This document shows positions 1 through 64,000 of a stretch of DNA of 64,000 bases, piece by piece. How positions within the stretch are numbered: the first letter of the stretch is position 1; every line of letters begins with the position of its first letter. This stretch comes from Escherichia coli (lineage in GTDB: Bacteria > Pseudomonadota > Gammaproteobacteria > Enterobacterales > Enterobacteriaceae). The notes beneath the pieces are model-generated. The model saw only the letters and a program-made list of their open reading frames with translations, ran no database searches and was not told the DNA's origin. Made by a program: the position numbers and the translations under genes. The stretch lies in NCBI RefSeq assembly GCF_044647545.1, contig NZ_CP172818.1. One strand, given 5' to 3'.

Positions 1-316
1 GCTGTGGGAATGGTCCATTTATTTACAGGAATTTTGAAGATCTTAAACATTGCCCATGCAAAAGCCACATAGGTCAAAATAATCAGTAAATCCATAAGTA
101 TTACTCGGCAGAAGAGGTCTTGATGTCGGCGAGCTGTTTCTCCAGCCCGGCAATACGCTGTTGTAGTTGCACAACGCCGGAGGAGTCATGGTTTTGCATT
201 CCCCATCCCCGCTCCGGGCGGTAAAGCGTGGCCCAAATCCACAAAATGGCCAGATAACATGCAGCGTAAAAAGACTCACCCAACCAGCAACATGAATGGC
301 GTCGGCATGAGGATGA

Positions 317-325
317 TTACGTTTT
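317..325. repeat. IS1 target-site duplication, left copy (ttacgtttt)
   Basis: Identical 9-bp direct repeat ttacgtttt immediately flanks both IS1 ends (317-325 and 1095-1103). Confidence 0.85.
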
Positions 326-351
326 GGTGATGCTGCCAACTTACTGATTTA

Positions 352-657
352 GTGTATGATGGTGTTTTTGAGGTGCTCCAGTGGCTTCTGTTTCTATCAG
401 CTGTCCCTCCTGTTCAGCTACTTGACGGGGTGGTGCGTAACGGCAAAAGCACCGCCGGACATCAGCGTTATCTCTGCTCTCACTGCCGTAAAACATGGCA
501 ACTGCAGTTCACTTACACCGCTTCTCAACCCGGTACGCACCAGAAAATCATTGATATGGCCATGAATGGCGTTGGATGCCGGGCAACCGCCCGCATTATG
601 GGCGTTGGCCTCAACGCGATTTTACGTCACTTAAAAAACTCAGGCCGCAGTCGGTAA
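352..657 (+). CDS. insA: IS1 InsA-like protein, N-terminus altered by a +1 insertion relative to canonical insA
   Basis: ORF-track protein matches InsA from ...[31 protein letters not shown]... to the stop. The canonical GTG start (381) frame hits TGA after about 14 codons because of an extra T at about 422-423 (gctacTtgacgggg). Confidence 0.75.
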
Positions 658-1079
658 CCTCGCGCATACAGCCGGGCAGTGACGTCATCGTCTGCGCGGA
701 AATGGACGAACAGTGGGGCTATGTCGGGGCTAAATCGCGCCAGCGCTGGCTGTTTTACGCGTATGACAGGCTCCGGAAGACGGTTGTTGCGCACGTATTC
801 GGTGAACGCACTATGGCGACGCTGGGGCGTCTTATGAGCCTGCTGTCACCCTTTGACGTGGTGATATGGATGACGGATGGCTGGCCGCTGTATGAATCCC
901 GCCTGAAGGGAAAGCTGCACGTAATCAGCAAGCGATATACGCAGCGAATTGAGCGGCATAACCTGAATCTGAGGCAGCACCTGGCACGGCTGGGACGGAA
1001 GTCGCTGTCGTTCTCAAAATCGGTGGAGCTGCATGACAAAGTCATCGGGCATTATCTGAACATAAAACACTATCAATAA
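576..1079 (+). CDS. insB: IS1 InsB reading frame (transposase C-terminal part, normally expressed as InsAB' by -1 frameshifting)
   Basis: 167-aa ORF (...[19 protein letters not shown]...[15 protein letters not shown]) matching IS1 InsB; A-rich slippery region ttaaaaaactc near the insA stop. Confidence 0.85.
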
Positions 1080-1094
1080 GTTGGAGTCATTACC

Positions 1095-1103
1095 TTACGT
1101 TTT
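1095..1103. repeat. IS1 target-site duplication, right copy (ttacgtttt)
   Basis: Same 9-mer as 317-325, directly abutting the IS1 right end. Confidence 0.85.
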
Positions 1104-1647
1104 TTAGCAATCAGGTAGGGAATATCATGTAAAATAATAATCCCATAGAATATCACCAGAAATACAAAAATAAGCACTCCCAGTGCAAAATAGTCCAGGA
1201 ACATATTTCCCTCAAAGAATATAAAAAAGAACAATTAACGCATATTATGAAATGCCATGATGCAGTGCAACTTCCTTATTTATATAACGACATATTGTTT
1301 TTTATATACTTTCTGAAATGTGCTGTCTGGTTTTTCAACAGGACGAGGTTTATCATATTGAAATAGTGGAACTATTGGCCAAACTAATGAATAACTCCAG
1401 TAAAACATCCACAGTACAGATTAAGCGTATTAAACCTTCAATTATCTACCGTTTATTGCTGATTGGCCTCGGATCACCAATGGTGATTTACGGCCTGGTT
1501 CGCCCGCTAACCATCGAAACGCGAGATTAAACGCCCGGCAATACACGCCGGGCAGCTTCTGCCAGAAACGCACTTCTGTTGGCGTAGTCTGGGTTATTGC
1601 GCACGTAGGTTTAAAACGTAAATTGTAACAACGTGCGCTTTGTTTAT

Positions 1648-1728
1648 GCCGGATGCGGCGTGTACCTTATCCGGCCTACGGTCAGGTTCCCGTAGGCATG
1701 ATAAGACGCGTAAGCGTCGCATCAGGCA
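1648..1728. repeat. REP/BIME element (two inverted REP units) downstream of aldB
   Basis: gccggatgcggcgtg...cttatccggcctacg followed by cgtaggcatgataagacgcgtaagcgtcgcatcaggca; classic REP palindromic units. Coordinates are approximate. Confidence 0.75.
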
Positions 1729-1758
1729 ATGAATACCCAATGCGACCAGCTTCTTACA

Positions 1759-3297
1759 TCAGAACAGCCCCAACGGTTTATCCGAGTAGCTCACCAGCAG
1801 GCACTTGGTTTGCTGGTAATGCTCAAGCATCATCTTATGGGTTTCGCGTCCGATGCCCGACTGTTTGTAGCCGCCAAACGCCGCATGTGCCGGGTAAGCG
1901 TGATAACAGTTGGTCCACACGCGCCCGGCCTGAATGCCGCGCCCCATCTTATAGGCCAGATTACCGTTGCGGCTCCAGACACCCGCGCCCAGGCCATATT
2001 GCGTGTCGTTCGCCAGCTCCAGCGCCTCGTCCATCGTTTTGAAGGTGGTTACCGCCAGCACCGGACCAAAAATCTCCTCCTGGAACACGCGCATATTATT
2101 CTGACCAAACAAAATCGTCGGTTCGAGGTAGTAACCGTCTTTCAGTTCGCCTTCCAGCAGCTTGCGCCGCCCGCCGGTGAGCACGTCTGCGCCCTCTTTT
2201 TTACCAATATCAATGTAGTTGAGGATGGTTTCCAGTTGCCCGTGAGAAACCTGCGCCCCCATTTGCGTCACGCTGTCGAGCGGGTTACCGCTGCGAATGC
2301 TTTCGACACGGCGGATGGCGCGTTCCATAAAGCGTTCGTAGATAGACTCCTGCACTAAAGCACGGCTTGGACAGGTGCAAACTTCGCCCTGGTTAAAGGC
2401 AAACAGTGCAAAGCCTTCCAGCGCTTTATCGAAAAAGGCATCTTCTTCATCCATCACATCAGCAAAGAAGATATTTGGGGATTTGCCGCCCAGCTCCAGC
2501 GTCACCGGAATAATGTTTTGCGTGGCGTACTGCATAATTTGTTGGCCCACTTCCGTTGAGCCGGTAAACGCCACTTTGGCGATGCGTTTCGAGGTCGCCA
2601 GATATTCGCCAATTTCTCCGCCCGCACCGTTGACCACGTTCACCACGCCCGGCGGCAGTAAATCACCGACGATTTCCATTAGCAGCAGTACTGAGAGCGG
2701 GGTAAGACGTGCGGGTTTCAGCACCACACAGTTGCCCGCCGCCAGCGCGGGAGCCATTTTCCAGCTCGCCATCAGCAGCGGGAAGTTCCACGGAATAATC
2801 TGCCCCACCACGCCTAACGGTTCGTGGAAGTGATAAGCCACAGTTTCGCTATCCACTTCACTAATACCGCCTTCCTGCGCCCGAATACACGAGGCAAAAT
2901 AGCGAAAATGGTCAATCGCCAGCGGCACATCAGCAGCACTGGTTTCGCGAATGGGTTTGCCGTTATCCCAGGTTTCAGCGGTCGCTAACAGTTCGAGGTT
3001 CTGCTCCATCCGATCGGCAATCTTAAACAGAATCGCCGCGCGATCCTGCACCGAAGTATGCGCCCATTTATCTTTCACTTTGTGCGCAGCATCCAGCGCC
3101 AGATCGATGTCTCGTTTGCCCGAAGACGCCACTTCGCACAGCAGCTGTCCGGTCACCGGCGTCAGGTTCTGGTAATACTCGCCGTCGGCAGGGGCTACCC
3201 ATTCGCCGCCAATAAAGTTGTCGTAGCGGGCTTTTAACTTGAGGGGGAAACCATACTCGCCGGGCTTAATCTGTGCTGAAGGGGGATTATTGGTCAT
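1759..3297 (-). CDS. aldB: NADP-dependent aldehyde dehydrogenase B
   Basis: 512-aa product beginning [17 protein letters not shown] with aldehyde dehydrogenase motifs (ELGGKSP, catalytic Cys region). The ORF track extends to 3435 but the ATG at 3297 gives the conserved length. Confidence 0.95.
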
Positions 3298-3461
3298 GAT
3301 CGTCTCCTTGCGGTGTGAGGTATAACAAGGGTAGACGTGACTGGCGAAATCTTCGCCAGTCGATAACAGCTTTACGACGGCTATCACGAATTTACGGGCA
3401 AGGGTTACAGAGATAGTTGAAAAAGCGGCTGACAACTCGCCAGCCGTTGCGGGAATGATGA

Positions 3462-4613
3462 TTACATTGCGGCGCGATAAATCGCCACAATTTCTTCGTG
3501 AGTTGCCTGGATCGGGTTAGTAAAGCCACAGGCATCTTTCAGGGCATTAGTCGCCAGTACCGCGAAATCTTCTTCTTTCACGTTCAGGTCACGCAGGCCT
3601 GCCGGGATATCCACTTTCTTCGCCAGTTCACGGATGGCGTTAATGCAGGCTTCAGCACCTTCCGCGTCGTTTTTACCAGTCACGTTCACGCCCATTGCAG
3701 CGGCACAGTCACGCAGACGTGCTGCAGCGACTTTGCTATTGAATACCTGAACGTGTGGCAGCAGAACAGCATTACATACACCGTGTGGCAGGTTGTAGAA
3801 ACCGCCCAGCTGGTGCGCCATCGCATGAACATAACCCAGAGAAGCATTATTGAACGCCATACCGGCGAGGAACTGGGCATAAGCCATTGCTTCACGCGCT
3901 TTAGCATTGCTGCCATCTTCAACGGCTAACGGCAGATTTTCGGCAATCATGGTCACCGCTTTCAGTGCGCAAGCGTCAGTGATCGGCGTGGCGGCAATAG
4001 AAACATACGCTTCGATAGCGTGCGTTAAGGCATCCATACCCGTTGCGGCGGTCAGTGACTTCGGCATACCGATCATCAGAGAGGAGTCATTGACAGAAAG
4101 CAACGGAGTTACATGTTTATCAACAATCGCCATTTTGATATGACGCGCTTCGTCAGTGATGATGCAGAAACGGGTCATTTCAGAGGCCGTACCCGCCGTG
4201 GTATTGATGGCGATCATCGGCAGCTGCGGTTTTGCAGAGCGGTCAACGCCTTCGTAATCGCGAATATCGCCGCCATTGGCTGCCACCAGCGCAATACCTT
4301 TTGCGCAGTCGTGCGGAGAACCACCGCCTAAGGAGATCACGCTATCGCAATTATTTTCTTTAAGTAATTTCAAACCTGCGGCGACGTTTTCCGTGGTGGG
4401 GTTAGGTTGGGTGCCATCATAAATAACGCTAAAAATATTGCGTTCTTCCAGTGCTTTTTGCACATCACCCGCCATACCCAATTTCGTTAACATATTGTCG
4501 GTGACAATTAAGGTACGGGTAAATCCATAATCTGCCATCATATTCATTGCATCATTCAATGAATCAGCACCAATAACATTCACGGAAGGAATAAAAAAGG
4601 TTGAAGCTGCCAT
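3462..4613 (-). CDS. yiaY: Iron-containing (group III) alcohol dehydrogenase
   Basis: 383-aa ORF ([19 protein letters not shown]...) with the GGGSPHD NAD-binding motif typical of Fe-ADH; position next to aldB as in K-12. Confidence 0.9.
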
Positions 4614-4803
4614 AACACACTCCTGAAAGTGTAAAAAAGGGCGGGCAGCTTACTGAGGATTTTCATTTGAAAATATGATCAACATTACCGTTTATTAAAA
4701 TATTTTTAATAAAAAGCACGTTACATTCATCAAATAACGTGCCTTCTTAACATTAATAAGAAATTTTGTATTAATTCATATTTATTATGAATTAATCATT
4801 TCC

Positions 4804-6648
4804 TTATTTTTCCGGAAATAATAATGCGTCGCGCAATAAATGATCATTTCCACGACGACGCGTAAAGCCAATGCGGTCAAAATATTCCAGAATCTGAATT
4901 GCCAGCTTTCGGCCTACGCCTAAGCGATCGCGGAAATCCGCCGCGCAGGTTGAACCACACTCCTGATCGAGATCGCGGATCATATTGGCAAACTCGACAA
5001 TCCGATCGTTACGGTAATAACGATCTTTGACGATCGCGGTAATTATTCCTTGCTGCGCCGCCTGACGTAGCGTCAGACGCATTGCCTGCTCGTCGGTTCC
5101 CGTCTCTTTTGCCAGGTCTCGCACCCACCACGGTTCGTCACCAAACAGTGGCTCTGCTTTTTGCCAGATGGCCTGCTGCTCTTCGCTGAAGCCCGCTTTG
5201 TGATCCGGCAGATGCAGCCAGCCGTGATGACTGAGGATGTCACCGCTTTCACGCATCTTTTCAATCAGCAACAGTACCAGCGCTTCATCTTCCATTGGCA
5301 ACGCCATACGTCGCAGACGTTCGCGCCCAGGACCAGGTTCATCGCGATGTTTCTCATGATAAGTCGCTAATGTGTCGAGAATTTTCCGCTGCCAGCGGGC
5401 GGCAACTGGCGCATTCAACAAGCTGTAACCAGCCTGAATATAGCCAGGCTGTTGCAGCAGTTCGCGCATCCCTTCGCCGTTGAGCTGCCGTGCCCAGGCG
5501 AAATCCGCAAGGTTAACCGCGCCGCGTTCCAGATGAACAGATAACGCATCGGCATCGCTCTGCGCCCGTGCAAGAGACGCCAGCCATTGCAGATATTCCG
5601 GCTTACGCTTACCGCGACGCGGCGGGTTAAGCATCACCACACGCGCCCCCGCCAGCGTGTTGCGGGCCGAGATATCGCGCAGCACTATGCGATCGTTATC
5701 CGCCAGCCACAGCGGCGTGTCGAACACCAGCTCGGCAAGGTTATCTTCCAGCAGCGAAACGCGTCCCGTAACGTGGCTGGCGGCGTGGTGAATATGCAGT
5801 GGCTGCCACTGGGTCAGCGGTGTATGGGTTTGAAGCTCGACTATCACCCGCGTAAACGGCTCCGGCGGCACATCGGCAAGCAGCCAGTCGCCACGGTTAA
5901 TCTGCTCTTTTTCCGCATCACCCGCGATGTTAAGCGCGATACGCTGCCCGGCATGGGCAGTTTCTGTTGGCTGATTTTGCGCATGTAGCGCACGCACGCG
6001 CATCGGTTTATTTACACCAGTCAGCCAGATTGAATCGCCTACCTTCACTTCCCCGCTTAACGCCGTACCGGTGACGACCAGCCCGGCACCTTTTACGGTA
6101 AATGCGCGGTCGATCGCGAGGCGGAAACTATGTTGGCTGGCGTGTTCACGTTCTGGTAACTGAAGCAAATGCTCGCGCAGGGCATCAATTCCCCGACCTT
6201 CGGTTGCTGCGGTGATAAACAGTTTTGCCTCAGCAAAACCGTATTCCCGCAGCACCTCCTTTACCTGGCGTTCAACCTCATCAACACGCGCTTCGTCCAC
6301 GCGATCGGCTTTGGTCAGCGCCACTGTCAGCATCGGGTTACCGGTCAGCTGCAAAATCGCCAGATGCTCACGGGTCTGTGCCATCACGCCGTCATCGCAC
6401 GCCACCACCAACAGCGCGTGATCGATACCACCAACGCCCGCCAGCATGTTGGAAAGAAACTTTTCATGACCGGGAACGTCGATAAAACCCGGAACACGAC
6501 CATCCGGCTGCGGCCAGTAGGCATAGCCGAGATCGATGGTCATGCCGCGCTTTTTTTCTTCCGGCAGACGGTCGGCATTTACGCCAGTAATCGCCTGCAA
6601 TAAGGTTGTTTTGCCGTGGTCAACGTGTCCGGCAGTCGCAATAATCAT
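4804..6648 (-). CDS. selB: Selenocysteine-specific translation elongation factor SelB
   Basis: 614-aa ORF with N-terminal GTPase motifs ([28 protein letters not shown]); overlaps selA by 4 bp. Confidence 0.95.
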
Positions 6649-8036
6649 TTCAACAACATCTCCAAAAACCGTTGCTCATCTTCAAGGCAGCGTAAATCCA
6701 GCCACAATCGTCCGTCATAAATACGACCAATCACCGGCACTGGCAATTCACGCCAGCGGGCGGCTAATGACTCAAGGTGGCTACCGCGTCCATCATGGGG
6801 TGTAAACGTTAATGCCGCGCTCGGCAGGCGATCAACCGGCAGCGAACCACTGCCAATCTGCGAAAGACATGGCATAACCTGTACCGCAAACTCCGCGCCG
6901 TAATGTGCGGCAAGGGGAGCCTGTAAACGTTGTGCCTGGATTTGAATGACCTCTGCGCTGCGGGTAAGCAGGCGCAGGGTCGGTAATTTTTTACTCAGAG
7001 CTTCAGGGTGTAAATAAAGACGCAACGTGGCTTCCAGCGCCGCAAGGGTCATTTTATCCGCGCGTAATGCACGCTTCAGCGGGTGGCTTTGCAGTCGGGC
7101 GATCATCTCTTTTTTACCAACAATAATTCCTGCCTGCGGCCCGCCTAACAACTTGTCGCCGGAGAAGCTCACCAGACTGACGCCCGCCGCAATCAACTCC
7201 TGCGGCATTGGCTCTTTCGGCAAACCGTACTGGCTAAGATCGACCAGCGAGCCACTGCCTAAATCAGTCACTACGGGGACATCCAGCTCTTTGCCGAGCG
7301 CCACCAGTTCCGCTTCATCTATCGCTTTGGTGAATCCCTGAATGCTGTAGTTACTGGTATGTACTTTCATCAACAGCGCGGTATTTTCATTCACCGCCTG
7401 GCGATAATCATTAGCGTGCGTGCGGTTGGTGGTCCCCACTTCGTGTAGGGTGCAGCCTGCCTGACGCATAACATCGGGAATACGAAACGCGCCGCCAATC
7501 TCCACCAGTTCGCCGCGAGAAACCACCACCTCTTTCCCGCTGGCAGTGGCCGCCAACATCAATAACACCGCCGCCGCATTGTTATTAACGATACAGGCAT
7601 CTTCCGCCCCCGTAATACGGCACAGCAGCTGCGCCAGCGCCCGATCGCGATGTCCGCGTCCGGCGTCGTCCAGATCGTACTCGAGGGTCACTGGCGAACG
7701 CATAGCCTTCGTAACGGCTTCCACCGCGGCTTCCGCCTGTAAAGCTCGCCCAAGGTTGGTATGCAGCACGGTTCCCGTCAGGTTGATTACCGGACGCAGC
7801 GCGCTTTGCGCCTCTTTCGTCAACCGGGCATCGACTTCTTGCGCCCAGTTTTCACACCACGCGGGAAGCGTCTGGCTGTCTCGAATCACTTCTCGCGCTT
7901 CGTCAAGCATCTGACGCAGCAATTCCACCACGCGGGTGTGACCATAAGTATCACGCAAAGAAAGGAAGGAGCTATCGCGCAATAAGCGATCAATAGCCGG
8001 AAGTTGACTATAGAGGGAACGCGTTTCGGTTGTCAT
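6645..8036 (-). CDS. selA: L-seryl-tRNA(Sec) selenium transferase
   Basis: 463-aa ORF ([19 protein letters not shown]...), PLP-dependent fold; selAB operon arrangement. Confidence 0.95.
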
Positions 8037-8133
8037 AGGAAACCTGGCTGATCAAGGCCCTCTCACACGGAGAAGGGCGTTTAACATAACCACGGATTGT
8101 AACGTGAGATGGGTCAGGAGGACATATCGCGCA

Positions 8134-8742
8134 TCAAGCCTTTGGCGGTTCGGTGCGAGCAAAACTTTCGCGGCTAAACAGGTTTTCGACCAGTTTGACT
8201 AAGTGTGGGCGGTCGACACACCAGCCTGGCGCAACGCGGCGGAAATTGAGATATCCGACGGCACAGGCAATGGCGATAGTCGCCAGATTGACCGTATCGG
8301 TTTTGAGCGTGCCATCGACCAGATATCCTTCCAGCACATCCAGACTGCGGTTGATTTTCTCCCGCTGGCGTAACAATTCATCTTCAGACTGCTGCGCCGC
8401 CGGACGCGCCTGTTCACGCACCGATACCAGCCCGGCATCCATAATGCCATCCGCCAGTGCCTCAATTTTGCGCACTCGCAACGACTCCAGCGGATCGCGC
8501 GGCAACATCGCCGGAGCGACATTCATTAATTCAATATATTCAGCGATGATCGCCGAATCAAACCAACATTCACCCTCTTCGGTCACCAGCACCGGCACTT
8601 TCCCTAACGGGTTAAATTGCGCCACGCCGTTGTCCGCGTTATAGGGCAGTTCATTAATAAATTCGAAAGTTATGCCCTTTTCTAACAACAGAATAGAAAG
8701 TTTGCGTACAAACGGGCTGGTGTAGCTACCGACGAGTTTCAT
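8134..8742 (-). CDS. yibF: Glutathione S-transferase-like protein
   Basis: 202-aa ORF ([24 protein letters not shown]...) with GST N-terminal thioredoxin-like fold signature; K-12 gene order. Confidence 0.85.
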
Positions 8743-8970
8743 GCCGAGTCCTTTGTGCGAGGAAAAATATCAGTATGGCCTGGTGATGGGAAAAAGGGCA
8801 GAAAATGTTGATGGTTTGTTACTTCCCAATAAATCACATATTTATCATGGTGATATAAATATTTTCCTAATTGTTCTTATCTGACAGATATCTCACTTAA
8901 GGCTTTCTTATAAATCTGTAGGGTTTCGCCTGTCAGCAGACAAATAACCCGATAAAACAAGGATGAGCAG

Positions 8971-11900
8971 ATGAGCGGAAAACCGGCGGCGCGTCAGGGC
9001 GACATGACGCAGTATGGCGGTAGCATTGTCCAGGGTTCAGCCGGGGTACGTATTGGTGCCCCCACCGGCGTGGCCTGTTCGGTGTGCCCCGGCGGAGTAA
9101 CGTCCGGCCATCCGGTCAATCCGCTGCTCGGTGCAAAGGTCCTTCCCGGCGAGACAGACATCGCCCTGCCCGGCCCGCTGCCGTTCATTCTCTCCCGCAC
9201 CTACAGCAGTTACCGGACAAAAACGCCCGCGCCGGTGGGGAGCCTCGGCCCCGGCTGGAAAATGCCTGCGGATATCCGCTTACAGCTGCGCGATAACACA
9301 CTGATACTCAGTGATAACGGCGGCAGAAGCCTGTATTTTGAGCACCTGTTTCCCGGTGAGGACGGTTACAGCCGCAGCGAGTCACTCTGGCTGGTGCGCG
9401 GCGGCGTGGCGAAACTGGATGAAGGTCACCGGCTGGCCGCACTCTGGCAGGCGCTGCCGGAAGAGCTTCGCCTGAGTCCGCATCGTTATCTGGCGACGAA
9501 CAGTCCACAGGGGCCGTGGTGGGTACTCGGCTGGTGTGAGCGGGTGCCGGAGGCGGATGAGGTGCTGCCTGCGCCGCTGCCGCCGTACCGGGTACTGACC
9601 GGGCTGGTGGACCGCTTCGGGCGCACACAGACGTTCCACCGTGAGGCTGGCGGCGAATTCAGCGGCGAAATCACCGGCGTGACGGATGGCGCAGGCCGTC
9701 ACTTCCGGCTGGTACTGACCACGCAGGCGCTGCGGGCAGAAGAGGCCCGGCAGAAGGCCATTTCCGGCGGGACGGAACCGTCCGCTTTTCCTGATACCCT
9801 GCCGGACTACACGGAATATGGCCGGGACAACGGTATCCGTCTGTCTGCCGTGTGGCTGACACACGACCCTGAATACCCGGAGAATTTACCTGCCGCGCCG
9901 CTGGTGCGCTATGGCTGGACGCCACGCGGCGAACTGGCGGTGGTGTATGACCGCAGCAATACACAGGTGCGCAGCTTTACTTACGATGATAAATACCGGG
10001 GCCGGATGGTGGCGCACCGTCACACGGGCCGGCCGGAAATCCGTTACCGTTACGACAGTGACGGGCGGGTGACAGAACAGCTAAACCCGGCAGGCTTAAG
10101 CTACACGTATCAGTATGAGAAAGACCGCATCACCATCACCGACAGCCTGGACCGCCGTGAAGTCCTGCATACCGCAGGCGAAGGCGGCCTGAAGCGGGTG
10201 GTGAAAAAGGAACACGCGGACGGCAGCGTCACGCAGAGTCAGTTTGACGCGGTGGGCAGGCTTAAGACACAGACGGATGCCGCAGGCCGGACAACAGAAT
10301 ACAGCCCGGATGTGGTGACGGGCCTCATCACGCGCATCACCACGCCGGATGGCAGGGCATCGGCGTTTTACTATAACCACCACAGCCAGTTAACGTCAGC
10401 CACCGGGCCTGACGGGCTGGAAATACGCCGGGAATATGATGAATCCGGCCGTCTGATTCAGGAAACCGCCCCTGACGGCGATATCACCCGCTACCGTTAT
10501 GATAATCCACACAGTGACTTCCCCTGCGCAACGGAAGATGCCACCGGCAGCCGGAAAACCATGACGTGGAGCCGTTACGGTCAGTTGCTGAGCTTCACCG
10601 ACTGTTCCGGCTACCAGACCCGTTATGACCATGACCGCTTCGGGCAGATGACGGCGGTGCACCGCGAGGAAGGCCTGAGCCAGTGCCGCGCATACGACAG
10701 CCGTGGACAGTTAATTGCCGTGAAAGACACGCAGGGCCATGAAACGCGGTATGAATACAACATCGCCGGTGACCTGACCGCCGTCATTGCCCCGGACGGC
10801 AGCAGAAACGGGACACAGTACGATGCGTGGGGAAAGGCCATCCGTACCACGCAGGGCGGGCTGACCCGCAGTATGGAATACGATGCTGCAGGACGGGTCA
10901 TCCGCCTGACAAACGAAAACGGCAGCCACACCACCTTCCGTTACGATGTACTCGACCGGCTGATACAGGAAACCGGCTTTGACGGCCGCACACAGCGTTA
11001 CCACCACGACCTGACCGGCAAACTTATCCGCAGCGAGGATGAGGGGCTGGTCACCCACTGGCACTATGACGAAGCAGACCGCATCACGCAGCGAACGGTG
11101 AATGGTGAAACCGCAGAACAGTGGCGGTACGACGAACGCGGCTGGCTGACACAAATCAGCCATCTCAGCGAAGGGCACCGGGTGACGGTGCATTACGGGT
11201 ATGATGAGAAAGGCCGCCTGACCGGTGAGCGCCAGACGGTGCATCATCCGCAGACGGAAGCACTGCTCTGGCAGCATGAGACCAGACATGCGTACAACGC
11301 GCAGGGGCTGGCGAACCGCTGTATACCGGACAACCTGCCCGCCGTGGAATGGCTGACTTATGGCAGTGGTTACCTGGCAGGGATGAAACTCGGCGACACA
11401 CCGCTGGTGGAGTACACCCGCGACCGCCTGCACCGGGAAACGCTGCGCAGCTTCGGCCGTTATGAACTCACCACCGCTTATACCCCTGCCGGGCAGTTAC
11501 AGAGCCAGCACCTGAACAGCCTGCAGTATGACCGCGATTACACCTGGAACGACAACGGCGAACTCATTCGCATCAGCAGCCCGCGCCAGACCCGGAGTTA
11601 CAGCTACAGCGACTCCGGCAGGCTGACCGGCGTTCACACCACCGCAGCGAACCTGGATATCCGCATCCCGTATGCCACGGACCCGGCAGGTAACCGCCTG
11701 CCCGACCCGGAGCTGCACCCGGACAGCACCCTCAGCATGTGGCCGGATAACCGTATCGCCCGTGACGCGCACTATCTTTACCGGTATGACCGTCACGGCA
11801 GGCTGACGGAGAAAACCGACCTCATCCCGGAAGGGGTTATCCGCACGGATGATGAGCGGACTCACCGGTACCATTACGACAGCCGGCACCGGCTGGTGCA

Positions 11901-12750
11901 CTACACGCGGACACAATATGCAGAGCCGCTGGTCGAAAGTCGCTATCTTTACGACCCGCTGGGCCGCAGGGTGGCAAAACGGGTGTGGCGGCGTGAACGG
12001 GACCTGACGGGCTGGATGTCGCTGTCACGGAAACCGGAAGTGACCTGGTACGGCTGGGACGGCGACCGCCTGACCACGATACAGAACGACAGAACCCGCA
12101 TCCAGACGGTTTATCAGCCGGGGAGCTTCACACCACTCATCAGGGTCGAAACCGCCACCGGTGAGCAGGCGAAAACGCAGCGCCGCAGCCTGGCGGATGC
12201 GCTTCAGCAGTCCGGCGGCGAAGACGGTGGCAGTGTGGTGTTCCCGCCGGTGCTGGTGCAGATGCTCGACCGGCTGGAAAGTGAAATCCTTACTGACCGG
12301 GTGAGTGAGGAAAGCCGCCGCTGGCTGGCATCGTGCGGCCTGACGGTGGCGCAGATGCAAAACCAGATGGACCCGGTGTACACGCCGGCGCGAAAAATCC
12401 ACCTGTACCACTGCGACCATCGCGGCCTGCCGCTGGCGCTTGTCAGCACGGAAGGGGCAACAGAATGGTGCGCAGAATACGATGAGTGGGGCAACCTGCT
12501 GAATGAAGAGAACCCGCACCAGCTGCAACAGCTTATCCGCCTGCCGGGTCAGCAGTATGATGAGGAGTCCGGCCTGTATTACAACCGCCACCGCTATTAT
12601 GACCCGCTGCAGGGGCGGTATATCACTCAGGATCCGATTGGGCTGAAGGGGGGATGGAATTTTTATCAGTATCCGTTGAATCCGATATCAGACATCGAGC
12701 CCCCTGGGTTTATCTATGTGGGAGGATGCAAAATCGGGGGCATGTACTAA
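8971..12750 (+). CDS. rhsA: Rhs-family core protein (RhsA-type) with N-terminal PAAR-like region and YD repeats; very short atypical C-terminal tip
   Basis: 1259-aa ORF starting [26 protein letters not shown]; many YD/RHS repeats (RYRYDxxGR); conserved core end ...[29 protein letters not shown], followed by only [21 protein letters not shown] before the stop. GC-rich, unlike the AT-rich DNA downstream. Confidence 0.9.
12241..12686 (+). repeat. 3' end of rhs core; copy A of a dispersed direct repeat (copies at 14626-15069 and 17213-17298)
   Basis: About 450 bp nearly identical to 14626-15069; the last 80 bp or so also recur at 17213-17298. Boundaries are approximate. Confidence 0.8.
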
Positions 12751-13754
12751 TGGTCTTTGCGGCATATCAGCTGTGATGAGAGGTGCATAAGTTTTTCATA
12801 GACCGCATATGACGCCTTAATAACAATAAAATTAAAATATATTTTCAATAAAATCAATAGCCAAATAAAATAAATAAATAAATTTTCCCTGCACCTAGAA
12901 CGTGGAGAAAGTTAGTACATACTATGGATGCAATAGCATTGACATAATGGTGGGACGAATATTTTCACTTCGACTAATGTGGTAGATATCAGATTTGGAC
13001 GAAATATTTTAAGCAAAGATGAAAATAATTAAAATAAACAACGAATAAATACCACCCCATTAATAAACAATAGATAACCACGGGAAGGAAATAACAAACG
13101 GAAAAGGATCCGATGCCAGAGTTATCGGTAATATTAAAAAAAAAAATATAAATAAAATAAATAAATTTTATTTAGCACTCCCATTTTTTTTACACAACAT
13201 GGCCATAATAATAATTTTAAAATAATAATGACGGGAAAGAGAGAAAGAAGGTAAACTGTAAAAGGATTACAAAAATTTGGTCTACAAATACAGGTTATAG
13301 TAAAAAAATATTTTTTAGAATTTATTGTATCTTTTTTTTTTTACAACAACACAGGTCGCAGTGTAATTACAGAGATATTAAAATAATGCTCAAATTTATG
13401 AAGCAGTGAGGCAGAAGAATATACATATAAACGCTTCATTAAAACAAGTGGGTAATTTGGTTAAAAATAAACTAACATTGAATTACAATATATGTTAAAA
13501 TCAGGCAACCAAAAAGAAAAAATATAAAATATGATTAACAACAAGTCTTGTTGAAGGCACCATTCACTCAGACCAAATTGCTGGTGGGGTTTTTATTAGA
13601 AAATAGGCAAAAATGATGGGGTAATTCTGAATTTTGGCCACGGAAAATAAGTATGTAAGGATAATCAAACATCGTGTGCGCTGATGGCAGAGTAGGTGGA
13701 GGACTCCAGACAGTCAAACGATAAAAAAAGATAGCCTTTATGGAGGCTCCTGCA

Positions 13755-14597
13755 ATGTCAAATACATACCAGAAAAGAAAGGCAAGTAAAGAGTATGGTT
13801 TATATAATCAATGTAAGAAACTAAATGATGATGAATTATTTCGCTTACTTGATGATCACAATTCCTTGAAAAGGATTTCATCTGCCAGAGTATTACAGTT
13901 AAGAGGTGGGCAAGACGCTGTTAGATTGGTAATTGAGTTCTGCTCTGATAAAAATTATATCCGTAGAGATATCGGAGCATTTATACTCGGGCAAATAAAA
14001 ATTTGCAAAAAATGCGAAGATAATGTGTTTAATATTTTGAACAATATGGCATTGAATGATAAGAGCGCTTGCGTTCGAGCTACGGCAATCGAGTCAACGG
14101 CTCAGCGATGCAAGAAAAACCCAATTTATTCACCTAAAATAGTAGAACAATCTCAAATTACTGCTTTTGATAAATCGACTAATGTCAGACGTGCTACAGC
14201 ATTTGCTATTTCTGTTATCAATGATAAAGCAACAATTCCACTATTGATTAATCTGTTAAAAGATCCAAATGGAGATGTCAGAAACTGGGCCGCATTTGCA
14301 ATAAATATCAATAAATATGATAATAGTGATATTAGGGATTGTTTTGTGGAGATGCTTCAGGATAAAAATGAGGAAGTCCGTATTGAAGCAATAATCGGAC
14401 TTTCCTACAGAAAAGATAAAAGGGTTTTATCTGTTTTATGCGATGAGTTAAAAAAAAATACTGTTTATGATGATATCATTGAAGCTGCGGGTGAATTAGG
14501 TGATAAAACGCTACTTCCTGTTTTAGATACTATGTTGTACAAGTTTGATGACAATGAAATTATAACTTCCGCTATTGATAAGCTGAAGCGTTCATAG
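13755..14597 (+). CDS. yibA: HEAT/armadillo-repeat protein YibA
   Basis: 280-aa product from the ATG at 13755 (MSNTYQKRKASKEYGLYNQ...); repeated helical DxxVRxxAxxAL-like units; sits inside the Rhs accessory region as in K-12. Confidence 0.85.
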   Translation: MSNTYQKRKASKEYGLYNQCKKLNDDELFRLLDDHNSLKRISSARVLQLRGGQDAVRLVIEFCSDKNYIRRDIGAFILGQIKICKKCEDNVFNILNNMALNDKSACVRATAIESTAQRCKKNPIYSPKIVEQSQITAFDKSTNVRRATAFAISVINDKATIPLLINLLKDPNGDVRNWAAFAININKYDNSDIRDCFVEMLQDKNEEVRIEAIIGLSYRKDKRVLSVLCDELKKNTVYDDIIEAAGELGDKTLLPVLDTMLYKFDDNEIITSAIDKLKRS

Positions 14598-14638
14598 CGT
14601 GAGTTGCCTATGCACAGTGGGGTATTCCCGCCGGCACG

Positions 14639-15148
14639 GTGCAGATGCTCGATCGGCTGGAAAGTGAAATCCTGGCTGACCGGGTGAGTGAGGAAAGCCG
14701 CCGCTGGCTGGCATCGTGCGGCCTGACGGTGGAGCAGATGCAAAACCAGATGGACCCGGTGTTCACGCCGGCGCGAAAAATCCACCTGTACCACTGCGAC
14801 CATCGCGGCCTGCCGCTGGCCCTTATCAGCAAGGAAGGGACAACAGAATGGTACGCAGAATATGATGAATGGGGCAACCTGCTGAATGAAGAGAACCCGC
14901 ACCAGCTGCAACAGCTCATCCGCCTGCCGGGTCAGCAGTATGATGAGGAGTCCGGCCTGTATTACAACCGCCACCGCTATTATGACCCGCTGCAGGGGCG
15001 GTATATCACTCAGGATCCGATTGGGCTGAAGGGGGGATGGAATTTTTATCAGTATCCGTTGAATCCGATGACAACGGTTGATCCTCTTGGATTAAAATTT
15101 AAGGTAGAAGGTGACGGTCAGCTTTTGATTCTGCAATTGAATATTTGA
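14639..15148 (+). pseudogene. yibJ: Orphan Rhs core-end fragment (yibJ/rhsJ-like) with a truncated C-terminal tip
   Basis: GTG-initiated 169-aa ORF duplicating the last 150 residues or so of the rhsA core ([12 protein letters not shown]...[27 protein letters not shown]), then only 17 residues before the stop; no upstream core. Confidence 0.65.
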
Positions 15149-15209
15149 AACAAGATGATGAGATGAAAAAAAATAATTACGGCCCTTGAAAAGGATAAAC
15201 ACACTATAG

Positions 15210-15536
15210 TGGTTAGTTGTAATAATAATTATGATACACTCATTTAATCGATGGACAATGAGAATACACTGGGATCCTAAAGCTGCTCTATTGTGTACGG
15301 GTGTACAGAAAGATGGTAATTTTGATTTTAAAAATGACAATCTTGAGCCTGTAGTAGCATTAGGTCATGAAATAGCCCATGCAGAGGCTTATTAAATGAA
15401 GAATTCAGTGTTTATATGAAGCGAGTAAATACACCTGATCCTATATATGATAACGCAGAGGAAAGAAGAGTAATAACAGGTATTGAGAAACATGTTGCAC
15501 AAACATTAAAACAATGTGTTAGAAAAAACCACGGGG
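15210..15536 (+). pseudogene. Decayed remnant of a putative HExxH-motif toxin domain (two short frames separated by a frameshift)
   Basis: Frame 1 (about 15210-15396) translates ...WDPKAALLCTGVQKDGNFDFKNDNLEPVVALGHEIAHAEAY*; a second frame (about 15411-15536) gives MKRVNTPDPIYDNAEERRVITGIEKHVAQTLKQCVRKNHGE*. Read by eye; no ORF of 60 aa or more. Confidence 0.3.
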
Positions 15537-17284
15537 AATAATTTACCATGTACCTTAACAATATACGGTTGTAGTTGCTATATTTGTAAAGAGATTACCC
15601 CATCGAACCGGAATAAATGAAAATGACTATATTTTATGAGTTACTATCATCATTGAACAATCAGCATATAAGATAACCTCACCAAAAGCAGTTTAAACCA
15701 TGGTAAGTTGTAGAAGTGGGACATCTCGGCACCCCATTTTTTGTATGAAAAGTTACGAGAAATATATATTTTAATTTTTTTTTATATTATATATTAACCA
15801 AAATTAAAAAAACAACAATTTAAATAAAAAATTATTTATTACTTATATATTAACAATATCATAATAAATTCATTAAAACCGCTAGTTATAAATAATTATA
15901 AAAAAATCACAAATTGTTAAAATTTAATATTAATTATTTTAAAACAACCTAATGATATAAGATGGGGATTTATAGATCTAAGTGAAAGAGCTTGTTACTA
16001 TATTTTTATTTTTCTTTTGTTCCGGTGATTTGAATGGTATTAGTATGTTGAAAAAAATAGAAAAAAAGTGGAGGGGTCTAAGCCATAATATATCATTAGT
16101 GAAGAAAAGATGATGCATAAACTGAAATATAATATGGCAAAAAAGAATTCAAAGGCATCATTCTACTCCTGACTATTTTTCACATTTCCTCGAAGTTAAA
16201 TTGAAAATACGAGACGCAATATTAAAATTATACAAATGAATTCCAGAAAATCACGTAACGCTGCTTTTTTTACTAAACAATTCCATTTTATGTTTAAAAA
16301 TTAGATATCTATTAGAAGCTGTTTTTTATTGTTATAGATCATCAAAAATACTCCTTATAATAAAAGAACAAAATTGATTAAAAAATTGAAAATATTTATT
16401 ATCCATTACAACAATAAAAAATAAATTATATATTCTATTTGACTATTGGTTATTTCGTAGATGGTTGGGAAATATAACGATTATTGGAAAGATCAGCATC
16501 TCGGGATTTTTACAAGCAATATTGATTTTGAAAAGGGTATTCCTTTTCACGATACCATTCCAGATTTACCTGTATCAGATCTTGCATAATTTCACGAGAG
16601 CTTTATTAATTGGATGTGACATTCTCAGATGAAATAAAGCGTCATATTGTATGGAAACGATTTATACAAATCCCCAAATATTATTATGTAAAAATTTATC
16701 AAATAGAAATCAGACAGATGCGAAATCCAATGAGATCAAACAGCTACAAATTTAAAAATATTAAAAAAAATCATCACAAACGTATTAAAAATAAAAAATA
16801 CAAAAACATATTATTTATCTTAAAAGAAATCACCTAAATAAACCTAGAAAAATCATAAAATTAAATAACAAAATACATACCAATTATGAAAAATCACCAA
16901 AAAAATCTCTCACATTCATTCTATGAATTATTATTTCACTAATAAATCTAAAATCATTGCATCTCTCTCAATAATACAAACAAAAAAAAAAAAACGTCAA
17001 TATAATCATTCTTATTTAACCAAAGCTTCCACACAATCGAAACAGCACGGAAATAAGCCGCACTGGCGTCGACGCGGTAATGAATGAAGACGACTGCAAA
17101 ATAAGAAGAATCCGTAAACAGCAGAATTAGTTCTCAGGATACCGCACACGCTAGTAATATACGAATGATAAGTATTCAAGGCAGTGCTAAGACGTAATAT
17201 CGGTAACTTTTCCCGCCGCAGGGGCGGTATATCACTCAGGATCCGATTGGGCTGAAGGGGGGATGGAATTTTTATCAGTATCCG

Positions 17285-17758
17285 TTGAATCCGATAACTG
17301 ATATTGACCCGTTGGGATTAGCGACCTGTTTATACAGCATAACTTTAGGTATGCTTTCATGCGTTTCAGATACGTCAAGTGATGATAATTCTTATGGTGT
17401 GCTTACTATTTCAGTCGCCTCTGGTAATAATGGTAATAATATGCAATGTAAAAATAATCCTGGTTGTACACACTTACAAAATAGAGGCCCAATACCTCAA
17501 GGGGTATGGAGCTGGAATGTTAATGGTCCTGGAGCAACTAATAGAAAACCTAATGGTATACGTTTAGTACCGTCAGCAAATACAGAAACGTATAATCGTG
17601 ATGGATTTTTAACACATAGTTGTTTAAACGCTTTTGGTCCATCTTTAGGACCTCGATTCTGTTCCGAGGGGTGTATAACTGGTTCATCTAATGACATGCA
17701 AAAATTAAATGAGCTAATATTTTCAGAGCCAGATAGCACATTAACAGTGACGGACTAG
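17285..17758 (+). CDS. Orphan Rhs C-terminal toxin module; putative L,D-transpeptidase-like (YkuD/Tlde1-like) toxin domain
   Basis: Rhs core-end homology resumes at about 17213 ([36 protein letters not shown]); in-frame stop at 17204-17206 and no ATG before the TTG at 17285. The tip contains RGPIPQGVW and H-x15-SEGCI ([24 protein letters not shown]), resembling the LD-transpeptidase catalytic His/Cys signature. Confidence 0.6.
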
Positions 17759-17762
17759 AAAT

Positions 17763-18284
17763 ATGGCAAGGTTATTAACAATTGTGCTTTTTTTCTCTAT
17801 TTCTGCGAATGCAGTTACTGTAAACCAATTTCAGAGAGAGTTGGATTTGGCAGACAAGGCAATATTATGGGCACTAATATCAGCCAGTACCCAAGAGGGA
17901 CGAAAAGCGTGTTCACTTAGCTATTTTTCATGTAAAGCCGCAGAGGCTGAACTCGGACTGGCATATATGGCTGCTAATGATAACAAGGCATTTCTCACAT
18001 CCTTATCTAGAATAATGATGTACAAAATAGATGCTGGACTTTCCGAATCCTATACATGCTATTTATTAAGCAAGGGAAAGATCATAAGACCATATCTGAA
18101 GAATCTAAATCCACACCAACTTGTCGCTGATTGCATTGAAACTGTAAATAAAATAAAAGATAAAAATAAAAAAATCATTGATATAGATTCAGTTAATATT
18201 TGCAATGATAATAAAAATATAAATTGGAGAGTTAATAGTACTATTGTAGCCATTGATGATTCTATAAAATGCATCGATGAATAA
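17763..18284 (+). CDS. Putative secreted (periplasmic) immunity protein paired with the upstream orphan Rhs toxin
   Basis: 173-aa ORF starting 5 bp after the toxin stop; N-terminal signal-peptide-like segment MARLLTIVLFFSISANA followed by a Cys-containing soluble domain; AT-rich like the toxin tip. Confidence 0.5.
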   Translation: MARLLTIVLFFSISANAVTVNQFQRELDLADKAILWALISASTQEGRKACSLSYFSCKAAEAELGLAYMAANDNKAFLTSLSRIMMYKIDAGLSESYTCYLLSKGKIIRPYLKNLNPHQLVADCIETVNKIKDKNKKIIDIDSVNICNDNKNINWRVNSTIVAIDDSIKCIDE

Positions 18285-18741
18285 TAACTTAATTATATTT
18301 AAAAATATATTAATAACTCACTCTCCAGGAGTTTTTTTAACTTAGTGTTATAATGAATACGATAATTAAAAGTGAAGAGAAAAATAGTTGTATACATATA
18401 TTCCATGAACCTACATTGTGATCTATAAATTAAATATTTTTAAATGTGACTATCATCCTTCAGATAATAAAGCCATCATCGCAATAGATGGAAAAGCACT
18501 CCTGCTCTTTTTTGATTAGAGCCGTGGCAGAGGAACAACTCATATCATCATTGCGATCTCGACAATGTATAGTCTGATCCTTCGGCAGATCAAGACGGAT
18601 AAAAAATCCAATGAGTTCACACTCATCCCGAACTTCTTAACATAATGGATATTAACGAAAAATCATCACAGCCGATGAAATAATATGCAAAAATAATTAG
18701 TCCTTGCAGGGAGCAAAGTTCCATAATCTCCCCCGCCCCCC

Positions 18742-19878
18742 TCAATGATCCAAATAAAGATAATGCATCCAACTGGTCATTCTTAGCAGCACCTTCCGCA
18801 TCACCGAAACATGGCTGAAATGGTCGGAGTAAACTGCTACCTGGGCGTAAATGCCGTCGGGTAAGGCATCGATATCATCGTTAGGGTCCAGTTCAATGGT
18901 TCCCAGCACACCGTCCGTGCCGGGTACGACGGTTAATGATTGCAGTACCCCTTGCGCCTGATACGAACCGCCTGGCACGACAGGTAAAATACTAGTCAGT
19001 TTGCCGTGGAACACCTGCCCAGGTAGCGCGTTAAACACCACTTCCGCATCATCGCCGGGTTTCAGACGTAACAGCGAGTTCTGCCGAAATTGGGCGACAA
19101 TTTGCCGTTTTTGCTCGGGGATGAAAACCATCACCGGACGCAACGGCAAGGCAGCTGCGTATGTACCTGGGCGGATCAGTACCTGAGTAACGTAGCCATT
19201 GCTTGGTGCGCGAATGACAGTCTGCTCAAGGTTATATTTTGCTTCAGTAAGTTGCGCTCTTAAGCTCACAATCTGCGACTGCTCGCCGTTAACCATACTG
19301 TCGAGCTGGCTCTGGATCTGCGCCTGCTCCGCCACCGAGCCTTTCACCAGCGCGTCCTGCGCGAGGAAGTTTTGCCGCGCATCGTCGATGTCACGTTCCG
19401 AGAACGGATTCACTGCCGCCTGGCTGCCTTTCAGGTAACGTTGATAATTTTTAAACAGGCGGTCGCGCTCCGCTGAAACCTGGGTGGTGTTGGCCTGCGC
19501 TTCAGTGAGCTGCGCGCGCAGCGTCTTTATATTATGCGTCGCCGTCATCAGGTCAGCCTGAAGTCTGTCAACTCGCGCCTGGTAACGAACCGGGTCGAGC
19601 TTAAAAAGCACCTCGCCCTTCTGAATAAGCTGATTATTTTTGTCGGTGACTTCAGTAACAATTCCCGTCACCTGTGGCGTGATGGGGATCGCTATCACTG
19701 CCTTTTGCGCGGTAAAAGTGTAAGGGTGGTTGTAGTTCATCAACAAAATCAAACCACTCACCAGAAACACGCCTCCCAGCGCCGCCGTCGCCAGCGTCCA
19801 CTGATTTACCGGAATGCGGAAGATTTTAAAGACCGCCCACGCCAGCGCCACGTAAGTTAAAACAATCAATAGATCCAT
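18742..19878 (-). CDS. yibH: HlyD-family membrane fusion protein
   Basis: 378-aa ORF with N-terminal TM helix, long coiled-coil (RLQADL...LRAQLTEAQ) and C-terminal beta-barrel typical of HlyD/EmrA periplasmic adaptors. Confidence 0.85.
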
Positions 19879-19880
19879 AT

Positions 19881-20243
19881 TTAGATCTCCGGGAACGTGG
19901 AATAGTCAGTCTTTTTCTCGGCGGCGAGTTGATGCTCCAGCCGGGAAATTCGGTCAGAAAGTGCGGCGATTTCCGGGTCAGTCGCTTTCTCCTGCGACGC
20001 AACATGTGACTGCATACCCCAGCCACGCTCCGGTTGATAGAGCGTCGCCCAGATCCACAGGAACGGCCAGATAACATGCAGAGTAAACAGGCTCACCCAG
20101 CCCGCTGTATGAATAGCGTCGGCATGGGGGTGATTACGCTTTTTGGCAATCAGATAAGGGATGTCATGTATCGCGATGATTCCATAAAAAATCACCAGAA
20201 AGACGAAGATCAGCACTCCCAACGCGAAGTAGTTTAGAAACAT
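19881..20243 (-). CDS. yibI: DUF3302 inner-membrane protein
   Basis: 120-aa product from the ATG at 20243 ([45 protein letters not shown]...); the track ORF extends upstream to 20345. Confidence 0.85.
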
Positions 20244-20458
20244 ATCTGCCTCGGATTCACGTTTATCAGTGTTGTTTTTGGCTGGCAGCCAGATGGGAGT
20301 CGGGCTGATATTTTGACAATAATCCGGGTTGGCGATTCTCGCCATAACACCGAAGAATAATTTTTAGAGGTGATGAGTTGCTTAGTTACATAACGATTTT
20401 ATGACGAAGGCATAACATGCTGCAGATCACATCAGGTGAACGCCGTAAGAAAATATCT

Positions 20459-20474
20459 TGTGATTCAGATCACA
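20459..20474. promoter_or_regulatory. CRP binding site (TGTGA-N6-TCACA) in the mtlA promoter
   Basis: tgtgattcagatcaca, a perfect match to the CRP half-site consensus. Confidence 0.7.
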
Positions 20475-20502
20475 AAGATTCAACAAACTAACAAAACAAA
20501 AA

Positions 20503-20518
20503 TGTGACATTACTCACA
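20503..20518. promoter_or_regulatory. CRP binding site in the mtlA promoter
   Basis: tgtgacattactcaca, perfect TGTGA-N6-TCACA. Confidence 0.7.
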
Positions 20519-20575
20519 TTTAAATGCCATTTTTAGCGAAAATCGCCGCCTTGTTGCTTTTTTACACAAGAGTTT

Positions 20576-20591
20576 TGTGATGCACATCACG
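20576..20591. promoter_or_regulatory. CRP-like site in the mtlA promoter
   Basis: tgtgatgcacatcacg, one mismatch in the right half-site. Confidence 0.6.
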
Positions 20592-20629
20592 TCAATTACC
20601 TCTCTACCCCCTATATTTATGTGATTCAT

Positions 20630-20645
20630 ATCACACAAAAAGCCG
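20630..20645. promoter_or_regulatory. CRP binding site in the mtlA promoter
   Basis: tgtgattcatatcaca, perfect TGTGA-N6-TCACA about 135 bp upstream of the mtlA ATG. Confidence 0.7.
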
Positions 20646-20778
20646 TCGACTGGACAGTTAACCGATTCAGTGCCAGATTTCGCAGTATCTACAAGGTCCG
20701 GCTACCTCTGCCGCCACATTAACAAAAAACCTCGGGCTTCCAGCCTGCGCGACAGCAAACATAAGAAGGGGTGTTTTT

Positions 20779-22692
20779 ATGTCATCCGATATTAAGATCA
20801 AAGTGCAAAGCTTTGGTCGTTTCCTCAGCAACATGGTGATGCCAAATATCGGCGCGTTTATCGCGTGGGGTATCATCACCGCGTTATTTATTCCAACAGG
20901 GTGGTTACCGAACGAAACGCTGGCGAAGCTGGTCGGGCCGATGATCACTTATCTCCTGCCACTGCTGATCGGTTATACCGGTGGTAAGCTGGTAGGCGGC
21001 GAACGTGGCGGCGTAGTCGGTGCCATTACCACCATGGGCGTTATCGTCGGCGCAGACATGCCGATGTTCCTCGGTTCTATGATTGCAGGTCCGCTGGGCG
21101 GCTGGTGCATTAAGCACTTCGACCGCTGGGTAGACGGTAAGATCAAATCCGGTTTTGAAATGCTGGTGAATAACTTCTCCGCAGGCATCATCGGGATGAT
21201 CCTCGCTATTCTGGCATTTCTCGGCATTGGCCCGGTTGTTGAAGCCCTGTCTAAAATGCTGGCGGCGGGCGTTAACTTCATGGTTGTCCATGACATGCTG
21301 CCGCTGGCGTCTATCTTTGTTGAACCGGCGAAAATCCTGTTCCTCAACAACGCCATTAACCACGGTATCTTCTCGCCGCTGGGTATTCAGCAGTCCCATG
21401 AACTGGGTAAATCCATCTTCTTCCTGATTGAAGCTAACCCAGGTCCAGGTATGGGCGTGCTGCTGGCGTACATGTTCTTTGGTCGTGGTAGCGCTAAACA
21501 GTCTGCGGGCGGTGCGGCAATCATCCACTTCCTGGGGGGTATCCACGAAATCTACTTCCCGTATGTGCTGATGAATCCGCGTCTGATTCTGGCCGTTATC
21601 CTCGGCGGTATGACTGGCGTATTCACGCTGACTATCCTGGGCGGTGGGCTGGTTTCTCCGGCATCTCCGGGTTCTATCCTTGCTGTACTGGCGATGACGC
21701 CAAAAGGTGCTTACTTCGCTAACATCGCGGGTGTGTGTGCGGCGATGGCAGTCTCCTTCGTTGTCTCTGCTATTTTGCTGAAAACCAGCAAAGTGAAAGA
21801 AGAAGATGATATTGAAGCTGCTGCGCGTCGCGTTCAGGAAATGAAAGCTGAGTCTAAAGGTGCATCTCCGCTGTCTGCGGGCGATGTGACTAACGACCTG
21901 AGCCACGTACGTAAAATCATCGTTGCCTGTGACGCCGGTATGGGTTCCAGTGCGATGGGCGCAGGTGTGCTGCGTAAGAAAATTCAGGATGCAGGTCTGT
22001 CGCAGATTTCTGTTACTAACAGCGCGATCAACAACCTGCCGCCAGATGTGGACCTGGTCATCACTCACCGTGACCTGACCGAACGCGCTATGCGCCAGGT
22101 TCCGCAGGCACAGCATATTTCGCTGACCAACTTCCTCGACAGCGGCCTGTACACCAGCCTGACCGAACGTCTGGTTGCTGCCCAGCGCCATACTGAAAAC
22201 GAAGTAAAAGTGAAAGACAGTCTGAAAGACAGCTTTGACGATTCCAGTGCTAACCTGTTCAAGCTAGGCGCGGAGAACATCTTCCTCGGTCGCAAAGCGG
22301 CCACCAAAGAAGAAGCGATTCGTTTTGCTGGCGAGCAGCTGGTGAAAGGCGGTTACGTTGAGCCGGAATACGTTCAGGCGATGCTGGATCGTGAAAAACT
22401 GACCCCGACTTATCTGGGTGAGTCTATCGCGGTGCCACACGGTACGGTTGAAGCAAAAGATCGCGTACTGAAAACGGGCGTGGTGTTCTGCCAGTACCCG
22501 GAAGGCGTGCGCTTCGGTGAAGAAGAAGATGACATTGCCCGTCTGGTGATTGGTATTGCTGCCCGTAACAACGAGCACATTCAGGTTATCACCAGCCTGA
22601 CCAATGCACTGGATGATGAGACTGTCATCGAGCGTCTGGCACACACCACCAGCGTGGATGAAGTGCTGGAATTGCTGGCAGGTCGTAAGTAA
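20779..22692 (+). CDS. mtlA: PTS mannitol-specific EIICBA component
   Basis: 637-aa ORF ([31 protein letters not shown]...) with membrane EIIC, EIIB Cys region and C-terminal EIIA domain. Confidence 0.95.
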
Positions 22693-22786
22693 TCCAATCC
22701 TCCCCTCTCCTCACGGAGAGGGTTTGGGTGAGGGAAAAGCCTCACCCCAGCCCTCTCGGGTAAAAACATTGATGAAGGTTAATACT
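22693..22786. repeat. GC-rich intergenic palindromic element (two stem-loops) between mtlA and mtlD
   Basis: cctctcctcacggagagg and ggtgagggaaaagcctcacc inverted repeats; possible attenuator or REP-like element. Confidence 0.5.
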
Positions 22787-23935
22787 ATGAAAGCATTACA
22801 TTTTGGCGCAGGTAATATCGGTCGTGGCTTTATCGGTAAACTGCTGGCAGACGCGGGTATCCAACTGACGTTTGCCGATGTCAATCAGGTGGTACTTGAT
22901 GCCCTGAATGCCCGTCATAGCTATCAGGTTCATGTGGTTGGTGAAACCGAGCAGGTAGATACCGTTTCCGGCGTCAATGCTGTCAGCAGCATTGGTGATG
23001 ATGTCGTTGATCTGATTGCTCAGGTTGATTTAGTCACTACCGCCGTGGGCCCGGTTGTGCTGGAACGTATTGCCCCGGCAATCGCCAAAGGGCTGGTGAA
23101 ACGTAAAGAACAAGGTAATGAATCCCCGCTGAACATCATCGCTTGTGAAAACATGGTCCGCGGCACCACACAGCTGAAAGGACATGTGATGAACGCCCTG
23201 CCGGAAGATGCCAAAGCGTGGGTAGAAGAACACGTTGGCTTTGTTGATTCCGCCGTTGACCGCATCGTGCCGCCTTCGGCTTCTGCAACCAACGATCCGC
23301 TGGAAGTGACGGTAGAAACATTCAGCGAATGGATTGTTGATAAAACCCAGTTCAAAGGCGCGCTGCCGAACATCCCAGGCATGGAGTTAACCGACAACCT
23401 GATGGCATTTGTTGAGCGTAAACTCTTCACCCTGAATACAGGTCATGCTATAACCGCGTACCTCGGAAAACTGGCCGGTCATCAGACCATTCGTGATGCG
23501 ATTCTCGACGAGAAAATCCGCGCGGTGGTAAAAGGTGCGATGGAAGAAAGTGGTGCAGTATTGATCAAGCGCTACGGCTTTGACGCAGACAAACATGCGG
23601 CGTACATCCGGAAAATCCTCGGTCGTTTCGAGAACCCGTACCTGAAAGATGATGTAGAGCGCGTAGGCCGTCAGCCGCTGCGTAAACTGAGTGCTGGCGA
23701 CCGTCTAATCAAGCCACTGCTCGGAACGCTGGAATATGGTCTGCCACATAAAAACCTGATTGAAGGTATTGCCGCTGCAATGCACTTCCGCAGTGAAGAT
23801 GATCCGCAGGCTCAGGAACTGGCAGCACTGATCGCTGACAAAGGTCCGCAGGCGGCGCTGGCACAGATTTCCGGTCTTGATGCCAACAGCGAGGTTGTAT
23901 CCGAGGCGGTAACCGCTTATAAAGCAATGCAATAA
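22787..23935 (+). CDS. mtlD: Mannitol-1-phosphate 5-dehydrogenase
   Basis: 382-aa product from the ATG at 22787 ([20 protein letters not shown]...), Rossmann GxGxxG motif. Confidence 0.95.
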
Positions 23936-24522
23936 TGGTGGACCAGGCGCAGGATACCCTGCGCCCGAATAACAGATTGTCAGATATGCAGGCAACAATG
24001 GAACAAACCCAGGCCTTTGAAAACCGTGTGCTTGAGCGTCTGAATGCTGGCAAAACCGTGCGAAGCTTTCTGATCACCGCCGTCGAGCTTTTGACCGAGG
24101 CGGTAAATCTTCTGGTGCTTCAGGTATTCCGCAAAGACGATTACGCGGTGAAGTATGCTGTAGAACCGTTACTCGACGGCGATGGTCCGCTGGGCGATCT
24201 TTCTGTGCGTTTAAAACTCATTTACGGGTTGGGCGTCATTAACCGCCAGGAATACGAAGATGCGGAACTGCTGATGGCATTGCGTGAAGAGCTAAATCAC
24301 GACGGCAACGAGTACGCTTTTACCGACGACGAAATACTTGGACCCTTTGGTGAACTGCATTGCGTGGCGGCGTTACCACCGCCGCCACAGTTTGAACCTG
24401 CAGACTCCAGTTTGTATGCAATGCAAATTCAGCGTTACCAACAGGCTGTGCGATCAACAATGGTCCTTTCACTGACAGAGCTGATTTCCAAAATCAGCTT
24501 AAAAAAAGCCTTTCAAAAGTAA
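23935..24522 (+). CDS. mtlR: Mannitol operon repressor
   Basis: 195-aa ORF whose ATG overlaps the mtlD stop (TAATG); K-12 gene order. Confidence 0.9.
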   Translation: MVDQAQDTLRPNNRLSDMQATMEQTQAFENRVLERLNAGKTVRSFLITAVELLTEAVNLLVLQVFRKDDYAVKYAVEPLLDGDGPLGDLSVRLKLIYGLGVINRQEYEDAELLMALREELNHDGNEYAFTDDEILGPFGELHCVAALPPPPQFEPADSSLYAMQIQRYQQAVRSTMVLSLTELISKISLKKAFQK

Positions 24523-24532
24523 GTACTTTCGC

Positions 24533-24742
24533 TTACTTCTCCTCTACCTGTTTCGGACGATAAAGCTGACGATAATACTCCAGACGTTGTAGATATAACG
24601 GCACGCTTTCATCAGGTATTCCGGACGGAATCGCGTTACGGGGAGGTAGTTTTTTCAGATACTCCCGGAACGCCTGGCTCGATGCCATGAAATCTACGGC
24701 TTTATCGATAAGAAGCGGAACGTTTTCACCTAATTTGCCCAT
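24533..24742 (-). CDS. yibT: Small protein YibT
   Basis: 69-aa ORF ([31 protein letters not shown]...) between mtlR and yibL, as I recall for K-12 yibT. Confidence 0.65.
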
Positions 24743-25024
24743 GATGATATCTCCGTATTACCCCGCGCCGGGAATGCGCGGCCGCCAATTTTAGTTTAGA
24801 TCCCGGTATAAATGACATTAAGGAAAACGTGCTCAATCCTCAATAATCATCCGTTTTATTAACTATCTTTTTTCTTTAAATTTCTTAATTAATCAATAAA
24901 TTGCGTAGTTTTTAAGCATGTTAATGTTTACATTATAGAACTATTGCAATGTCATCAGTTGTGAACAAAGCACCTGGTCGCGCATACTAGGGGCTATAAA
25001 TTTATCTTTATCAGAAGCCATCAC

Positions 25025-25387
25025 ATGAAAGAAGTCGAAAAAAACGAAATCAAACGTCTCAGCGATCGCCTGGACGCCATCCGTCACCAGCAGGCCGATC
25101 TGTCGCTGGTTGAAGCCGCAGACAAATATGCCGAACTGGAAAAAGAGAAAGCCACTCTGGAAGCAGAAATTGCTCGCCTGCGCGAAGTTCACAGCCAGAA
25201 ACTCAGCAAAGAAGCGCAGAAACTGATGAAGATGCCGTTCCAGCGTGCAATCACCAAAAAAGAGCAGGCTGATATGGGCAAACTGAAAAAAAGTGTTCGC
25301 GGACTGGTGGTTGTGCACCCAATGACCGCGCTGGGCCGTGAAATGGGCCTGCAAGAGATGACAGGGTTCTCAAAGACTGCGTTTTAA
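25025..25387 (+). CDS. yibL: DUF2810 family protein YibL
   Basis: 120-aa charged coiled-coil-rich ORF ([23 protein letters not shown]...). Confidence 0.85.
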
Positions 25388-25423
25388 GAACACAGTATCT
25401 ACAGGGTGATTCTGCACATTCCT

Positions 25424-25460
25424 ATAGGCCGAGTAAGGTGTTCACGCCGCATCCGGCAAG
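25424..25460. repeat. REP element
   Basis: ataggccgagtaaggtgttcacgccgcatccggcaag, matching the REP consensus (reverse orientation). Confidence 0.65.
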
Positions 25461-25544
25461 ATAAGGCGCTCTGGATCAACAACCTAAGGGCAATTCTCTG
25501 ATGAGGATTGCCCTTTTCTTTACCAGACATCTCCCTCCACCAAG

Positions 25545-25561
25545 AATTGGCCCTACCAATT
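25545..25561. promoter_or_regulatory. Putative LldR operator O1 (palindrome AATTGG-N5-CCAATT)
   Basis: aattggccctaccaatt, a perfect 6-bp inverted repeat about 200 bp upstream of lldP; GntR/FadR-type operator architecture. Confidence 0.6.
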
Positions 25562-25673
25562 CTTCGCTTATCTGACCTCTGGTTCACAATTCCCCAATTA
25601 AAACTCACATCAATGTTGCTAATGCATAACATTTAGTTAACTATCCATTGTCATTATCCCTACACAACACAAT

Positions 25674-25684
25674 TGGCAGTGCCA
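25674..25684. promoter_or_regulatory. Putative LldR operator O2 (TGGCA-N-TGCCA)
   Basis: tggcagtgcca palindrome about 80 bp upstream of the lldP start codon. Confidence 0.5.
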
Positions 25685-25759
25685 CTTTTACACAACGTGT
25701 GACAAGGAGATGAGCAACAGACTCATTACACTGCGTGTGTGGACTGCAGGAGACCTGCA

Positions 25760-27415
25760 ATGAATCTCTGGCAACAAAACTACGATCCCGCCGGGAATAT
25801 CTGGCTTTCCAGCCTGATAGCATCGCTTCCCATCCTGTTTTTCTTCTTTGCGCTGATTAAGCTCAAACTGAAAGGATACGTCGCCGCCTCATGGACGGTG
25901 GCAATCGCCCTTGCCGTGGCTTTGCTGTTCTATAAAATGCCGGTCGCTAACGCGCTGGCCTCGGTGGTTTATGGCTTCTTCTACGGGTTGTGGCCCATCG
26001 CGTGGATCATTATTGCGGCAGTGTTCGTCTATAAGATCTCGGTGAAAACCGGGCAGTTTGACATCATCCGCTCGTCTATTCTTTCGATAACCCCTGACCA
26101 GCGCCTGCAAATGCTGATCGTCGGTTTCTGTTTCGGCGCTTTCCTTGAAGGAGCCGCAGGCTTTGGCGCACCGGTAGCAATTACCGCCGCATTGCTGGTC
26201 GGTCTGGGCTTTAAACCACTCTACGCCGCCGGACTGTGCCTGATTGTTAACACCGCACCAGTGGCATTTGGCGCGATGGGTATTCCGATTCTGGTCGCCG
26301 GGCAGGTAACAGGCATCGACAGCTTTGAGATTGGTCAGATGGTGGGGCGTCAGCTGCCGTTTATGACCATTATCGTGCTGTTCTGGATCATGGCGATTAT
26401 GGACGGTTGGCGCGGTATCAAAGAGACGTGGCCTGCGGTCGTGGTTGCAGGTGGTTCGTTTGCCATTGCTCAATACCTCAGCTCTAACTTCATTGGGCCG
26501 GAACTGCCAGACATTATCTCTTCGCTGGTATCACTGCTCTGCCTGACGCTGTTCCTCAAACGCTGGCAACCAGTGCGCGTATTCCGCTTCGGTGACTTGG
26601 GGGCGTCACAGGTTGATATGACGCTGGCTCACACAGGTTACACGGCAGGTCAGGTGCTGCGCGCCTGGACACCGTTTCTGTTCCTGACCGCCACCGTAAC
26701 GCTGTGGAGTATCCCGCCGTTTAAAGCCCTGTTCGCTTCAGGCGGTGCGCTGTATGAGTGGGTGATCAACATTCCGGTGCCGTACCTCGATAAACTGGTT
26801 GCCCGTATGCCGCCAGTGGTCAGCGAAGCGACAGCGTATGCCGCCGTGTTTAAGTTTGACTGGTTCTCTGCCACCGGTACCGCCATTCTGTTTGCTGCCC
26901 TGCTCTCGATTGTCTGGCTGAAGATGAAACCATCTGACGCTATCAGCACCTTCGGCAGCACGCTGAAAGAACTGGCTCTGCCCATCTACTCCATCGGTAT
27001 GGTGCTGGCATTCGCCTTTATCTCGAACTATTCCGGTTTGTCATCAACACTGGCGCTGGCACTGGCGCACACCGGTCATGCATTCACCTTCTTCTCGCCG
27101 TTCCTCGGCTGGCTTGGTGTCTTCCTGACCGGATCGGATACCTCATCTAACGCCCTGTTCGCCGCCCTGCAAGCCACTGCAGCACAACAAATTGGCGTTT
27201 CTGACCTGTTGCTGGTTGCTGCCAACACCACCGGTGGTGTCACCGGCAAAATGATCTCTCCGCAATCTATCGCTATCGCCTGTGCGGCGGTAGGCCTGGT
27301 GGGCAAAGAGTCTGATTTGTTCCGCTTTACTGTCAAACACAGCCTGATCTTCACCTGTATGGTGGGCGTGATCACCACGCTTCAGGCCTATGTCTTAACG
27401 TGGATGATTCCTTAA
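25760..27415 (+). CDS. lldP: L-lactate permease
   Basis: 551-aa product from the ATG at 25760 ([30 protein letters not shown]...), multi-TM lactate permease family. Confidence 0.95.
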
Positions 27416-28191
27416 TGATTGTTTTACCCAGACGCCTGTCAGACGAGGTTGCCGATCGTGTGCGGGCGCTGATTGATGAAAAAAACCTGGAAGCGGGCAT
27501 GAAGTTGCCCGCTGAACGTCAACTGGCGATGCAACTCGGCGTGTCGAGAAATTCACTGCGCGAGGCGCTGGCGAAACTGGTAAGCGAAGGTGTGCTGCTC
27601 AGTCGACGTGGCGGCGGGACGTTTATTCGCTGGCGTCATGACACATGGTCGGAGCAAAACATCGTCCAGCCGCTGAAAACGCTGATGGCCGATGATCCGG
27701 ATTACAGTTTCGATATTCTGGAAGCCCGCTACGCCATTGAAGCCAGCACCGCGTGGCATGCGGCAATGCGCGCCACACCAGGCGAAAAAGAGAAAATTCA
27801 GCTTTGCTTTGAAGCAACGCTAAGTGAAGACCCGGATCTCGCCTCACAAGCGGACGTTCGTTTTCATCTGGCGATTGCCGAAGCCTCACATAACATCGTG
27901 CTGCTGCAAACCATGCGCGGTTTCTTCGATGTCCTGCAATCCTCCGTGAAGCATAGCCGCCAGCGGATGTATCTGGTACCCCCGGTTTTTTCACAGCTGA
28001 CCGAACAACATCAGGCAGTCATTGACGCCATTTTTGCCGGTGATGCTGACGGGGCGCGTAAAGCAATGATGGCGCACCTTAGCTTTGTTCACACTACCAT
28101 GAAACGATTCGATGAAGATCAAGCTCGCCATGCACGCATTACCCGCCTGCCTGGTGACCATAATGAGCATTCGAGGGAGAAAAACGCATGA
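27415..28191 (+). CDS. lldR: GntR-family transcriptional regulator of the L-lactate operon
   Basis: 258-aa product ([52 protein letters not shown]...), wHTH plus FCD domain. Confidence 0.95.
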
Positions 28192-29378
28192 TTATTTCCG
28201 CAGCCAGCGATTATCGCGCCGCAGCACAACGCATTCTGCCGCCGTTCCTGTTCCACTATATGGATGGGGGGGCATATTCTGAATACACGCTGCGCCGCAA
28301 CGTGGAAGATTTGTCAGAAGTGGCGCTGCGCCAGCGTATTCTGAAAAACATGTCTGACTTAAGCCTGGAAACGACGCTGTTTAATGAGAAATTGTCGATG
28401 CCGGTGGCGCTAGGTCCGGTAGGTTTGTGTGGCATGTATGCGCGACGCGGCGAAGTTCAGGCTGCCAAAGCAGCGGATGCGCATGGCATTCCGTTTACTC
28501 TCTCGACGGTTTCCGTTTGCCCGATTGAAGAAGTGGCTCCGGCTATCAAACGTCCGATGTGGTTCCAGCTTTATGTGCTGCGCGATCGCGGCTTTATGCG
28601 TAACGCACTGGAGCGAGCAAAAGCAGCGGGTTGTTCGACACTGGTTTTCACCGTGGATATGCCGACACCGGGCGCACGTTACCGTGATGCGCATTCTGGG
28701 ATGAGCGGCCCAAATGCGGCAATGCGCCGCTACTTGCAGGCGGTGACGCATCCGCAATGGGCGTGGGATGTGGGCCTGAACGGTCGTCCGCATGATTTAG
28801 GTAATATCTCGGCTTACCTCGGCAAACCGACCGGACTGGAAGATTACATCGGCTGGCTGGGGAATAACTTCGATCCGTCCATCTCATGGAAAGACCTTGA
28901 GTGGATCCGCGATTTCTGGGATGGCCCGATGGTGATCAAAGGGATCCTCGACCCAGAAGATGCGCGCGATGCAGTACGCTTTGGTGCTGATGGAATTGTG
29001 GTTTCTAACCACGGTGGCCGCCAGCTGGACGGTGTGCTCTCTTCTGCCCGTGCACTGCCTGCTATTGCAGATGCGGTGAAAGGTGATATCGCCATTCTGG
29101 CGGATAGCGGAATACGTAACGGGCTTGATGTCGTGCGTATGATTGCGCTCGGTGCCGACACCGTACTGCTGGGTCGTGCTTTCCTGTATGCGCTGGCAAC
29201 AGCGGGCCAGGCGGGTGTAGCTAACCTGCTAAATCTGATCGAAAAAGAGATGAAAGTGGCAATGACGCTGACTGGCGCGAAATCGATTAGCGAAATTACG
29301 CAAGATTCGCTGGTGCAAGAGCTGAGTAAAGCGCCGGCGGCGGCGCTGGCTCCAATGGCGAAAGGGAATGCAGCTTAA
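28188..29378 (+). CDS. lldD: FMN-dependent L-lactate dehydrogenase
   Basis: 396-aa ORF ([29 protein letters not shown]...), alpha-hydroxy acid oxidase family; overlaps lldR by 4 bp. Confidence 0.95.
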
Positions 29379-29425
29379 GGGTTAGATGAATATCTGCTAT
29401 CCTGCCCCCGCACTAAGGGGGCAGT

Positions 29426-29899
29426 ATGCTAAACATCGTACTTTACGAACCAGAAATTCCGCCAAATACTGGCAACATCATCCGTCTTTGCGCTAATACC
29501 GGCTTTCGTCTGCATCTCATCGAACCGATGGGATTTGCCTGGGACGATAAGCGCCTGCGCCGCGCGGGGCTGGACTATCACGAGTTTACCGCCGTTACGC
29601 GTCATCATGACTATCGCGCGTTCCTTGAAGCAGAAAATCCCCAGCGCCTGTTTGCCCTCACCACGAAAGGTACGCCTGCTCACAGCGCCGTAAGCTATCA
29701 GGATGGCGATTATCTGATGTTCGGCCCGGAAACACGCGGCCTGCCAGCGAGCATTCTTGATGCCCTGCCCGCTGAACAAAAAATTCGCATTCCAATGGTG
29801 CCGGACAGCCGCAGCATGAACCTGTCCAATGCGGTGTCGGTCGTGGTGTATGAAGCCTGGCGGCAGCTGGGATATCCGGGAGCGGTGTTGAGAGATTAG
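29426..29899 (+). CDS. trmL: tRNA (cytidine/uridine-2'-O)-methyltransferase, SpoU family
   Basis: 157-aa ORF ([27 protein letters not shown]...), SPOUT motifs. Confidence 0.9.
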
Positions 29900-29908
29900 T
29901 TACTGTAT

Positions 29909-29937
29909 GCCGGATAGATGATTACATCGCATCCGGC
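29909..29937. terminator. REP-like hairpin between convergent trmL and cysE (probable bidirectional terminator)
   Basis: gccggat(ag)...atccggc inverted repeat with a 15-nt loop. Confidence 0.5.
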
Positions 29938-29951
29938 ACAATCACAGGACG

Positions 29952-30773
29952 TCAGATCCCATCCCCATATTCAAACGTATGGTTAATACCGTTGAAATGC
30001 TGATCCATATCCATTGACGGTTTATCGCTATCCGGTTTGCCGACAATGCGTGCCGGAACGCCAGCGGCGGTGGTATGCGGCGGCACCGGTTGCAGCACCA
30101 CGGAACCTGCGCCAATCTTCGCGCCGCGCCCAACTTCAATATTGCCGAGAATTTTCGCGCCCGCGCCAATCATCACACCTTCACGAATTTTCGGATGACG
30201 GTCGCCACCAGATTTACCCGTACCGCCAAGCGTCACAGATTGCAGAATCGATACGTCGTTTTCAATCACCGCCGTTTCACCCACAACGATGCCCGTGGCG
30301 TGGTCAAGCATGATACCGCGGCCAATTTTTGCTGCCGGGTGAATATCAACCTGGAACGTCACAGAAACCTGGTTTTGCAGAAAGATTGCCAGTGCGCGAC
30401 GCCCCTGATTCCACAACCAGTGGCCGATGCGATACGCCTGCAAAGCATGAAAACCCTTCAGGTATAGCAACGGGGTTGAGTATTTATCCACCGCCGGGTC
30501 ACGGGTACGCACCGCCTGAATATCACAGGCCGCAGAGGCGATCATTTCCGGGTCGGCGGCGTAGGCTTCTTCGACCACTTCACGGATAGCAATAGCCGGC
30601 ATAATGGGCGATGACAGCTTGTTCGCCAGCATGTAGCTCAGTGCACTGCCAAGGTTTTCGTGCTTGAGTAGCGTCGCGTGGTAAAAACTGGCCAGCATTG
30701 GCTCACAGTCTGCCAGCGTTCTGGCTTCAGCTTTAATATTGTTCCAGACAATTTCCAGTTCTTCACACGACAT
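29952..30773 (-). CDS. cysE: Serine O-acetyltransferase
   Basis: 273-aa ORF (MSCEELEIVWNNIKAEARTLADCEPMLASFYHATLLKHENLG...), hexapeptide-repeat C-terminus. Confidence 0.95.
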   Translation of the reverse strand: MSCEELEIVWNNIKAEARTLADCEPMLASFYHATLLKHENLGSALSYMLANKLSSPIMPAIAIREVVEEAYAADPEMIASAACDIQAVRTRDPAVDKYSTPLLYLKGFHALQAYRIGHWLWNQGRRALAIFLQNQVSVTFQVDIHPAAKIGRGIMLDHATGIVVGETAVIENDVSILQSVTLGGTGKSGGDRHPKIREGVMIGAGAKILGNIEVGRGAKIGAGSVVLQPVPPHTTAAGVPARIVGKPDSDKPSMDMDQHFNGINHTFEYGDGI

Positions 30774-30852
30774 TGCTTACTCCACACGATAAGATAATGA
30801 CCGGCCCGTTCTGCGCGGGCCGGGTCATAGTGGTAACAAAGGTTCCCTGGGT

Positions 30853-31872
30853 TTAGTGGCTGCTGCGCTCGTCCTTGCGTGCACGACCTAGTAAAGTCAA
30901 TGCTGCCTCGCGCGCGTTTTTTCCGCAATATAATACTTGATAAATTTCCTCGGTTATTGGCATTTCAACGCCGAAGCGATGCGCCAGTTCGCGGACTTCT
31001 TTCGTATTGCGGTAGCCTTCCACCACTTGACCAATTTTCTCCTGCGCGCTTTGTACATCCATGCCCTGACCGAGCATCATGCCAAAACGGCGGTTACGCG
31101 ACTGGTTGTCGGTACAGGTCAGCACCAGATCGCCCAGCCCCGCCATGCCCATAAAGGTGGCAGGATCGGCACCCAGCGCCGCGCCAAGACGCGACATCTC
31201 AGCCAGCCCACGGGTGATCAGCGCCGTACGCGCATTCGCGCCAAAACCGATACCGTCGGACATCCCCGCGCCAATGGCAATGACGTTTTTCACCGCGCCG
31301 CCAAGCTGCACACCGATGAAATCCGGGTTGCTGTAAACGCGGAAACTTTTGCCACAGTGCAGCAATTGCTGGAGGTCATCGGCAAAGGTCTGGTCCGTCG
31401 AGGCCAGCGAAATGGCCGTCGGTAAACCTGCCGCCAGTTCTTTCGCAAACGTTGGGCCAGAGATAACCGCCAGCGGAATTTGATCGCCTAAGGCCTCACG
31501 CGCTACGTCCTGTAACAGACGTCCGGTTTCTGCTTCCAGCCCTTTGGTCGCCCACACCAGACGCGCATCAGGACGCATCAGCGGTTTAATCTGGCGCAGC
31601 ACTTCACCAAAGACATGGCTGGGTACGACGACGAGAATATTACGGCTGGCTGCCAGCGCAGTGGCGAGATCGCTTTCAAGATGGAGCGTATCGGGAAAAG
31701 GCACATCGGGGAGAAACGCGGCGTTACAGCGGTCGCGTTCAAGCGTTGCGATATGTTCAGGGTCATGGCCCCAGAGGACAACCTCGTGGCCATTTCTTGC
31801 CAGGGTAATGGCAAGAGCGGTGCCGTACGAGCCGGCACCGATCACAGTCATTGAAGCATTACGTTGGTTCAT
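30853..31872 (-). CDS. gpsA: NAD(P)H-dependent glycerol-3-phosphate dehydrogenase
   Basis: 339-aa ORF ([29 protein letters not shown]...). Confidence 0.95.
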
Positions 31873-32339
31873 CAGGCATCCTGATGTTCTTCAGTACCTT
31901 CGCCAGCCTGCTGCTGCAAATAGTTCATGAACAGCGCATCGAAGTTAACCGGCGCAAGGTTCAGTTGCGGGAATGTACCGCGGGATACCATGCTGGTGAT
32001 GCACTCACGAGCATACGGGAACAGAATGTTCGGGCAGTATGCACCCAGGCAATGTGCCATCTGGGTGCCTTCGATACCCGCGATGGAGAAAATACCGCCC
32101 TGCTGAACTTCACACAGGAACGCGGTTTCTTCGCCCAGGGAGGCCGTTACGGTAACACGCAGTACCACTTCGTAAACGTCATCTGCCAGTTGAGAAGATG
32201 CCGTATCCAGATCAAGTTTAACTTCTGGCTGCCAATCTTTCTGGAAAACGTGCGGCGCGTTCGGCGCTTCGAAAGAAATATCCTTGGTATAAATACGTTG
32301 GATCTGGAAAGTCATTTCGGTGTTGTTTTGTTCTGACAT
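31872..32339 (-). CDS. secB: Protein-export chaperone SecB
   Basis: 155-aa ORF ([33 protein letters not shown]...). Confidence 0.95.
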
Positions 32340-32401
32340 GTGTAGAAAACCCTTAAGTGTTGTCCTTAAATACTGCGCAATGTAATGCCAACGTTCACAC
32401 G

Positions 32402-32653
32402 TTATTTCAGCAGGGGATCCAGTCCACCACGTGCATCCAATGCATACAAGTCATCACAGCCGCCAATGTGCTGTGCGTCAATAAAAATCTGGGGAACCGT
32501 GGTGCGACCGCTGCGTTTGATCATCTCTTCACGCTTAGCGGCGTTGCCATCGATCGGCAACTCCTGAAAACTCACGCCCTTGCTGCTCAGCAGTGCTTTC
32601 GCACGATGGCAATACGGGCAGGTTTCTTTGGTATAGATTTCAACATTGGCCAT
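32402..32653 (-). CDS. grxC: Glutaredoxin 3
   Basis: 83-aa ORF with the CPYC active site ([22 protein letters not shown]...). Confidence 0.95.
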
Positions 32654-32794
32654 AACTTAGCTCCTGTTTTTTTACCCTGAAATTTCATGTTGCAGGGCGG
32701 CTGCAAAATGGAGTGTCCCCAGAAGCTTATAACAATAAGTCGCTGGGGGCCTAATTGCAGCTAACGGCCTGCATCATGAAAGACGACAGGTAAA

Positions 32795-33226
32795 TTATTT
32801 GCCGCGCACCAGAGGTAAGTTTTCGCCAGCCCAGCCAGCAACGCCCTCTTTCAGCACGAATACTTGCGCAAAACCAGCTTTCGTCAGCGCGTTTGCAGGC
32901 TCCTGGCACTGCATGCCAGAACCGTCTACCACGATAACCGGTTTGTCTTTGTGCTTCTCAAGCTCACCAACATTGTTGGCTTTGATTTCGCTCGGCAACA
33001 GGTTGATAGAACCTGCGATATGGCCTTTACGGAAGTCATCACGCTGACGTAAATCCACAACCACAGCATCTTCTTTGTTGATCAGACGCGTAGCTTCACC
33101 ACGAGTAATCACCTTCACTTTCGAGGTCAGGCTCTTAAACGTAGTCACAATAACCGCCACCAGTAACGCGATCCAGGCGATACTCAGTATGGGATGACGG
33201 CCAACAAATTGCATAATTTCTTGCAT
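32795..33226 (-). CDS. yibN: Rhodanese-domain membrane-anchored protein
   Basis: 143-aa product from the ATG at 33226 ([27 protein letters not shown]...), rhodanese fold C-terminus. Confidence 0.85.
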
Positions 33227-33470
33227 GGGGGGTAACAACTCCCGACGTAGTGATTAAAAAAACCAGGAAAGGAGTATACCTGCGCGTTGCGGCAAATACA
33301 GCCAGCGCGTTAACTGGAATGCAATTTTGCGGGGCGCTACGAAAAAAAAGCGTAAATCTGGCATCTGCTTGCCGCGAGCGGTCGTATATTTTGATCTTCA
33401 GAGGCTATTTTATCGATTCAGCTGTAGTAAAATTACGCAAATTTTGACTCTTGAGTATGAGGTTGTCGCA

Positions 33471-35015
33471 ATGTCGGTTTCTAAAAAACCTATGGTACTG
33501 GTGATTCTGGATGGCTATGGCTATCGCGAAGAACAGCAGGATAACGCCATTTTTAGTGCTAAAACCCCGGTAATGGATGCACTGTGGGCCAATCGTCCGC
33601 ATACCCTGATCGACGCTTCCGGTCTGGAAGTCGGTCTGCCTGACCGTCAGATGGGCAACTCCGAAGTAGGCCACGTTAACCTGGGTGCCGGCCGCATCGT
33701 GTATCAGGACCTGACTCGTCTGGACGTTGAAATCAAAGATCGCGCTTTCTTTGCTAATCCGGTGTTGACTGGTGCAGTAGATAAAGCGAAAAACGCAGGC
33801 AAAGCAGTACACATTATGGGTCTGCTCTCCGCAGGTGGTGTACACAGCCACGAAGATCACATCATGGCGATGGTAGAACTGGCAGCTGAACGCGGCGCAG
33901 AAAAAATCTACCTACACGCATTCCTTGACGGTCGCGACACTCCGCCGCGCAGTGCTGAATCCTCGCTGAAAAAATTCGAAGAGAAATTTGCCGCGCTGGG
34001 TAAAGGCCGCGTAGCGTCCATCATTGGTCGTTACTACGCGATGGACCGCGATAACCGTTGGGATCGCGTTGAAAAAGCTTATGACCTGCTGACTCTGGCG
34101 CAAGGTGAGTTCCAGGCCGATACCGCCGTTGCCGGTTTGCAGGCTGCTTATGCTCGCGACGAAAACGACGAGTTCGTGAAAGCGACCGTTATTCGTGCAG
34201 AAGGTCAGCCAGATGTGGCAATGGAAGACGGCGATGCACTGATTTTCATGAACTTCCGTGCTGACCGCGCGCGTGAAATCACTCGAGCATTCGTAAATGC
34301 CGATTTTGACGGCTTCGCGCGTAAGAAAGTGGTTAACGTCGATTTCGTGATGCTGACCGAATACGCTGCCGACATCAAAACCGCAGTGGCTTACCCACCC
34401 GCTTCCCTGGTTAACACCTTCGGCGAATGGATGGCGAAAAACGACAAAACTCAGCTGCGTATTTCCGAAACCGAAAAATATGCCCACGTCACTTTCTTCT
34501 TTAACGGTGGCGTAGAAGAGTCGTTCAAAGGCGAAGATCGCATTCTGATCAACTCACCGAAAGTGGCTACCTACGATCTGCAACCGGAAATGAGCTCCGC
34601 AGAGCTGACCGAAAAACTGGTTGCGGCAATCAAGAGCGGCAAATACGACACCATTATCTGTAACTATCCGAACGGCGACATGGTAGGTCACACCGGGGTG
34701 ATGGAAGCGGCGGTTAAAGCGGTTGAAGCGCTGGATCACTGCGTGGAAGAAGTCGCGAAAGCGGTTGAGTCCGTGGGTGGACAACTGCTGATCACCGCTG
34801 ACCACGGTAACGCTGAACAGATGCGCGATCCGGCAACGGGTCAGGCGCACACAGCACACACCAACCTGCCAGTTCCGCTGATTTACGTTGGTGATAAGAA
34901 CGTGAAAGCGGTTGAAGGCGGCAAACTTTCTGACATCGCGCCGACCATGTTGTCGCTGATGGGTATGGAAATCCCGCAAGAGATGACTGGTAAGCCGCTG
35001 TTCATCGTGGAATAA
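33471..35015 (+). CDS. gpmM: 2,3-bisphosphoglycerate-independent phosphoglycerate mutase
   Basis: 514-aa product from the ATG at 33471 ([28 protein letters not shown]...). Confidence 0.95.
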
Positions 35016-35048
35016 TCCCTCCCCATGAGGGGAAAGGCGATTAATACC

Positions 35049-36308
35049 ATGACACGGGCCGTGAAACCGCGCAGGTTTGCAATCAGGCCCATCATCTACG
35101 CCAGCGTTCTGAGCGCTGGCGTATTGTTGTGCGCCTTTTCCGCCCACGCGGATGAGCGTGACCAACTCAAATCCATTCAGGCTGACATCGCCGCGAAAGA
35201 GCGCGCGGTACGCCAAAAGCAACAACAACGCGCAAGCCTGCTCGCACAATTGAAAAAGCAGGAAGAGGCGATATCTGAAGCCACTCGCAAACTGCGCGAA
35301 ACGCAAAATACGCTCAATCAACTCAATAAACAGATTGATGAGATGAACGCGTCGATTGCCAAACTGGAGCAGCAAAAAGCCGCCCAGGAGCGCAGCCTCG
35401 CCGCGCAACTGGATGCCGCGTTTCGTCAGGGTGAACATACCGGTATTCAGCTGATTCTCAGCGGTGAAGAAAGCCAGCGTGGGCAGCGCTTACAGGCTTA
35501 TTTCGGCTATCTCAACCAGGCGCGACAAGAAACCATTGCTCAGTTGAAACAAACGCGTGAAGAAGTCGCTATGCAGCGTGCCGAACTGGAAGAGAAACAG
35601 AGCGAGCAACAAACGCTTTTATATGAGCAGCGCGCCCAACAGGCGAAGCTGACCCAGGCGTTGAGCGAGCGTAAAAAGACGCTGGCAGGGCTGGAGTCTT
35701 CCATCCAGCAAGGTCAGCAACAGTTGAGCGAGCTGCGCGCCAACGAATCCCGCCTGCGTAACAGCATTGCCCGTGCGGAAGCTGCGGCGAAAGCGCGTGC
35801 TGAACGAGAAGCGCGTGAGGCCCAGGCGGTTCGCGACCGCCAGAAAGAAGCGACGCGCAAAGGCACCACCTACAAGCCGACCGAAAGCGAAAAATCGCTG
35901 ATGTCCCGAACTGGTGGCCTGGGTGCGCCGCGTGGTCAGGCATTCTGGCCGGTTCGCGGGCCGACGCTGCATCGCTATGGTGAACAGCTACAGGGCGAAC
36001 TACGCTGGAAAGGAATGGTTATCGGTGCCTCTGAAGGTACTGAAGTTAAAGCGATTGCCGACGGCCGGGTGATTCTGGCTGACTGGCTGCAAGGCTACGG
36101 TCTGGTGGTGGTGGTTGAGCACGGTAAAGGCGACATGAGTCTTTACGGCTATAATCAGAGCGCACTGGTGAGCGTTGGTTCGCAGGTTCGCGCGGGCCAG
36201 CCAATTGCACTGGTGGGCAGCAGTGGCGGTCAGGGTCGGCCTTCACTCTATTTCGAAATTCGCCGCCAGGGTCAGGCGGTCAATCCACAGCCGTGGTTGG
36301 GAAGATAA
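35049..36308 (+). CDS. envC: Murein hydrolase activator EnvC (coiled-coil plus LytM domain)
   Basis: 419-aa product (MTRAVKPRRFAIRPIIYASVLSAGVLLCAFSAHA...), long Q/E/A-rich coiled coil and C-terminal M23-like domain. Confidence 0.9.
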   Translation: MTRAVKPRRFAIRPIIYASVLSAGVLLCAFSAHADERDQLKSIQADIAAKERAVRQKQQQRASLLAQLKKQEEAISEATRKLRETQNTLNQLNKQIDEMNASIAKLEQQKAAQERSLAAQLDAAFRQGEHTGIQLILSGEESQRGQRLQAYFGYLNQARQETIAQLKQTREEVAMQRAELEEKQSEQQTLLYEQRAQQAKLTQALSERKKTLAGLESSIQQGQQQLSELRANESRLRNSIARAEAAAKARAEREAREAQAVRDRQKEATRKGTTYKPTESEKSLMSRTGGLGAPRGQAFWPVRGPTLHRYGEQLQGELRWKGMVIGASEGTEVKAIADGRVILADWLQGYGLVVVVEHGKGDMSLYGYNQSALVSVGSQVRAGQPIALVGSSGGQGRPSLYFEIRRQGQAVNPQPWLGR

Positions 36309-36311
36309 GTT

Positions 36312-37271
36312 TTGTTTCCATTTCGTCGTAACGTTCTTGCATTTGCCGCTCTGTTGGCGCTCTCCTCCCCCGTAATTGCTGGCAAACTTGCCATCGTCAT
36401 TGATGATTTTGGGTATCGCCCGCACAACGAAAACCAGGTGCTGGCGATGCCTTCCGCTATCTCCGTCGCTGTATTACCCGATTCACCGCACGCCAGAGAG
36501 ATGGCGACCAAAGCGCATAACAGCGGTCACGAAGTGTTGATTCATCTCCCGATGGCACCGTTGAGTAAACAGCCGCTGGAGAAAAATACGCTGCGCCCGG
36601 AGATGAGCAGCGACGAAATTGAGCGCATTATTCGTAGTGCGGTCAATAACGTGCCCTATGCCGTGGGGATCAATAACCACATGGGCAGCAAGATGACCTC
36701 TAACCTGTTTGGTATGCAGAAAGTGATGCAGGCGCTGGAGCGTTACAATCTTTACTTCCTCGACAGCGTAACCATCGGTAATACCCAGGCGATGCGCGCC
36801 GCGCAAGGCACTGGCGTGAAGGTGATCAAACGGAAGGTGTTCCTCGACGATTCGCAGAACGAAGCGGACATCCGTGTACAGTTTAATCGCGCAATTGACC
36901 TGGCGCGTCGCAACGGATCAACCATTGCCATTGGGCATCCTCACCCTTCAACGGTACGCGTGCTACAACAGATGGTTTATAACCTGCCGCCAGACATTAC
37001 GCTGGTGAAAGCCAGCAGCTTGCTGAATGAACCGCAGGTTGATACGTCTACACCGCCGAAAAACACTGTGCCCGACGCACCGCGTAATCCGTTCCGTGGC
37101 GTGAAGCTCTGCAAACCGAAGAAACCGCTGGAACCTGTTTATGCTAATCGCTTCTTTGAAGTATTAAGCGAAAGCATCAGCCAGAGCACGCTGATCGTTT
37201 ACTTCCAGCATCAGTGGCAAGGCTGGGGCAAACAGCCTGAAGCGGCGAAGCTTAACGCTAGCGCAAATTAA
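36312..37271 (+). CDS. yibQ: Divergent polysaccharide deacetylase family protein
   Basis: 319-aa ORF with signal peptide (MFPFRRNVLAFAALLALSSPVIAG). Confidence 0.85.
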   Translation: MFPFRRNVLAFAALLALSSPVIAGKLAIVIDDFGYRPHNENQVLAMPSAISVAVLPDSPHAREMATKAHNSGHEVLIHLPMAPLSKQPLEKNTLRPEMSSDEIERIIRSAVNNVPYAVGINNHMGSKMTSNLFGMQKVMQALERYNLYFLDSVTIGNTQAMRAAQGTGVKVIKRKVFLDDSQNEADIRVQFNRAIDLARRNGSTIAIGHPHPSTVRVLQQMVYNLPPDITLVKASSLLNEPQVDTSTPPKNTVPDAPRNPFRGVKLCKPKKPLEPVYANRFFEVLSESISQSTLIVYFQHQWQGWGKQPEAAKLNASAN

Positions 37272-38292
37272 AGGCGCTACGCGTAATGCGATGGTGCGAC
37301 CGCGTTTTGTCGCGCCATTGCCATAAGCGGAAAGACCACAGTAACGCCTGATAACCCACCTTCACGCTGCGCACATTGGTAATCAGGCGCTTATACATAC
37401 CGGAAGTAAATATCTCGGCAATCATCCGTTGGCGGGTAATAATATCCGGCTCTTTGCGCACCGCATGGCAAACACGCAATGCTTCGTAGGTTATTTGCTG
37501 ATGAAATTCCGGATAAATCGTAATTTTGTCAGCATAATTTCGATTTAATTTCTCCAGCAGGCGGGTAATCTTAATATAGTGACGTTGATAATTAAGGTTT
37601 TTGTTCCCTTGTCTGTTCAACCGACTCACTGACGTATTATGCAGATAATATTTATATAATGATTGCTCGGTATATCGCGCACGCAGCGCGTTAAACATAA
37701 ATTCTGTTGTCCAGACAATATCCTGATGATGTAATCCGGCAATAAATTTAATGTTATTTTTAACAATAACATCGCGGCGATAAACCCCCATCCAGACCAC
37801 GTGTGTCCAACGGCGGGAAGAAAGTCCCATCCGCAGCCAGTCCGGACCAGTTAATACACCGGTTGAGCGAAGGCGATCGGTAGGGATGGATTGCCAGGTT
37901 TCACCCGTTTCACGAAAACACCAATCAGCGTTGCACTGCGCCACGTCGAGGTCGTCCTCTAACGCCATGGTCATCAGCGTTTCGTACATGGTGGGATAGA
38001 CCTCATCGTCAGCATCGACAAAAGCGACATATTTTCCCGTTGCCACCTCGATCCCACGATTACGCGCCACCGATGCGCCAGCATTCGCCTGATGCAACAA
38101 ACGAACGTGCGGATAGTTTTCTGCGTAATGCTTTGCTATTTCAACAGAATTATCCGTTGAACCATCGTTAATAATAATGATTTCCAGAGCAGTCCATGTT
38201 TGCGCAATTAAAGATTCCATACAAGTGCGGAAATCATTGCCCGCATTATATAACGGAATAATAACACTAAGTTTATTGGTGCTGTTCATCAT
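37258..38292 (-). CDS. waaH: Family 2 glycosyltransferase (LPS core glucuronic acid transferase WaaH/YibD)
   Basis: 344-aa ORF (MMNSTNKLSVIIPLYNAGNDFRTCMESLIAQT...), GT-A with DxD; 3' end overlaps yibQ convergently by 14 bp. Confidence 0.85.
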   Translation of the reverse strand: MMNSTNKLSVIIPLYNAGNDFRTCMESLIAQTWTALEIIIINDGSTDNSVEIAKHYAENYPHVRLLHQANAGASVARNRGIEVATGKYVAFVDADDEVYPTMYETLMTMALEDDLDVAQCNADWCFRETGETWQSIPTDRLRSTGVLTGPDWLRMGLSSRRWTHVVWMGVYRRDVIVKNNIKFIAGLHHQDIVWTTEFMFNALRARYTEQSLYKYYLHNTSVSRLNRQGNKNLNYQRHYIKITRLLEKLNRNYADKITIYPEFHQQITYEALRVCHAVRKEPDIITRQRMIAEIFTSGMYKRLITNVRSVKVGYQALLWSFRLWQWRDKTRSHHRITRSAFNLR

Positions 38293-38530
38293 AAATTACC
38301 GACGACCTCTGAAGTTATCCTGACGTTTTACAGGCTTTGTATTAAGAAACTATTAAGCCTGTGAGATATTATTTTTACCGGTGAGAGAGTCACGTCAGGG
38401 TAGAGAGATAATGAGAGCAGCTATATAAGAGATCAGCGCAATTACGATATCTTGATTACACTGACAGGATTTTACATATTTAACGGATTATCCTCAGGAA
38501 AAAGGGCTGGAATACCAGCCCTTGTTTGTG

Positions 38531-39556
38531 TTAATCCCAGCTCAGGATAACTTTCCCGGACTGGCCCGAACGCATGGCGTCAAAGCCCTTCTGGAAATCA
38601 TCGATAGAGAAACGATGAGTAATGATCGGCGAAAGATCGAGGCCAGACTGAATCAGCGCCGCCATCTTGTACCAGGTTTCAAACATCTCACGACCGTAAA
38701 TACCTTTAATGAACAAGCCTTTAAAGATCACTTTGGTCCAGTCGATAGACATATCAGACGGTGGAATACCCAGCATCGCAATACGACCGCCGTGGTTCAT
38801 GGTGTCGAGCATGGTACGAAACGCTGGCGGCGCACCGGACATTTCCAGACCGACATCAAAGCCTTCGGTCATGCCCAGTTCTGTCATCACATCATTAAGG
38901 TTTTCTTTCGCGACGTTAACCGCACGGGTGATACCCATTTTACGCGCCAGCTCAAGGCGGTATTCGTTAACATCAGTAATCACCACGTTACGTGCACCAA
39001 CGTGTTTCGCCACCGCCGCAGCCATAATACCTATCGGACCTGCACCAGAAACCAGTACATCTTCGCCCACCAGATCGAACGACAGCGCAGTATGCACGGC
39101 GTTACCGAACGGATCAAAAATGGAAGCCAAATCGTCGGAGATATTGTCAGGGATTTTGAAGGCGTTGAACGCCGGAATCACCAGATATTCGGCGAAGCAG
39201 CCCGGACGGTTAACACCGACACCAGTGGTGTTGCGGCACAGATGGGTACGACCGCCACGACAGTTGCGACAGTGACCGCAAGTGATATGGCCTTCACCAG
39301 ATACGCGATCGCCAATCTTGAAGCCTTTCACTTCCTGACCAATACCTACCACTTCACCGACATATTCATGGCCCACGACCATCGGCACCGGGATGGTTTT
39401 TTGCGACCACTCATCCCAGTTATAGATGTGAACGTCAGTCCCGCAGATGGCTGTTTTACGGATTTTAATCAGCAGATCGTTATGCCCGAGTTCCGGTACA
39501 GGAACGTCGGTCATCCAGATGCCCTCTTCCGCTTTCAGTTTGGATAACGCTTTCAT
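38531..39556 (-). CDS. tdh: L-threonine 3-dehydrogenase
   Basis: 341-aa zinc-ADH family ORF ([43 protein letters not shown]...). Confidence 0.95.
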
Positions 39557-39565
39557 CTCACATCC

Positions 39566-40762
39566 TCAGGCGATAACGCCCAGTTGTTTACCAATACGCG
39601 TGAATGCTTCTACTGCACGCGTAATTTGCTCAGGGGTATGCGCCGCAGACATCTGGGTACGAATACGCGCCTGACCTTTCGGAACGACCGGATAGAAGAA
39701 ACCGGTGACGTAAATCCCCTCTTTTTGCAGCTCACGAGCAAATTTCTGCGCTACTACCGCATCGCCAAGCATGACCGGAATAATGGCGTGATCGGCTCCC
39801 GCCAGGGTAAAGCCCGCCGCCGACATTTGCTCACGGAACTGACGCGCGTTCGCCCACAGACGGTCACGCAGCTCGCTACCCGCTTCAACCATCTCCAGCA
39901 CTTTGATGGAAGCGGCAACAATGGCCGGTGCCAGCGAGTTGGAGAACAGGTACGGACGAGAACGCTGGCGCAGCCACTCAACCACTTCTTTGCGCGCCGC
40001 GGTATAACCACCAGAAGCCCCGCCCAATGCTTTACCCAACGTACCGGTAATGATGTCTACACGCCCCATCACATCGCAGTATTCATGGGAACCACGACCG
40101 TTTTCACCGACAAAACCGACCGCGTGGGAGTCGTCTACCATCACCAGGGCATCGTATTTATCTGCCAGATCGCAAACGCCCTTCAGATTGGCAATCACGC
40201 CGTCCATCGAGAACACACCATCGGTGGCAATCAGCACATGACGCGCACCGGCTTCACGCGCTTCTTTCAGACGAGCTTCCAGCTCCTGCATATCGTTGTT
40301 GGCATAGCGATAGCGTTTAGCTTTACACAGACGCACACCATCAATAATAGACGCGTGGTTCAGTGCGTCGGAGATAATGGCGTCTTCCGCGCCCAACAGC
40401 GTTTCAAACAGGCCACCGTTAGCATCAAAGCAGGAAGAGTAGAGAATCGCATCTTCCATCCCCAGGAAGGCCGCCAGTTTTTGTTCAAGCTCTTTATGAC
40501 TGTCCTGAGTGCCGCAAATAAAACGCACCGAAGCCATGCCGAAACCGTGAGAATCCATTCCCGCCTTTGCCGCCGCAATCAGATCCGGATGATTCGCCAG
40601 TCCGAGATAGTTATTGGCACAAAAGTTAATGACGTGGCTTCCATCAGCCACAGTGATATCTGCTTGCTGCGCAGACGTAATAATGCGCTCTTCTTTAAAC
40701 AACCCTTCCGCCCGTGCGGTTTCCAGATCGTTGGTTAACTGCTGATAACATTCTCCACGCAT
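39566..40762 (-). CDS. kbl: 2-amino-3-ketobutyrate CoA ligase (glycine C-acetyltransferase)
   Basis: 398-aa PLP-dependent ORF ([33 protein letters not shown]...). Confidence 0.95.
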
Positions 40763-40971
40763 TGCGATTCTCCAGACAGGGCAAATTCCAGCACATATTA
40801 CCCAAACTTATAGGTCGCGACGAGATGACGCGTTAACACTTCTGCAAAATTCAGGATAAATCCAGCCCCCTCACTTTTGGTGAATGGCTGAAGCCAACGT
40901 CATGTAGTGATATGATAAGAAGTATTCGTGTCTGAGATTGTCTCTGACTCCATAATTCGAAGGTTACAGCT

Positions 40972-41904
40972 ATGATCATCGTTACCGGCGGCGCGGGCTT
41001 TATCGGCAGCAACATCGTTAAAGCCCTGAATGATAAAGGCATCACCGATATTCTGGTGGTGGACAACCTGAAAGACGGCACCAAGTTTGTCAACCTGGTG
41101 GATCTGGATATCGCGGACTATATGGATAAGGAAGACTTCCTGATCCAGATTATGGCTGGCGAAGAGTTCGGCGATGTCGAAGCGATTTTCCACGAAGGCG
41201 CGTGCTCTTCCACCACCGAGTGGGACGGCAAGTATATGATGGATAACAACTATCAATACTCCAAAGAGCTGCTGCACTACTGTCTGGAGCGCGAAATCCC
41301 GTTCCTGTATGCCTCTTCCGCAGCCACTTACGGTGGACGCACCTCCGACTTTATTGAATCCCGCGAATATGAAAAACCGTTGAATGTCTACGGTTACTCA
41401 AAATTCCTGTTTGATGAATATGTTCGCCAAATCCTGCCTGAAGCGAACTCGCAGATTGTTGGCTTCCGTTATTTCAACGTTTATGGACCGCGTGAAGGCC
41501 ATAAAGGCAGCATGGCGAGCGTCGCTTTCCATCTCAACACCCAGCTTAATAACGGTGAATCACCGAAGCTGTTCGAAGGTAGCGAGAACTTTAAACGCGA
41601 CTTCGTCTATGTGGGCGACGTGGCAGATGTAAACCTGTGGTTCCTGGAAAATGGCGTTTCCGGCATCTTCAACCTCGGTACTGGTCGTGCGGAATCCTTC
41701 CAGGCTGTAGCAGATGCTACGCTTGCTTATCACAAGAAAGGCCAGATCGAATACATTCCGTTCCCGGATAAACTGAAAGGCCGCTATCAGGCGTTCACGC
41801 AGGCAGACCTGACGAATCTGCGCGCGGCGGGTTATGACAAACCGTTCAAAACCGTTGCCGAAGGCGTAACGGAATACATGGCCTGGCTGAATCGCGACGC
41901 ATAA
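40972..41904 (+). CDS. hldD: ADP-L-glycero-D-manno-heptose 6-epimerase
   Basis: 310-aa ORF ([33 protein letters not shown]...). Confidence 0.95.
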
Positions 41905-41913
41905 GAGCTCTGC

Positions 41914-42960
41914 ATGAAAATACTGGTGATCGGCCCGTCTTGGGTTGGCGACATGATGATGTCGCAAAGTCTCTATCGCACGCTCCAGGCGCGCTATCCC
42001 CAGGCGATAATCGACGTGATGGCACCGGCATGGTGCCGTCCATTATTATCGCGGATGCCGGAAGTTAACGAAGCTATTCCTATGCCTCTCGGTCACGGAG
42101 CGCTGGAAATCGGCGAACGCCGCAAACTGGGTCATAGTCTGCGTGAAAAGCGCTACGACCGCGCCTACGTCTTACCCAACTCCTTCAAGTCCGCATTAGT
42201 GCCTTTCTTCGCGGGTATTCCTCATCGCACCGGCTGGCGCGGCGAGATGCGCTACGGTTTACTTAACGATGTACGCGTGCTCAATAAAGAAGCCTGGCCG
42301 CTAATGGTGGAACGCTATGTCGCGCTGGCCTATGACAAAGGCATTATGCGTACAGCACAAGATCTGCCGCAGCCATTGTTATGGCCGCAGTTGCAGGTGA
42401 GCGAAGGTGAAAAATCATATACCTGTAATCAATTTTCGCTTTCATCAGAACGTCCGATGATTGGCTTTTGCCCGGGTGCGGAGTTTGGTCCGGCAAAACG
42501 CTGGCCACACTACCACTATGCGGAGCTGGCAAAGCAGCTGATTGATGAAGGTTATCAGGTGGTTCTGTTTGGCTCGGCGAAAGATCATGAAGCGGGCAAT
42601 GAGATTCTTGCCGCTTTGAATACTGAGCAGCAGGCATGGTGTCGTAACCTGGCGGGGGAAACACAGCTTGATCAAGCGGTTATCCTGATTGCAGCCTGTA
42701 AAGCCATTGTCACTAACGATTCTGGCCTGATGCACGTTGCGGCGGCGCTCAATCGTCCGCTGGTTGCCCTGTATGGTCCGAGTAGCCCAGACTTCACACC
42801 GCCGCTATCCCATAAAGCGCGCGTGATCCGCCTGATTACCGGCTATCACAAAGTGCGTAAAGGTGACGCTGCGGAGGGTTATCACCAGAGCTTGATCGAC
42901 ATTACTCCCCAGCGCGTACTGGAAGAACTCAACGCGCTATTGTTACAAGAGGAAGCCTGA
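41914..42960 (+). CDS. waaF: LPS heptosyltransferase II
   Basis: 348-aa ORF (MKILVIGPSWVGDMMMSQSLYRTLQARYP...). Confidence 0.95.
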   Translation: MKILVIGPSWVGDMMMSQSLYRTLQARYPQAIIDVMAPAWCRPLLSRMPEVNEAIPMPLGHGALEIGERRKLGHSLREKRYDRAYVLPNSFKSALVPFFAGIPHRTGWRGEMRYGLLNDVRVLNKEAWPLMVERYVALAYDKGIMRTAQDLPQPLLWPQLQVSEGEKSYTCNQFSLSSERPMIGFCPGAEFGPAKRWPHYHYAELAKQLIDEGYQVVLFGSAKDHEAGNEILAALNTEQQAWCRNLAGETQLDQAVILIAACKAIVTNDSGLMHVAAALNRPLVALYGPSSPDFTPPLSHKARVIRLITGYHKVRKGDAAEGYHQSLIDITPQRVLEELNALLLQEEA

Positions 42961-42963
42961 CGG

Positions 42964-43923
42964 ATGCGGGTTTTGATCGTTAAAACATCGTCGATGGGCG
43001 ATGTTCTCCATACGTTGCCCGCACTCACTGATGCCCAGCAGGCAATCCCAGGGATTAAGTTTGACTGGGTGGTGGAAGAAGGGTTCGCACAGATTCCTTC
43101 CTGGCACGCCGCCGTTGAGCGAGTTATTCCTGTGGCAATACGTCGCTGGCGTAAAGCCTGGTTCTCGGCCCCCATAAAAGCTGAACGCAAAGCGTTTCGT
43201 GAAGCGCTACAAGCAGAGAACTATGACGCAGTTATCGATGCTCAGGGGCTGGTAAAAAGCGCGGCGCTGGTGACGCGTCTGGCGCATGGCGTAAAGCATG
43301 GCATGGACTGGCAAACCGCTCGCGAACCTTTAGCCAGCCTGTTTTACAATCGTAAGCATCATATTGCGAAACAGCAGCACGCCGTAGAACGCACCCGCGA
43401 ACTGTTTGCCAAAAGTTTGGGCTATAGCAAACCGCAAACCCAGGGCGATTATGCTATCGCACAGCATTTCCTGACGAACCGGCCTACAGATGCTGGCGAA
43501 TATGCCGTATTTCTTCATGCGACGACCCGTGATGATAAACACTGGCCGGAAGAACACTGGCGAGAATTGATTGGTTTACTGGCTGATTCAGGAATACGGA
43601 TTAAACTTCCGTGGGGCGCGCCGCATGAGGAAGAACGGGCGAAACGACTGGCGGAAGGATTTGCTTATGTTGAAGTATTGCCGAAGATGAGTCTGGAAGG
43701 CGTTGCCCGCGTGCTGGCCGGGGCTAAATTTGTAGTGTCGGTGGATACGGGGTTAAGCCATTTAACGGCGGCACTGGATAGACCCAATATCACGGTTTAT
43801 GGACCAACCGATCCTGGATTAATTGGTGGGTATGGGAAGAATCAGATGGTTTGTAGGGCTCCAAGAGAAAATTTAAATAACCTCAACAGTCAAGCAGTTT
43901 TGGAAAAGTTATCATCATTATAA
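42964..43923 (+). CDS. waaC: LPS heptosyltransferase I
   Basis: 319-aa ORF (MRVLIVKTSSMGDVLHTLPALTDAQQAIPG...). Confidence 0.95.
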   Translation: MRVLIVKTSSMGDVLHTLPALTDAQQAIPGIKFDWVVEEGFAQIPSWHAAVERVIPVAIRRWRKAWFSAPIKAERKAFREALQAENYDAVIDAQGLVKSAALVTRLAHGVKHGMDWQTAREPLASLFYNRKHHIAKQQHAVERTRELFAKSLGYSKPQTQGDYAIAQHFLTNRPTDAGEYAVFLHATTRDDKHWPEEHWRELIGLLADSGIRIKLPWGAPHEEERAKRLAEGFAYVEVLPKMSLEGVARVLAGAKFVVSVDTGLSHLTAALDRPNITVYGPTDPGLIGGYGKNQMVCRAPRENLNNLNSQAVLEKLSSL

Positions 43924-43932
43924 AGGTAAAAC

Positions 43933-45192
43933 ATGCTAACATCCTTTAAACTTCATTCATTGAAACCTTACACTCTGAAATCATCAATGATTTTAGAGAT
44001 AATAACTTATATATTATGTTTTTTTTCAATGATAATTGCATTCGTCGATAATACTTTCAGCATAAAAATATATAATATCACTGCTATAGTTTGCTTATTG
44101 TCACTAATTTTACGTGGCAGACAAGAAAATTATAATATAAAAAACCTTATTCTTCCCCTTTCTATATTTTTAATAGGCTTGCTTGATTTAATTTGGTATT
44201 CTGCGTTTAAAGTAGATAATTCGCCATTTCGTGCTACTTACCATAGTTATTTAAATACTGCCAAAATATTTATATTTGGTTCTTTTATTGTTTTCTTGAC
44301 ACTAACTAGCCAGCTAAAATCAAAAAAAGAGAGTGTATTATACACTTTGTATTCTCTGTCATTTCTAATTGCTGGATATGCAATGTATATTAATAGCATT
44401 CATGAAAATGACCGCATTTCTTTTGGTGTAGGAACGGCAACAGGAGCAGCATATTCAACAATGCTAATAGGGATAGTTAGTGGCGTTGCGATTCTTTATA
44501 CTAAGAAAAATCATCCTTTTTTATTTTTATTAAATAGTTGCGCGGTACTTTATGTTCTGGCGCTAACACAAACCAGAGCAACCCTACTCCTGTTCCCTAT
44601 AATTTGTGTTGCTGCATTAATAGCTTATTATAATAAATCACCCAAGAAATTCACTTCCTCTATTGTTCTACTAATTGCTATATTAGCTAGCATTGTTATT
44701 ATATTTAATAAACCAATACAGAATCGCTATAATGAAGCATTAAATGACTTAAACAGTTATACCAATGCTAATAGTGTTACTTCCCTAGGTGCAAGACTGG
44801 CAATGTACGAAATTGGTTTAAATATATTCATAAAGTCACCTTTTTCATTTAGATCAGCAGAGTCACGCGCTGAAAGTATGAATTTGTTAGTTGCAGAACA
44901 CAATAGGCTAAGAGGGGCATTGGAGTTTTCTAACGTACATCTACATAATGAGATAATTGAAGCAGGGTCACTGAAAGGTCTGATGGGAATTTTTTCCACA
45001 CTTTTCCTCTATTTTTCACTATTTTATATAGCATATAAAAAACGAGCTTTGGGTTTGTTGATATTAACGCTTGGCATTGTGGGGATTGGACTCAGTGATG
45101 TGATCATATGGGCACGCAGCATTCCAATTATCATTATATCCGCTATAGTCCTCTTACTCGTCATTAATAATCGTAACAATACAATTAATTAA
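43933..45192 (+). CDS. waaL: O-antigen ligase (K-12 type)
   Basis: 419-aa polytopic membrane ORF (MLTSFKLHSLKPYTLKSSMILEIITYILCFF...), AT-rich. Confidence 0.9.
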   Translation: MLTSFKLHSLKPYTLKSSMILEIITYILCFFSMIIAFVDNTFSIKIYNITAIVCLLSLILRGRQENYNIKNLILPLSIFLIGLLDLIWYSAFKVDNSPFRATYHSYLNTAKIFIFGSFIVFLTLTSQLKSKKESVLYTLYSLSFLIAGYAMYINSIHENDRISFGVGTATGAAYSTMLIGIVSGVAILYTKKNHPFLFLLNSCAVLYVLALTQTRATLLLFPIICVAALIAYYNKSPKKFTSSIVLLIAILASIVIIFNKPIQNRYNEALNDLNSYTNANSVTSLGARLAMYEIGLNIFIKSPFSFRSAESRAESMNLLVAEHNRLRGALEFSNVHLHNEIIEAGSLKGLMGIFSTLFLYFSLFYIAYKKRALGLLILTLGIVGIGLSDVIIWARSIPIIIISAIVLLLVINNRNNTIN

Positions 45193-45223
45193 GAATAAAC
45201 AAGTTTAAGAAGTGAGTTAAAAC

Positions 45224-46297
45224 TCACTTCTTATCTATACAACTTAATCTCTTTACTGAATTAGTTAAAGTTTCAGTATCGATATCTTTTACCGTATATG
45301 TTGGGGATACTATTTGTATAGATTTATGATGATTCGGGGACCAAATTAAATGCGAGGGATATTCCGGAGTACGTGAATTAGGGTAAAATGCAAGCGTTGG
45401 TTTATGATAAGCCGCAGCGATATGAACAAGAGCTGTATCAACAGAAATGACAAAATCACTATACTTGGTCAACGCAACGGTATAAATAAACTCATCAAAT
45501 GGTAGTGTTTCGATTTCAAGTATTGGTATTGTCAATAAATCTTGCGGTAACCCGGTAAATATAATCCGATAATTTTCAAAGTGTGTTTTCACTTCTTGAT
45601 ATATAACTTTTATTTGCTCAAACGTAAGACGGCATATTTTTTTTGCACCTAATGGATTAATAATGACTATTCTTGTATCTCCAATAAATTCTTTTATTTT
45701 ATCTTCAACATCTACTGGTAAATGCAAGTCGTAGTTGGTGGAAAATTTACCCTCACCATAAATATGCTTCAGTATTTCTATTGCTCGTGTACTCATATGT
45801 TCTTTTAAACATTCATCGTGGGGATGGTAAAATGAATAGTAACGCTTATACCAATGATCAAAACCCAGAATGTAAGAATCTTTTAAACTTGATAATATTA
45901 AGCTATGCTTAAATGAGGGCATAGTTTCAAAGGGGTCTAATACAATATCGAACTGTAAATCCCGCAGATGCTTACATAGAGTAAGCATTTCAAGAAAACC
46001 GGTTGATTCTTTAATACAGAACTCAAATATATTTTTATTATTAGAGAGAAATTCCCCACCCTTTCTATTTGTGAGAAGAGTTATTTTAACCCCTTTACTA
46101 TAAAGTTCACGATAAATCGAACTTAATACAATTAGATCACCAAGTTTATTATTATCATGAATAATAAGGCATGATTTAACTTGTGCTGGATCTGTAATTT
46201 GATTATTTATTTTATTACGAAATAAAAAAGAAAGGAAATTAATCTTGATTTTGTTTATATAAAATCTTTTCTTTTTGTGAAAAGTTCCTAAGCGCAT
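45224..46297 (-). CDS. waaU: LPS core heptosyltransferase IV (WaaU/RfaK)
   Basis: 357-aa GT9-family ORF; position in the K-12 core cluster. Confidence 0.85.
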   Translation of the reverse strand: MRLGTFHKKKRFYINKIKINFLSFLFRNKINNQITDPAQVKSCLIIHDNNKLGDLIVLSSIYRELYSKGVKITLLTNRKGGEFLSNNKNIFEFCIKESTGFLEMLTLCKHLRDLQFDIVLDPFETMPSFKHSLILSSLKDSYILGFDHWYKRYYSFYHPHDECLKEHMSTRAIEILKHIYGEGKFSTNYDLHLPVDVEDKIKEFIGDTRIVIINPLGAKKICRLTFEQIKVIYQEVKTHFENYRIIFTGLPQDLLTIPILEIETLPFDEFIYTVALTKYSDFVISVDTALVHIAAAYHKPTLAFYPNSRTPEYPSHLIWSPNHHKSIQIVSPTYTVKDIDTETLTNSVKRLSCIDKK

Positions 46298-46329
46298 TTT
46301 TATACCATATTATTTTAGTTTCAGGATGA

Positions 46330-47181
46330 TTAATTAGCATAAGAATCGGTTGAAGTTCTATATTGCATTTTTTTTCTTGTCATATCTTTTGATTCTTCTG
46401 CACTGATGTCTTGAAGTTTAATAAATGGAATTACATCGTAAGAAATAGCTGTATCATCTGATAAATTATAAATATTAATATCTTTTACATTATCATGCAT
46501 AAAACGAAAAAATGGCAATATTTTGAATAAATCCCTACTTAATTCCGAGGGCATGGGATTTTTATTCTCATCATAGAAACGAGAACAGCTACCCGTTAAA
46601 TCAAGACCAGAACAAATAATCCGCGCATACTTAAGTGAATATGCGATTTGAATTGCAGCAAAGGCAATAGTATGGCATGAGCAATAACCAAGACTAATGT
46701 CCTTGCAAAATCCAACCAGACGACCTTTTTTAGACAACGGTACAGAGATCAGCAGTTCTTTGTGAATCTGTCTCAAAATATTAAATTTAATCTTCTTTAT
46801 AAAACCACCTTTTTCCCGACGGTAAAAGGACCGTAATACGAGGCAGTTCTGGAGGATATAAAGTTTATCTTCTTTGGAAGCGTGTTCATAAACGTCAACG
46901 TTTACTATGGTATAACGACTTCTCTGGCTAAATTTATAAAAATCATCACGACGCTGATGTAAAAATCGGACATCTGTAAGTACATATATAAAAGGAACGA
47001 TATTATTACTTAACAGATATTGCGCAGAACCATTGACAGCAATAATATCCTTTGTTCGTAATACTGACAAAGGTGTTTTTTGCGATGTAGGGCCCGAAAG
47101 AAAAATAATAACATCATCAGATATTTTATTTTCAATCAGGTTTTCAACATCTTTTTTGTCAATGTATCTAATATTCTTCAT
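46330..47181 (-). CDS. waaZ: LPS core biosynthesis protein WaaZ (KdoIII-related)
   Basis: 283-aa ORF (MKNIRYIDKKDVENLIENKISDDVIIFLSGPTSQ...); K-12 core-type gene. Confidence 0.8.
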   Translation of the reverse strand: MKNIRYIDKKDVENLIENKISDDVIIFLSGPTSQKTPLSVLRTKDIIAVNGSAQYLLSNNIVPFIYVLTDVRFLHQRRDDFYKFSQRSRYTIVNVDVYEHASKEDKLYILQNCLVLRSFYRREKGGFIKKIKFNILRQIHKELLISVPLSKKGRLVGFCKDISLGYCSCHTIAFAAIQIAYSLKYARIICSGLDLTGSCSRFYDENKNPMPSELSRDLFKILPFFRFMHDNVKDINIYNLSDDTAISYDVIPFIKLQDISAEESKDMTRKKMQYRTSTDSYAN

Positions 47182-47251
47182 GATAAACCTGTGAAATAAA
47201 TAACTCCGCTTAAAACTGTCCTGGTGAAGACATGTAATTGTGGGATTTTTT

Positions 47252-47950
47252 TTAGCGCGCTGGTTTCCCTTTCAAACGCCGCATAAAATTGCGCATTTTT
47301 TTACGATATACTAAAAGATAATAGCCTAGATCTCTAATCTCATTTTTAATACCGTAATGACGCTCTAAGTCAATACGATCTTTCGCTTTACGCTGCGCTG
47401 AAGCACGCTTTCCGGAGAGATCGATAATTCGAACCTCACCATTTTTTATAATGAAGTTACCACGATGGGGGTCGCCAGAAACCATGCCATGTTGATGTAA
47501 GGCATTAATTGATTGCTGAATTTTATTTTTTAGCGCATCATCAATATCGGGCATATCACACAACTCTATGCCATCAATATACTCGATGATCATGATATAA
47601 GTATGGACAAAACGTAAGGTTTTCCGTTCAGCCAATAAATAAAAGTCATTGAGTGTATTTAACCCTTCATTTCGTACTTTTTGGGTTTGCTCAAAAAGGC
47701 GTTCGTAATAATCACCTTTTAACAGAGACTTAAAGAAACGTTCGTTACGCTTAACTTTCGGAGAAAAAACCTTAAGAATCAATTTACCGTAATCGGTATC
47801 AATAAGCATAACTTTTGTATCATCAATAGAACGAAAAACCTTGATGATATTTATATTATAAGACAAGAAGTCATTTAATACATTGAGGTACTTTGAATTG
47901 TTTTCATCGGTAAAAACAACCAAGTCTTTGATCTTGCTCTTCTGAATCAT
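47252..47950 (-). CDS. waaY: LPS core heptose II kinase WaaY
   Basis: 232-aa ORF (MIQKSKIKDLVVFTDENNSKYLNVLNDF...), WaaP-like kinase fold. Confidence 0.85.
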   Translation of the reverse strand: MIQKSKIKDLVVFTDENNSKYLNVLNDFLSYNINIIKVFRSIDDTKVMLIDTDYGKLILKVFSPKVKRNERFFKSLLKGDYYERLFEQTQKVRNEGLNTLNDFYLLAERKTLRFVHTYIMIIEYIDGIELCDMPDIDDALKNKIQQSINALHQHGMVSGDPHRGNFIIKNGEVRIIDLSGKRASAQRKAKDRIDLERHYGIKNEIRDLGYYLLVYRKKMRNFMRRLKGKPAR

Positions 47951-47967
47951 AATAAACCAGTTAAATG

Positions 47968-48984
47968 TTATTTACGGTAATATTTTCGGCAAAGATAACA
48001 GACTCCTGCTATAATTCCTGAGATATAATGATGTTGCACTAAAAGATGTTTATATCTTTTTTTAAATTCAATAATTGATTTCGCATCTCGTGGAGAGTCA
48101 TCTTTCCAGGGGGAATTTTCTAAAGCTATTTTATAGTATTTTACCGATGGATAAATTGCCCATTTGTGCCACGGTTTAGTTGCACCTGTATAATGAATAA
48201 GAAGAGTACTTTCTGTAATCAGCTTTTTATAGTTTTGATGTGTTTTGTCTTTTAATTCACTTTTAATTGTATAAATTGTATTGTACTCACGAGGCAAAAA
48301 TAATGTCATCCCTTTCAGTAAGACATTCATAACATCCTGATCAGGGTATTTATAAACATTATCTTTACTCATAAGAATAGACAACGCTTTTTCTGTTAGT
48401 TTTGCGTCAGCCCATTTTTTTAAGTCTAAATAAACGACACCGGAATTAAAGTACTGCCCAAGTAATTCAGGATCAGACAACCTGGATACCGCCTTTTCTT
48501 GCATTGGCTCAACATCTTTAACAACAGCAGCAACCGCTCCATTTAAACCCAGATGTAATAGTTGGCTAATATCGCCTTTACAAACAACATCTGCATCAAG
48601 ATAAAGCAAACGATCAAGCGTTAAACCCAATAATTGAAATGCAAATAAACGGAAGTACATTGCTCTTGACCAGACCTGTGTACAAGGCAAGCACTGGAGC
48701 TTATCAGTGTTAATTCTATATAACGTGATTCTTAATTGGTTTTGCTCTGCAAGCTTTGCAATTTTTTGAAAAAAACCATCATTATAAACATCAGCAATAA
48801 TATAAAAATCAAGATTAATATGTCGATTATTTAGGACAATTGATGTGATGGAAACACCTACACCATCAAGATAATTAGCATCGACACCATAGGCAACATT
48901 TAAACATTCAGAAGTATTTATATTAGCTAGCCGAAAATCCCAGGCTTTAACTTTATCTATCTCTATGGCAGGAAATGAGTCCAC
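47968..48984 (-). CDS. waaJ: LPS 1,2-glucosyltransferase (WaaJ/WaaR, GT8)
   Basis: 338-aa GT8 ORF with a DxD motif. Confidence 0.85.
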   Translation of the reverse strand: MDSFPAIEIDKVKAWDFRLANINTSECLNVAYGVDANYLDGVGVSITSIVLNNRHINLDFYIIADVYNDGFFQKIAKLAEQNQLRITLYRINTDKLQCLPCTQVWSRAMYFRLFAFQLLGLTLDRLLYLDADVVCKGDISQLLHLGLNGAVAAVVKDVEPMQEKAVSRLSDPELLGQYFNSGVVYLDLKKWADAKLTEKALSILMSKDNVYKYPDQDVMNVLLKGMTLFLPREYNTIYTIKSELKDKTHQNYKKLITESTLLIHYTGATKPWHKWAIYPSVKYYKIALENSPWKDDSPRDAKSIIEFKKRYKHLLVQHHYISGIIAGVCYLCRKYYRK

Positions 48985-49023
48985 AATGCTACCCTTATAT
49001 CATTACTTTATAGTTTCCCAGTT

Positions 49024-50043
49024 TTAATGCTTTATCTTTTCAATAAAATAAAAAAGATAGTTGCTAAATCCTTTTAGATATCTATGCTTTTTAAGCATAT
49101 GTTTTGCGCTATATCTTAATTGATTGCTATTGTTCGGTTTCAGCAACGCCGTATTCTTCCATGGCGAAGCATTTTTTGCCTCCATAAAGGCTTGTGATAC
49201 AGGATAATCCCAGGCCCAATCATGCCAGGGCTTGGTTGGCCCGATATAATGGATAAAAATAGTATCGTTGGTTACTGGGTTTATAAAGCTTTCTTTGAGT
49301 TGATAATTTAAGCTGAACTGGGTGTTATATTTAATATCAGCGAAAATAAGTTTATCCGCCAGCAACATATTTAACACATCCTGATCAGGATGTGTTATTT
49401 TTTTGATTATTTCTGGCTCATTTAGCATTGCAATAGCTCGTGCAGAAACCTGCTGAGCCGCCCATTGGGCAGTATTAATCAATAAAAAACCGGAGTTAAA
49501 GTAACCTTTAGCAATTCCCGCAACACCTAACGAATGGGCGCGTTTTTCCCACCAGTCAGCTTGCCCTTCTGTAACAACCATTGCGACTTTATCGTCAGGA
49601 AATGAGAAATTAATTAGTGGCTCAATAGTCCCCTGACAAATGATATCTGCATCCAGATAAAGGACTTTAGGCGCCTTATTAATAAAGTAATCTGCAATAA
49701 CAAAACGAAAATATATTGCATGAGTCCAATTCTTAGTGCTAGGCAATGAGCGCAGTCGATCACCATTAATCAGATATATTTTAATTCTGGTTTTATACTG
49801 CAACGCCAGGGCATCAAAATACTTACGATCATCATCACCAAAATAATCAGTAAAAATATGGAAACACAATCGACTTCCTTCATTATATTTTAATATTGAA
49901 GCAATCGAAATTCCGCAACCAAATAGAAAGTTTTTGTCAGTTCCATAAGCGATGTCCAGACAAAGATTTTCTGTTTCTACTTTATGATCATAATCAATAA
50001 CTGAATTAAGAAACTCAGTTTCCTGGAAAAACACCTGCTGCAT
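49024..50043 (-). CDS. waaO: LPS 1,3-glucosyltransferase (WaaO/WaaI, GT8)
   Basis: 339-aa GT8 ORF paralogous to the preceding gene. Confidence 0.85.
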   Translation of the reverse strand: MQQVFFQETEFLNSVIDYDHKVETENLCLDIAYGTDKNFLFGCGISIASILKYNEGSRLCFHIFTDYFGDDDRKYFDALALQYKTRIKIYLINGDRLRSLPSTKNWTHAIYFRFVIADYFINKAPKVLYLDADIICQGTIEPLINFSFPDDKVAMVVTEGQADWWEKRAHSLGVAGIAKGYFNSGFLLINTAQWAAQQVSARAIAMLNEPEIIKKITHPDQDVLNMLLADKLIFADIKYNTQFSLNYQLKESFINPVTNDTIFIHYIGPTKPWHDWAWDYPVSQAFMEAKNASPWKNTALLKPNNSNQLRYSAKHMLKKHRYLKGFSNYLFYFIEKIKH

Positions 50044-51122
50044 TATTTCCTCCGGGAAATAGCAGAAATAATTACCTTATGTAATCTATCGTAATACTTC
50101 GATTGGTAAAATTCATCGATCGACGCAGGAATTTTTTCATGTTCGATATGAATTTCACCTGCTATATATTTATTTAGAAGAGTTACAAAACCAGCAATAT
50201 CTCCCGGTTGATACAGATGGCCATTGACATCAGGTTGAATAATGTCAGCAGGCCCGGAGACACAATCGGCACTGATACAAGGAATCCCCCACGACAAGGC
50301 TTCAAGTAGGGTCATTGGGAAACCTTCAAAAGATGACGTGAGCAATAACGCACTCACTTTTTCAATATCTTGCTGGACCAATTCCCAGGGATATTGTTGC
50401 CAACCATACCAGACAATTCGATCATCAATATTTAATTCTCTACCATAAGCCTGGCATTTTTCGAAATCGGAGCCATCACCCAATACATGGAGTTTCCAGT
50501 TACCTTTCGCTTGTGATAAGCCATCAAGCAGGTCTTTAACTCTTTTCTGGCCTTCAAATTTCATACGCCCAACATAAATAAACGTTGCCGTTTCACCTTC
50601 CTCGGGCGCGGGAATGACTGAGTCTTTAGTTTCGACGGGATTAAAAATAACATTTATCGTCGATTCTGCTACACCTCGATTAATCATTTGCTGTTTAATG
50701 CCAGAGCTGATTGCTAAATGATAGTCGGCACAGGTGATATATTCAGCATGTTTTTTGTGATCTAAAGAAAAATGTGGCCATGAAAATACTGGCATATCAA
50801 TTCCTGATTTTTTACGTGCTTTTGCGGCAAACAGGCAGGAGATCACATCAATACAAATAACGATATCTGGTTGGTACTCCTGAAGCCATTTACTTAGAGC
50901 ATGAATATGTTTCGCCCGACGCAAAAAACCTAAACGAATATTGGAAAATGAACATGAGTATTTAATACCTTCCAGCCATCCCTTATCCATTTTGTCATTA
51001 CGACAAAAGAAAAACATTTCACTTTGGATATGTTGTTGCCTGAAGGTAGTAATAACATCACGGATGACAGTTTCCATGCCGCCAAATCCAGAAACAGCTT
51101 CGCCGATAAACGCTATTTTCAT
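50043..51122 (-). CDS. waaB: LPS 1,6-galactosyltransferase WaaB
   Basis: 359-aa product from the ATG at 51122 (MKIAFIGEAVSGFGGMETVIRDVITTF...), GT4 fold. Confidence 0.85.
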   Translation of the reverse strand: MKIAFIGEAVSGFGGMETVIRDVITTFRQQHIQSEMFFFCRNDKMDKGWLEGIKYSCSFSNIRLGFLRRAKHIHALSKWLQEYQPDIVICIDVISCLFAAKARKKSGIDMPVFSWPHFSLDHKKHAEYITCADYHLAISSGIKQQMINRGVAESTINVIFNPVETKDSVIPAPEEGETATFIYVGRMKFEGQKRVKDLLDGLSQAKGNWKLHVLGDGSDFEKCQAYGRELNIDDRIVWYGWQQYPWELVQQDIEKVSALLLTSSFEGFPMTLLEALSWGIPCISADCVSGPADIIQPDVNGHLYQPGDIAGFVTLLNKYIAGEIHIEHEKIPASIDEFYQSKYYDRLHKVIISAISRRK

Positions 51123-51165
51123 AGAAACTCTCATTAATTGAGTAAAACTCACTGTTTTAACGGTT

Positions 51166-52101
51166 TTATTTGTCTATAAAATCAGAAACAATCGTTGACA
51201 TCATTTTATCTGGACTGAATTTATATAAACTATCATAATCCATTGGTTTAACAGATGAGTTAATAAAATACTCTAACTTATCCCAATCATCATGACCTAT
51301 TATAAAAAAGCGAGATTCACTATAGATTTCTGAACCAAATACATTTATATTATTAGTAATTAATTTTTTATTGAAAAATAGTGCCTCAAGTATACGAAGA
51401 GTCCAGCCAGATTGGTTTTCTTTGGTTATATCAACAATTATATTAGCATTTAATGTTCTTCTAATATTCTCTTCATAAGATATTTGTTTTTCAATCAAAT
51501 ACTTTGAAGTCGTAGATGATGTCTTATCTTTGACAACATTAAAATCTAGCTTACATCCTAGTGTTGTTAATCTCTCGGCTAACTCATTAATTATTTGAAG
51601 ACGCCCTTTATCACGACCAAGGAAAAAACATATTGGCTGGCTGTTATTTTTGTCAGATAAACTATAATTTCTAATTTCATCCATTCCTATAGGAAAAAAT
51701 TGTTCTATTGCCTTGATCTTTTCATTCCCTATAAATCTATGCTCAAAATCATATATAATATCGAAATAATTCGCGTTATCAAGAATAAAATCTTCGCCAA
51801 CAGTATTTCTTAGAAGCAAAACTTTATGACAGTTAATATTTTTTAATATTTGTTTATTGATACCTTTATTAACAACACTGTCATTAATGATAATTATGTC
51901 ATCTTTTTTAATATCATTGAGGTAATGCTTGATGAATAATCGCCCCAGCCATGCATTATCCATCCCTATTTTTGATATTTTTTTATTAATCCAGTTATAT
52001 TTTTTTGGTGTTGTTATATTTTTTATCTTGTACTTTTTTTTCAGGTACTGAATCATTTTTAATTCATAATCTGCAACCCAATTTATAAAATAAATAGTCA
52101 T
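51166..52101 (-). CDS. waaS: LPS core biosynthesis protein WaaS (rhamnosyltransferase-like)
   Basis: 311-aa AT-rich ORF ([33 protein letters not shown]...). Confidence 0.8.
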
Positions 52102-52137
52102 AATAAAGTTAGTTCCAGTACATACTAATAAATATTT

Positions 52138-52935
52138 TTATAATCCTTTGCGTTGTGTTCGCTCTTTAATACGCTCGGCCTTAACGCTTGCCATGTTCAA
52201 TAAATTCTGTTCAAGAGACAATATTTTGCGTAAAGGCATCCCAAAATACACTTTCATAAACCGCCAGATATCCCGCTGAGTCAGGCCGATATTCATCGAA
52301 GAAAAATAAAGCCCAATAAGATCTTTATCGCGCCAACGACGTGGAACGCGCGTGCGAAGCTGCGCCCGGTGCAGGTCAATTACTGAAATTTTTAACTCCT
52401 CTTCCTTACCGGAAAAAGGCAAGTGCAGCAGGAAATGACAGATATAACAGTCACGGTGGTTAATGCCCGCAGCATGCATATCGCGCACCATCGTCGCGAC
52501 ACGCTTAATAAGCATACGCTTTACGCGAACATCTGGTGGGTTGGTCGCCCAGTCAGCACAGTAATCTTCCAGACTGATGGTTGGTGTCAGATCTTCGGTA
52601 ATAATAAACGAGGTTCTGGTCAGCGGATTAATGCCTTTTTCGCCGAATGCCACCCCATACATAGTATCAACGCCGACATCCCGCAGTCGATGAATCGCAT
52701 TCCATTCGCGGTCTGCGCCTAATACTGGCATCCGCAATGAGAGTAAATTTTTGATTATCTCTTTCAGGGTCGTGCCGCGATGCCATTTGAGAAAATAGCT
52801 TTTGCCCGCCATTTCAAAGCGCAGAGTGCGGCGAGTTTCCAGTTCACGAAATACCTCACCCTGCAAGGTTTTAACTTCCTCAAAAGGATCTTTACCGCGC
52901 CATAACGTGGCAAACGGCTCTTTAAGTTCAACCAT
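52138..52935 (-). CDS. waaP: LPS core heptose I kinase WaaP
   Basis: 265-aa product ([40 protein letters not shown]...). Confidence 0.9.
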
Positions 52936-54052
52936 CCAGACCACCCGTTATGATGTCCGCTGCTTTCTCTGGCAGACTGTATAAATCTTGTGTATCAGCA
53001 TAATGTCGCGCATTTTCTGCCCAGGCCTGGCGCAATGAAGATTGCGTTAACGCTTTGCGTAAAATCTCATTCAATGTTTCCTGGCGGAATGGCTCAGCAA
53101 TAGCCTCGCCGCAATTGGCGTCAACAATATAATGCGCATAGCCACAAACGGCTGTTGTTAGTACCGGTAATCCTGCAGTAATCGCTTCCAGCAGCACAAT
53201 TCCCGCCGCTTCCTGGTAGGCAGGATGAAGTAATAAATCCGCCGCCGCCATTAATTCCGAGACATCGTTGCGCCCCGAGAAGAAGTGAACATTACTGCGC
53301 ACGCCGCGTTTTTCTGCCAGCGCCTCAAATTTTCGCGGTTTATCCTGCCCAACAACATATAGTAATGTGTTGTGGCGCAGCGAATCCGGTAACGAAGCAA
53401 GTGCTTCAATGGAACGATCGACACCTTTACGCGTGAAGTCTGAACCGACCTGCAACAATAAATATTGTTGTTCGGTTATTCCATTCTTCTTACGGAAGAT
53501 TTCACGGCTATTCGCTGGTTGCTGGCTATATTTACGATCAGGATAAATCCCCGGTGGCAGAATATGAAAACGCTCCGCTTCAGTCTGATAATGTTTCTGG
53601 AAATCGGCGATTTGCTTATCTGTCAGCATCAGCAGCTGTGTCGGCTTGCCCTGTTCGAAGGTTGCCCGCTCAAAGGCGGCATAATGGCGATAACGTGACG
53701 TCAGGCGATAGAAAAAGCCTTTCTCCTGCGCTACTTTCTCGGCATAACAAACATCAGCGGCATAATAAACGTCCAGCCCCGGCATTTTATTAAATCCAAC
53801 GACTCTATCGACGGGGTATTCACGTAAATGTTTTTGCACCCAGGCAAAATATTCCGCATTGCGCCCGTGATTGGTATGCGATTTAACCGGCACTTTGATC
53901 AGTTCAAATACATCAGGGCATTCGCCTTCCCACGACTGGGTATAAACCCGAACATGATGACCTCGGGCGGCAACTGTCTGAGCAATACGCATAAAATCGC
54001 GCTGCAAACCGCCAAAGGGAAAATATTTATATAAACAAAAAGCAACGATCAT
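52928..54052 (-). CDS. waaG: LPS glucosyltransferase I WaaG
   Basis: 374-aa GT4 ORF ([43 protein letters not shown]...). Confidence 0.9.
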
Positions 54053-55107
54053 AACGACGTACCTGTCGTGGAGGAGGGAAGTAATTTATCGACAGCTGCA
54101 ATGACATCTGCCGCCGGAATAACCGAAAGATACATCTCATTTCGGTCACGCTGATCGCGCGTTGGCATTTCCCGGTAATCTCCCGCCCAGAATTGAATCA
54201 TGTTATTTGACCAGGGACGCCAGAAAATATGGTCTGTCGCACCAAACAGCGATATCAGTGGCGTATTAACTGCAGCGGCAATATGCGCCGGTGCGGAATC
54301 AACGCCAATAAACAGCTGCGCATGATCGATTAACGCACCAAGTTCCGGGAAGGTCACCTTTCCGGCCAGTGCCGTTACTGGTGGCGTCTGGCATCCCTGC
54401 GCAATTTCATTGACGCAGGCCAGATCGTCTTTATCTGGGCCGGACGTCAGAACGACTTCATAACCACGAGCATGTAAGGCATCAATCACAGCGGAAAACT
54501 TGGCGTTGTCCCAGCATTTGAAGATTTGCCGCGCCGTAGGTTGGATAACCACATAATTTTGTCCAACACCAGCGTGATCAAGTTCGCGACGCATACGTTT
54601 CCAGCTTGCAGGCGGGTAACTCATGGTTGTCTGCTTCACCAACGATTCAAGTCCCAATGGCGTCAGCACGGATAAGTTACTTTCCACCACATTTCCACCC
54701 TGCAACGGCACCAAATGAGTGAAACTATTACGCCAAAAAGCAGACTGCCGATGATGATAATCCTGGGAAATTTTCACACGGGCATTTAATAAGCGAACCA
54801 GTATAGCAACCATCCATTGATCGGTAAGATTAACGATAAGGTCATACTTATTGGCACGTAATATCTTGATGAGATGGAAAAAGTTGGCAATTTTTTCTGA
54901 GGCTTTTGCTTTTTTATTTTTTATGCCGTAGAGCGCGTTAATCTCTGGATTTTCAGACAGGATCGGGATGGTGTCCTGATAAAGCAGCACATCGATTTTT
55001 GCGTCAGGGTAATTTTTTTTCAGCGAACTAATGACGGGAGTAGTTAATAACATATCCCCATGAAAACGCATCTTAATGAGCAAAATTCTTCGAAATGGCT
55101 TATCCAC
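54049..55107 (-). CDS. waaQ: LPS heptosyltransferase III WaaQ
   Basis: GT9-family ORF; the track start is the GTG at 55107 (352 aa). A TTG at 55083 would give the 344-aa length I recall for K-12 WaaQ, so the start is uncertain. Confidence 0.85.
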   Translation of the reverse strand: MDKPFRRILLIKMRFHGDMLLTTPVISSLKKNYPDAKIDVLLYQDTIPILSENPEINALYGIKNKKAKASEKIANFFHLIKILRANKYDLIVNLTDQWMVAILVRLLNARVKISQDYHHRQSAFWRNSFTHLVPLQGGNVVESNLSVLTPLGLESLVKQTTMSYPPASWKRMRRELDHAGVGQNYVVIQPTARQIFKCWDNAKFSAVIDALHARGYEVVLTSGPDKDDLACVNEIAQGCQTPPVTALAGKVTFPELGALIDHAQLFIGVDSAPAHIAAAVNTPLISLFGATDHIFWRPWSNNMIQFWAGDYREMPTRDQRDRNEMYLSVIPAADVIAAVDKLLPSSTTGTSL

Positions 55108-55156
55108 AAGTAACTCTTTTTGTTGAGATTATCCGATTAAGGTGAAGCAGAAAAAG

Positions 55157-55168
55157 CACGCTACCGCC
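55157..55168 (-). promoter_or_regulatory. ops element (GGCGGTAGCGTG) of the JUMPstart sequence in the waaQ operon leader; RfaH recruitment site
   Basis: Reverse complement of 55157-55168 is ggcggtagcgtg, located about 50-60 nt upstream of the waaQ start on the coding strand. Confidence 0.75.
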
Positions 55169-55519
55169 CCAGGCTCAACAGCTACCTGAATACTGATACC
55201 GCACTGATATTGACGCGCTAGTGTATCACTTCTTTCGCGGCAATCCGACCCGAATGATTTTTAAGCACATTGTTGATTTTCAATAAAGAAATCAATCAAA
55301 TAAAATCATTAGCAACCATATTCTTTTACTGTTGCTCTGCGATTCCTTCCTGCACGTACTGCAGAAATCAATGAATCGCATAAAAATACAAAAAAAGTAT
55401 AGATGTTCAGCAAGAATTGGCGGGTAAATTGCTATTTAAGTCAAAAACGGGAAAAGTAATGGTAAAGCCACAGCTAAATACATAGAATCCCCAGCACATC
55501 CATAAGTCAGCTATTTACT

Positions 55520-57284
<1,765 letters not shown>

Positions 57285-57291
57285 CGTTTAT

Positions 57292-57313
57292 GCCGGATGG
57301 TATGCCATCCGGC
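57292..57313. terminator. Hairpin between convergent coaD and mutM (probable bidirectional terminator)
   Basis: Perfect 9-bp inverted repeat gccggatgg / ccatccggc with a 4-nt loop. Confidence 0.55.
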
Positions 57314-57322
57314 TCGCATCAA

Positions 57323-58132
57323 TTACTTCTGGCACTGCCGACAATAAAACGTTGCCCGCTGCGCATGTTTAGTCGCCACAATTGGCGTACCGCACACCCG
57401 ACACGGCTCGCCTTTTCGCCCGTAAACCTGCAATTCCTGCGCGAAATAGCCCGGTTTACCATCACTTTGCAGAAAATCTTTCAGCGTTGTACCACCCTGC
57501 TCAATCGAACGCAGCAACACCGCTTTAATCACCCGAGCTAACAATTCACACTCTGCCAGCGACAGTGATGACGCCAGCCGATCCGGATGGATCCCCGCAG
57601 CAAACAGAGATTCGCTGGCATAGATATTCCCTACGCCTACCACCAGCTTGTTATCCATCAGCCATGGTTTAATCGCCGTTTTTTTCTTCGCGCACTTCTG
57701 ATGCAGGTACTCACCGTTGAAATCGTCGCTAAGCGGCTCCGGTCCAAGATGGGCCAGCACGTTGTGCCCTTCCAGCTCTTTGGTCCACAGCCAGGCACCA
57801 AAGCGGCGCGGATCGGTGTAGCGCAGCACTTTACCGTTGCTCATCACCAAATCAACATGGTCATGCTTTTCAGGGGGAAGTTCTTCTGGAAGGATGCGCA
57901 GGCTGCCAGACATCCCCAAATGAATGATAATCCAGCCCTCAGGCAGCTCCAGCAGCAGATATTTAGCCCGCCGCTGCACGCTAAGCACTGGTTGGTCGCT
58001 TAAACGGTAGATCTCTTCTGAAACCGGCCAGCGCAAGCGTCCGTTGCGCACCACCGCATGAAGAATGGTTGCACCAACGAGATGCGGTTCTATGCCGCGA
58101 CGGCTGGTTTCAACTTCGGGTAATTCAGGCAT
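57323..58132 (-). CDS. mutM: Formamidopyrimidine-DNA glycosylase
   Basis: 269-aa ORF starting [20 protein letters not shown] with C-terminal zinc finger CRVCGTPI...CRQCQ. Confidence 0.95.
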
Positions 58133-58229
58133 AGCATCTCCAGGAATGAACAGATGCAGTCAATATGGGGGCAAGCAGATAACAAAAAACCCCGCCGGAG
58201 CGAGGTTTTTCGTTACATCAAAGCGAGAA

Positions 58230-58400
<171 letters not shown>

Positions 58401-58417
58401 TTATTTCCTCTAAGTAC

Positions 58418-58675
<258 letters not shown>

Positions 58676-58870
58676 TTAGCTCGAGCTTCGTATGGGGTAT
58701 TGGCGCCTCGTCAGGCTTTACAGCCCGGTCATCGCAGTTCTATGTGAACTCTCGATTGCCAGGCCCAAATGCCAAACCCGAGATTCTCAAAGGTGGCGTA
58801 GTATACGCTGACTCAGCGATGTGCTCAAGTCCCGAACAGACAAAGATCCCGAAGGATCGCGCATAGCGGG

Positions 58871-59545
58871 TTAAATCCAGCCGCGTTCGGCAAAAGAAAC
58901 ATACTCTCCACGCCCAATTACGATATGGTCGAGCACGCGTAAATCCATGAACTGACAACTCTTTATTATCCGTTCAGTAATGAGTTTATCCGCTTTACTG
59001 GGTTCAGCACAACCCGAAGGGTGATTATGTGCAAGGATCAGCGCCGAGGCATTTATTTTTATCGCTTCGCGGATAATTTCCCGAGGATGGACTTCAACAT
59101 GGTTTAGCGTGCCGGAAAAAAGACGGCTATGCGTTATAACCCGGTGTTGTGAGTCGAGAAAGATCACCATAAAGATCTCCCGCTCCTCGCCCGTAAGCTG
59201 GCTTTGTAAAAATTCCCTCGTCATCTCCGGGCTGAGTAAAGGGCTTTCTTCACGCATCCGCACGTTGTAGTAACGCCGCGCCAGTTCGGCAATCCCCTTT
59301 AACTGGGCGAATTTCGCCACGCCAATTCCATGAACGCCACTAAACTGTTCATATTCAGAGGTTAACAAGCCATAAAGAGAGCCGAAATTCTCCAGCATCT
59401 CTTTTGCCAGGGTTAATACATCTTTACCGCGCGTTCCGGTACGCAGAAATAGCGCCAGCAGCTCGACATCCGTTAAGGCGCTAATACCAAACTTCAGCAT
59501 TTTTTCGCGCGGCATCAACAGCTGTGCATTGTTTTTCACCTTCAC
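58871..59545 (-). CDS. yicR: RadC-like JAB-domain protein YicR
   Basis: 224-aa ORF with a JAMM-like HNHPSG motif (...[17 protein letters not shown]...). Confidence 0.9.
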
Positions 59546-59710
59546 CTCCTTTGTGGTGCTCGCATCCTGTCATAGCCGTTCCGTTAAATCGACGGCCAGT
59601 TTTCAATCCTGGAAAGCGCCTCGCAAAGTGATTCTCAGGTGAAGGCACGACAACAAAAGTATTGTGATAAAATCGCCAACTTCTGGTGTCACCCAACAGG
59701 AAAAATCATC

Positions 59711-60931
59711 ATGAGCCTGGCCGGTAAAAAAATCGTTCTCGGCGTCAGCGGCGGTATTGCTGCCTATAAAACCCCTGAACTGGTGCGTCGTTTGCGCGAT
59801 CGCGGGGCCGACGTCCGCGTAGCCATGACCGAAGCGGCAAAAGCCTTTATCACCCCACTTAGCTTGCAGGCGGTTTCTGGTTATCCCGTTTCCGACAGTC
59901 TGCTGGACCCGGCAGCCGAAGCCGCTATGGGCCATATTGAGCTGGGTAAATGGGCTGATTTAGTGATTCTCGCCCCTGCCACGGCAGATTTGATTGCCCG
60001 TGTTGCTGCCGGAATGGCGAATGACCTGGTATCGACGATTTGTCTGGCTACACCTGCGCCTGTAGCCGTGCTCCCCGCCATGAACCAGCAGATGTACCGT
60101 GCCGCTGCCACGCAGCATAATTTAGAGGTGCTTGCTTCCCGTGGTTTGCTCATCTGGGGGCCAGACAGCGGCAGTCAGGCTTGTGGTGATATCGGCCCAG
60201 GGCGAATGCTCGATCCGTTAACCATTGTGGATATGGCGGTGGCGCATTTTTCGCCCGTCAACGACCTGAAACATCTGAACATTATGATTACCGCCGGTCC
60301 GACGCGTGAACCGCTCGATCCCGTGCGTTATATCTCTAATCACAGCTCCGGCAAGATGGGTTTTGCTATCGCCGCCGCCGCAGCCCGTCGTGGCGCGAAC
60401 GTCACGCTGGTATCAGGTCCGGTTTCACTACCGACGCCACCGTTTGTTAACCGTGTTGATGTGATGACCGCGCTGGAAATGGAAGCCGCCGTGAATGCAT
60501 CTGTACAGCAGCAAAATATTTTTATCGGTTGCGCCGCCGTGGCGGATTATCGCGCAGCTACCGTGGCCCCAGAGAAAATCAAAAAGCAGGCCACGCAGGG
60601 TGATGAATTAACAATAAAAATGGTTAAAAACCCCGATATCGTCGCAGGCGTTGCCGCACTAAAAGACCATCGACCCTACGTCGTTGGATTTGCCGCCGAA
60701 ACAAATAATGTGGAAGAATACGCTCGGCAAAAACGTATCCGTAAAAACCTTGATCTGATCTGCGCGAACGATGTTTCCCAGCCAACTCAAGGATTTAACA
60801 GCGACAACAACGCATTACACCTTTTCTGGCAGGACGGAGATAAAGTCTTACCGCTTGAGCGCAAAGAGCTCCTTGGCCAATTATTACTCGACGAGATCGT
60901 GACCCGTTATGATGAAAAAAATCGACGTTAA
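59711..60931 (+). CDS. dfp: Bifunctional phosphopantothenoylcysteine decarboxylase/synthetase
   Basis: 406-aa product from the ATG at 59711 ([28 protein letters not shown]...). Confidence 0.95.
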
Positions 60932-61367
60932 GATTCTGGACCCGCGCGTTGGGAAGGAATTTCCGCTCCCGACTTATGCCACCTCTGGCTCTGCCGGACT
61001 TGACCTGCGTGCCTGTCTCGACGACGCCGTAGAACTGGCTCCGGGTGACACTACGCTGGTTCCGACCGGGCTGGCGATTCATATTGCCGATCCTTCACTG
61101 GCGGCAATGATGCTGCCGCGCTCCGGATTGGGACATAAGCACGGTATCGTGCTTGGTAACCTGGTAGGATTGATCGATTCTGACTATCAGGGCCAGTTGA
61201 TGATTTCCGTGTGGAACCGTGGTCAGGACAGCTTCACCATTCAACCAGGCGAACGCATCGCCCAGATGATTTTTGTTCCGGTAGTACAGGCTGAATTTAA
61301 TCTGGTGGAAGATTTCGACGCCACCGACCGCGGTGAAGGCGGCTTTGGTCACTCTGGTCGTCAGTAA
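60909..61367 (+). CDS. dut: dUTP diphosphatase
   Basis: 152-aa ORF ([36 protein letters not shown]...); its start overlaps the last 23 nt of dfp in another frame. Confidence 0.95.
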
Positions 61368-61473
61368 CACATACGCATCCGAATAACGTCATAACATAGC
61401 CGCAAACATTTCGTTTGCGGTCATAGCGTGGGTGCCGCCTGGCAAGTGCTTATTTTCAGGGGTATTTTGTAAC

Positions 61474-62070
61474 ATGGCAGAAAAACAAACTGCGAAAAGG
61501 AACCGTCGCGAGGAAATACTTCAGTCTCTGGCGCTGATGCTGGAATCCAGCGATGGAAGCCAACGTATCACGACGGCAAAACTGGCCGCCTCTGTCGGCG
61601 TTTCCGAAGCGGCACTGTATCGCCACTTCCCCAGTAAGACCCGCATGTTCGATAGCCTGATTGAGTTTATCGAAGATAGCCTGATTACTCGCATCAATCT
61701 GATTCTGAAAGATGAGAAGGACACCACAGCGCGCCTGCGTCTGATTGTGTTGCTGCTTCTCGGTTTTGGTGAGCGTAATCCTGGCCTGACCCGCATCCTC
61801 ACTGGTCATGCGCTAATGTTTGAACAGGATCGCCTGCAAGGGCGCATCAACCAGCTGTTCGAGCGTATTGAGGCGCAGTTGCGTCAGGTATTGCGTGAAA
61901 AGAGAATGCGTGAGGGTGAAGGTTACACCACCGATGAAACGCTGCTGGCAAGCCAGTTGCTGGCATTTTGTGAAGGTATGCTGTCACGCTTTGTCCGCAG
62001 CGAATTTAAATACCGCCCGACGGATGATTTTGACGCCCGCTGGCCGCTAATTGCCGCGCAGTTGCAGTAA
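61474..62070 (+). CDS. slmA: Nucleoid occlusion factor SlmA (TetR family)
   Basis: 198-aa product ([52 protein letters not shown]...). Confidence 0.95.
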
Positions 62071-62108
62071 TATGACGTCCGGCATGATTATTCATCCAGC
62101 GAATATTT

Positions 62109-62750
62109 TTAAACGCCAAACTCTTCGCGATAGGCCTTAACCGCCGCCAGATGTTCCGCCATTTCCGGCTTCTCTTCCAGGTAAGCAATCAGGTCTTTCA
62201 GGGTGATGATAGAGATCACTTTGCAGTTGTAATCACGCTCAACTTCCTGAATTGCCGAAATCTCGCCGCGCCCCCGTTCCTGACGATCGAGCGAAATCAA
62301 TACGCCAGCAAGCGTCGCGCCATTGGCCTGAATAATTTCCATCGACTCGCGGATCGCCGTTCCGGCGGTGATCACATCATCCACCAGCATTACGCGTCCT
62401 TGTAACGCGCTACCGACCAGATTGCCACCTTCACCATGGTCTTTTGCTTCTTTGCGGTTAAAGCAGTACGGCAGGTCCAGGTCATGATGCTCCGCCAGCG
62501 CCACGGCAGTTGTGGTGGCAATCGGGATCCCTTTGTAAGCAGGGCCAAACAGCAGATCGAACTCAATGCCGGAATCCACCAATGCTTCAGCGTAAAAACG
62601 GCCTAACAGTGCCAGATCGCGCCCGGTATTAAACAGCCCGGCGTTGAAGAAATAGGGGCTTTTGCGCCCGGACTTCAACGTAAACTCGCCAAACTTTAAC
62701 ACCTGCTTGCTAAGCGCAAATTCAATAAACTGGCGCTGATATGGTTTCAT
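62109..62750 (-). CDS. pyrE: Orotate phosphoribosyltransferase
   Basis: 213-aa product ([38 protein letters not shown]...). Confidence 0.95.
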
Positions 62751-62815
62751 GCCTTCGCTCCTCATCTTACTTTTCTACAGACAAAAAAAAGGCGACTCAT
62801 CAGTCGCCTTAAAAA

Positions 62816-63532
62816 TCAGTTTGCCAGCGCCGCCTTCTGCGTCGCTACAATGGATTCGATTCCCCCTCGGGCCAGCGCCAACAAGGTGAGTAATTCTTCG
62901 TGGGTGAACGGTTCGCCTTCTGCCGTCCCCTGCACTTCAATGATGCGCCCGTCTTCGGTCATCACTACGTTCATGTCGGTCTCTGCGGCTGAGTCTTCAA
63001 CGTATTCCAGATCGCAAACCGCTTCGCCGTTGACAATGCCGACAGAAACTGCGGCTACCATCCCTTTCATCGGGTTGGTTTTCAGCTTGCCGTTTTCCAC
63101 CAGCTTCTGTAGCGCATCTGCCAGCGCCACGCAGGCACCCGTAATCGACGCGGTACGCGTGCCACCATCAGCCTGAAGCACGTCGCAGTCCAGCGTAATG
63201 GTGAACTCACCCAGCGCTTTCAAATCTACTGCCGCACGAAGAGCACGGGCGATCAGACGCTGGATTTCCATGGTGCGTCCACCCTGCTTACCTTTCGCCG
63301 CTTCACGCGCGTTACGGGTGTGGGTAGAACGTGGCAGCATGCCGTACTCTGCGGTGATCCAGCCCTGGCCCTGACCTTTCAGGAAGCGCGGCACGCCTTC
63401 TTCAATAGAGGCGGTACACAATACTATGGTATCGCCAAATTCGACCAGCACCGAGCCTTCTGCATGTTTTGTATAGTTACGAGTCAGGGTAACGGGACGC
63501 ACCTGATTATTGCTACGGCCTGCTGGACGCAT
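62816..63532 (-). CDS. rph: Ribonuclease PH, apparently full-length
   Basis: 238-aa product ([35 protein letters not shown]...ATQKAALAN) with no internal frameshift. Confidence 0.95.
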
Positions 63533-63659
63533 ATTGAAATCTCCGGCTTGAAACAAATGTGGCTGCGCATTATACGGACTTCCGGCGGTTATTCCTATCC
63601 TGACAAGGCATCGATGGCTATAATCCTTCCACCTCTCCTTTTATAAACAGGAACGTCTA

Positions 63660-64000
63660 TGATCCGCAGTATGACCGCCTACGCCCGGCGTGAAATCAAG
63701 GGTGAATGGGGGAGCGCAACCTGGGAAATGCGCTCGGTAAACCAGCGTTATCTGGAAACTTACTTTCGTCTGCCGGAGCAGTTCCGTAGCCTTGAACCTG
63801 TCGTTCGTGAGCGTATTCGTTCTCGCCTGACGCGCGGTAAAGTGGAATGTACCCTGCGCTATGAGCCAGATGTTAGCGCGCAAGGTGAGCTGATCCTCAA
63901 CGAAAAACTGGCTAAACAGCTGGTAACTGCCGCGAACTGGGTAAAAATGCAGAGCGACGAAGGAGAAATCAACCCGGTTGATATTCTACGCTGGCCGGGC
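63660..64000 (+). CDS. yicC: YicC family protein (5' part; runs off the window end)
   Basis: Open frame from the ATG at 63660 (MIRSMTAYARREIKGEWGSATWEMRSVNQRYLETYFRLPEQFRSL...) continuing to the window end; read by eye, not in the ORF track. Confidence 0.85.

Follow-up and report, generated by a model that had tools for sequence, protein, structure and literature searches.

yiaW as a probable pseudogene in one Escherichia coli lineage, carrying an IS1 insertion and a single-base frameshift

Was the yiaW gene of this Escherichia coli genome inactivated, and if so, was it inactivated once or twice? In the stretch of DNA that we analyzed (the window, 64,000 nucleotides), yiaW encodes a DUF3302 protein and is read on the minus strand from 1204 to 101. 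The gene is interrupted after codon 36, at nucleotide 110 of its coding sequence, by a copy of IS1, and downstream of the interruption it departs from its reading frame at a short homopolymer. A sequence-only reading of the locus had proposed that the gene was inactivated twice, once by each of these lesions. Our analysis points the same way. With a high degree of confidence, we regard yiaW as an ordinary pseudogene in the source lineage, one that carries two independent inactivating lesions.

The insertion left a clear signature. The sequence-only reading had described an IS1 element flanked by identical 9-mers, and both the element and its flanks were confirmed base for base, with the two 9-mers each reading TTACGTTTT:

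317-325, unstranded: left copy of the target-site duplication, from direct reading and a script
326-1094, plus strand: IS1 element, IS1A-like, 769 bp, with insA and insB' running opposite to yiaW
1095-1103, unstranded: right copy of the target-site duplication, from direct reading and a script

Within the 64 kb, this 9-mer occurs just twice on the plus strand, both times directly abutting the element, which is the sole IS1 copy in the window. Duplications generated by IS1 are 8 or 9 bp long (PMC12903888), and the perfect 9-bp duplication at this locus falls within that range. When positions 326-1103 are excised (i.e., the element and one copy of the repeat), the remaining DNA forms a gap-free junction relative to intact yiaV-yiaW-aldB loci. 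As the earlier reading had claimed, excision also restores yiaW: the first 61 codons of the minus-strand gene are exactly those of YiaW. Because the 9-bp identity at both ends of the element is accompanied by collinearity after excision, the arrangement is not due to chance. IS1 prefers AT-rich targets, and the G+C content of the unique part of the 5' fragment (1104-1204), at 34% versus 48% for the whole window, fits that preference. The first lesion would then be a simple transposition of IS1 into the AT-rich 5' third of yiaW, in which the transposase may have made 9-bp staggered cuts at the target, with repair leaving the 9-mer in duplicate. Translation that begins at the yiaW start codon would now end 7 codons inside IS1.

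As a consequence, the gene lies in two pieces, and a short hybrid frame runs across one of the junctions:

1095-1204, minus strand: yiaW 5' fragment, with its ATG at 1204-1202, holding codons 1-36 plus 2 nt
101-325, minus strand: yiaW 3' fragment, from the rest of codon 37 to the TAA at 103-101, in two frames owing to a 1-nt deletion
1073-1204, minus strand: read-through ORF of 43 aa, joining YiaW residues 1-36 to KVMTPTY from the junction and the right inverted repeat (IRR) of IS1

RefSeq lists the 43-aa read-through ORF as a protein (WP_400165086.1). This is probably a misannotation, since the locus appears to be a pseudogene: judged by sequence comparison within the assembly, frame-breaking lesions relative to intact orthologues are present, and the adjoining genes are clean. 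In MG1655, the corresponding gene (b3587) is intact and free of IS1, in keeping with the statement in the sequence-only reading that this insertion is not part of the MG1655 IS1 complement.

The inserted element is itself damaged. Its main features are as follows:

326-348, plus strand: IRL, the left terminal inverted repeat, GGTGATGCTGCCAACTTACTGAT
381-425, plus strand: truncated insA, with a GTG start at 381 and a premature TGA at 423-425, at codon 15
576-1079, plus strand: intact insB' reading frame, which carries the DDE transposase domain but has no usable upstream InsA part
633-639, plus strand: A6C (AAAAAAC) programmed -1 frameshift motif, intact
1072-1094, minus strand: IRR, the right terminal inverted repeat, GGTAATGACTCCAACTTATTGAT, present as its reverse complement at the element end

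Over its full length, the element is 99.6% identical in nucleotide sequence to 768-bp copies annotated as IS1A. It shares with IS1A of E. coli K-12 and Shigella the 9-bp duplication, the AT-rich target, and the terminal inverted repeats; IRL and IRR match each other at 18 of 23 positions, and both are the same as in IS1A copies. The layout of the IS1 family (insA, A6C, and insB') is also present, along with the Pfam domains Zn_ribbon_InsA (partial), HTH_Tnp_IS1, and DDE_Tnp_IS1. What sets the window copy apart from IS1A is a length of 769 bp, one more than the canonical 768, and an insA that is truncated at codon 15. Both differences trace to an extra T at 422/423, the single gap in an alignment with four IS1A copies, where the window has CTACTTGACGG and IS1A has CTACTGACGG. 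Removal of this T yields a normal 91-aa InsA. Among the best IS1 match from each of 9,598 E. coli records, no identical copy was found, and the top match was 99.6%.

The extra T has implications for the mobility of the element. An intact insA, on which autonomy depends, is missing from this copy. The InsAB' transposase consists of the InsA N terminus fused to InsB' by -1 frameshifting at A6C, and it acts mostly in cis, with weak activity in trans that can move elements that retain only their ends (PMC12903888). With a stop at codon 15 of insA, the window copy would be expected to supply neither the InsA repressor nor the InsAB' transposase. Given its intact ends and the weak activity in trans, it could nevertheless be remobilized by the transposase of another IS1. 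Judging from its sequence, the copy is thus probably nonautonomous, able to move again only with transposase from elsewhere, and it may have decayed after it inserted. A scan of positions 1-1760 for promoters and terminators yielded numbers in the range expected from shuffled sequence, and no promoter pointing outward was found at IRL.

The second lesion lies in the 3' fragment, together with two other changes that are private to the window:

243-246, unstranded: A4, read as T4 on the coding strand, in place of the A5 of other alleles; a 1-nt deletion that shifts the frame after Phe61
175-177, unstranded: private 3-bp insertion, CGC on the plus strand and GGC on the coding strand, adding a Gly in frame with the original YiaW
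118-119, unstranded: private dinucleotide TC, versus AT in all comparators, changing coding AAATCC to AAGACC and Ser to Thr

The sequence-only reading had placed a further lesion in the A4 run and had stated that a -1 change of frame was needed to reach the conserved C terminus. Comparison with other alleles bears this out. All 10 comparison alleles (MG1655 and nine others) have T5 at this site (CCx TTT TTG TGG), versus CCA TTT TGT GG in the window. Past Phe61, the YiaW C terminus lies in another frame, and a -1 shift restores the wild-type protein. The alignment to the K-12 yiaV-yiaW region that had been recommended as a check is collinear, with A5 in MG1655. The comparison extends to window positions 60-325 in the 3,776 complete E. 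coli genomes with that segment, where the state of the run was judged by match length and identity: the top hits listed span 264 bases versus 266 in the query, at 97.8% identity, and full-length matches never exceeded that identity. This is exactly the pattern produced by the three private differences (the 1-nt deletion, the 3-bp insertion, and TC for AT). The frameshift would be explained most simply by replication slippage, through which one T may have been lost from the T5 run of the coding strand.

The two other private changes both fall in the variable C-terminal part of the protein, a length-variable and poorly conserved stretch of DUF3302, and they could have arisen either before or after inactivation. 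The Thr variant was seen in an intact allele on only a single ENA contig, and the allele with the 3-bp insertion had no match among metagenome contigs. We considered several sources for these changes. Gene conversion from yibI, a paralogue of yiaW, was rejected since the C-terminal parts of the two genes are not homologous. A 108-aa Citrobacter-type allele was also rejected as a donor, given that its extra residue is a terminal Tyr and that no other donor SNPs are present. Finally, the private changes are not significantly clustered in the 3' fragment: three of four events lie there, in 31% of the sequence compared (binomial estimate, ~0.09).

An argument can be made that only the IS1 insertion is real, and that consensus or polishing errors account for the A4 run and possibly for the additional T of IS1, in which case yiaW would have been inactivated once. 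Single-base indels in homopolymers are the commonest assembly error, and the small changes found in 1.1 kb (three indels and approximately three substitution events) are richer in indels than expected from neutral decay. Yet, of the 39 MG1655 genes that span the window, 36 have one full-length and gap-free match each (tblastn), the exceptions being yiaW, rhsA (whose C-terminal tip is divergent), and htrL (which is absent), making a general assembly error unlikely. Furthermore, two blocks with a total of 21.5 kb, intergenic DNA included, contain zero indels relative to MG1655. With indel errors at less than ~1 per 20 kb, two to three errors in 1.1 kb would be improbable, unless the IS1 repeat disturbed local polishing. 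The extra T does sit inside a repeat present in several copies, the kind of sequence that short-read polishing handles least well, but the A4 run lies in unique sequence ~80 bp outside the repeat, and A5 is a short run. The accompanying 3-bp and dinucleotide changes are also atypical types of error. Public data can be read in more than one way. Seven other contigs, with at least two allelic backgrounds among them, encode the same T5-to-T4 product (126 aa, ...WPFCGFGPRF...). Two of these contigs (L029 and L033) belong to frameshift-ridden assemblies in which yiaY, yiaV, and yiaU are split, which suggests that the T4 frameshift is an error there, whereas the remaining five have intact neighboring genes. 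The recurrence of T4 on contigs of such mixed quality fits both a slippage hotspot and a recurrent error. Weighing these observations, we consider the A4 run at 243-246 to be probably real, and a single inactivation accompanied by polishing errors to be improbable.

If the frameshift is real, the gene might still be expressed through programmed frameshifting, with ribosomes slipping by -1 at CCA UUU UGU such that full-length YiaW is made. From a reading of the sequence, a -1 slip at T4 would recreate the exact wild-type P-F-L-W-I-W. However, there is no slippery heptamer of the form X XXY YYZ at 240-250, the split gene is not conserved (the 10 aligned alleles and the wider family are single ORFs with T5), and the upstream IS1 in any case deprives the 3' fragment of a start codon and promoter. 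We attach almost no weight to this alternative. Nor does the route by which IS1 arrived seem to have been an IS1-mediated rearrangement, such as a deletion, an inversion, or the resolution of a cointegrate. IS1-bounded deletions that extend into yiaW from yiaL, yiaM, or yiaN do exist in other genomes, but rearrangements of this kind leave unlike sequences on the two sides of the element, as seen in L023-L028, whereas the flanks in the window share one neighborhood. Because the 9-bp target is perfectly duplicated, the signature of a simple insertion, and the intact locus is collinear with the window on either side of the element, we exclude such an origin with near certainty. The reading that we favor is therefore still that of a simple IS1 insertion and a separate frameshift.

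The identity of the disrupted gene is well supported. When the IS is removed and the missing T restored, the reconstructed YiaW shares 97% identity with the YiaW that is common in E. coli and matches the Pfam family DUF3302 (PF11742) along the full profile (E = 1.9e-43, positions 1-77 of 77). The sequence-only reading had called yiaW a paralogue of yibI, and the comparison agrees: YiaW and the YibI of the same window share 74% identity (E = 5e-61), and both belong to DUF3302. The neighborhood is also conserved, with the order yiaV-yiaW-aldB kept and collinear with MG1655 b3586-b3588 and with other genomes. The partner genes are found at two places in the window:

1-95, minus strand: 5' end of yiaV (HlyD-family membrane-fusion protein), with its ATG at 95-93, collinear with yiaV of L004 and of MG1655
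18742-20243, minus strand: paralogous pair yibI (19881-20243) and yibH (18742-19878), intact, with proteins 100% identical to those of K-12

Just 95 bases of yiaV lie inside the window, and residues 1-31 of its paralogue YibH match window positions 95-3 (tblastn). YiaW and YibI are small inner-membrane proteins of DUF3302 encoded beside the HlyD-family proteins YiaV and YibH, and the window locus shares with this group the full PF11742 profile and the synteny. It differs from intact YiaW in that it is untranslatable as one protein and carries the private Gly insertion and the Ser-to-Thr change.

This arrangement suggests what the loss of yiaW may have entailed. The yiaW stop codon (103-101) is separated from the yiaV start by five bases, and from this spacing yiaW and yiaV are likely to share an operon. 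IS1 insertions are classically polar, and with yiaV beginning so close to the end of yiaW, the insertion would be expected to reduce yiaV expression. At the same time, the intact yibI-yibH pair could provide functional redundancy, which means that the loss of yiaW was probably tolerated. We infer that the loss was neutral, and yiaW may have been under weak or no purifying selection at the time that it decayed.

Our results also bear on how widespread this allele is. The sequence-only reading had viewed the insertion as a strain marker, and every search that we made is consistent with this. IS1 was found at the yiaW site of the window in 0 of 5,426 complete E. coli genomes, where the best full-length match was 99.1% identical and had its IS1 elsewhere. 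A 35-mer across the IS1-yiaW junction was absent from 241 million metagenome records, and the 43-aa read-through peptide is found on a single E. coli contig, of 4,499,902 bp, in an index of 15 billion proteins. A scan of genome contigs for the A4 allele gave no match, and no contig was retrieved as encoding the window-specific ORFs, a 1259-aa Rhs, or the 43-aa fusion. Use of the junction as a strain or lineage marker is thus supported. Attempts to identify close relatives by other means were less informative. Three draft contigs that share a rare Kbl variant with the window were rejected as close relatives since they carry htrL, which the window lacks, and AldB was rejected as a guide because it is too common. 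Separately, we observed that NZ_CP026085.1, which is labeled DH5alpha, differs from MG1655 at the yiaW locus.

Although the junction is unique among the assemblies searched, the gene has been disrupted by IS1 elsewhere. In nine other genomes, we documented eight different right-hand IS1 junctions in yiaW or yiaV, at reference positions 294 (in yiaV), 540, 575, 602, 613, 638, 668, and 694, compared to 615 in the window. Two of these events are simple insertions, with duplications of 8 and 9 bp; the rest include the IS1-bounded deletions mentioned above. The natural cases (MSB1_9I, BDSF8-3, D72, ET881, PEC1003, PSS-04, T16R, and CFSAN064036) have in common with the window the orientation of IS1 and one end in yiaW, but every junction is different. 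The nearest, that of D72, is 2 nt away and lacks the left flank, and most of the natural cases, unlike the window, are deletions that take yiaV and adjoining yia genes. PEC1003 and PSS-04 share junction 638 and differ in IS1 isoform and left flank. A similar event has been described in the laboratory, where IS1 inserted into yiaW (263/324 nt, with a 9-bp duplication) in three of the six lines that had been exposed to macrophages and in no control line (PMC3861542). These macrophage-evolved derivatives of MC4100 (Miskinyte et al. 2013, PMC3861542; Proenca et al. 2017, PMC5495878) resemble the window in the gene, the element, and the 9-bp duplication. They differ in the site of insertion (263/324 nt rather than nt 110), in background (a laboratory K-12 lineage rather than a natural non-K-12 one), and in that no frameshift was reported in MC4100.

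Such recurrence raises the possibility that selection, and not neutral decay, lies behind the loss of yiaW, a reading that is compatible with our main account. Under this alternative, inactivation would be recurrent and adaptive, for example through an interaction with hosts or macrophages, as the rise of IS1 insertions in the macrophage-exposed lines might suggest. On the other hand, a yiaW::aph mutant showed no phenotype in phagosome maturation (PMC5495878). The natural record offers further points in favor of selection, all of them raw counts. Alongside the many independent IS1 junctions, many draft assemblies have contigs that break off inside yiaW and leave truncated N-terminal peptides of 28-37 aa, yiaW has several distinct alleles with -1 frameshifts, and ~30% of complete genomes are without the segment at window positions 60-325 altogether. 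However, the preference of IS1 for AT-rich DNA, such as the 5' fragment at 34% G+C, would explain the recurrence equally well, and some of these frameshifts probably reflect errors in sequencing. In addition, with intact yibI-yibH paralogues, selection on yiaW may merely be relaxed. We therefore consider selected loss to be unlikely, though not negligibly so. A more elaborate version appears more doubtful still: that yiaW, together with yiaV, has repeatedly been discarded under selection, either through IS1 targeting of its AT-rich 5' third or through runs prone to slippage, and that the double-hit allele of the window, with its decayed IS1, is an old, fixed example of a pathoadaptive or niche-adaptive change of which the macrophage evolution experiments gave an early glimpse. 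Neutral loss of a gene that bears two lesions is the account that we retain.

Taken together, the insertion that we describe is a new site in one genome for a thoroughly known type of event, and it reveals nothing new about IS1 or gene decay. Beyond what the sequence-only reading had noted, our analysis adds that the IS1 copy is defective, that the 3' part of yiaW carries two further private changes, and that yiaW is a recurrent target of IS1. For the one E. coli genome in question, the junction is a clean lineage marker that can be tested by PCR. [quoted passage not shown] These recurrent hits could justify a population-level test of whether the loss of yiaW and yiaV is selected.

The IS1 copy that splits yiaW in the window is 769 bp long and carries an extra T (+1) at 422/423, within 381-425, which places a TGA at codon 15 of insA. 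With this stop in place, neither InsA nor InsAB' can be encoded by the element. When the top IS1 match of each E. coli record was compared with it, none was identical. A 43-aa yiaW-IS1 read-through ORF (1073-1204, minus strand) is listed in RefSeq as a normal protein, "DUF3302 domain-containing protein" (WP_400165086.1), and the locus bears no pseudogene mark there.

Other IS1 end positions, at least eight of them, were found within yiaW or yiaV (L001, L003, and L023-L028, the yiaW-region loci of other E. coli). ET881, PEC1003, and 2017.06.04CC have a left IS1 junction in yiaM in common and three different right junctions, a pattern suggestive of successive nested deletions. PEC1003 also has its right junction in common with PSS-04, although their IS1 isoforms are different and so are their left flanks. 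Public assemblies also contain several distinct yiaW alleles with a -1 frameshift (proteins P0300-P0309; loci L029-L035), every one of which results in a 126-aa product ending in MGNV. The T5-to-T4 deletion of the window (WPFCGFGPRF) recurs in four of these sequences, and some originate from clearly error-prone assemblies.

A private 3-bp insertion in yiaW creates a new GCCGG (176-180) that is complementary to a CCGGC 25 bases upstream (146-151); it is conceivable that the insertion arose by a quasi-palindrome template switch. Compared with other alleles, there is a 12-bp insertion along with a 2-bp deletion (1542-1561 and 1665), both located in a terminator/REP-like spacer between a 47-aa hypothetical ORF and aldB.

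Separately, the RefSeq record NZ_CP026085.1 (4.83 Mb; loci L004 and L019), labeled "DH5alpha," is unlike K-12 at this locus: its yiaW allele differs from that of MG1655, ehaG is intact, and htrL is absent. The strain label is probably wrong.

When compared with the K-12 reference MG1655 (L020), the window (1-64000) is a mosaic. Positions 1-1270 differ only very slightly from an allele that is common and not of K-12 type. The rhsA-like core ORF (8971-17100 region) encodes 1259 aa, whereas its K-12 counterpart has 1377 aa; the C-terminal tip also differs, and the source contig is the only one with exactly this sequence; the next 4 kb of rhs-associated DNA align poorly to K-12. From aldB to kbl, identity to MG1655 is only 95-97%, and among complete genomes matching at high coverage none exceeds 99%. 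Whereas htrL sits between kbl and rfaD in MG1655, it is absent from the window at 40762-40972, with a loss of ~1.3 kb, and is present in draft genomes with the same rare Kbl variant. Finally, identity to K-12 is 99.4% across the waa cluster (40924-50885), and the WaaL, U, Z, Y, J, and O proteins are the same, corresponding to the K-12 core type.

Follow-up and report, generated by a model that had tools for sequence, protein, structure and literature searches.

The window analysed here is a 64,000-nt stretch of one strand of the Escherichia coli contig NZ_CP172818.1 (assembly GCF_044647545.1). It carries an IS1 element inserted in yiaW, a minus-strand DUF3302 gene that lies between yiaV and aldB, and the surrounding 44 kb is normal E. 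coli chromosome, with aldB, sel, rhs, mtl, lld and gpmM, on to the waa genes. The features of the insertion are as follows.

101..325, minus strand: 3' remnant of the interrupted yiaW (DUF3302), with a secondary frameshift, a 3-nt insertion and a dinucleotide substitution
317..325, no strand: left copy of the target site duplication, 9 bp, ttacgtttt (read from the sequence, flanks inspected)
326..1094, plus strand: IS1 element of the IS1A type, 769 bp where 768 is usual, sharing 99.6% identity with the 768-bp IS1A copies of many E. coli genomes
326..348, plus strand: left inverted repeat IRL, exactly GGTGATGCTGCCAACTTACTGAT, the same as in the reference copies, with no alignment differences
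1072..1094, plus strand: right inverted repeat IRR, the same as in the reference copies
1095..1103, no strand: right copy of the target site duplication, 9 bp, ttacgtttt (read from the sequence, flanks inspected)
1095..1204, minus strand: 5' remnant of the interrupted yiaW, its first 37 codons

The canonical left end of IS1, GGTGATGCTGCCAACTTACTGAT, has a single match in the window, and the right terminus of the element reads ...GTTGGAGTCATTACC. When the IS1 and one copy of ttacgtttt are taken out, yiaW is continuous again. The length fits the approximately 768 bp of the IS1 family, as do the imperfect terminal inverted repeats of about 23–30 bp and a direct target duplication in the range of 8–9 bp (9 bp here), and there is an A6C motif near the end of insA and an insB' frame with a DDE domain. 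These ends, together with the duplication at the target, the A6C motif and the DDE domain, place 326–1094 in the IS1 family.

Other copies at exactly this site were sought. Coverage of window positions 1–1500 reaches 80% or more in thirteen genomes, and in all five of those that were examined IS1 lies at a different position. These five contain no orthologous IS1 copy at that yiaW site, so they provide no ancestral copy for comparison. The alleles of AldB and of a 70-aa neighbour are very common, and none of the loci returned for them has this IS1 insertion.

yiaW and its surroundings have received independent IS1 insertions repeatedly. MSB1_9I, BDSF8-3 and E70 have IS1 copies that lie within yiaW or on its 5' boundary; the three sites differ, and each has its own target duplication. 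In ET881 and 2017.06.04CC the IS1 adjoins yiaW and on its far side abuts a truncated TRAP-transporter gene, an arrangement that suggests adjacent deletions. The yiaW-aldB intergenic region (1095–1760) shares no more than 97% identity with any complete E. coli genome. Over 5.2 kb, the adjacent aldB-yiaY-selB segment matches GCA_052768395.1 at 100% identity; that genome has no yiaW-yiaT, and its place there is taken by Fic, HSDR_N and hicAB genes. The yiaW-aldB locus is a mosaic.

Several other features of the window were recorded. Relative to E. coli MSB1_9I, the window has neither the island of a YadA-like adhesin and DUF3251 between yibL and lldP (25385–25760) nor yibB (htrL) between kbl and rfaD (40862–40923). 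Positions 8971–17545 hold the rhs region, in which a main RhsB-like ORF is followed by several partial core and toxin-tip fragments; alignment with the rhs loci of LH50-c and MSB1_9I is only piecewise. The window was scanned against Rfam and gave one match, the JUMPstart RNA element (RF01707, 55 bits) at 55157–55195 on the minus strand, upstream of the LPS core (waa) operon, and none within the IS1.

Private changes in the IS1 copy

The element was aligned with eight references, namely K-12 IS1A, the IS1 of plasmid R100, and the copies of E308, MSB1_9I, 2017.06.04CC, BDSF8-3, ET881 and E70. All eight are 768 bp long, and three changes occur in the window copy only. The same three are the sole differences between 326–1094 and the closest 768-bp IS1A copy, that of E. 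coli E308.

422..423, plus strand: inserted T (one of two Ts), IS1 position 97, from the reference alignments
468, plus strand: substitution C to T, IS1 position 143, synonymous in insA (CGC to CGT), private, from the alignments
616, plus strand: substitution A to G, IS1 position 291, InsA T79A, private, from the alignments; it lies inside the Pfam HTH_Tnp_IS1 match (InsA 43–88)

The preliminary description of this DNA had read gctacttgacgggg at about 417–430, where it is found exactly at 417–430, and had interpreted it as a +1 insertion relative to the canonical IS1. It had named pairwise alignment with reference IS1 copies as one way to check this. The canonical sequence that it had used proved right: the alignment contains the indel, as a 1-nt gap against E308 and the eight references, and the site without the extra T reads GCTACTGACGGGG. 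The length of 769 bp that it had given agrees with the measured one.

The allele was then sought in larger collections. A 61-nt query centred on the insertion has best matches of 98.4%, all with one gap, at no fewer than approximately 59,000 IS1 places in complete E. coli genomes; the exact allele with the extra T was not found at these at least 59,000 or so places, which come from 8,317 records of 4,313 complete E. coli genomes. Among the 5,000 best-scoring Enterobacterales plasmid records the same query again gave 98.4% matches with one gap each, and the extra T was not found. An exact 36-nt pattern containing it is absent from the GTDB species-representative genomes and from metagenome contigs. 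For window positions 426–640, which exclude the insertion, the best identity among approximately 72,700 IS1 places is 99.1%, the value that corresponds to both mismatches; the substitutions at 468 and 616 are thus both private to this copy. An exact protein look-up returned no record for the 167-aa InsB variant or for the 101-aa ORF described below.

Reading frames and expression signals of the element

The coding features and signals within the IS1 are listed here.

333..360, plus strand: predicted IS1 promoter, with -35 CTGCCA, a 16-nt spacer and -10 TATGAT, from a consensus scan; partly inside IRL
352..657, plus strand: 101-aa ORF from an upstream GTG, from the ORF list, with a partial Pfam zinc ribbon and no Shine-Dalgarno, its start inside the predicted promoter
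381..425, plus strand: truncated canonical insA, with a GTG start, 14 sense codons and a premature TGA at 423–425, from translation
424..657, plus strand: remainder of insA, residues 15–91, in the +1 frame and with T79A, from translation and Pfam HTH_Tnp_IS1; it includes the second CxxC pair together with the HTH
576..1079, plus strand: insB reading frame, 167 aa, with an intact DDE domain (Pfam DDE_Tnp_IS1 1–131/131, E = 2e-78), the same as the reference after 616
633..639, plus strand: A6C programmed -1 frameshift motif AAAAAAC, intact, the same as the reference; PMC12428005 describes what it does

A reference copy translates to the full 91-aa InsA. In the window copy the frame opened by the GTG at 381, with the Shine-Dalgarno GAGGUG 4 nt upstream and a duplex energy of -9.2 kcal/mol with the 16S 3' end, has the stop that the preliminary description had placed after about 14 codons, and the other 77 residues are encoded in the +1 frame, beginning at 424. 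Residues 1–14 and 15–91 therefore lie in different frames, which leaves the first Cys pair (CPSC) behind in a 14-residue peptide. Comparison with Pfam gives the same picture. Zn_ribbon_InsA matches the reference InsA over 1–35/35 and the 101-aa ORF over 15–35/35 only. A hypothetical product from GTG 430 would likewise lack the first half of the zinc ribbon (the match of the 101-aa ORF or of the GTG 430 product is 15–35 or 17–35), and no single ORF of the window copy covers the family beyond 15–35/35. HTH_Tnp_IS1 matches the reference InsA over 1–46/46, and this domain is complete in the window copy too, with T79A. The inverted repeats, the A6C site and all sequence after 616 are identical to the reference.

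Two further statements of the preliminary description concern the ORF from GTG 352. That it has none of the N-terminal CPSC residues of InsA is borne out by the Pfam ribbon match. That it is the only long ORF holds for the InsA frame, but not for the element as a whole, since the 167-aa insB ORF is also intact.

The 101-aa ORF is poorly placed for expression. The region contains a single sigma-70-like site (-35 box at 333–338, -10 box at 355–360), and GTG 352 sits in the spacer of this predicted promoter, directly before the -10 box. The position of the predicted promoter agrees with the published one, in which the IS1 promoter partly overlaps IRL (PMC12428005). The IS1 transcript should start downstream of GTG 352. 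The 20 nt upstream of this GTG show no pairing with the 16S rRNA 3' end (+0.6 kcal/mol). Because it has no Shine-Dalgarno and starts within the predicted promoter, expression of the ORF from the transcript of the IS1 itself is unlikely, and the ORF is probably a by-product of the change of frame rather than an expressed gene. It is also unlikely to rescue function, as even a product translated from a read-through transcript would be without the first half of the zinc ribbon.

Probable loss of autonomy and alternative explanations

What defines an autonomous IS1 is a continuous InsA-InsB' path from the canonical start, and the window copy has none, since the TGA at 423–425 ends that frame. Taken together, its features suggest that this IS1 is probably a defective, non-autonomous copy of the IS1A type that gained its T insertion after entering yiaW. 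The element would have inserted in yiaW, making the usual 9-bp target duplication, and a single T would have been gained afterwards in insA codon 14/15. Ribosomes would load at GTG 381, which is preceded by a strong Shine-Dalgarno, translate 14 codons and terminate at the new TGA, so that both the InsA repressor and the InsAB' transposase would be missing. InsAB' would be lost as well because it shares its start codon with InsA, in addition to its need for a -1 shift at A6C. Products begun downstream, by re-initiation at GTG 430 or 433, or upstream, at GTG 352, would lack the first zinc-ribbon Cys pair for binding of the IS1 ends. Zinc finger and HTH are both required for inverted repeat-specific DNA binding by InsA, InsAB' shares both of them with InsA, and insB by itself encodes no protein (PMC12428005). 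Loss of transposition activity is the most likely consequence as judged from the reading frames. With its perfect inverted repeats the copy would stay a substrate for the InsAB' of another IS1 acting in trans, with less efficiency than in cis, and it could be mobilised in this way by another IS1 in the same cell. InsAB' has been found to prefer action in cis, being approximately 25-fold less efficient in trans, and to move in trans otherwise immobile IS1 copies, miniIS1 and cassettes flanked by IRL and IRR (PMC12903888). The preliminary description had called the element probably not autonomous, and the stop after 14 codons, the split zinc ribbon and the poorly expressible GTG 352 ORF all point the same way.

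Two other explanations have to be weighed. The extra T might be a sequencing or assembly error, the true element being an intact 768-bp IS1. It is unique among all IS1 places examined, multi-copy repeats are the parts of a genome that are hardest to polish, and a nearby indel of the homopolymer type, A4 instead of A5 at 243–246 (a 1-nt deletion and frameshift in the 3' remnant of yiaW), is likewise private. All three private changes of the IS1 fall within its first 291 bp, for which our rough estimate of the chance is about 0.05, a value that is only weakly suggestive. Against an error stand the alignments of the neighbourhood: the 38 genes from aldB to rfaC (approximately 44 kb) align with their E. 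coli orthologs over their full lengths with no gaps or frameshifts, and one DNA alignment of 11,469 bp is gap-free. Moreover, the reference has a single T before the inserted one, not a homopolymer run, and the two private substitutions in the same copy are not explained by errors of the indel type. The flanks differ by 2–3% from every complete E. coli genome. With flanks so diverged and a lineage so poorly sampled, private differences are expected, and the idea that the clustering of private changes (118–616) marks a stretch of low quality is weakened further. The 3' remnant of yiaW carries, besides the deletion at 243–246, a 3-nt in-frame insertion near 175–177 and an adjacent double substitution at 118–119, and all three lesions are absent from the 3,788 complete E. 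coli genomes compared. The private substitutions of the IS1 and the private lesions of yiaW fit a resident, long-dead and decaying locus, an argument of limited weight given how far the right flank itself has diverged. We consider an error unlikely, and the extra T is probably real.

If the T is real, the frameshift might still be bypassed and the copy be partly functional, by a +1 ribosomal shift at ACU-UGA-C, by re-initiation at GTG 430 or 433, or by translation of read-through transcripts from GTG 352. The +1 shift would give back InsA exactly as in the wild type, and the new stop is a UGA followed by C (423–426), in general a weak terminator context. A +1 site of the prfB type, however, has in addition to UGA C a slippery CUU U and a stimulator about 3 nt upstream, and neither is present here: there is no slippery codon of the CUU-U type, and the sequence upstream of the stop, CCUCCUGUUCAGCU, contains no purine-rich stimulator that resembles a Shine-Dalgarno. 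The tRNA that reads ACU cannot re-pair on CUU, a pairing disallowed by the wobble rules. To make transposase, two rare recoding events would be required in succession. Re-initiation has in its favour that GTG 430 and GTG 433 lie 4 and 7 nt past the stop in the correct frame and that GGGGUG pairs with the anti-Shine-Dalgarno (-8.2 kcal/mol), but GGGGUG touches GTG 433 with zero spacing. The ORF from GTG 352 is open, and external read-through transcription is known to feed IS1 (PMC12428005), but this GTG has no Shine-Dalgarno. Whether begun at 352 or at 430/433, the products would be without the first Cys pair, which is required for binding of the inverted repeats. Partial function by any of these routes is very unlikely. 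A related scenario, in which termination at UGA 423–425 is followed by re-initiation at GTG 430/433 to give an InsA without the first half of the ribbon, with the HTH (T79A) kept, and this product or its -1 frameshift fusion to InsB' acts as a natural dominant-negative or decoy on the InsA and InsAB' of other IS1 copies, has an even slimmer chance of being right.

A defective resident copy that gained the T within yiaW remains the preferred explanation. The private mutations do not serve to date the insertion, since the right flank (1095–1760) is itself only 97% identical to the best complete genome and the lineage is poorly sampled at the locus.

Relationship to known IS1 elements

The window copy is an ordinary insertion sequence, probably inactivated by its frameshift, and not a new type of element. 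It has the same inverted repeats, promoter region, insA start and Shine-Dalgarno, A6C motif, DDE domain and 9-bp duplication as IS1A and IS1E of K-12 (768-bp consensus) and the E308 copy. It has three differences from the E308 copy and five from K-12 IS1A. Relative to IS1A and IS1E, it is distinguished by the extra T at position 97, which truncates InsA and InsAB', by C143T and by A291G (InsA T79A).

Other resident copies provide the nearest parallels. IS1B/C, IS1D and IS1F of K-12 have likewise kept their ends, have no working transposase and rely on other copies (PMC12428005). Their reading frames are open and they are impaired by substitutions (9 to 73 mismatches), whereas the window copy has a frameshift and premature stop and is otherwise near the consensus; K-12 copies with only 9 consensus mismatches are already almost immobile (PMC12428005). 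miniIS1 and the IRL-IRR cassettes resemble it in having intact ends and no transposase of their own, and InsAB' supplied from elsewhere should, by analogy with them, move the window copy (PMC12903888). In contrast to miniIS1, it is natural and full-length and still carries its coding sequence.

These relationships bear on how the element should be annotated and counted. It should be labelled as an IS1 pseudogene or non-autonomous copy, and no gene should be annotated for the 101-aa ORF that begins at GTG 352. The unique allele, if real, could serve as a strain-specific marker. As a probably defective copy, it would not be part of the active IS1 load of the genome; it would still be a substrate for recombination, and it could be moved in trans.

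Follow-up and report, generated by a model that had tools for sequence, protein, structure and literature searches.

The rhs locus described here raises a simple question, namely whether its full-length Rhs protein is naturally devoid of a toxin or whether an ordinary Rhs is concealed by the way in which its sequence was recorded. The window, i.e. the whole stretch of 64,000 nucleotides of Escherichia coli DNA that was analysed, runs in the order selB-selA-yibF, rhs ... yibH-yibI-mtlA-mtlD-mtlR ... waa cluster ... slmA-pyrE-rph. Its closest complete genomes are of the ST648 type (FDAARGOS_497, NZ_CP033850, and 20AR0192, NZ_CP195401), to which long stretches are 99.9-100% identical. The gene order selB-selA-yibF, rhs, yhhH, yibA, orphan 1, ISAs1, orphan 2 (Tlde1), Imm57 and yibH-yibI-mtlA is common to the window and to these ST648-type relatives, in which the Rhs proteins with a RhsB-type tip are WP_022646258.1 (FDAARGOS_497) and WP_024946598.1 (20AR0192) and YhhH is WP_022646259.1. 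All the features of the locus for which coordinates are given in its description lie on the + strand.

The Rhs ORF (8971-12750, 1259 aa) is composed of a DUF6531 domain, a YD-repeat shell, a Rhs-associated core and a 17-residue out-of-frame end. Residues 1-1246 match the NCBIfam model RHS_core NF041261 with 2627 bits (cut-off 2000), and the YD_repeat model TIGR01643 (E=7e-42) accounts for the shell expected in the Rhs family. The Rhs-associated core TIGR03696 is found at residues 1170-1246 and covers model positions 1-75 of 76. DUF6531 (Pfam, residues 46-123, E=5e-18) is a solid N-terminal domain, and the PAAR motif at the N-terminus (8971-9030), the part of a Rhs protein that would serve T6SS loading, is a weak Pfam match (E=0.18, residues 2-20); no T6SS genes were found within the 64-kb window. 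The first aspartyl-protease motif, DPIGL (12631-12645), is intact in translation and lies 17 residues upstream of the second one. This second motif (12697-12711) is recorded as EPPGF, codon 1243 being GAG (Glu, 12697-12699), and is followed by a 12-residue tail (12712-12747) and by a stop codon (12748-12750), just as the initial annotation had described the end of this ORF. Read in the recorded frame, the protein departs from the Rhs family at its second motif, where EPPGF stands in place of DPxGL with its catalytic Asp, at the position of the toxin domain, where just 12 out-of-frame residues follow the motif, and in its cognate immunity gene, the downstream yhhH being present only as a garbled remnant. 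Since these departures all trace to one corrupted stretch, the gene is not regarded as a new Rhs variant.

Over the rhs core (8971-12659), the window is one base apart from the ST648-type relatives. The latter read GAC CCC CTG GGT TTA at the second motif, which encodes DPLGL. The window has the same codons with one inserted G at 12699 (12697-12712, GA[G]CCCCCTGGGTTTA, the inserted base in brackets), and without this extra G positions 12697-12707 would read GACCCCCTGGG. Because the additional base turns the catalytic Asp codon into GAG and shifts the frame, the translation becomes EPPGF, which is nothing other than the canonical DPLGL read out of frame through a 1-nt insertion. The previous description of a degenerate motif is thus contradicted by the nucleotide comparison with the relatives, as the site consists of DPLGL codons plus one inserted base. 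When G12699 is deleted in silico, DPLGL and what follows are recovered, with 22 residues identical to the start of the relatives' toxin tip, and the restored frame shows DPIGL, 17 residues and DPLGL. In the DNA, this intact start of the RhsB-type DUF4329 toxin tip (12700-12764, 65 nt, 100% identical to relatives) simply lies in the frame shifted by +1 base. The bases flanking G12699 are perfect over 19 nt before it and 65 nt after it. The claim that the protein has no toxin domain consequently holds for the recorded ORF, which is devoid of both the toxin domain and the catalytic Asp, and fails for the DNA, which keeps the first 22 codons of the tip and remnants of DUF4329 and yhhH.

An 88-nt query spanning the frameshift junction identified 2,731 complete E. 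coli genomes in which this junction is present, and the extra G is absent from every one of them (no 100% match). Likewise, an exact scan of representative genomes for a 30-mer covering the frameshift junction gave no hit, and in the protein collection the identical 1259-aa product is found on a single NCBI contig. Neither the exact-protein look-up nor the 88-nt junction query returned any Rhs homolog with EPPGF and a short tail. A frameshift artefact restoring a long toxin tip had been named beforehand as what would overturn the toxin-less interpretation. The comparison largely bears this out, the G being absent from all the genomes searched and located at the edge of a corrupted block, except that the removal of G12699 alone does not restore the long tip in the record, in which the downstream sequence is garbled too. 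Slightly upstream of the second motif, a cluster of eight substitutions (12660-12676) is seen in the alignment, by which the main-copy NLYGYQLNP is replaced by the NFYQYPLNP of both orphan copies; the presence of this orphan-type variant in the main copy suggests either paralog reads in the consensus or gene conversion.

G12699 lies in the transition zone of the first garbled block (12660-13601, about 0.95 kb), which follows the relatives' sequence colinearly but with heavy corruption. In an intact relative, the tip comprises 152 residues and matches Pfam DUF4329 (PF14220) with E=5e-39. What looks like an AT-rich 'spacer' (12765-13601) corresponds colinearly, in a garbled form, to the remainder of this DUF4329 tip and to yhhH. 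The toxin remains (12765-13150) contain no ORF and are recognisable by the islands TAYDAL..NKINSQ, DEIF and IDNHGKEITNGKG, which lie in different frames. The remains of the immunity gene yhhH (13215-13650), which encodes YhhH in relatives, are garbled up to approximately 13601, the last ~35 codons being near-intact (from VEGTIHSDQIAGGVFI to GKNDGVILNFGHGK and the stop codon). In addition, a template of about 110 nt corresponding to the end of the toxin gene and the start of yhhH is present twice within 13062-13312 (copies at 13062-13150 and 13215-13312), and overlapping BLAST HSPs and the alignment show that the two copies carry different errors. When 12690-13620 was compared with 5,426 complete E. 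coli genomes, nothing above ~71% was obtained, and the best matches were the intact RhsB-CT/yhhH allele. A 31-mer taken from this block had no exact match in metagenomes. At this part of the locus, the window therefore differs from the ST648-type form by the extra G in the second DPLGL and by the garbling of the 152-residue DUF4329 tip and of the gene for the 127-aa YhhH.

Beyond this block, yibA (13740-14597), which encodes a HEAT-repeat protein, is intact and identical to that of the relatives, and its exact protein occurs on 429 contigs. Orphan 1 (14639-15148) is a Rhs core-end fragment with DPLGL whose tip is cut 11 codons after this motif by a 1-nt deletion (between 15114 and 15115). In relatives, this tip is already only a 27-residue remnant, and orphan 1 has no usable toxin, either in the window or in the relatives. 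Its T at 15069 is the base of the main and orphan-2 copies and not its own allele. Isolated 1-nt indels (15114, 15237, 15391 and 15532) occur ahead of the second garbled block (~15720-17202), which is colinear with the relatives' hypothetical gene, transposase fragment and ISAs1 (H-repeat) transposase, with ~69% identity, 23% gaps and no ORF >75 aa. Immediately after it, orphan 2 (17203-17758) combines a core-end fragment with DPLGL and an intact Tlde1/DUF2778 tip, its exact 157-aa product being present in public records, and is followed by its intact immunity gene, Imm57 (17763-18284); orphan 2 and Imm57 are identical to those of relatives. The initial annotation was correct in reading DPLGL in both downstream orphan fragments (orphan 1, 14639-15148; orphan 2, 17285-17758). 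Its proposal that intact toxin information resides in the downstream orphan modules applies to orphan 2, with its Tlde1/DUF2778 tip and Imm57, and not to orphan 1, a remnant that bears an extra 1-nt deletion.

The origin of the two blocks was then considered from their divergence and their base composition. Outside the blocks, 17 differences were counted over 48,766 aligned bases (0.035%) relative to the ST648-type relatives. Inside the blocks, 30-38% of the alignment columns differ, identity is 62-70% and gaps reach up to 23% of columns, which represents a contrast of approximately 1000-fold between the inside and the outside. In-place neutral decay of the blocks is ruled out, as two patches would have had to evolve ~1000 times faster than their flanks. 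The blocks end abruptly, the sequence that flanks them on each side showing 0 differences per 100 nt. No surviving ORF was found in either garbled block, and ten small ORFs drawn from them had no exact match in the protein collection, in which such ORFs are in any case rarely called.

The losses are strongly dependent on the base and on the strand. On the + strand of the blocks, the relatives' bases that are missing amount to 46% for G, 29% for C, 16% for T and 8% for A, and this loss is asymmetric between strands (p=2e-8 for G versus C and p=1e-7 for T versus A). A represents nearly half of all the inserted bases in the blocks. The same ranking of losses, G>C>T>A, is found in all ten sub-blocks and in unrelated genes (toxin, immunity and transposase). 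Natural mutation is close to strand-symmetric, whereas a process that reads a single strand is not. A technical origin of the zone as a whole is favoured by the strand-specific loss of G, taken together with the 110-nt segment that was read twice. The duplicated 110 nt points, from the comparison of its copies, to two noisy readings that were abutted instead of merged. The blocks adjoin repeats, i.e. the Rhs core ends (12231-12685, 14615-15069 and 17203-17294) and ISAs1; it is typically at such repeats that an assembly breaks and is then patched. The orphan-type variant at 12660-12676 and the foreign base at 15069 look like the pattern expected when paralog reads enter a consensus, a pattern that gene conversion could also produce.

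Several more specific sources were considered and set aside. The error profile of the blocks (30-38% of columns, loss of G and C, gain of A) has no clean match to a documented platform. The MinION consortium (MARC) paper gives a total error of 12-23% and no GC bias, so that raw nanopore reads are a poor match to the blocks, and we do not name a platform. Low-quality tails of Sanger reads converging from both sides do not fit either, given that G is lost from the + strand in every sub-block with no left/right flip. The absence of islands from the window and its K-12-type waa genes prompted us to consider a reference-guided consensus, in which an ST648-type sample would have been laid on a 4.5-Mb phylogroup-A reference; this is contradicted by the rhs locus, which has the ST648 architecture and not that of HS-01, and by positions 1-1756, which are just 95% identical to HS-01. 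A divergent functional allele is rejected because no ORF is left in the blocks, and a DGR-like process because adenine-directed mutagenesis would target A, which is here the base that is kept best.

We propose that the recorded protein is a frameshifted ordinary Rhs lying in corrupted assembly sequence and that the garbled blocks are an assembly error, a reading to which we give, on the basis of these comparisons, a probability of about 0.78. According to this proposal, the gene that occupies the classical rhsA locus, flanked by yibF and yibA, is the one present in ST648-type E. coli, where it has the form of a 1411-aa Rhs with a RhsB-type DUF4329 tip, followed by yhhH. The single extra G (12699) in the catalytic Asp codon of the second DPLGL causes the tip to be read out of frame, a step directly visible in the alignment with the relatives. 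Error-prone sequence would have been left uncorrected in one public assembly, beside the Rhs core-end repeats and ISAs1, possibly as patches of noisy reads or as contig ends that were joined with neither consensus nor polishing. The Rhs/YhhH module of the strain itself would be ordinary and armed, and there would be no 'toxin-less Rhs with a degenerate motif'.

The alternative that deserves most attention is a genuine pseudogene: the insertion of one G (+1) into the codon of the second DPLGL would truly exist in the isolate, whether or not the downstream damage does too. In that case, the main Rhs would be reduced to a shell that carries no toxin and does not cleave, and neither gene of the RhsB-type toxin/immunity pair would be functional. 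The recorded ORF is indeed truncated, and the bases beside G12699 are perfect, so that this G could be a true mutation next to a bad patch. Moreover, rhs loci often hold decayed fragments, as exemplified by the orphan 1 remnant of the relatives and by a frameshifted Imm57 gene in HS-01, and AT enrichment with a deletion bias is also the direction taken by natural pseudogene decay. It can also be objected to an artefact that the strain belongs to a poorly sampled lineage, whose island content and waa type differ from those of the closest complete genomes. We nevertheless consider a true pseudogene unlikely, as not one of the 2,731 genomes shares the insertion, in-place decay of the blocks is incompatible with the 17 differences counted in 48.8 kb of flanks, and the strand-specific loss of G together with the segment read twice favours a technical origin of the whole zone. 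Were the blocks themselves real, a localised and strand-specific process would have had to scramble two AT-rich segments (the toxin/immunity pair and ISAs1), removing nearly half of the G of one strand and leaving the neighbouring DNA untouched, and the outcome would be a genuinely disarmed, non-cleaving Rhs shell; we regard this as very improbable.

Even less credit is given to an import by recombination with an unsampled lineage, from which an old RhsB-CT/yhhH allele, decayed long before, and a decayed copy of ISAs1 would have entered an otherwise ST648-type locus. Horizontal exchange of Rhs tips does occur, and other parts of the window are mosaic (K-12-type waa genes within ST648-type flanks), but two separate imports would be needed, both of them in exact colinearity with the resident allele and merging gradually into 100% identity, and such an allele is carried by none of the 5,426 complete genomes. 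The same strand-specific loss of G in unrelated genes and the duplication of an internal segment with different errors also speak against it. Least probable of all, and hardly credible in our opinion, is a natural Rhs variant with a degenerate EPPGF and a short functional tail, for which the toxin would be supplied by the orphan modules. It is favoured by the literal translation only, whereas the nucleotides consist of canonical DPLGL codons and one base, the next frame encodes the start of a normal toxin tip, no homolog in the genomes and protein collection searched has the tail and orphan 1 is without a usable toxin.

Set against known systems, this is a standard Rhs toxin/immunity locus accompanied by orphan modules. 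The aspartyl autoproteolysis site of Rhs/TcC proteins is exemplified by Rhs1 of Photorhabdus laumondii, in which 17 residues separate two DPxGL motifs, the second of them holding the catalytic Asp, and whose D1338N mutant shows no cleavage (PMC8636562). The DNA of the window encodes DPIGL, 17 residues and DPLGL, i.e. the same spacing as in Rhs1, whereas the recorded frame has Glu at the position of the catalytic Asp and reads EPPGF. If this recorded frame were real, a loss of C-terminal cleavage would be anticipated from the behaviour of Rhs1 D1338N. Orphan rhs-CT/rhsI modules have been described downstream of full-length rhs genes (Poole et al. 2011, PMC3150448). As in these modules, two core-end fragments with DPLGL follow the main gene of the window, and orphan 2 is a complete Tlde1/Imm57 pair; unlike them, orphan 1 is a remnant that lacks a toxin domain, in the window as in the relatives.

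The toxin-less Rhs is thus most likely not a real feature, judging from the sequence comparisons, and if it were real it would be an ordinary pseudogene, unremarkable for rhs loci rich in remnants. A motif that appears degenerate in translation, such as EPPGF, may be a canonical DPLGL shifted by one base and calls for caution, and public assemblies can hold corrupted patches of kilobase size beside repeats such as Rhs core ends and IS copies. Naming this Rhs as naturally toxin-less would put a false variant into the family. Even a true frameshift would still make it an ordinary Rhs pseudogene, and the case would be of biological interest only if the scrambled blocks were real, which is unlikely.

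Other differences were observed elsewhere in the window. The waa (LPS core) cluster (43880-52242) is of K-12 type and 99.9% identical to that of the phylogroup-A strain HS-01, with flanks that are of ST648 type (~100%), and corresponds to a recombinant replacement of the core-type genes. With respect to the closest complete genomes, a Fic gene, an island with a YadA-like adhesin and DUF3251, and an RT-family gene beside slmA are missing (sites 3410, 25388-25484 and 62071-62110). The 25.4-kb junction was found in no complete RefSeq E. coli genome at >=99%. At the last of these sites, slmA-pyrE-rph are directly joined in the window, the relatives having the RT-family gene next to slmA. At the beginning of the window (1-1756), yiaW and IS1 (325-1095) take the place that is occupied in relatives by a type I restriction endonuclease and HicAB. 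Finally, the kbl-rfaD spacer (40860-40918), where yibB/htrL is located in other lineages, shows a 5-nt deletion and a 1-nt insertion relative to the ST648-type relatives.

Follow-up and report, generated by a model that had tools for sequence, protein, structure and literature searches.

The window, a 64-kb stretch of Escherichia coli DNA, contains a well-known rhs element of this species, in which an Rhs polymorphic-toxin gene is followed by displaced modules. We consider it probable that this is an ordinary array of such modules and that the apparent "no toxin" state of its main gene is an artefact. The array lies in the yibF-mtlA interval, between yibF and yibH/mtlA (the rhsA position), and its modules are ordered as full-length rhs, yibA, orphan 1 (a core fragment and a frameshifted Peptidase_M91-like tip), ISAs1, and orphan 2 (Tlde1 and Imm57). 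Twelve related E. coli loci have the same array with its three copies of the core repeat. Rhs orphan arrays and main/orphan switching by recombination have been published before (Jackson 2009; Poole 2011; Koskiniemi 2014). The features on which our analysis draws are as follows.

8971-12750, + strand: main rhs gene as read in the window, a 1259-aa ORF with a complete Rhs core and a 13-residue out-of-frame tail (ORF translation, NF041261).
12231-12686, + strand: repeat copy 1, formed by the last 455 bp of the core in the main rhs gene (repeat finder, BLAST, register-wise comparison).
12660-12675, + strand: patch of 8 substitutions, changing the RhsB-type core end NLYGYQ to the orphan/RhsA-type NFYQYP (comparison with related locus L008).
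12699, + strand: inserted G in the codons of the DPLGL cleavage motif, changing SDIDPLGL to SDIEPPGF (comparison with relatives).
12765-13547, + strand: eroded block 1, remains of a DUF4329 (RhsB-type) tip and the yhhH (Imm-NTF2-2) immunity gene (comparison with intact relatives).
13755-14597, + strand: yibA, an intact HEAT-repeat orphan gene of immunity type (NCBIfam PRK09687, 463 bits; annotated yibA in relatives).
14615-15069, + strand: repeat copy 2, the orphan 1 core fragment (yibJ-like), without the N-terminal five-sixths of the gene (repeat finder, BLAST; RHS_core profile positions 1112-1261 in the homologue at related locus L012).
15070-15560, + strand: orphan 1 tip, frameshifted; its HExxH domain weakly resembles Peptidase_M91 (in the intact L012 version, Pfam PF14891 with E=9e-4).
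15640-17210, + strand: eroded block 2, derived from an AT-rich spacer and an ISAs1 (H-repeat) element (comparison with intact relatives).
17212-17295, + strand: repeat copy 3, ~84 nt from the extreme 3' end of an rhs core (repeat finder, register-wise comparison).
17296-17758, + strand: orphan 2 tip, with a DPLGL motif and an intact Tlde1 toxin domain (L,D-transpeptidase-like, DUF2778; PF10908 on identical products; annotated "tlde1 domain-containing protein" in relatives).
17763-18284, + strand: Imm57-family immunity gene for the Tlde1 tip (PF15596; annotated Imm57 in relatives).

The first-pass annotation had reported three direct copies of the rhs core 3' end at 12241-12686, 14626-15069 and 17213-17298, with yibA between the first two, and had proposed comparing the three intervals pairwise. 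The repeat finder, BLAST and register-wise comparison bear out both the copies and the position of yibA, and the coordinates given for the copies were off by at most ~10 nt. By BLAST against relatives and by register-wise comparison, copies 1 and 2 match over 455 bp at ~96% identity, interrupted by a single 1-nt indel towards the 5' end, and their longest unbroken identity is 152 nt (12535-12686). The repeat finder returned 12255-12554 = 14638-14937 (300 nt, 96%) and a three-copy family at 12603-12711, 14986-15094 and 17212-17320. Between the main gene and orphan 2, homology begins at ~12603/17212 and includes a 79-nt perfect run (12609-12687 = 17218-17296); the 5' side of copy 3 is cut by the ISAs1 element. 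About 80 nt are identical across all three copies, and identity ends at 12686, 15069 and 17295, which is the core/tip junction, immediately 5' of the DPxGL codons. The orphan fragments are thus direct, in-frame copies of the main core 3' end without the N-terminal delivery region, and the length and identity of the repeats are far above chance expectation.

In its chromosomal position, its yibA, its yibJ-like core fragment and its associated ISAs1/H-repeat, the array resembles the E. coli K-12 RhsA element, whose gene order we take to be rhsA-yibA-yibJ-yibG and onward, with H-repeat/ISAs1. It differs in that the attached tip of the window's lineage is RhsB-type (DUF4329 and YhhH) and the terminal orphan is Tlde1/Imm57. 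Because the attached tip is of this type, yibA, which is 100% identical to that of the relatives and is an immunity-type gene without a toxin, is a displaced orphan. Like the Enterobacteriaceae arrays for which a model of C-terminal displacement of rhs tips was put forward (Jackson et al. 2009, PMC2935791), the window has AT-rich tips behind a GC-rich core, and the dissociated tips each retain a piece of core. On that model we read the three repeats as remnants of successive displacement events, in which each new tip would have come with a core piece, recombined with the resident core and displaced the old tip downstream.

In the reverse step, the main core would recombine with an orphan by RecA-type homologous recombination, and the orphan tip would be rejoined to a delivery-competent core. 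The direct orientation and common reading frame of the copies make this possible. The claim that a downstream tip could be grafted onto the core held in a simulated crossover for orphan 2 and failed for orphan 1. With orphan 2 the product is an in-frame 1392-aa Rhs-Tlde1 protein, formed via 79-81 nt of perfect homology with removal of 4,609 bp. With orphan 1 the tip stops 17 codons past the DPLGL motif, since the Peptidase_M91-like tip is frameshifted, both here and in 11 of the 12 relatives; the intact version, of 304 aa, is that of L012. The window's own copy has single-base indels peculiar to it at 15114, 15237, 15391 and 15532, and no immunity gene was identified for this tip. In the window sequence, then, the only complete toxin would be the Tlde1 tip. 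Homology of 79-81 nt supports recombination at low frequency only.

We infer that recombination between main core and orphan takes place in the strain from which the window derives. Natural mosaics and moved modules in other strains speak for it indirectly: a hybrid core end in E1316, the core-Tlde1 arrangement of EC26, and relocation of the orphan-1 module to another rhs locus in WB61. The mechanism had been described in the first-pass annotation as already proposed for Rhs and CDI orphan modules, and the literature agrees (PMC3967940, PMC2935791, PMC3150448). In Salmonella Typhimurium LT2, a full-length rhs-main (STM0291) is followed by a direct-orientation rhs-CT-orphan (STM0292) whose first part repeats the 3' end of the core; the shared core is 522 bp at 95% identity (compared with 455 bp at 96% here), recombinant junctions were detected, and recombination between the repeats joins the core to the toxin of the orphan (Koskiniemi et al. 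2014, PMC3967940). A simple deletion between repeats, as had been envisaged for the window, does not describe the whole event in Salmonella, the only experimental case, where duplication of the locus came first and the main immunity gene was retained (PMC3967940). The window also differs from LT2 in having two orphans, a lone immunity gene and an IS; its nearer orphan tip is frameshifted, and the homology of its usable orphan to the core is limited to 79-84 nt. The CDI cdiA-CT/cdiI orphans (Poole et al. 2011, PMC3150448) and the neisserial mafB arrays (PMC2935791) likewise place silent toxin/immunity cassettes after a toxin gene, each behind a stretch homologous to the main gene, with cassette exchange by homologous recombination as the proposed use. 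Their delivery proteins (two-partner secretion CdiA, and MafB) are unrelated to Rhs, and the likeness is one of working and not of membership.

The orphan 2 tip and the gene downstream of it are annotated to the Tlde1 family of T6SS effectors (PF10908, Tlde1_dom/DUF2778) and to Imm57 (PF15596). The Imm57 protein has a hydrophobic, signal-peptide-like N-terminal stretch, which fits a periplasmic target, and the exact protein occurs in 3,906 collection blocks with PF15596. From 17218 onward the window is 100% identical to its relatives. Unlike the stand-alone Tlde1 effectors, the window's domain forms the C-terminal tip of an Rhs protein, and in this lineage it lies silent with no more than 84 nt of core before it. 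At the same locus, strain EC26 has an RhsC-type main gene and carries the Tlde1 tip behind ~1 kb of core, and a 792-nt query (387 nt of core plus the Tlde1 tip) was matched over at least 80% as one contiguous place in 97 genomes, in line with a history of displacement at the locus. Among the best 120 protein matches there was no full-length recombinant main-Tlde1 gene; all were at most 336 aa, so that re-attachment of the Tlde1 tip in E. coli is not evidenced.

That the Tlde1 tip occurs in E. coli only as an orphan among these best matches also favours a different view of the array, which we hold as a tentative alternative and which is compatible with our preferred explanation. The main role of the orphans may be to keep immunity genes in store, or they may work as self-contained modules of toxin-antitoxin type, each driven by its own promoter, and the core repeats would then be scars that are not used for switching. 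Consistent with this, yibA and Imm57 are perfectly conserved beside toxin parts that are decaying; ISAs1 has trimmed the orphan 2 homology to 84 nt, which runs against selection for a long recombination substrate; and a 2020 Salmonella study reports that its rhs elements also work as type II toxin-antitoxin modules (PMC7043789). Against it, main/orphan recombination has been shown directly in Salmonella in nearly the same geometry (PMC3967940), the orphan-1 module has moved in WB61, and the repeats are in frame and identical up to the junction.

The main gene itself has a complete Rhs core. Residues 1-1246 match NCBIfam RHS_core NF041261 with 2627 bits (cut-off, 2000 bits) over profile positions 1-1260 of 1261, and the gene also matches YD_repeat_2x and Rhs_assc_core, so that the YD-repeat shell and RHS core of ~1,250 residues are present. 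Over 8200-12659, just 2 sites distinguish the window from the syntenic rhs at L008, and near 12000 the core changes from L002-like to L001-like. The patch at 12660-12675 extends the perfect homology with the orphans. Because the same hybrid core joint occurs naturally in rhsB of strain E1316, this patch is probably a real mosaic, produced by recombination or gene conversion. Beyond the joint, the relatives and E1316 read NPISDIDPLGL. Both orphans keep the PxxxxDPxGL autoproteolysis motif in their corresponding 11 residues, whereas the 11 residues read from the window's main gene lack it, as a result of the G at 12699. This G, found in none of the 12 related loci nor in E1316, frameshifts the toxin tip to a stop at 12748-12750, and no record of the same 1259-aa protein was found.

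Downstream of the stop there is no ORF of at least 100 codons within 12748-13724. Block 1 has no ORF, 27% GC and local stutter duplications, and is ~73-74% identical to the intact segment of the relatives; the DUF4329 tip and YhhH survive as eroded traces in shifted frames (37-38% amino-acid identity), so the main gene, as read, has neither a C-terminal toxin nor a cognate immunity gene. Block 2 also has no ORF, is 26% GC and ~450 bp shorter than the relatives' segment, and is ~73% identical to it. It holds an ISAs1 transposase remnant (~16372-17205) in place of the intact 378-aa DDE transposase ORF (PF01609) of the relatives. The 12 loci are otherwise 99-100% identical to the window and carry intact DUF4329 toxin, YhhH immunity and ISAs1, and the blocks are collinear with these intact segments. 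Copies of the blocks were absent from 5,426 complete E. coli genomes, the GTDB representative genomes and the JGI metagenomes.

The pattern of the lesions points to error. Reference bases were retained unequally (A 91%, T 79%, C 61%, G 43%; G versus C, p=1e-8; A versus T, p=9e-12), and block 2 has 493 bases missing and 60 substitutions relative to the reference. A genuine old ISAs1 relic at 18446-18677, common to the relatives, has the opposite pattern, with 48 mismatches and 2 gap openings in 234 nt, so that substitutions dominate and not deletions. The remainder of the window is clean. Since the lesions are confined to one sequence and have an error-like signature, the likeliest reading of the inserted G and the two blocks is a sequence-quality artefact, and the apparent loss of the toxin is most likely not biological. 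Deletion-dominated, strand-asymmetric, stuttering lesions could arise from uncorrected read or assembly error or from other corruption of the record. The lack of a toxin and immunity gene then probably reflects the record rather than the strain, which, like its relatives, would probably carry DUF4329 toxin, YhhH and ISAs1. The emphasis that the first-pass annotation had placed on a main gene with no toxin is therefore not upheld, because it rested on a single G and an eroded block that, among thousands of genomes, occur only in the window.

Counting against the artefact reading, the RhsB-type tip with yhhH is single-copy in the nearest relatives. ISAs1 occupies 4 places per genome, and an account based on unpolished repeats therefore fits block 2 better than block 1.

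If the lesions were real, which we think improbable, the main Rhs would have lost its toxin and immunity gene through the DPLGL frameshift and erosion, the IS would have decayed, and the empty shell could be re-armed only by crossover with the Tlde1 orphan. The sequence as given does read this way, whole modules are damaged (toxin and immunity, the orphan 1 tip, the IS) while yibA, Tlde1 and Imm57 are intact, and pseudogenised rhs tips are common, as orphan 1 itself illustrates. However, ~25% divergence with hundreds of small deletions is incompatible with 99.6-100% identity to the relatives over 8 kb of flanking sequence, unequal loss of complementary bases is not expected from double-stranded mutation or decay, the nearby relic decays chiefly by substitution, and intermediate stages of decay were present in no other genome searched.

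If homologous recombination had brought in the blocks from a distant lineage, not yet sampled, with a long-decayed RhsB-type tip, yhhH and ISAs1, this would suit the mosaic nature of rhs loci and the collinearity of the blocks. We regard such an import as very unlikely: two separate events would be needed, with breakpoints just around dead DNA, the donor would need ISAs1 at the identical insertion site, donor-like sequence was absent from every collection searched, and the strand-asymmetric dropout of G and the stutters would be left unaccounted for.

Another observation runs against the artefact. The equally AT-rich neighbours yibA, Tlde1 and Imm57 are perfect, so that the damage tracks module boundaries and not base composition, and this could suggest something selective. 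To an in vivo process that erases specific modules by dense, strand-biased small deletions and GC-to-AT changes while sparing adjacent genes and 8 kb of flanking sequence (a targeted, local "gene-scrambling" or silencing mutagenesis that would leave an Rhs shell re-armable only from the Tlde1 orphan), we give only a very slim chance.

At face value, the window would present a natural disarmed Rhs delivery protein that is re-armable from a silent cassette. This unusual part hinges on ~2.4 kb that no other genome searched supports and that has an error-like signature, and it would be prudent not to conclude that genes have been lost at this locus before reads have confirmed it. The array and its recombination logic are already established for Rhs, CDI and Maf systems. 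For E. coli, the comparisons add that a silent orphan with the Tlde1 tip is widespread at the rhsA-position locus, that the homology available for switching ranges from ~84 nt to ~1 kb by lineage, and that at least one strain has had its orphan-1 module moved from one rhs locus to another.

The rhs locus in the window occupies the E. coli rhsA position, with ORF calls and BLAST placing selB, selA and yibF on one side and yibH, yibI and mtlA on the other. The main rhs gene is followed by yibA, orphan 1, an AT-rich stretch, orphan 2 and Imm57, in that order:

8971-12750 (+): main rhs ORF, 1259 aa; complete RHS core (NF041261, 2627 bits, residues 1-1246), then 13 unrelated residues
Downstream of the main ORF: yibA, a HEAT-repeat gene (PRK09687, 463 bits)
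14615-15069: core fragment of orphan 1, followed by a tip weakly like Peptidase_M91
Between orphan 1 and orphan 2: AT-rich stretch
17212-17295: 84-nt core remnant of orphan 2, fused to a Tlde1-domain tip at 17296-17758
17763-18284: Imm57 gene

The main ORF carries the RHS core and, as written, has neither the DPxGL motif nor the toxin and immunity features of a complete rhs gene. Orphan 2 shows all the features of an orphan rhs-CT module and orphan 1 shows part of them; the Peptidase_M91 (PF14891) match of the orphan-1 tip is weak (E=9e-4) and was obtained on its sole intact homologue, a 304-aa protein in L012. The same architecture is present in twelve related loci from other E. coli strains (L001, L002 and L005-L014). 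Where the window is free of ORFs, these loci encode a DUF4329 (RhsB-type) tip and yhhH (Imm-NTF2-2) and contain ISAs1.

We also compared the structure of the window with that of the closest complete genome, NZ_CP042896.1. Structural differences were found at 3410, 25388-25484, 43862-52242 and 62071-64000, outside the array. NZ_CP042896.1 has approximately 1.1 kb extra where its Fic-family gene stands, and a further 6 kb or so, absent from the window, with genes for a YadA-like adhesin and a SadB/YajI lipoprotein. The LPS core (waa) clusters of the two do not align at all, and the last 1.9 kb of the window is unmatched from the point of the NZ_CP042896.1 reverse-transcriptase-family gene adjoining pyrE.

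The first-pass annotation had proposed three direct copies of the core 3' end, and the repeat finder, alignment and BLAST all recovered them, with the original coordinates right to about 10 nt. Within the window the repeat finder matched 12255-12554 to 14638-14937 (300 nt, 96% identity) and grouped 12603-12711, 14986-15094 and 17212-17320 into one family of three copies, with which the three-way alignment agrees. BLAST and a register-wise comparison extend the main/orphan-1 repeat to 455 bp (12231-12686 versus 14615-15069, approximately 96% identical), with a longest perfect run of 152 nt at 12535-12686; the main/orphan-2 pair shares a perfect run of 79 nt (12609-12687 = 17218-17296). All copies are in direct orientation and in the same codon phase, and in all three the similarity ends at one shared junction, just 5' of the DPxGL codons.

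That a crossover between these repeats would graft a downstream tip onto the full-length core held in simulation, with a complete tip from orphan 2 and a truncated one from orphan 1. Recombination of the main gene with orphan 2 removed 4,609 bp, kept Imm57 and yielded an uninterrupted 1392-aa Rhs-Tlde1 protein with its 11-residue motif intact. Recombination with orphan 1 removed 2,383 bp, yibA included, and gave only a truncated tip, the product stopping 17 codons past DPLGL owing to a frameshift in the M91-like tip. Of the 12 relatives, 11 have this tip broken into two parts, and in the window it bears four more single-base indels (15114, 15237, 15391 and 15532) that are found in this sequence alone. 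A usable toxin would be reached only through the short main/orphan-2 homology. The reading of the locus as a recombination-ready Rhs orphan array appears sound, but it is already known: the mechanism is established for Rhs orphan arrays, the geometry closely resembles that of the Salmonella LT2 rhs main/orphan locus, whose two copies share 522 bp at 95% identity and for which recombinant junctions were detected (Koskiniemi et al. 2014, PMC3967940), and in function the array would work as the Salmonella orphan system does. The likeness to CDI and Maf cassette arrays is by analogy only.

C-terminal displacement has been proposed as the origin of such arrays (Jackson et al., PMC2935791); under this model the orphan tips would have been dislodged earlier, leaving core repeats behind them. 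Several observations are consistent with a displacement history. At the same locus, strain EC26 has an RhsC-type main gene and carries the Tlde1 tip behind approximately 1 kb of core, whereas in the lineage of the window ISAs1 has reduced the orphan-2 core to 84 nt. The window core is itself mosaic, in part like L002 and in part like L001. A patch at 12660-12675 with 8 substitutions connects an orphan-type core end with an RhsB tip, and the same hybrid joint occurs naturally in the rhsB locus of E1316 (L015, 6061-6090), with the RhsA/orphan-type NFYQYP codons and an RhsB-type tip; besides the window, only 2 of 5,426 complete genomes have this hybrid core end. This points to gene conversion over short tracts exactly where core and tip meet. 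Finally, an rhs locus of WB61 between rpmE and yiiX/metJ (L017, 6238-6973) holds a 736-bp copy of window 14564-15299, comprising the yibA 3' end, the core fragment of orphan 1 and 230 nt of the orphan-1 tip, inserted in a pseudogenised rhs gene; the home rhsA locus of WB61 (L011, 6813-6816) has a 195-bp internal deletion in the orphan-1 core fragment. We read WB61 as a natural case in which an orphan module has moved from one rhs locus to another. The 120 best protein matches include no full-length Rhs with a Tlde1 tip, and none listed exceeded 336 aa, a ceiling that may partly reflect how candidates were collected. Junction DNA queries for Rhs-Tlde1 and Rhs-M91 fusions returned orphans with a longer core in EC26 and a single pseudogenised insertion in WB61.

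The first-pass annotation had also taken the main gene to be without a toxin. This rests on differences unique to the window and error-like in pattern, and is probably not the state of the organism. Alignment to the closest loci gives 99.6-100% identity over 8200-12659, 13548-15640 and 17218-21000. The window has an extra G at 12699, within the DPLGL codons, and two ORF-free blocks of 26-27% GC, 12765-13547 and 15640-17210, that are collinear with the tip-yhhH and spacer-ISAs1 segments of relatives, yet only approximately 73% identical to them. In the second block 493 reference bases are missing, against only 60 substitutions. Retention of reference bases differs within each complementary pair, with 91% of A against 79% of T (p=9e-12) and 61% of C against 43% of G (p=1e-8), a highly significant asymmetry. 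Local duplications resembling stutter occur in the first block, and both blocks have more long A/T runs than the reference. No comparable damage is present elsewhere in the window. An old, genuine ISAs1-related relic 3' of Imm57 (18446-18677), unchanged in relatives, was used as an internal control for natural decay. It matches part of the transposase gene at 78.6% identity, with 48 mismatches but just 2 gap openings over 234 nt, and the pattern of the blocks is the opposite.

Searched with distant-mode BLAST for the eroded version, none of the 5,426 complete E. coli genomes yielded a closer relative of either block. The best substantial match was approximately 74-75% identical, higher-identity matches being short fragments, and we therefore rejected a diverged natural allele. 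A 40-mer from the first block was absent from GTDB representatives and JGI metagenomes in an exact scan, the 1259-aa truncated product is not on record in an exact-product look-up, and contigs with the exact Imm57 protein have the intact architecture in all 10 places listed.

Most likely, then, the lesions, the single-base indels of the orphan-1 tip among them, are a defect of the sequence record, such as an uncorrected low-quality long-read fill, because a double-stranded in vivo process would be unlikely to produce approximately 25% strand-biased erosion between flanks identical to other isolates. Weighing against such a defect are the respect of the damage for module boundaries, with yibA, Tlde1 and Imm57 perfect although just as AT-rich, and the tip-yhhH segment, of which the nearest relatives have one copy. 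Unpolished repeats would fit ISAs1, found at four places per genome, but fail for the single-copy RhsB-tip/yhhH segment, and we retain them solely as one way in which an artefact could have arisen. RIP-like or deaminase hypermutation was rejected, as deletions make up most of the changes and transitions are a minority. So was a mixed population carrying the main/orphan-1 deletion: the bounds of the first block do not match the 2,383-bp deleted interval, and yibA, which lies within it, is undamaged. It seems to us very improbable that a targeted, strand-biased erosion of specific modules is real; if re-sequencing bore it out, the locus would be striking.

What the first reader, a model, noticed from the sequence alone, without database searches (positions are those of the whole stretch)
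12751..13754. About 1 kb of extremely AT-rich, ORF-free DNA between rhsA and yibA
No ORF of 60 aa or more on either strand, stop codons in all frames, and A11/T11 homopolymer runs (about 13136-13146 and 13332-13342). As I recall, yibA follows rhsA within a few tens of bp in K-12, so this spacer occupies the position where a toxin tip and immunity gene would be expected. It may be a decayed toxin/immunity module, an H-NS-bound silencing region, or a source of antisense or small transcripts. GC content is visibly far below the flanking rhs core.
Basis: seen in the sequence. Interest (0 to 1): 0.45.

Follow-up and report, generated by a model that had tools for sequence, protein, structure and literature searches.

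The report
Garbled Rhs toxin tip and immunity gene
The AT-rich, gene-free kilobase between rhs and yibA is a badly scrambled copy of a well-known Rhs toxin tip and its immunity gene yhhH, and the scrambling looks like a sequence-quality artefact, not evolution or a new element.

Summary

The window is almost clonal with ST648-type E. coli genomes (FUJ80154, ampC_0069, AP024694), with 0-2 differences per 8-9 kb. In those genomes the same interval holds the RhsB-type toxin tip (Pfam DUF4329, also called Tox-JAB-2), the immunity gene yhhH (Imm-NTF2-2) and a 104-bp spacer before yibA.

The window is colinear with that module, but 12765-13600 has only about 51% column identity, with 282 substitutions and 19 indel events. 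The flanks are 100% identical. A second scrambled block lies at 15700-17210, over an ISAs1 transposase.

33 natural loci carry the module at 98.3-100% identity. None of 5,426 complete E. coli genomes has the scrambled form.

About 165 bp of the reference appears twice, with independent errors and opposite quality gradients, like two noisy sequence ends joined without merging. Both blocks abut repeats.

In-situ decay is excluded. An artefact in the source assembly is the most likely cause (about 0.6). Real degenerate DNA remains possible (about 0.2). Nothing supports an sRNA or regulatory role. Interest is low.

The parts
8971..12750 (+). Main rhs gene at the yibF-rhs-yibA (rhsA) locus. As given it is a 1259-aa ORF with the complete core but no toxin tip.
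   Evidence: ORF list and translation. Identical to the FUJ80154/ampC_0069 rhs core up to about 12570. The intact homologues are 1408-1411 aa. This exact protein is on record from a single NCBI contig of 4,499,902 bp.
12570..12675 (+). End of the main core. It carries the alleles of the two downstream orphan core fragments (NFYQYP instead of NLYGYQ).
   Evidence: Four-way alignment. The 31-mer at 12655-12685 is identical to 15038 and 17264 in the window and to the orphan fragments in all related loci.
12679..12711 (+). Sequence coding the PxxxxDPxGL core/tip boundary motif, with one extra G at 12699 that shifts the frame and leads to the stop at 12748-12750.
   Evidence: Pairwise comparison with AP024694 and ampC_0069. 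The 28-mer containing the insertion occurs in none of the 41 fetched loci; the version without it occurs in 22.
12701..13137 (+). Remnant of the DUF4329 (Tox-JAB-2) toxin domain. It is intact to 12764 and scrambled after that.
   Evidence: tblastn with the intact Rhs tip matches 12701-13108 in frame 2 at 37% identity with many stops, E=6.5e-14. DNA alignments.
12765..13600 (+). Scrambled block 1: 836 bp standing for 748 bp of the intact tip plus yhhH.
   Evidence: 51% column identity, 282 substitutions, 19 indel events, GC 28.0% against 35.0%, and a longest exact run of 51 bp. Profiles. The best match to any of 33 natural loci is 71% over 433 bp.
13058..13372 (+). Two noisy copies (13058-13214 and 13205-13372) of the same ~165 bp of the reference, covering the end of the toxin gene and the start of yhhH.
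   Evidence: Overlapping BLAST alignments, repeat families D4 and D5, and a three-way alignment with counts: 4 shared derived bases among 72 variable sites, with opposite quality gradients in the two copies.
13277..13650 (+). Remnant of yhhH (Imm-NTF2-2 immunity gene). The last 50 bp and the stop codon at 13648-13650 are intact.
   Evidence: tblastn pieces at 13302-13397, 13499-13597 and 13591-13647, in three frames with stops. 100% identity resumes after 13600.
13651..13754 (+). Native 104-bp yhhH-yibA spacer, unaltered.
   Evidence: 100% identical to L004 and L017. The same spacer is annotated in FDAARGOS_497, YZ_2_1 and ampC_0069.
13740..14597 (+). yibA (HEAT-repeat protein, immunity to K-12 RhsA-CT), intact.
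   Evidence: ORF. The exact protein occurs on 429 contigs. 858/858 identical to the ampC_0069 locus (L017).
15700..17210 (+). Scrambled block 2: 1511 bp standing for 1962 bp of intergenic DNA, a transposase fragment and a complete ISAs1 transposase gene. It ends at the next rhs core fragment.
   Evidence: 54% column identity, 442 substitutions, 59 indel events, GC 25.9% against 36.6%. Profile, annotation of the intact counterpart, and natural copies at 98.7-100% identity in the loci that span the block.

Best explanation
The interval is a corrupted rendering of an ordinary, well-known Rhs accessory module. That module is the C-terminal toxin tip of the main Rhs protein (Pfam DUF4329, also called Tox-JAB-2, joined to the core at the PxxxxDPxGL motif), followed by its cognate immunity gene yhhH (Imm-NTF2-2) and the native 104-bp spacer before yibA.

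Shown: the ancestry and colinearity; the perfect flanks; the abrupt, patchy, indel-rich and A-biased damage; a second block of the same kind 2 kb downstream; and the absence of this form from every other genome examined.

Inferred: the damage was not made by evolution in the cell. It arose when the sequence record was produced. Most likely a low-quality, unpolished stretch next to repeats (the rhs core end, ISAs1, an rhs fragment) was left in the assembly, with two noisy sequence ends concatenated instead of merged. The core end may also have been mis-corrected to the allele of its paralogous orphan copies.

On this reading the real chromosome carries the intact, or at most frameshifted, toxin/immunity module. 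It would work as in its relatives: the Rhs shell encloses the tip, the tip is released at DPxGL and delivered to neighbouring cells, and YhhH protects the producer.
For: (1) The window is near-clonal with FUJ80154. It shows no differences across 3410-12300 or across 52242-61271, and 2 SNPs in 17538-25388. About 250 differences are packed into 12660-13600.

(2) Identity falls from 100/100 to 30-50/100 within about 100 bp and returns just as sharply. yibA and the first orphan fragment between the two blocks are 100% identical.

(3) The natural alleles ST648, K-12 rhsB-yhhH and YZ_2_1 differ at no more than 18 of 1040 positions. In 33 independent loci the 749-bp module is 98.3-100% identical, and 24 loci are exactly identical. 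The window's version reaches at most 71% over 433 bp.

(4) None of 5,426 complete E. coli genomes covers 80% or more of the interval. A 22-mer from the block is absent from 100,044 species-representative genomes and from the metagenome contigs. The truncated Rhs protein is seen on one contig among about 15 billion proteins.

(5) About 165 bp of the reference is present twice. The errors in the two copies are independent, and their quality runs in opposite directions: copy A matches 42/46 columns then 19/45, while copy B matches 22/48 then 31/42.

(6) The errors are not uniform. Exact runs of 51 and 34 bp occur at 51-54% identity (P about 0 under a uniform error rate). All substitution types occur, with transitions/transversions of about 0.7-1.0. 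There are 19 and 59 indel events, strand-asymmetric loss of G and gain of A, and lowered complexity with new A11, T11 and A13 runs.

(7) Both blocks touch repeat boundaries. The main core end carries the allele of the two orphan copies exactly where three copies exist.

(8) Where exact 13-mers survive at allele-specific sites, the window matches the ST648 allele 5 of 5 times. It therefore derives from the same recent allele and not from an old divergent one.
Against: No reads or quality values are available, so the artefact is inferred and not observed.

The rest of the 64-kb window shows no sign of a noisy assembly. Other AT-rich stretches (yibA, 18100-18440 at 19-25% GC, the waa region) are clean, so no simple coverage or GC explanation fits.

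Homopolymer expansion and A-bias do not match the classic error profile of any one platform I know. Block 1 gains 88 bp while block 2 loses about 450 bp.

The unmerged-overlap signature was found only in block 1. A real tandem duplication followed by mutation would also give independent differences in the two copies.
Confidence: 0.6

Rival explanations
1. The scrambled sequence is real chromosomal DNA. On this reading it is a dead toxin/immunity module that reached this state either by replacement with a very degenerate homologue through two short recombination patches, or by an unknown burst of local mutation. It would leave an Rhs shell without a toxin, no YhhH, and yibA still preceded by its native upstream region.
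For: The frameshifted 1259-aa Rhs is present in a public NCBI assembly. The rest of the window looks like a high-quality sequence. Rhs accessory regions are known hotspots of rearrangement, and disrupted orphan modules are common (PMC3150448). Four further 1-bp indels lie in the orphan module at 15114-15532. AT-biased, low-complexity sequence is what long neutral decay produces.
Against: Flanks with zero divergence exclude in-situ decay. No donor exists among 5,426 complete genomes, 33 fetched loci, the species-representative genomes or the metagenomes. Natural alleles differ by less than 2%. Two separate blocks, one covering an ISAs1 copy, would each need the same improbable event. The spectrum has near-random transitions/transversions and one indel event per 7-15 substitutions. 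The duplicated segment has complementary quality gradients.
Confidence: 0.22
2. The blocks were altered or filled in by software after sequencing, not by the assembler's handling of noisy reads. Candidates are a neural polisher or consensus tool, gap-filling, or some later processing of the record or of this window.
For: The blocks show patchy retention of exact 20-50-mers in the right order, between degenerate AT-rich low-complexity text such as AAATAAAATAAATAAATAAA. They also show stutter-like local duplications and lowered 3-mer entropy, 5.39 against 5.67-5.75. This profile fits no single sequencing platform well.
Against: The frameshift and junction variant 65-110 bp upstream of the block are in the public record. 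That suggests the neighbouring damage is there too. Nothing here can tell this rival from an assembly artefact, and both mean the feature is not biological.
Confidence: 0.1
3. The interval is a functional non-coding element in its own right, such as an H-NS nucleation or silencing region, a promoter region for yibA, or a source of small or antisense RNA.
For: It has very low GC (25-36%). AT-rich DNA is generally bound by H-NS (established knowledge, not tested here).
Against: There is no Rfam match at E<=1 across 12500-17400. Promoter-like sites number 6 against 6.4 +/- 2.9 in shuffles, and the single terminator-like site is within chance. The element is not conserved, being a singleton. The part nearest yibA, 13601-13754, is simply the native sequence found in all relatives.
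Confidence: 0.03

Closest known systems
RhsB-type toxin tip (Pfam PF14220 DUF4329 / Tox-JAB-2) with YhhH immunity (PF15631 Imm-NTF2-2), as in E. coli K-12 rhsB-yhhH and at the rhsA locus of ST648-type strains
   Same: It occupies the same position directly after the PxxxxDPxGL-coding end of the rhs core. It is colinear with the intact module over its whole length, and remnants of both proteins are detectable. The last 50 bp of yhhH and the 104-bp spacer to yibA are identical. Zhang et al. 2012 pair Tox-JAB-2 with Imm-NTF2-2 on RHS proteins (PMC3482391).
   Different: There is no intact ORF for either protein. A +1 frameshift sits in the DPLGL motif, and the interior has about 51% column identity with many indels.
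K-12 rhsA-yibA arrangement
   Same: Same chromosomal locus (selA-yibF-rhs-yibA-orphans-yibH) and the same yibA gene. yibA neutralises the RhsA C-terminal region according to work cited in PMC3150448.
   Different: In K-12 the RhsA tip is part of the 1377-aa gene and yibA follows after 20 bp. Here and in ST648 relatives a different tip plus yhhH lies between the core and yibA.
Orphan or disrupted rhs-CT/rhsI cassettes ('silent cassettes')
   Same: It is a non-expressed toxin/immunity remnant within an rhs accessory region. Two real orphan modules follow in the same locus, at 14615-15600 and at 17212-18284 with a Tlde1-domain tip and Imm57.
   Different: Natural orphans keep readable, often functional coding sequence and are shared between strains (PMC3150448). 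This interval is a singleton with no readable frame.
Local low-quality patches in genome assemblies (unpolished long-read bridges, unmerged contig ends next to repeats)
   Same: Quality changes abruptly. The patches lie next to repeats, a reference segment is duplicated with independent errors, the sequence is a singleton, and a paralogue-type 'correction' sits at a repeat end.
   Different: No read-level evidence is available, and the error profile (A-bias, homopolymer expansion) is not typical of one known platform.

Membership tests
Rhs C-terminal toxin / immunity module (DUF4329-Tox-JAB-2 + YhhH-Imm-NTF2-2) | Lies directly downstream of the rhs core, starting at the PxxxxDPxGL boundary | tested here: met
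   The boundary-coding sequence is at 12679-12711, and the alignment with intact genes starts there.
Rhs C-terminal toxin / immunity module (DUF4329-Tox-JAB-2 + YhhH-Imm-NTF2-2) | Sequence homology to the DUF4329 tip and to yhhH | tested here: met
   Colinear blastn alignments at E=5e-96 and 8e-134 including flanks, and E=1e-16 for the interior alone. tblastn remnants at E=6.5e-14 and 5e-16.
Rhs C-terminal toxin / immunity module (DUF4329-Tox-JAB-2 + YhhH-Imm-NTF2-2) | Toxin domain in frame with the core as one ORF | tested here: not met
   An extra G at 12699 shifts the frame to a stop at 12748-12750, and the downstream frames are full of stops.
Rhs C-terminal toxin / immunity module (DUF4329-Tox-JAB-2 + YhhH-Imm-NTF2-2) | Intact immunity ORF of about 127 aa immediately downstream | tested here: not met
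   The largest ORF in the interval is 49 aa. YhhH pieces lie in three frames with stops.
Pseudogene formed by in-situ neutral decay | Divergence of the dead gene is commensurate with divergence of its flanks and of silent sites nearby | tested here: not met
   The flanks differ at 0-2 sites per 8-9 kb, while the block has about 49% non-identical columns.
Pseudogene formed by in-situ neutral decay | Shared by related genomes, or intermediate stages exist | tested here: not met
   No match among 5,426 complete genomes, and 33 loci carry the module at 98.3-100% identity.
Pseudogene formed by in-situ neutral decay | Mutation spectrum typical of E. coli: transitions dominate, few indels, deletion bias | tested here: not met
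   Transitions/transversions are about 0.7 and 1.0. There are 19 and 59 indel events, and block 1 has a net gain of 88 bp. The alignment inside the blocks is uncertain, which weakens this test.
Assembly / consensus artefact | Abrupt switch between perfect and very poor identity, with patchy exact stretches | tested here: met
   Profiles. Exact runs of 51 and 34 bp at 51-54% identity.
Assembly / consensus artefact | Located at repeat boundaries | tested here: met
   Block 1 starts at the end of the multi-copy rhs core. Block 2 covers ISAs1 and ends at an rhs core fragment.
Assembly / consensus artefact | Unmerged overlap: the same template represented twice with independent errors | tested here: met
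   Found in block 1 only.
Assembly / consensus artefact | Low depth or low base quality, or reads that disagree with the consensus | not testable with these tools
   The source contig (4,499,902 bp, NCBI) could not be retrieved, and no reads are available.
Known structured or small RNA | Match to a curated RNA family | tested here: not met
   No Rfam match at E<=1 across 12500-17400 on either strand.

The most novel reading that the evidence does not exclude
The scrambling is real and recent. Some localised, extremely mutagenic process, such as error-prone resynthesis with slippage, would have rewritten a toxin/immunity module and a neighbouring IS copy in an otherwise clonal E. coli chromosome while leaving the genes between them untouched.
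Probability: 0.05. Interest if true: 0.8.

Novelty: not a real feature. Interest (0 to 1): 0.12.

Why it matters
As biology it matters little. The underlying element is the familiar Rhs tip plus yhhH immunity pair found unchanged in thousands of E. coli genomes.

It matters as a caution. An 'AT-rich ORF-free spacer' that looks like an ancient decayed module or a silencing region can be produced by a bad patch in an otherwise excellent assembly. Gene callers then report a tip-less Rhs protein and a missing immunity gene that probably do not exist in the cell.

If the sequence were shown to be real, it would be evidence for a kind of local hypermutation not known in E. coli. That would be important, but the present evidence gives it only a small chance.

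Tried and rejected
Recoded or synthetic genome. The first large search gave only 97% identity, which suggested this. It was rejected: codon usage is normal, the selA differences are mainly synonymous third-position changes, and the window is 99.9-100% identical to FUJ80154 once the right relative is used.

Generally noisy long-read assembly. Rejected: there are no homopolymer errors in about 45 kb outside the rhs locus.

Low-GC coverage dropout as the sole cause. Not supported: yibA and 18100-18440 (19-25% GC) are perfect.

Second genomic copy of the tip/yhhH causing repeat collapse. Not supported: close relatives have one copy.

Deaminase-type hypermutation. Rejected: all twelve substitution types occur, together with many indels.

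Ancient divergent allele. Rejected: alleles from distant lineages differ by 1.8% or less, and the surviving allele-specific 13-mers are of ST648 type.

Retrieving the source contig. Five routes were tried: the truncated Rhs protein, the frameshifted orphan ORF with two alternative starts, a hypothetical stand-alone DUF4329 ORF, the Kbl F5C variant, and Imm57. All failed. These look-ups only added more loci with the intact module.

Not done.

Full report
**Observation**

The rhs ORF runs from 8971 to 12750 and encodes 1259 aa. yibA begins at 13740, or at 13755 for the 280-aa RefSeq start. Between them no ORF exceeds 49 aa on either strand.

GC is 25-36% in 300-bp windows, against 56-69% in the rhs core. 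A11 lies at 13136-13146 and T11 at 13332-13342.

The lack of ORFs is what random sequence of this composition gives: the longest stop-free stretch is 68 codons, against 72 +/- 17 in shuffles. The long homopolymers are mildly unusual, with a run of 11 or more in 4.4% of shuffles.

**What the interval descends from**

Megablast against 5,426 complete E. coli genomes found no record covering 80% or more of the interval. The best hits covered 67-70% at 83-85% identity, over features annotated rhsB, yhhH and yibA.

In those genomes the order is:
- an rhs gene of 1408-1411 aa whose tip carries Pfam PF14220 (DUF4329);
- yhhH, 127 aa, PF15631 (Imm-NTF2-2);
- a 104-bp spacer;
- yibA.

Zhang et al. 2012 call DUF4329 'Tox-JAB-2'. 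They list it on RHS proteins with Imm-NTF2-2 as its immunity partner (PMC3482391). Poole et al. 2011 describe the PxxxxDPxGL boundary, orphan cassettes, and yibA as neutralising the K-12 RhsA C-terminal region (PMC3150448).

The window is colinear with this module. tblastn finds pieces of the toxin domain at 12701-13108. It finds pieces of YhhH at 13302-13397, 13499-13597 and 13591-13647. These pieces lie in different frames and are broken by stops.

An extra G at 12699, inside the DPLGL-coding sequence, shifts the rhs frame to the stop at 12748-12750.

**Why this is not ordinary decay**

The window proved to be almost clonal with ST648-type strains. Against FUJ80154:

| Window region | Differences |
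|---|---|
| 3410-12300 | 0 |
| 17538-25388 | 2 SNPs |
| 52242-61271 | 0 |

Against ampC_0069, whose rhs locus has the same gene order, identity is 100 of 100 in every 100-bp bin from 12000 to 12499. It is 97-100 of 100 in every bin from about 13572 to 15667, and 100 of 100 again from 17309 onward.

Two blocks break this pattern:

| | Block 1 | Block 2 |
|---|---|---|
| Window coordinates | 12765-13600 | 15700-17210 |
| Length in window / reference | 836 / 748 bp | 1511 / 1962 bp |
| Column identity | 51% | 54% |
| Substitutions | 282 | 442 |
| Indel events | 19 | 59 |
| Reference content | toxin tip and yhhH | intergenic DNA, a transposase fragment, a whole ISAs1 transposase gene |

Natural diversity of the module is tiny. 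The ST648 allele, the K-12 rhsB-yhhH allele (at a different locus and in a different phylogroup) and YZ_2_1 differ at no more than 18 of 1040 positions. Among 33 loci fetched from independent assemblies and metagenomes, the 749-bp counterpart of block 1 is 98.3-100% identical, and 24 are exactly identical. The window's version reaches at most 71% over 433 bp.

Where allele-specific 13-mers survive, the window matches the ST648 allele 5 of 5 times. The scrambled sequence therefore comes from the same recent allele, yet differs from it far more than E. coli alleles differ across the species. In-situ decay is excluded.

Import from a donor would need two separate patches from a source that none of the searches detects. 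Those searches were megablast and blastn of the interior and a 22-mer scan of species-representative genomes and metagenome contigs.

**Character of the damage**

- All twelve substitution types occur, and transitions/transversions are about 0.7 and 1.0.
- In both blocks G is lost and A gained on the + strand: G falls from 0.21 to 0.15 and 0.12, and A rises from 0.34-0.37 to 0.42-0.44. C and T change little.
- 3-mer entropy drops from 5.67-5.75 to 5.39, and new A11, T11 and A13 runs appear.
- The errors are patchy. Exact runs of 51 and 34 bp occur at an overall identity where uniform error would never give them.

About 165 bp of the reference, spanning the end of the toxin gene and the start of yhhH, is represented twice, at 13058-13214 and 13205-13372. 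The two copies share only 4 derived bases among 72 variable sites. The first copy is good on its left (42/46) and poor on its right (19/45). The second is poor on its left (22/48) and better on its right (31/42). This is what two noisy sequence ends look like when they overlap on the same template but are joined end to end.

Block 1 begins at the end of the multi-copy rhs core. Block 2 covers the multi-copy ISAs1 and ends at an rhs core fragment.

At 12570 and 12660-12675 the main core carries the alleles of the two orphan fragments at 15038 and 17264. This is the result expected if multi-mapped reads 'corrected' one repeat copy to the majority allele. A short natural gene conversion would look the same.

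**What argues the other way**

I have no reads. The remainder of the window is clean, including other very AT-rich stretches, so no simple depth or GC argument explains the location. The error profile fits no platform I can name. Block 1 gains length while block 2 loses it.

The truncated Rhs protein exists in a public NCBI assembly on a 4,499,902-bp contig, so at least the frameshift and junction variant are in the deposited record. Attempts to fetch that contig failed.

**Other readings**

There is no Rfam match at E<=1 over 12500-17400. Promoter-like sites are at the chance level, 6 against 6.4 +/- 2.9, and there is a single terminator-like site. The 154 bp next to yibA are simply the native sequence of all relatives. 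Nothing points to an independent non-coding function.

**Verdict**

The 'decay' is not evolutionary. I put about 0.6 on an artefact of the source assembly, about 0.1 on some other software-made corruption, about 0.2 on real but unexplained degenerate DNA, and a few percent on anything functional.

Either way the underlying element is a known Rhs module. I rate it 'not a real feature' with low interest. The small residual chance of real local hypermutation is the only reading that would be remarkable.

Noticed in passing
window 15700-17210: A second scrambled block. It is 1511 bp standing for 1962 bp of intergenic DNA, a transposase fragment and a whole ISAs1 transposase gene. It has 54% column identity, GC of 25.9% against 36.6%, and an A13 run. 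It ends exactly where the next rhs core fragment starts.
   Followed up: partly
window 15114, 15237, 15391, 15532 (also SNPs at 15069 and 15596): Four single-base indels lie in the first orphan module and its small downstream ORF (WP_022646262.1 in relatives). The stretch is otherwise 100% identical to ST648 relatives. Three of the four shorten short runs of C, T or G.
   Followed up: partly
window 12570 and 12660-12675: The end of the main rhs core carries the alleles of the two orphan core fragments (NFYQYP in place of NLYGYQ). This is either a short gene conversion or a repeat mis-correction.
   Followed up: yes
window 323-1094: An IS1 copy is inserted in yiaW. The same 9 bp of the tcmA_3 reference (L003 18315-18323) flank it on both sides, as expected for a target-site duplication.
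   Followed up: no
window 25388-25484: About 6.5 kb present in FUJ80154 between yibL and lldP is absent here, replaced by about 95 bp. The missing stretch holds a DUF3251 protein gene and the YadA-like/EhaG adhesin gene.
   Followed up: no
window 43880-52242: The LPS core (waa) region does not match FUJ80154. Up to 49537 it matches a different lineage (Logan DRR472196 contig, L019) at 99.3%, so the core type was probably exchanged by recombination. All ORFs there are intact.
   Followed up: partly
window 40860 and 40917: A 5-bp deletion and a 1-bp insertion relative to FUJ80154 lie just beyond the kbl start codon (40762), upstream of kbl. Three other lineages also break alignment at 40861-40924.
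   Followed up: no
loci L022, L028 (GCA_030995285.1, GCA_949813155.1): Some public assemblies of the same locus show rhs, yhhH and yibA chopped into many short ORFs while the DNA stays 99.7-99.9% identical. These are ordinary frameshift-type assembly noise and look quite different from the window's scrambling.
   Followed up: partly

Follow-up and report, generated by a model that had tools for sequence, protein, structure and literature searches.

An intact yibA gene of the Imm-HEAT class, probably orphaned by an RhsB-type cassette, next to an Rhs tip region that appears corrupted in Escherichia coli

The yibA gene and the rhs array around it

The window, by which we mean the entire 64,000-nucleotide stretch of E. 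coli DNA that was analyzed, contains selA, yibF, a large rhs gene that begins at position 8971, yibA, and then yibH on the far side. This gene order corresponds to the rhsA site of the K-12 chromosome. All the features described here are on the plus strand. The main rhs gene (8971 to 12750) is a 1259-aa ORF with a DUF6531 N terminus and a YD-repeat core, and it ends at an early stop. It is followed by yibA (13755 to 14597) and by a first orphan rhs core fragment (14615 to 15069), which represents the last ~455 nt of the core, ends in DPLGL, and has an ORF at 14639 to 15148. The tip attached to this fragment (15070 to 15600) is broken; it is weakly Peptidase_M91-like and carries an HEIAH motif. 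In the reference genomes, too, this tip is in pieces; the window adds four single-base indels. A second orphan tip (17285 to 17758) consists of a short core remnant with DPLGL followed by a Tlde1-domain toxin, and it is paired with an Imm57 immunity gene (17763 to 18284). Core fragments are thus found 3′ of the main rhs gene at 14615 to 15069 and at ~17203 to 17290, and the locus is a standard Rhs C-terminal-displacement array, with nothing new in kind. The orphan Tlde1/Imm57 module (17285 to 18284) is intact and 99.9% identical to that of the relatives described below; at this site, K-12 retains only yibV, a gene of the Imm57 family.

A group of E. coli genomes, FDAARGOS_497 and strain ST648 among them, has a selB-yibF flank 100% identical to the one in the window. 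In these relatives and in the closely matching strain M25631H (L001 in our set of compared loci), the corresponding rhs gene encodes 1411 aa, is annotated rhsB, and has a DUF4329 tip followed by yhhH, which encodes an Imm-NTF2-2 protein. The relatives' array then continues with a spacer of ~105 nt, yibA, the orphan core fragment with the broken M91-like tip, a transposase fragment, an ISAs1 element, a core remnant fused to the Tlde1 tip, the Imm57 gene, and yibH. The first-pass annotation had named the gene upstream of yibA rhsA, a name that applies by chromosomal position alone: the tip that belongs there is of the RhsB type and not the cognate Ntox34. As an “rhsA” gene at the rhsA chromosomal site often has an RhsB-type tip, naming by position is misleading.

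Other parts of the window differ from the same relatives. Relative to FDAARGOS_497, it has no Fic-family gene in the aldB-yiaY interval (~3410) and no DUF3251/YadA-like adhesin insert after yibL (~25388), and its first ~1.7 kb are unmatched in that genome. The two absences and the unmatched segment indicate that the window strain, a relative of the ST648-like genomes, is a mosaic. Farther along, waaP, waaG, and waaQ (52138 to 55107) are ~22% diverged from the K-12-type alleles, with the adjacent waaL...waaS genes 99.4% K-12-like. The waaP-G-Q ORFs are intact and their alignments have few gaps, arguing for natural allelic divergence; this looks like a recombinant waa locus.

The HEAT-repeat gene that the first-pass annotation had placed at 13755 to 14597 proved to be correctly identified and delimited. 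Its 843-nt frame of 280 codons is intact and free of internal stops in the window sequence, and it differs from the K-12 allele at 2 nt, leaving 279 of the 280 residues identical to K-12 YibA (b3594), with A58V as the sole change. The nucleotide sequence is the same as that of M25631H yibA, and this allele is annotated as intact in the ST648-like genomes. The automatic ORF list starts the gene at an earlier ATG, at 13740. We place the start at 13755 because a GGAGG Shine-Dalgarno sequence is located 8 nt before that ATG and because this position agrees with the K-12 annotation. The chromosomal site is also that of K-12 (yibF...yibH). The protein matches the Pfam families HEAT_2 (5e-23) and HEAT (1.9e-17), its residues 1 to 280 match the structure deposited as “hypothetical protein yibA” (PDB 1OYZ; E = 1.9e-182), and a HEAT_PBS match at the level of a single repeat scores 25.7 bits. 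The gene contains an A9 tract at 14450 to 14458. As judged from sequence and fold, the ORF is thus a real, intact yibA whose product belongs to the YibA/Imm-HEAT family. The rhs core had likewise been described as following the yibA stop within about 40 bp, and this also held up: core homology resumes 17 nt past the stop (14615), and the first in-frame start codon of the fragment comes 41 nt past it (14639). A 2026 paper that presents “E. coli YibA” as a NADAR hydrolase was set aside, as the name is a typographical error for YbiA according to that paper's own tables.

YibA, Ntox34, and the orphan state

As relayed by Poole in 2011 (PMC3150448), Hill and colleagues reported that RhsA's C-terminal region keeps stationary-phase cells from recovering, and Vlazny and Hill (1995) reported that growth inhibition by this region is neutralized by yibA. 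In the comparative survey of Zhang et al. (2012; PMC3482391), the immunity partner given for the Ntox34 of RHS and T6SS proteins is Imm-HEAT, and a later review counts Ntox34 among the experimentally characterized nuclease toxin domains. The tip of K-12 RhsA is an Ntox34 domain (Pfam, E = 4e-44) that ends 20 nt upstream of yibA. A Salmonella enterica YibA homologue with 74% identity (L005) is found 22 nt 3′ of an orphan Rhs fragment that ends in Ntox34 (E = 1.9e-39). A dN/dS ratio of 0.19 for the E. coli gene against its Salmonella counterpart points to purifying selection acting on the yibA family. Two homologues with 43% identity (L008 and L009) also adjoin Rhs sequence; a Pfam search of the tips neighboring them returned no Ntox34 match.

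YibA-like HEAT proteins are also encoded among housekeeping genes. Two of them, with 44 to 51% identity, were found near recC (L007, 2947 to 3837) and near a gene for a tail-specific protease (L010, 6001 to 6855), respectively, and their surroundings contain neither Rhs nor toxin genes. Fixation of orphan immunity genes in other taxa could explain them, as could a different function.

Direct adjacency to an Ntox34 tip, as seen for yibA in K-12 and for its Salmonella homologue, is not a feature of the yibA gene in the window. The missing neighbor marks this copy as an orphan and not as a nonmember of the YibA/Imm-HEAT family. We searched the 64-kb window by tblastn with the 130 residues that follow DPLGL in K-12 RhsA, which contain Ntox34. 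Residues 122 to 130 alone were matched, at 13705 to 13731, and no further Ntox34 sequence was detected in the window. The remnant (13705 to 13734) corresponds to the last nine codons (SRQSNDKKR) and the stop codon of K-12 rhsA. It is part of the ~105-nt yhhH-yibA spacer (13651 to 13754), which is identical in M25631H and nearly identical at the K-12 rhsB locus. On the 5′ side of yibA, the window and K-12 become homologous just 52 nt before the ATG. Together with the nine-codon remnant, this indicates that the Ntox34 tip was replaced, not merely broken. From these sequence comparisons, a cassette composed of a DUF4329 (RhsB-type) tip and yhhH appears to have taken the place of the Ntox34 tip, orphaning yibA. 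An orphan immunity gene had been proposed at the outset, with the absence of an intact cognate tip ascribed to rhsA. The category fits, with Ntox34 reduced to nine codons in the window, but the cause would be a cassette swap and not the loss of a tip by rhsA.

To determine how common this arrangement is, we made counts over 5,426 complete E. coli genomes, using a query coverage of at least 80%. Full-length yibA is present in 2,948 of them and is thus missing from ~46%. The K-12-type Ntox34 tip was found in 1,747 genomes (~32%) and the Ntox34-yibA junction in 1,753, and the 5′ junction of the yhhH-spacer-yibA type occurs in 2,971; the replacement of Ntox34 by the yhhH cassette is an arrangement that is both old and widespread. 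Subtraction of these counts, as opposed to a checked intersection, gives ~1,200 genomes (~22%) with a full-length yibA not preceded by Ntox34. The orphan arrangement is therefore common and not exceptional, with about one in five complete E. coli genomes having it.

The following sequence of events would account for the locus. In this lineage, the DUF4329 tip and yhhH would have been brought in by recombination where the rhs core ends, and this event would have deleted the Ntox34 tip save for its last nine codons, leaving behind an intact, orphan yibA. Read-through from rhs-yhhH probably accounts for transcription of the gene, and its own GGAGG probably for translation; a promoter and terminator scan of positions 13300 to 14800 yielded 5 promoter-like sites, compared with 5.4 expected by chance. 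By analogy with other immunity proteins of polymorphic toxins, YibA may act by direct binding. If expressed, it would block the Ntox34 tips injected by Ntox34-carrying strains, which make up about one-third of E. coli.

Whether such protection takes place bears on why the gene is still there. It is conceivable, if somewhat doubtful, that yibA is a neutral leftover of the cassette swap that has not decayed so far and protects against nothing. The diversity of yibA within E. coli is close to zero (at least 99% identity in 2,895 genomes), so that selection on the orphan copy is not readable from diversity, and retention of the gene may reflect the recency of the swap. Damaged copies exist as well, including K-12 yrhC, 354-nt fragments found among the genomes, and one copy interrupted by IS1. 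Furthermore, a yibA length of 842 nt was observed in about 4 of 37 evenly sampled full-length matches, and all three of the 842-nt alleles that we sampled, which come from unrelated genomes (L013, L014, and L015), are in an orphan context and have the A9 tract shortened to A8, causing a frameshift in the last ~47 codons. The A8 alleles could come from slippage at a hot spot or from a sequencing error in the homopolymer; taken with the IS1-disrupted copy, these frameshifts suggest relaxed selection. The chance-level promoter signal 5′ of yibA also fits a neutral leftover. Against this, neither the ORF nor its Shine-Dalgarno sequence is disrupted in the window or in the majority of the ~1,200 orphan-type genomes, the dN/dS of 0.19 relative to Salmonella indicates purifying selection on the family in the longer term, and the cognate toxin, present in ~32% of E. 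coli genomes, represents a common threat. We consider it somewhat more credible that orphan yibA is protective at least occasionally.

It is improbable that YibA is kept for a cellular function unrelated to Rhs, for instance as a “putative lyase” or a stress-related HEAT scaffold. This proposal draws on the K-12 annotation, “putative lyase containing HEAT-repeat”, on the HEAT_PBS match, and on the YibA-like proteins encoded amid housekeeping genes. However, what the HEAT_PBS match shows is a resemblance between single repeats, and E. coli offers no phycobiliprotein-type context for it. In E. coli and in Salmonella, yibA is located inside Rhs elements, and the two 43%-identical homologues adjoin Rhs as well. 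The neutralization of the RhsA C terminus by yibA relayed in PMC3150448 is a further argument against an unrelated role, as is the lack of a full-length yibA in ~46% of complete E. coli genomes.

Two garbled blocks and the apparent loss of the Rhs tip

The first-pass annotation had also described the main rhs gene as tipless. The reading frame does end early: one additional G (12699) within the DPLGL cleavage motif shifts it, and it stops at 12750, and no ORF longer than 49 aa was found between 12750 and 13740. Slightly upstream of the shift, a patch of eight substitutions (12660 to 12675) changes LYGYQ to FYQYP. The FYQYP version is that of the end of the orphan core copy (14986 to 15072), and the patch looks like the product of gene conversion between core repeats or of mis-assembly or a mis-join at the repeat.

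We compared the window base by base with the M25631H locus. Beyond the stop, positions 12764 to 13600 (block 1) correspond to the DUF4329 (RhsB-type) tip and yhhH in a noisy form that has no ORFs, with ~350 to 365 differences from the reference that comprise 74 substitutions and 93 indel events. Forty-seven of the 101 bases deleted in this block are G, the insertions are A-rich and of low complexity, and one segment of the reference is doubled in noisy form. A second block (15720 to 17259) is a noisy version of the transposase fragment and of the ISAs1 (H-repeat) element; its ~600 differing bases comprise 74 substitutions and 243 indel events, 220 of which are deletions that remove a total of 490 bases (223 G and 109 C).

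The sequence around the two blocks is nearly free of differences from the same reference. We found a single difference over the 6.4 kb from 6231 to 12659, none from 13601 to 15068, a segment that includes all of yibA, and a single one over the 4.1 kb from 17260 to 21379. The broken tip of the first orphan fragment (15069 to 15596) has two substitutions in addition to its four single-base indels, the latter between 15114 and 15532. No further garbled block was detected in the rest of the window, where ORFs are intact even in divergent stretches. The garbled version was not found in any complete E. coli genome, the best matches having 74.6% identity across the region, and the truncated 1259-aa Rhs product is absent from public assemblies and the gene index.

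In natural bacterial pseudogenes, substitutions far outnumber indels, and one strand does not lose G at twice the rate of C. Given the ratio of indels to substitutions, the bias of the deletions toward G, and flanks that are 100% identical, both blocks most likely represent corrupted or unpolished sequence, such as a gap filled with raw long reads or a mis-join at the repeats. A divergence of 20 to 25% enclosed by practically identical flanks is more than natural decay can produce. Most likely, the rhs gene of this strain is intact and ends in a DUF4329 tip, with yhhH after it. The description of the gene as tipless is thus accurate for the reading frame as given, but a biological loss of the tip is probably not involved, as the relatives have an intact gene of 1411 aa and the region downstream of the frameshift is dominated by indel noise.

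A real loss of the tip and yhhH, through natural pseudogenization or localized hypermutation of the cassette and of ISAs1, is about as improbable as a role of YibA outside Rhs biology. It would account for the lack of ORFs in both blocks as given, and Rhs elements are known to gather degraded orphan modules, the tip of the first orphan fragment being broken even in the reference genomes. Nevertheless, the 20 to 25% divergence is restricted to the two blocks, with a handful of differences over ~12 kb around them. Indel events outnumber substitutions by 1.3:1 in block 1 and 3.3:1 in block 2, the reverse of what natural pseudogenes show. Deletions are strand asymmetric, with G lost two to three times as often as C. 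Finally, a process of decay would also have to explain the noisy duplicate of one segment in block 1 and the absence of the garbled version from public genomes and gene calls. Least credible of all is that a deletion-rich, G-biased local mutation process destroyed DUF4329/yhhH and ISAs1 and spared the surroundings including yibA, in which case yibA would be the sole working immunity gene beside a disarmed Rhs.

Corruption of the sequence being the preferred reading of both blocks, ORF calls in 12764 to 13600 and in 15720 to 17259 are unreliable, and the pseudogenization of rhs should not be read as biology given this noise. This warning is the main practical value of the analysis. We put the probability of the whole explanation, in which YibA is an Imm-HEAT protein that would neutralize Ntox34 and was orphaned by an RhsB-type cassette, with the “tipless” rhs gene resulting from corrupted sequence, at about 0.75.

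Comparison with known Rhs systems

Earlier work has established the role of YibA against the RhsA Ntox34 tip, the Imm-HEAT class, and the fact that Rhs arrays can contain orphan immunity genes. The closest counterpart is the RhsA-CT (Ntox34)/YibA pair of K-12, which has the same protein (279 of 280 residues), the same HEAT fold (1OYZ), and the same yibF-yibH site. In both loci, the same orphan core fragment begins ~40 nt after the yibA stop. They differ on the 5′ side of yibA, where K-12 has the Ntox34 tip at a distance of 20 nt, whereas the window has nine codons of it and, in its place, the garbled DUF4329 tip and yhhH.

The order found in the window has its match at another K-12 locus, rhsB (rhsB-yhhH-yrhC, b4552), where a DUF4329 tip is followed by yhhH, by a spacer of ~105 nt that contains the Ntox34 remnant, and by the 5′ end of yibA. 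There, the pseudogene yrhC (L012, 5388 to 5633) is a 5′ fragment of yibA, truncated at ~350 nt by the H-repeat/ISAs1 gene yhhI. Unlike yrhC at rhsB, yibA in the window is full length and is located at the rhsA site.

Arrays of displaced modules 3′ of a full-length rhs gene are likewise characteristic of the orphan rhs-CT/rhsI modules described earlier (PMC3150448; Koskiniemi 2014, PMC3967940). Classical orphan modules are composed of a core fragment, a toxin tip, and an immunity gene, whereas the module in the window is reduced to the immunity gene and nine toxin codons. In this respect it resembles the orphan immunity genes of polymorphic toxins, in which the immunity gene is kept without a deliverable cognate toxin.

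In S. enterica (L005, 4897 to 8271), the YibA homologue directly follows an Ntox34 tip within an Rhs element, and the same array contains a DUF4329/Imm-NTF2-2 cassette. The presence of both in each genus suggests that the Ntox34-HEAT and DUF4329/Imm-NTF2-2 modules travel together. Their order is opposite, however: Salmonella keeps Ntox34 as an orphan fragment and has the DUF4329 cassette downstream of the HEAT gene, whereas in the window this cassette is upstream of yibA.

Follow-up and report, generated by a model that had tools for sequence, protein, structure and literature searches.

The 64,000-nucleotide stretch of Escherichia coli DNA analysed here (the window) contains the yibF-rhs-yibA locus, and all of the features described below lie on its + strand. 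The main rhs gene (8971..12750) encodes a DUF6531 domain, RHS repeats and an RHS core, with its own tip cut short after the core. It carries a 1-nt insertion near 12699 relative to E. coli CFSAN061771 and is truncated as sequenced; if this is real, the locus is presently without a working rhs, yet a simple fusion would restore an intact gene. Further along lie a first orphan rhs fragment (14639..15148), in which about 450 bp of core are joined to a different tip, and a degraded copy of an ISAs1-family transposase gene (16330..17206, the start being approximate), delimited by alignment to the ISAs1 transposase of CFSAN061771 (CDS 7771-8907). As sequenced, the blocks 12765-13590 and 15690-17200 are degraded. 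Behind it stand an orphan rhs core stub (17213..17320), the 36 amino acids of which end in the PxxxxDPxGL motif, a toxin tip resembling Tlde1 and LD-transpeptidases (17321..17758; 145 codons plus a TAG at 17756-17758), and a gene for a 173-aa predicted immunity protein of the Imm57 family (17763..18284). GC content is 0.619 in the rhs core, 0.376 in the tip and 0.335 in the ORF that follows it.

The original prediction held that the end of the rhs core reappears at this point without any upstream core, behind an in-frame stop codon, and both statements were borne out. Residues 3-38 of the orphan frame match NCBIfam RHS_core (positions 1226-1261 of 1261) as well as Rhs_assc_core, and no rhs core sequence was found upstream of the stub. 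At the DNA level, 17218-17296 is an exact 79-bp direct repeat of the main rhs core end (12609-12687), its likely recombination partner, and is also identical over 78 bp to the core end of the first orphan (14992-15069). The TAA at 17204-17206 is indeed in frame. In CFSAN061771 an ISAs1 transposase gene runs up to the stub, and this TAA corresponds in the alignment to its stop codon, so that the stub is bounded by an IS element and not by a mutation inside rhs. From there the toxin frame runs for 183 codons without a stop and with all conserved residues present. A core fragment ending in PxxxxDPxGL thus lies 3′ of a full-length rhs without upstream core or start signals, as is characteristic of an orphan module. 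The degraded state of the ISAs1 block might be taken as a sign of unreliable sequence; this was rejected, as CFSAN061771 matches 17203-18700 at 99.7% identity and both proteins are 100% identical to RefSeq proteins.

The tip had been described as an AT-rich segment of 150 aa carrying RGPIPQGVW and SEGC; both motifs and the AT-richness stand, and the length is corrected to 145 aa. Its proposed identity as an L,D-transpeptidase-like toxin with a YkuD/Tlde1/DUF2778 signature is supported by profile, fold and residue conservation. Of the two families to which the original prediction had pointed for profile searches, Pfam Tlde1_dom/DUF2778 (PF10908) matches the tip with an E-value of 5.5e-7 (30.5 bits, model positions 10-106 of 120), and Pfam YkuD (PF03734) gives no match to the tip itself. 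The same holds among relatives, 27 of 34 of which match Tlde1_dom at E<=0.001 (best 3.4e-15), as against a single one for YkuD at that threshold (2.8e-8). NCBIfam recognises the core stub but assigns the tip to no family. The motif reads H99-x15-S115-E-G-C118, with His99 at 17615-17617, SEGC at 17663-17674 and Cys118 at 17672-17674, and Gly117 and Cys118 are invariant (100%) among 116 representatives, with Ser115 present in 99% and His99 in 97%. Six further conserved cysteines occupy residues 3, 14, 43, 49, 101 and 114. Because of the profile match, the fold and the conservation across 116 representatives, a chance His/Cys motif in AT-rich sequence was rejected.

Structure prediction, likewise suggested at the outset, led to the same family. 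An AF2 model of the tip (pLDDT 74, pTM 0.75; below pLDDT 50 in the active-site loop, residues 102-114) matched only the LD-transpeptidase fold in Foldseek, the top 17 matches all being LD-transpeptidases and the Salmonella Typhimurium effector Tlde1a (PDB 7UMA) being among the matches of this fold, with 19% sequence identity over the structural alignment. Searches of PDB sequences with single-sequence phmmer or with a 9-sequence profile returned Rhs cores or nothing and did not reach the Tlde1a structure, and a 34-sequence profile gave only non-significant YkuD matches. In this weak profile match (E 0.46-1.1, not significant alone) YkuD H123 and C139 are the counterparts of the His and Cys of the family. 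As the sequence-only PDB searches fell short, the link to solved structures rests on fold comparison. The tip is accordingly assigned to the Tlde1/YkuD L,D-transpeptidase superfamily as a C-terminal toxin domain, with peptidoglycan as its predicted target.

With the Tlde1 T6SS effectors (PF10908) the tip shares the profile match, the conserved His and SxGC Cys, a cysteine content that suggests disulfides, a predicted exported immunity partner and a predicted periplasmic action on peptidoglycan. Unlike Tlde1a, which is a small stand-alone cargo effector, it is the C-terminal tip of an Rhs protein; its partner is Imm57 and not DUF2195 (Tldi1a), and 18 residues separate its His and Cys, as in YkuD, compared with 9 in Tlde1a. 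Where the published (S/T)HGC motif has its second His, the tip has a Glu, and relatives differ at this position (E, A, N, K, T, Q). The catalytic fold and the H-x(15-18)-[S/T]xGC arrangement are those of YkuD-type enzymes (PF03734; LdtMt2, Ldtfm, YkuD, Csd6, Pgp2), although those enzymes serve housekeeping functions and have additional domains and signal peptides of their own, whereas the tip is a predicted delivered toxin domain with an immunity partner.

These differences bear on the reaction that the tip may catalyse. The same fold could carry out a chemistry other than that of Tlde1a, either as a pure LD-carboxypeptidase (like Csd6/Pgp2) or by cleavage of the Lpp-peptidoglycan link (like DpaA), and the YkuD-like H-x15-SxGC spacing in place of the shorter one of Tlde1a (H121/C131), the different immunity family and the Tlde1a capping insert, which other subfamilies are said to lack, all point in this direction. 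The present evidence does not discriminate between the activities, and such a divergent chemistry is considered rather unlikely; since all of the candidate activities target the same cell-wall layer, the choice between them does not alter the general interpretation. At 50% identity, the Rhs-borne, seven-cysteine clade that is paired with Imm57 falls into 396 clusters, and the preprint alignment (10.1101/2020.02.18.954545) suggests that its members would lack the Tlde1a capping insert. That this clade forms a biochemically distinct LD-transpeptidase branch, with YkuD-like spacing and an action on the envelope that may be unlike that of Tlde1a, neutralised by a never-studied immunity fold, is a tentative idea with the odds somewhat against it.

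In contrast to the claim that the toxin frame has no ATG, an in-frame ATG is present at 17351..17353 (the Met in ITLGMLSC), and in genomes with identical sequence PGAP begins a 135-aa "tlde1 domain-containing protein" there. RefSeq annotates WP_072020486.1 from this codon, which raises the question of whether the 135-aa ORF is translated and acts alone. No convincing Shine-Dalgarno sequence precedes this ATG (tttaggt ATG), and a scan for promoter-like sites, with 9 found against 10.5 expected from shuffled sequence, was uninformative on expression and lends this gene no support. The product would be without the first beta-strand and Cys3, which is kept in 88% of relatives, and would have no signal peptide despite its predicted periplasmic target. 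Furthermore, 113 of 116 relatives carry the domain at the extreme C-terminus of a larger protein, in several cases an Rhs protein of 1378-1616 aa. A stand-alone gene is therefore highly improbable, and because the toxin part is without core, export determinant or credible ribosome-binding site, it would be silent in place.

The gene following the tip begins after a gap of 4 nt, one fewer than had been stated. The suggestion that it starts with a signal-peptide-like segment and is an immunity candidate proved sound: the ORF matches Pfam Imm57 (PF15596) with an E-value of 2e-44 over model positions 2-100 of 100, and a similar start is kept in distant homologues. The segment in question (17763-17813, MARLLTIVLFFSISANA) opens with a positive n-region (MAR), continues with a hydrophobic core of 11 residues that averages 2.5 on the Kyte-Doolittle scale, and has A-N-A just ahead of Val18; hydrophobic N-termini ending in A-x-A, together with six invariant cysteines, are preserved in Imm57 homologues of 23-33% identity. 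A partial Shine-Dalgarno (GGA) lies 9-11 nt upstream of the gene, and the promoter/terminator scan found no + strand terminator after it. Related tips in Ralstonia and in a metagenomic full-length Rhs also have an Imm57 gene directly 3′. NCBIfam has no family for this ORF. Zhang et al. 2012 linked the Imm57 family to Tox-LD-peptidase toxins (PMC3482391); a literature search found no experimental work on Imm57, the mentions found being bioinformatic, and it is by gene neighbourhood only that the family is classed as one of immunity proteins.

The predicted export of this partner also weighs on a different role for the pair, in which internal signals drive the expression of both genes and the pair controls the growth of the producer itself as an intracellular toxin-antitoxin system. 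Such a role has been reported for the Salmonella orphan rhs (PMC7043789). In the present case the toxin fold acts on peptidoglycan, a cytoplasmic copy would be without substrate, and the seven conserved cysteines of the tip and the six of Imm57 point to an oxidising periplasm; this role is the least probable of those considered, with very little chance of being correct.

Taken together, what lies here, at the rhsA (yibF-mtlA) locus of E. coli, is very probably an orphan rhs-CT/rhsI module made up of a core remnant, a toxin domain of the Tlde1/YkuD superfamily and a predicted exported Imm57 immunity protein, in which the toxin is silent in place and could be redeployed by recombination onto the main rhs. 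In the proposed sequence of events, the ISAs1 element would have cut off the roughly 100-bp core-end remnant on its upstream side, and a RecA-type exchange between the end of the main rhs core and the 79-bp repeat, either through a deletion or through a duplication with subsequent recombination, would place the tip on a full-length Rhs. The fused tip would be enclosed in the Rhs shell, cleaved off at DPLGL and fired into the periplasm of a neighbour, presumably via a type VI secretion system; no T6SS genes lie within the 64-kb window, and type VI delivery is an assumption. In the target periplasm the six extra cysteines would pair up in disulfide bonds, and Cys118 and His99 would, in the manner of Tlde1a, cleave or remodel the peptidoglycan stem peptide at its mDAP-D-Ala bond. 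In the producer, a periplasmic Imm57 would block the enzyme.

Activation of an orphan Rhs by recombination has been shown for Salmonella Typhimurium LT2 (Koskiniemi et al. 2014, PMC3967940), the STM0292 orphan of which is likewise a displaced toxin/immunity pair 3′ of the main rhs that has kept a piece of core, is missing start and export signals, and occurs as a fused version in other strains of the species. In contrast to STM0292, the module here has an IS element as its upstream boundary and a toxin predicted to act in the periplasm, not in the cytoplasm. The homology open to recombination is also only 79 bp of exact identity (about 100 bp in all), compared with 522 bp at 95% in the Salmonella precedent.

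The reading of the cassette as a spare, promoter-less tip of a contact-dependent Rhs toxin, predicted to attack the cell walls of rival bacteria and accompanied by its putative antidote gene, is correct, but such cassettes are already described in databases and literature and this one is not new in kind. RefSeq names the two products "tlde1 domain-containing protein" and "Imm57 family immunity protein". The combination of Tox-LD-peptidase with RHS and Imm57 was described by Zhang et al. 2012 (PMC3482391), and Rhs-DUF2778 fusions by Sibinelli-Sousa et al. 2020 (10.1101/2020.02.18.954545), where a Shigella sonnei Rhs-DUF2778 protein serves as an example and Escherichia is among the genera with the family; the chemistry of Tlde1a has been reported separately (PMC9638812). 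The present module shares with these pairs and fusions the RHS repeats, the LD-peptidase toxin, the Imm57 neighbour and an occurrence in beta- and gamma-proteobacteria. That it is an orphan behind an ISAs1 element sets it apart from these pairs and fusions without being a difference in kind. The published Rhs-borne forms (PMC3482391, 10.1101/2020.02.18.954545) are known from bioinformatics.

The claim that the toxin can be expressed after recombination onto a full rhs core finds a natural counterpart in E. coli 2013C-4282, where an intact 1389-aa Rhs at the same locus carries the tip (96% identical) followed by Imm57, and the intervening yibA and orphan region are absent. In strain E105 the fused form is present but broken. 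Within the species, the states observed are the full-Rhs fusion, an orphan that retains 1 kb of core, one reduced to a 100-bp stub behind an IS, and a copy in decay; together they give a neat picture of the displacement and redeployment of an Rhs tip. The assignment also makes sense of the ORFs 3′ of rhsA that are uncharacterised or pseudogenes: they are what is left, intact or in decay, of an Rhs warhead predicted to target peptidoglycan and of its antidote.

Whether the resident toxin is ever activated or not, an intact Imm57 gene could guard its carrier against E. coli neighbours that fire this toxin. The module may then be kept for this protection against foreign Rhs-Tlde1 toxins, the toxin fragment being a relic that is never redeployed. 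In keeping with this are the intact Imm57 gene with its GGA, the existence of strains with the tip on a full-length Rhs, the 79 bp of homology that are all that is left, and H44, one genome in the spread list, in which Imm57 is kept and the tip is only partial; orphan immunity genes are moreover a known phenomenon (PMC10539506). Against this stand the stop-free 183-codon frame, in which every conserved residue is kept, and the joint decay of the toxin and Imm57 in K-12. Compared with the L008 allele the tip has a dN/dS of 0.16, and its C-terminal half one of 0.22 against K-12; Imm57 gives 0.35-0.43. The divergence of the tip from other alleles (0.16-0.22) shows purifying selection on the toxin in the past. 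Retention for immunity is a real possibility, albeit one that probably does not hold, and it is compatible with the main explanation of a silent module open to redeployment. The cassette is found in 3690 of 5426 complete E. coli genomes. Its commonest allele class, at about 90.7% identity, accounts for 3359 genomes; the K-12-lineage genome examined belongs to this class, and its copy is decayed. Full-length Rhs proteins with related tips are also present in other taxa.

The window corresponds to the E. coli rhsA locus, in which a full-length rhs gene (8971-12750) follows selB-selA-yibF, yibA (13740-14597) separates this gene from a first orphan rhs fragment (14639-15148), and the cassette considered here (17204-18284) comes next, followed by yibH, yibI, and mtlA. 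A frame opening after TAA 17204-17206 runs through a stub of rhs core (17213-17320) and then through the 145 codons of a toxin tip (17321-17758), ending at TAG 17756-17758. The core-end repeat that had been noted from the sequence was recovered: all 79 bp of 17218-17296 recur at the main core's end (12609-12687), and the first orphan shares 78 identical bp of the stub repeat at 14992-15069. Residues 3-38 of the frame match positions 1226-1261 of the 1261 in NCBIfam RHS_core, and the same stretch is matched by solved Rhs cores. The GC content is 0.376 for the tip and 0.335 for the next ORF, compared with 0.619 for the core, a drop that is typical of Rhs tips. In alignment, the TAA falls on the stop codon of the ISAs1 transposase gene that abuts the stub in the genomes CFSAN061771 and WB61, indicating that the orphan was truncated by the IS element. 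The original prediction held that the tip lacks an ATG, which is incorrect: there is an in-frame ATG at 17351, from which NCBI's pipeline begins a 135-aa CDS when it annotates genomes of identical sequence. Stand-alone translation from this codon is nevertheless unlikely, since the product would lack strand 1, Cys3, and an export signal; no convincing ribosome-binding site was found before ATG 17351 or before TTG 17285.

The proposed assignment of the tip to the Tlde1/DUF2778 family was borne out by the Pfam model Tlde1_dom (PF10908, the former DUF2778), which matches it with an E-value of 5.5e-7. A word-based search retrieved 22 relatives, short and orphan-like, from E. coli, Ralstonia, Paraburkholderia, and metagenomes, and a profile search of 1.84 billion representatives yielded 396 clusters at E<=0.001. 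The domain forms the extreme C-terminus in 113 of the 116 clusters that cover it, several of these carriers being Rhs proteins of 1378-1616 aa. Across the 116 clusters, His99 is conserved in 97%, Ser115 in 99%, and both Gly117 and Cys118 in 100%, the GPxPxG stretch at residues 56-61 is more than 95% kept, and cysteines 3, 14, 43, 101, and 114 are kept in 88-100%; Cys49 is invariant in nine close relatives but falls below 80% in this wider set. When 34 diverse members were searched on their own, 27 matched Tlde1_dom and one matched YkuD (2.8e-8). In one E. coli tip variant (cluster P0001, with 117 member sequences) the motif is CFEGC rather than CSEGC; this replaces the Ser kept in 99% of the family and may reflect inactivation of a silent orphan.

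The anticipated LD-transpeptidase fold is supported by structural comparison, in which the top 17 Foldseek matches, with weak E-values, are all L,D-transpeptidases; the AlphaFold2 model of the tip, built from nine sequences, has a pLDDT of 74 and a pTM of 0.75, with the His99-Cys118 loop poorly defined. The Tlde1a structure was not reached by sequence-only searches with the tip, and a wider tip profile gave only non-significant matches, every one an L,D-transpeptidase, in which H123 and C139 of B. subtilis YkuD align with the family His and Cys. The earlier argument from spacing also holds, the H-x15-SEGC of the tip fitting the published HXX14-17-(S/T)HGC motif. The residue before Gly, which varies within the family, is Glu rather than the His of the motif or the Lys of YkuD. 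The His-Cys spacing is that of YkuD and not the shorter one reported for Tlde1a (H121/C131).

The next ORF (17763-18284), which begins MARLLTIVLFFSISANA, starts 4 nt after the tip stop rather than 5 bp, and is matched by Pfam Imm57 over the whole model (E 2e-44). Imm57 was defined as a predicted immunity protein adjoining Tox-LD-peptidase toxins, themselves listed with RHS repeats, T6SS, and Imm16/Imm57, and the Rhs, LD-peptidase toxin, and Imm57 architecture was already described in that work (Zhang et al. 2012, PMC3482391). Rhs-DUF2778 fusions have likewise been noted in Shigella and Escherichia, occurring in 11% of the genomes that carry the Tae7 (later Tlde1c) family (Sibinelli-Sousa et al., 10.1101/2020.02.18.954545). 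The reading of the cassette as a toxin-immunity pair is correct and already known, and both proteins are named in RefSeq, the identical tip protein WP_072020486.1 as 'tlde1 domain-containing protein' and the identical immunity protein WP_022646265.1 as 'Imm57 family immunity protein'. A related tip in Ralstonia pseudosolanacearum is directly followed by an Imm57 gene, and another such gene lies downstream of a 1385-aa Rhs with this tip in a metagenomic locus. These two homologues are 23-33% identical to the window's protein; their N-termini keep a hydrophobic segment that ends in A-x-A, and six cysteines are invariant. In the window's protein, the N-terminus has a positively charged n-region and a hydrophobic core of 11 residues, with ANA preceding Val18. 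Together these features point to a predicted Sec-exported, disulfide-bonded periplasmic protein. A literature search found no experiments on any Imm57 protein.

The tip-plus-immunity segment is matched in 3690 of 5426 complete E. coli genomes, at an identity of at least 99% in 293 and of 90-95% in 3359, and occurs in several states. It is a stub behind ISAs1 in this window, WB61, and CFSAN061771 (state 1), and an orphan behind rhsC-ybfB with about 1 kb of core still ahead of the same tip in strain 6409 (state 2). In strain 2013C-4282, which lacks yibA and the other orphan, the tip is fused to an intact Rhs of 1389 aa that is immediately followed by Imm57 (state 3); this is the configuration that the original prediction had named for expression, and it would be the expected product of deletion between the direct core-end repeats. 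The fused version in strain E105 is interrupted by an internal stop, and its Imm57 gene carries a frameshift (state 4). In a K-12-lineage strain the cassette is decayed: the tip's first half contains both frameshifts and stops, and Imm57 is frameshifted as well (state 5). Compared with the E105 allele, the tip has a dN/dS of 0.16; the value is 0.22 for its C-terminal half compared with K-12, and 0.35-0.43 for Imm57. Allele divergence is mostly synonymous, which in these small samples argues for purifying selection on the domain during most of its history. K-12-type strains carry a cassette allele about 90.7% identical, as seen in PG20180058 (E. coli O16:H48, 8806-9968 of its locus), where a diverged, AT-richer rhs core remnant lies upstream and what is left of the toxin/immunity pair appears as the small ORFs and pseudogenes between yibG and yibH.

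Beyond the family, the modelled fold, the conserved catalytic pair, the toxin-immunity linkage, and the natural fusion established here, the mechanism is inferred by analogy with Rhs toxins and Tlde1a (PMC3967940, PMC9638812). The orphan would be silent at its present site, and recombination through the 79-bp repeat would place the tip on a full-length Rhs, to be enclosed, cut at DPLGL, and delivered into the periplasm of a neighbour. Once there, the tip would acquire its disulfides and use Cys118/His99 to attack the mDAP-D-Ala bond in the stem peptide, the producer being protected by exported Imm57. Recombination of a Salmonella orphan used 522 bp of homology (PMC3967940), far more than the 79 bp of the window's orphan, and activation is therefore expected to be infrequent. 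That the cassette serves immunity alone is a serious alternative, and one compatible with its reading as a silent toxin-immunity pair. No secretion genes were found within the 64-kb window.

Two blocks of the locus (about 12765-13590 and 15690-17200) are only about 50-75% identical to CFSAN061771, AT-enriched, indel-rich, and without ORFs, and the sequence between and after them is 99.7-100% identical to that genome. Neither has a match above 73% among complete E. coli genomes, and these genomes have multiple copies of ISAs1. For both blocks, an artefact of sequencing or gap filling seems more likely than biology. The first block, the site of the main Rhs toxin tip and a yhhH-type immunity gene, is flanked by sequence 96-100% identical to CFSAN061771, has G>A as its commonest change, and may stem from faulty assembly or gap filling in a repeated region, or else from local hypermutation that is unexplained. 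The second, comprising the spacer and ISAs1-family transposase gene just upstream of the cassette, retains no transposase ORF, has a 59-nt deletion near its 3' end relative to CFSAN061771, and is matched at about 73% at best among complete E. coli genomes. The main Rhs ORF ends at 12750 through a 1-nt insertion near 12699. Given the possible artefact, this truncation may not be real, and the same applies to the exact frame in which the TAA stands relative to the stub.

The first orphan consists of about 450 bp of core and a tip unlike that of the cassette. Some 8 residues into this tip its reading departs from that of CFSAN061771, where RefSeq lists a pseudogene and a 100-aa hypothetical ORF follows. 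CFSAN061771 is 97-99.4% identical over most of the window and 99.7% over the cassette. At the thresholds used, 1-1756 and 43880-52242 do not align to it; the latter stretch falls among the waa (LPS core) genes, suggesting a different LPS core type. CFSAN061771 is also about 6 kb longer between window positions 25388 and 25484, the extra sequence including a YadA-like adhesin gene, and these differences indicate that the window comes from a strain other than this closest match of the rhs region.
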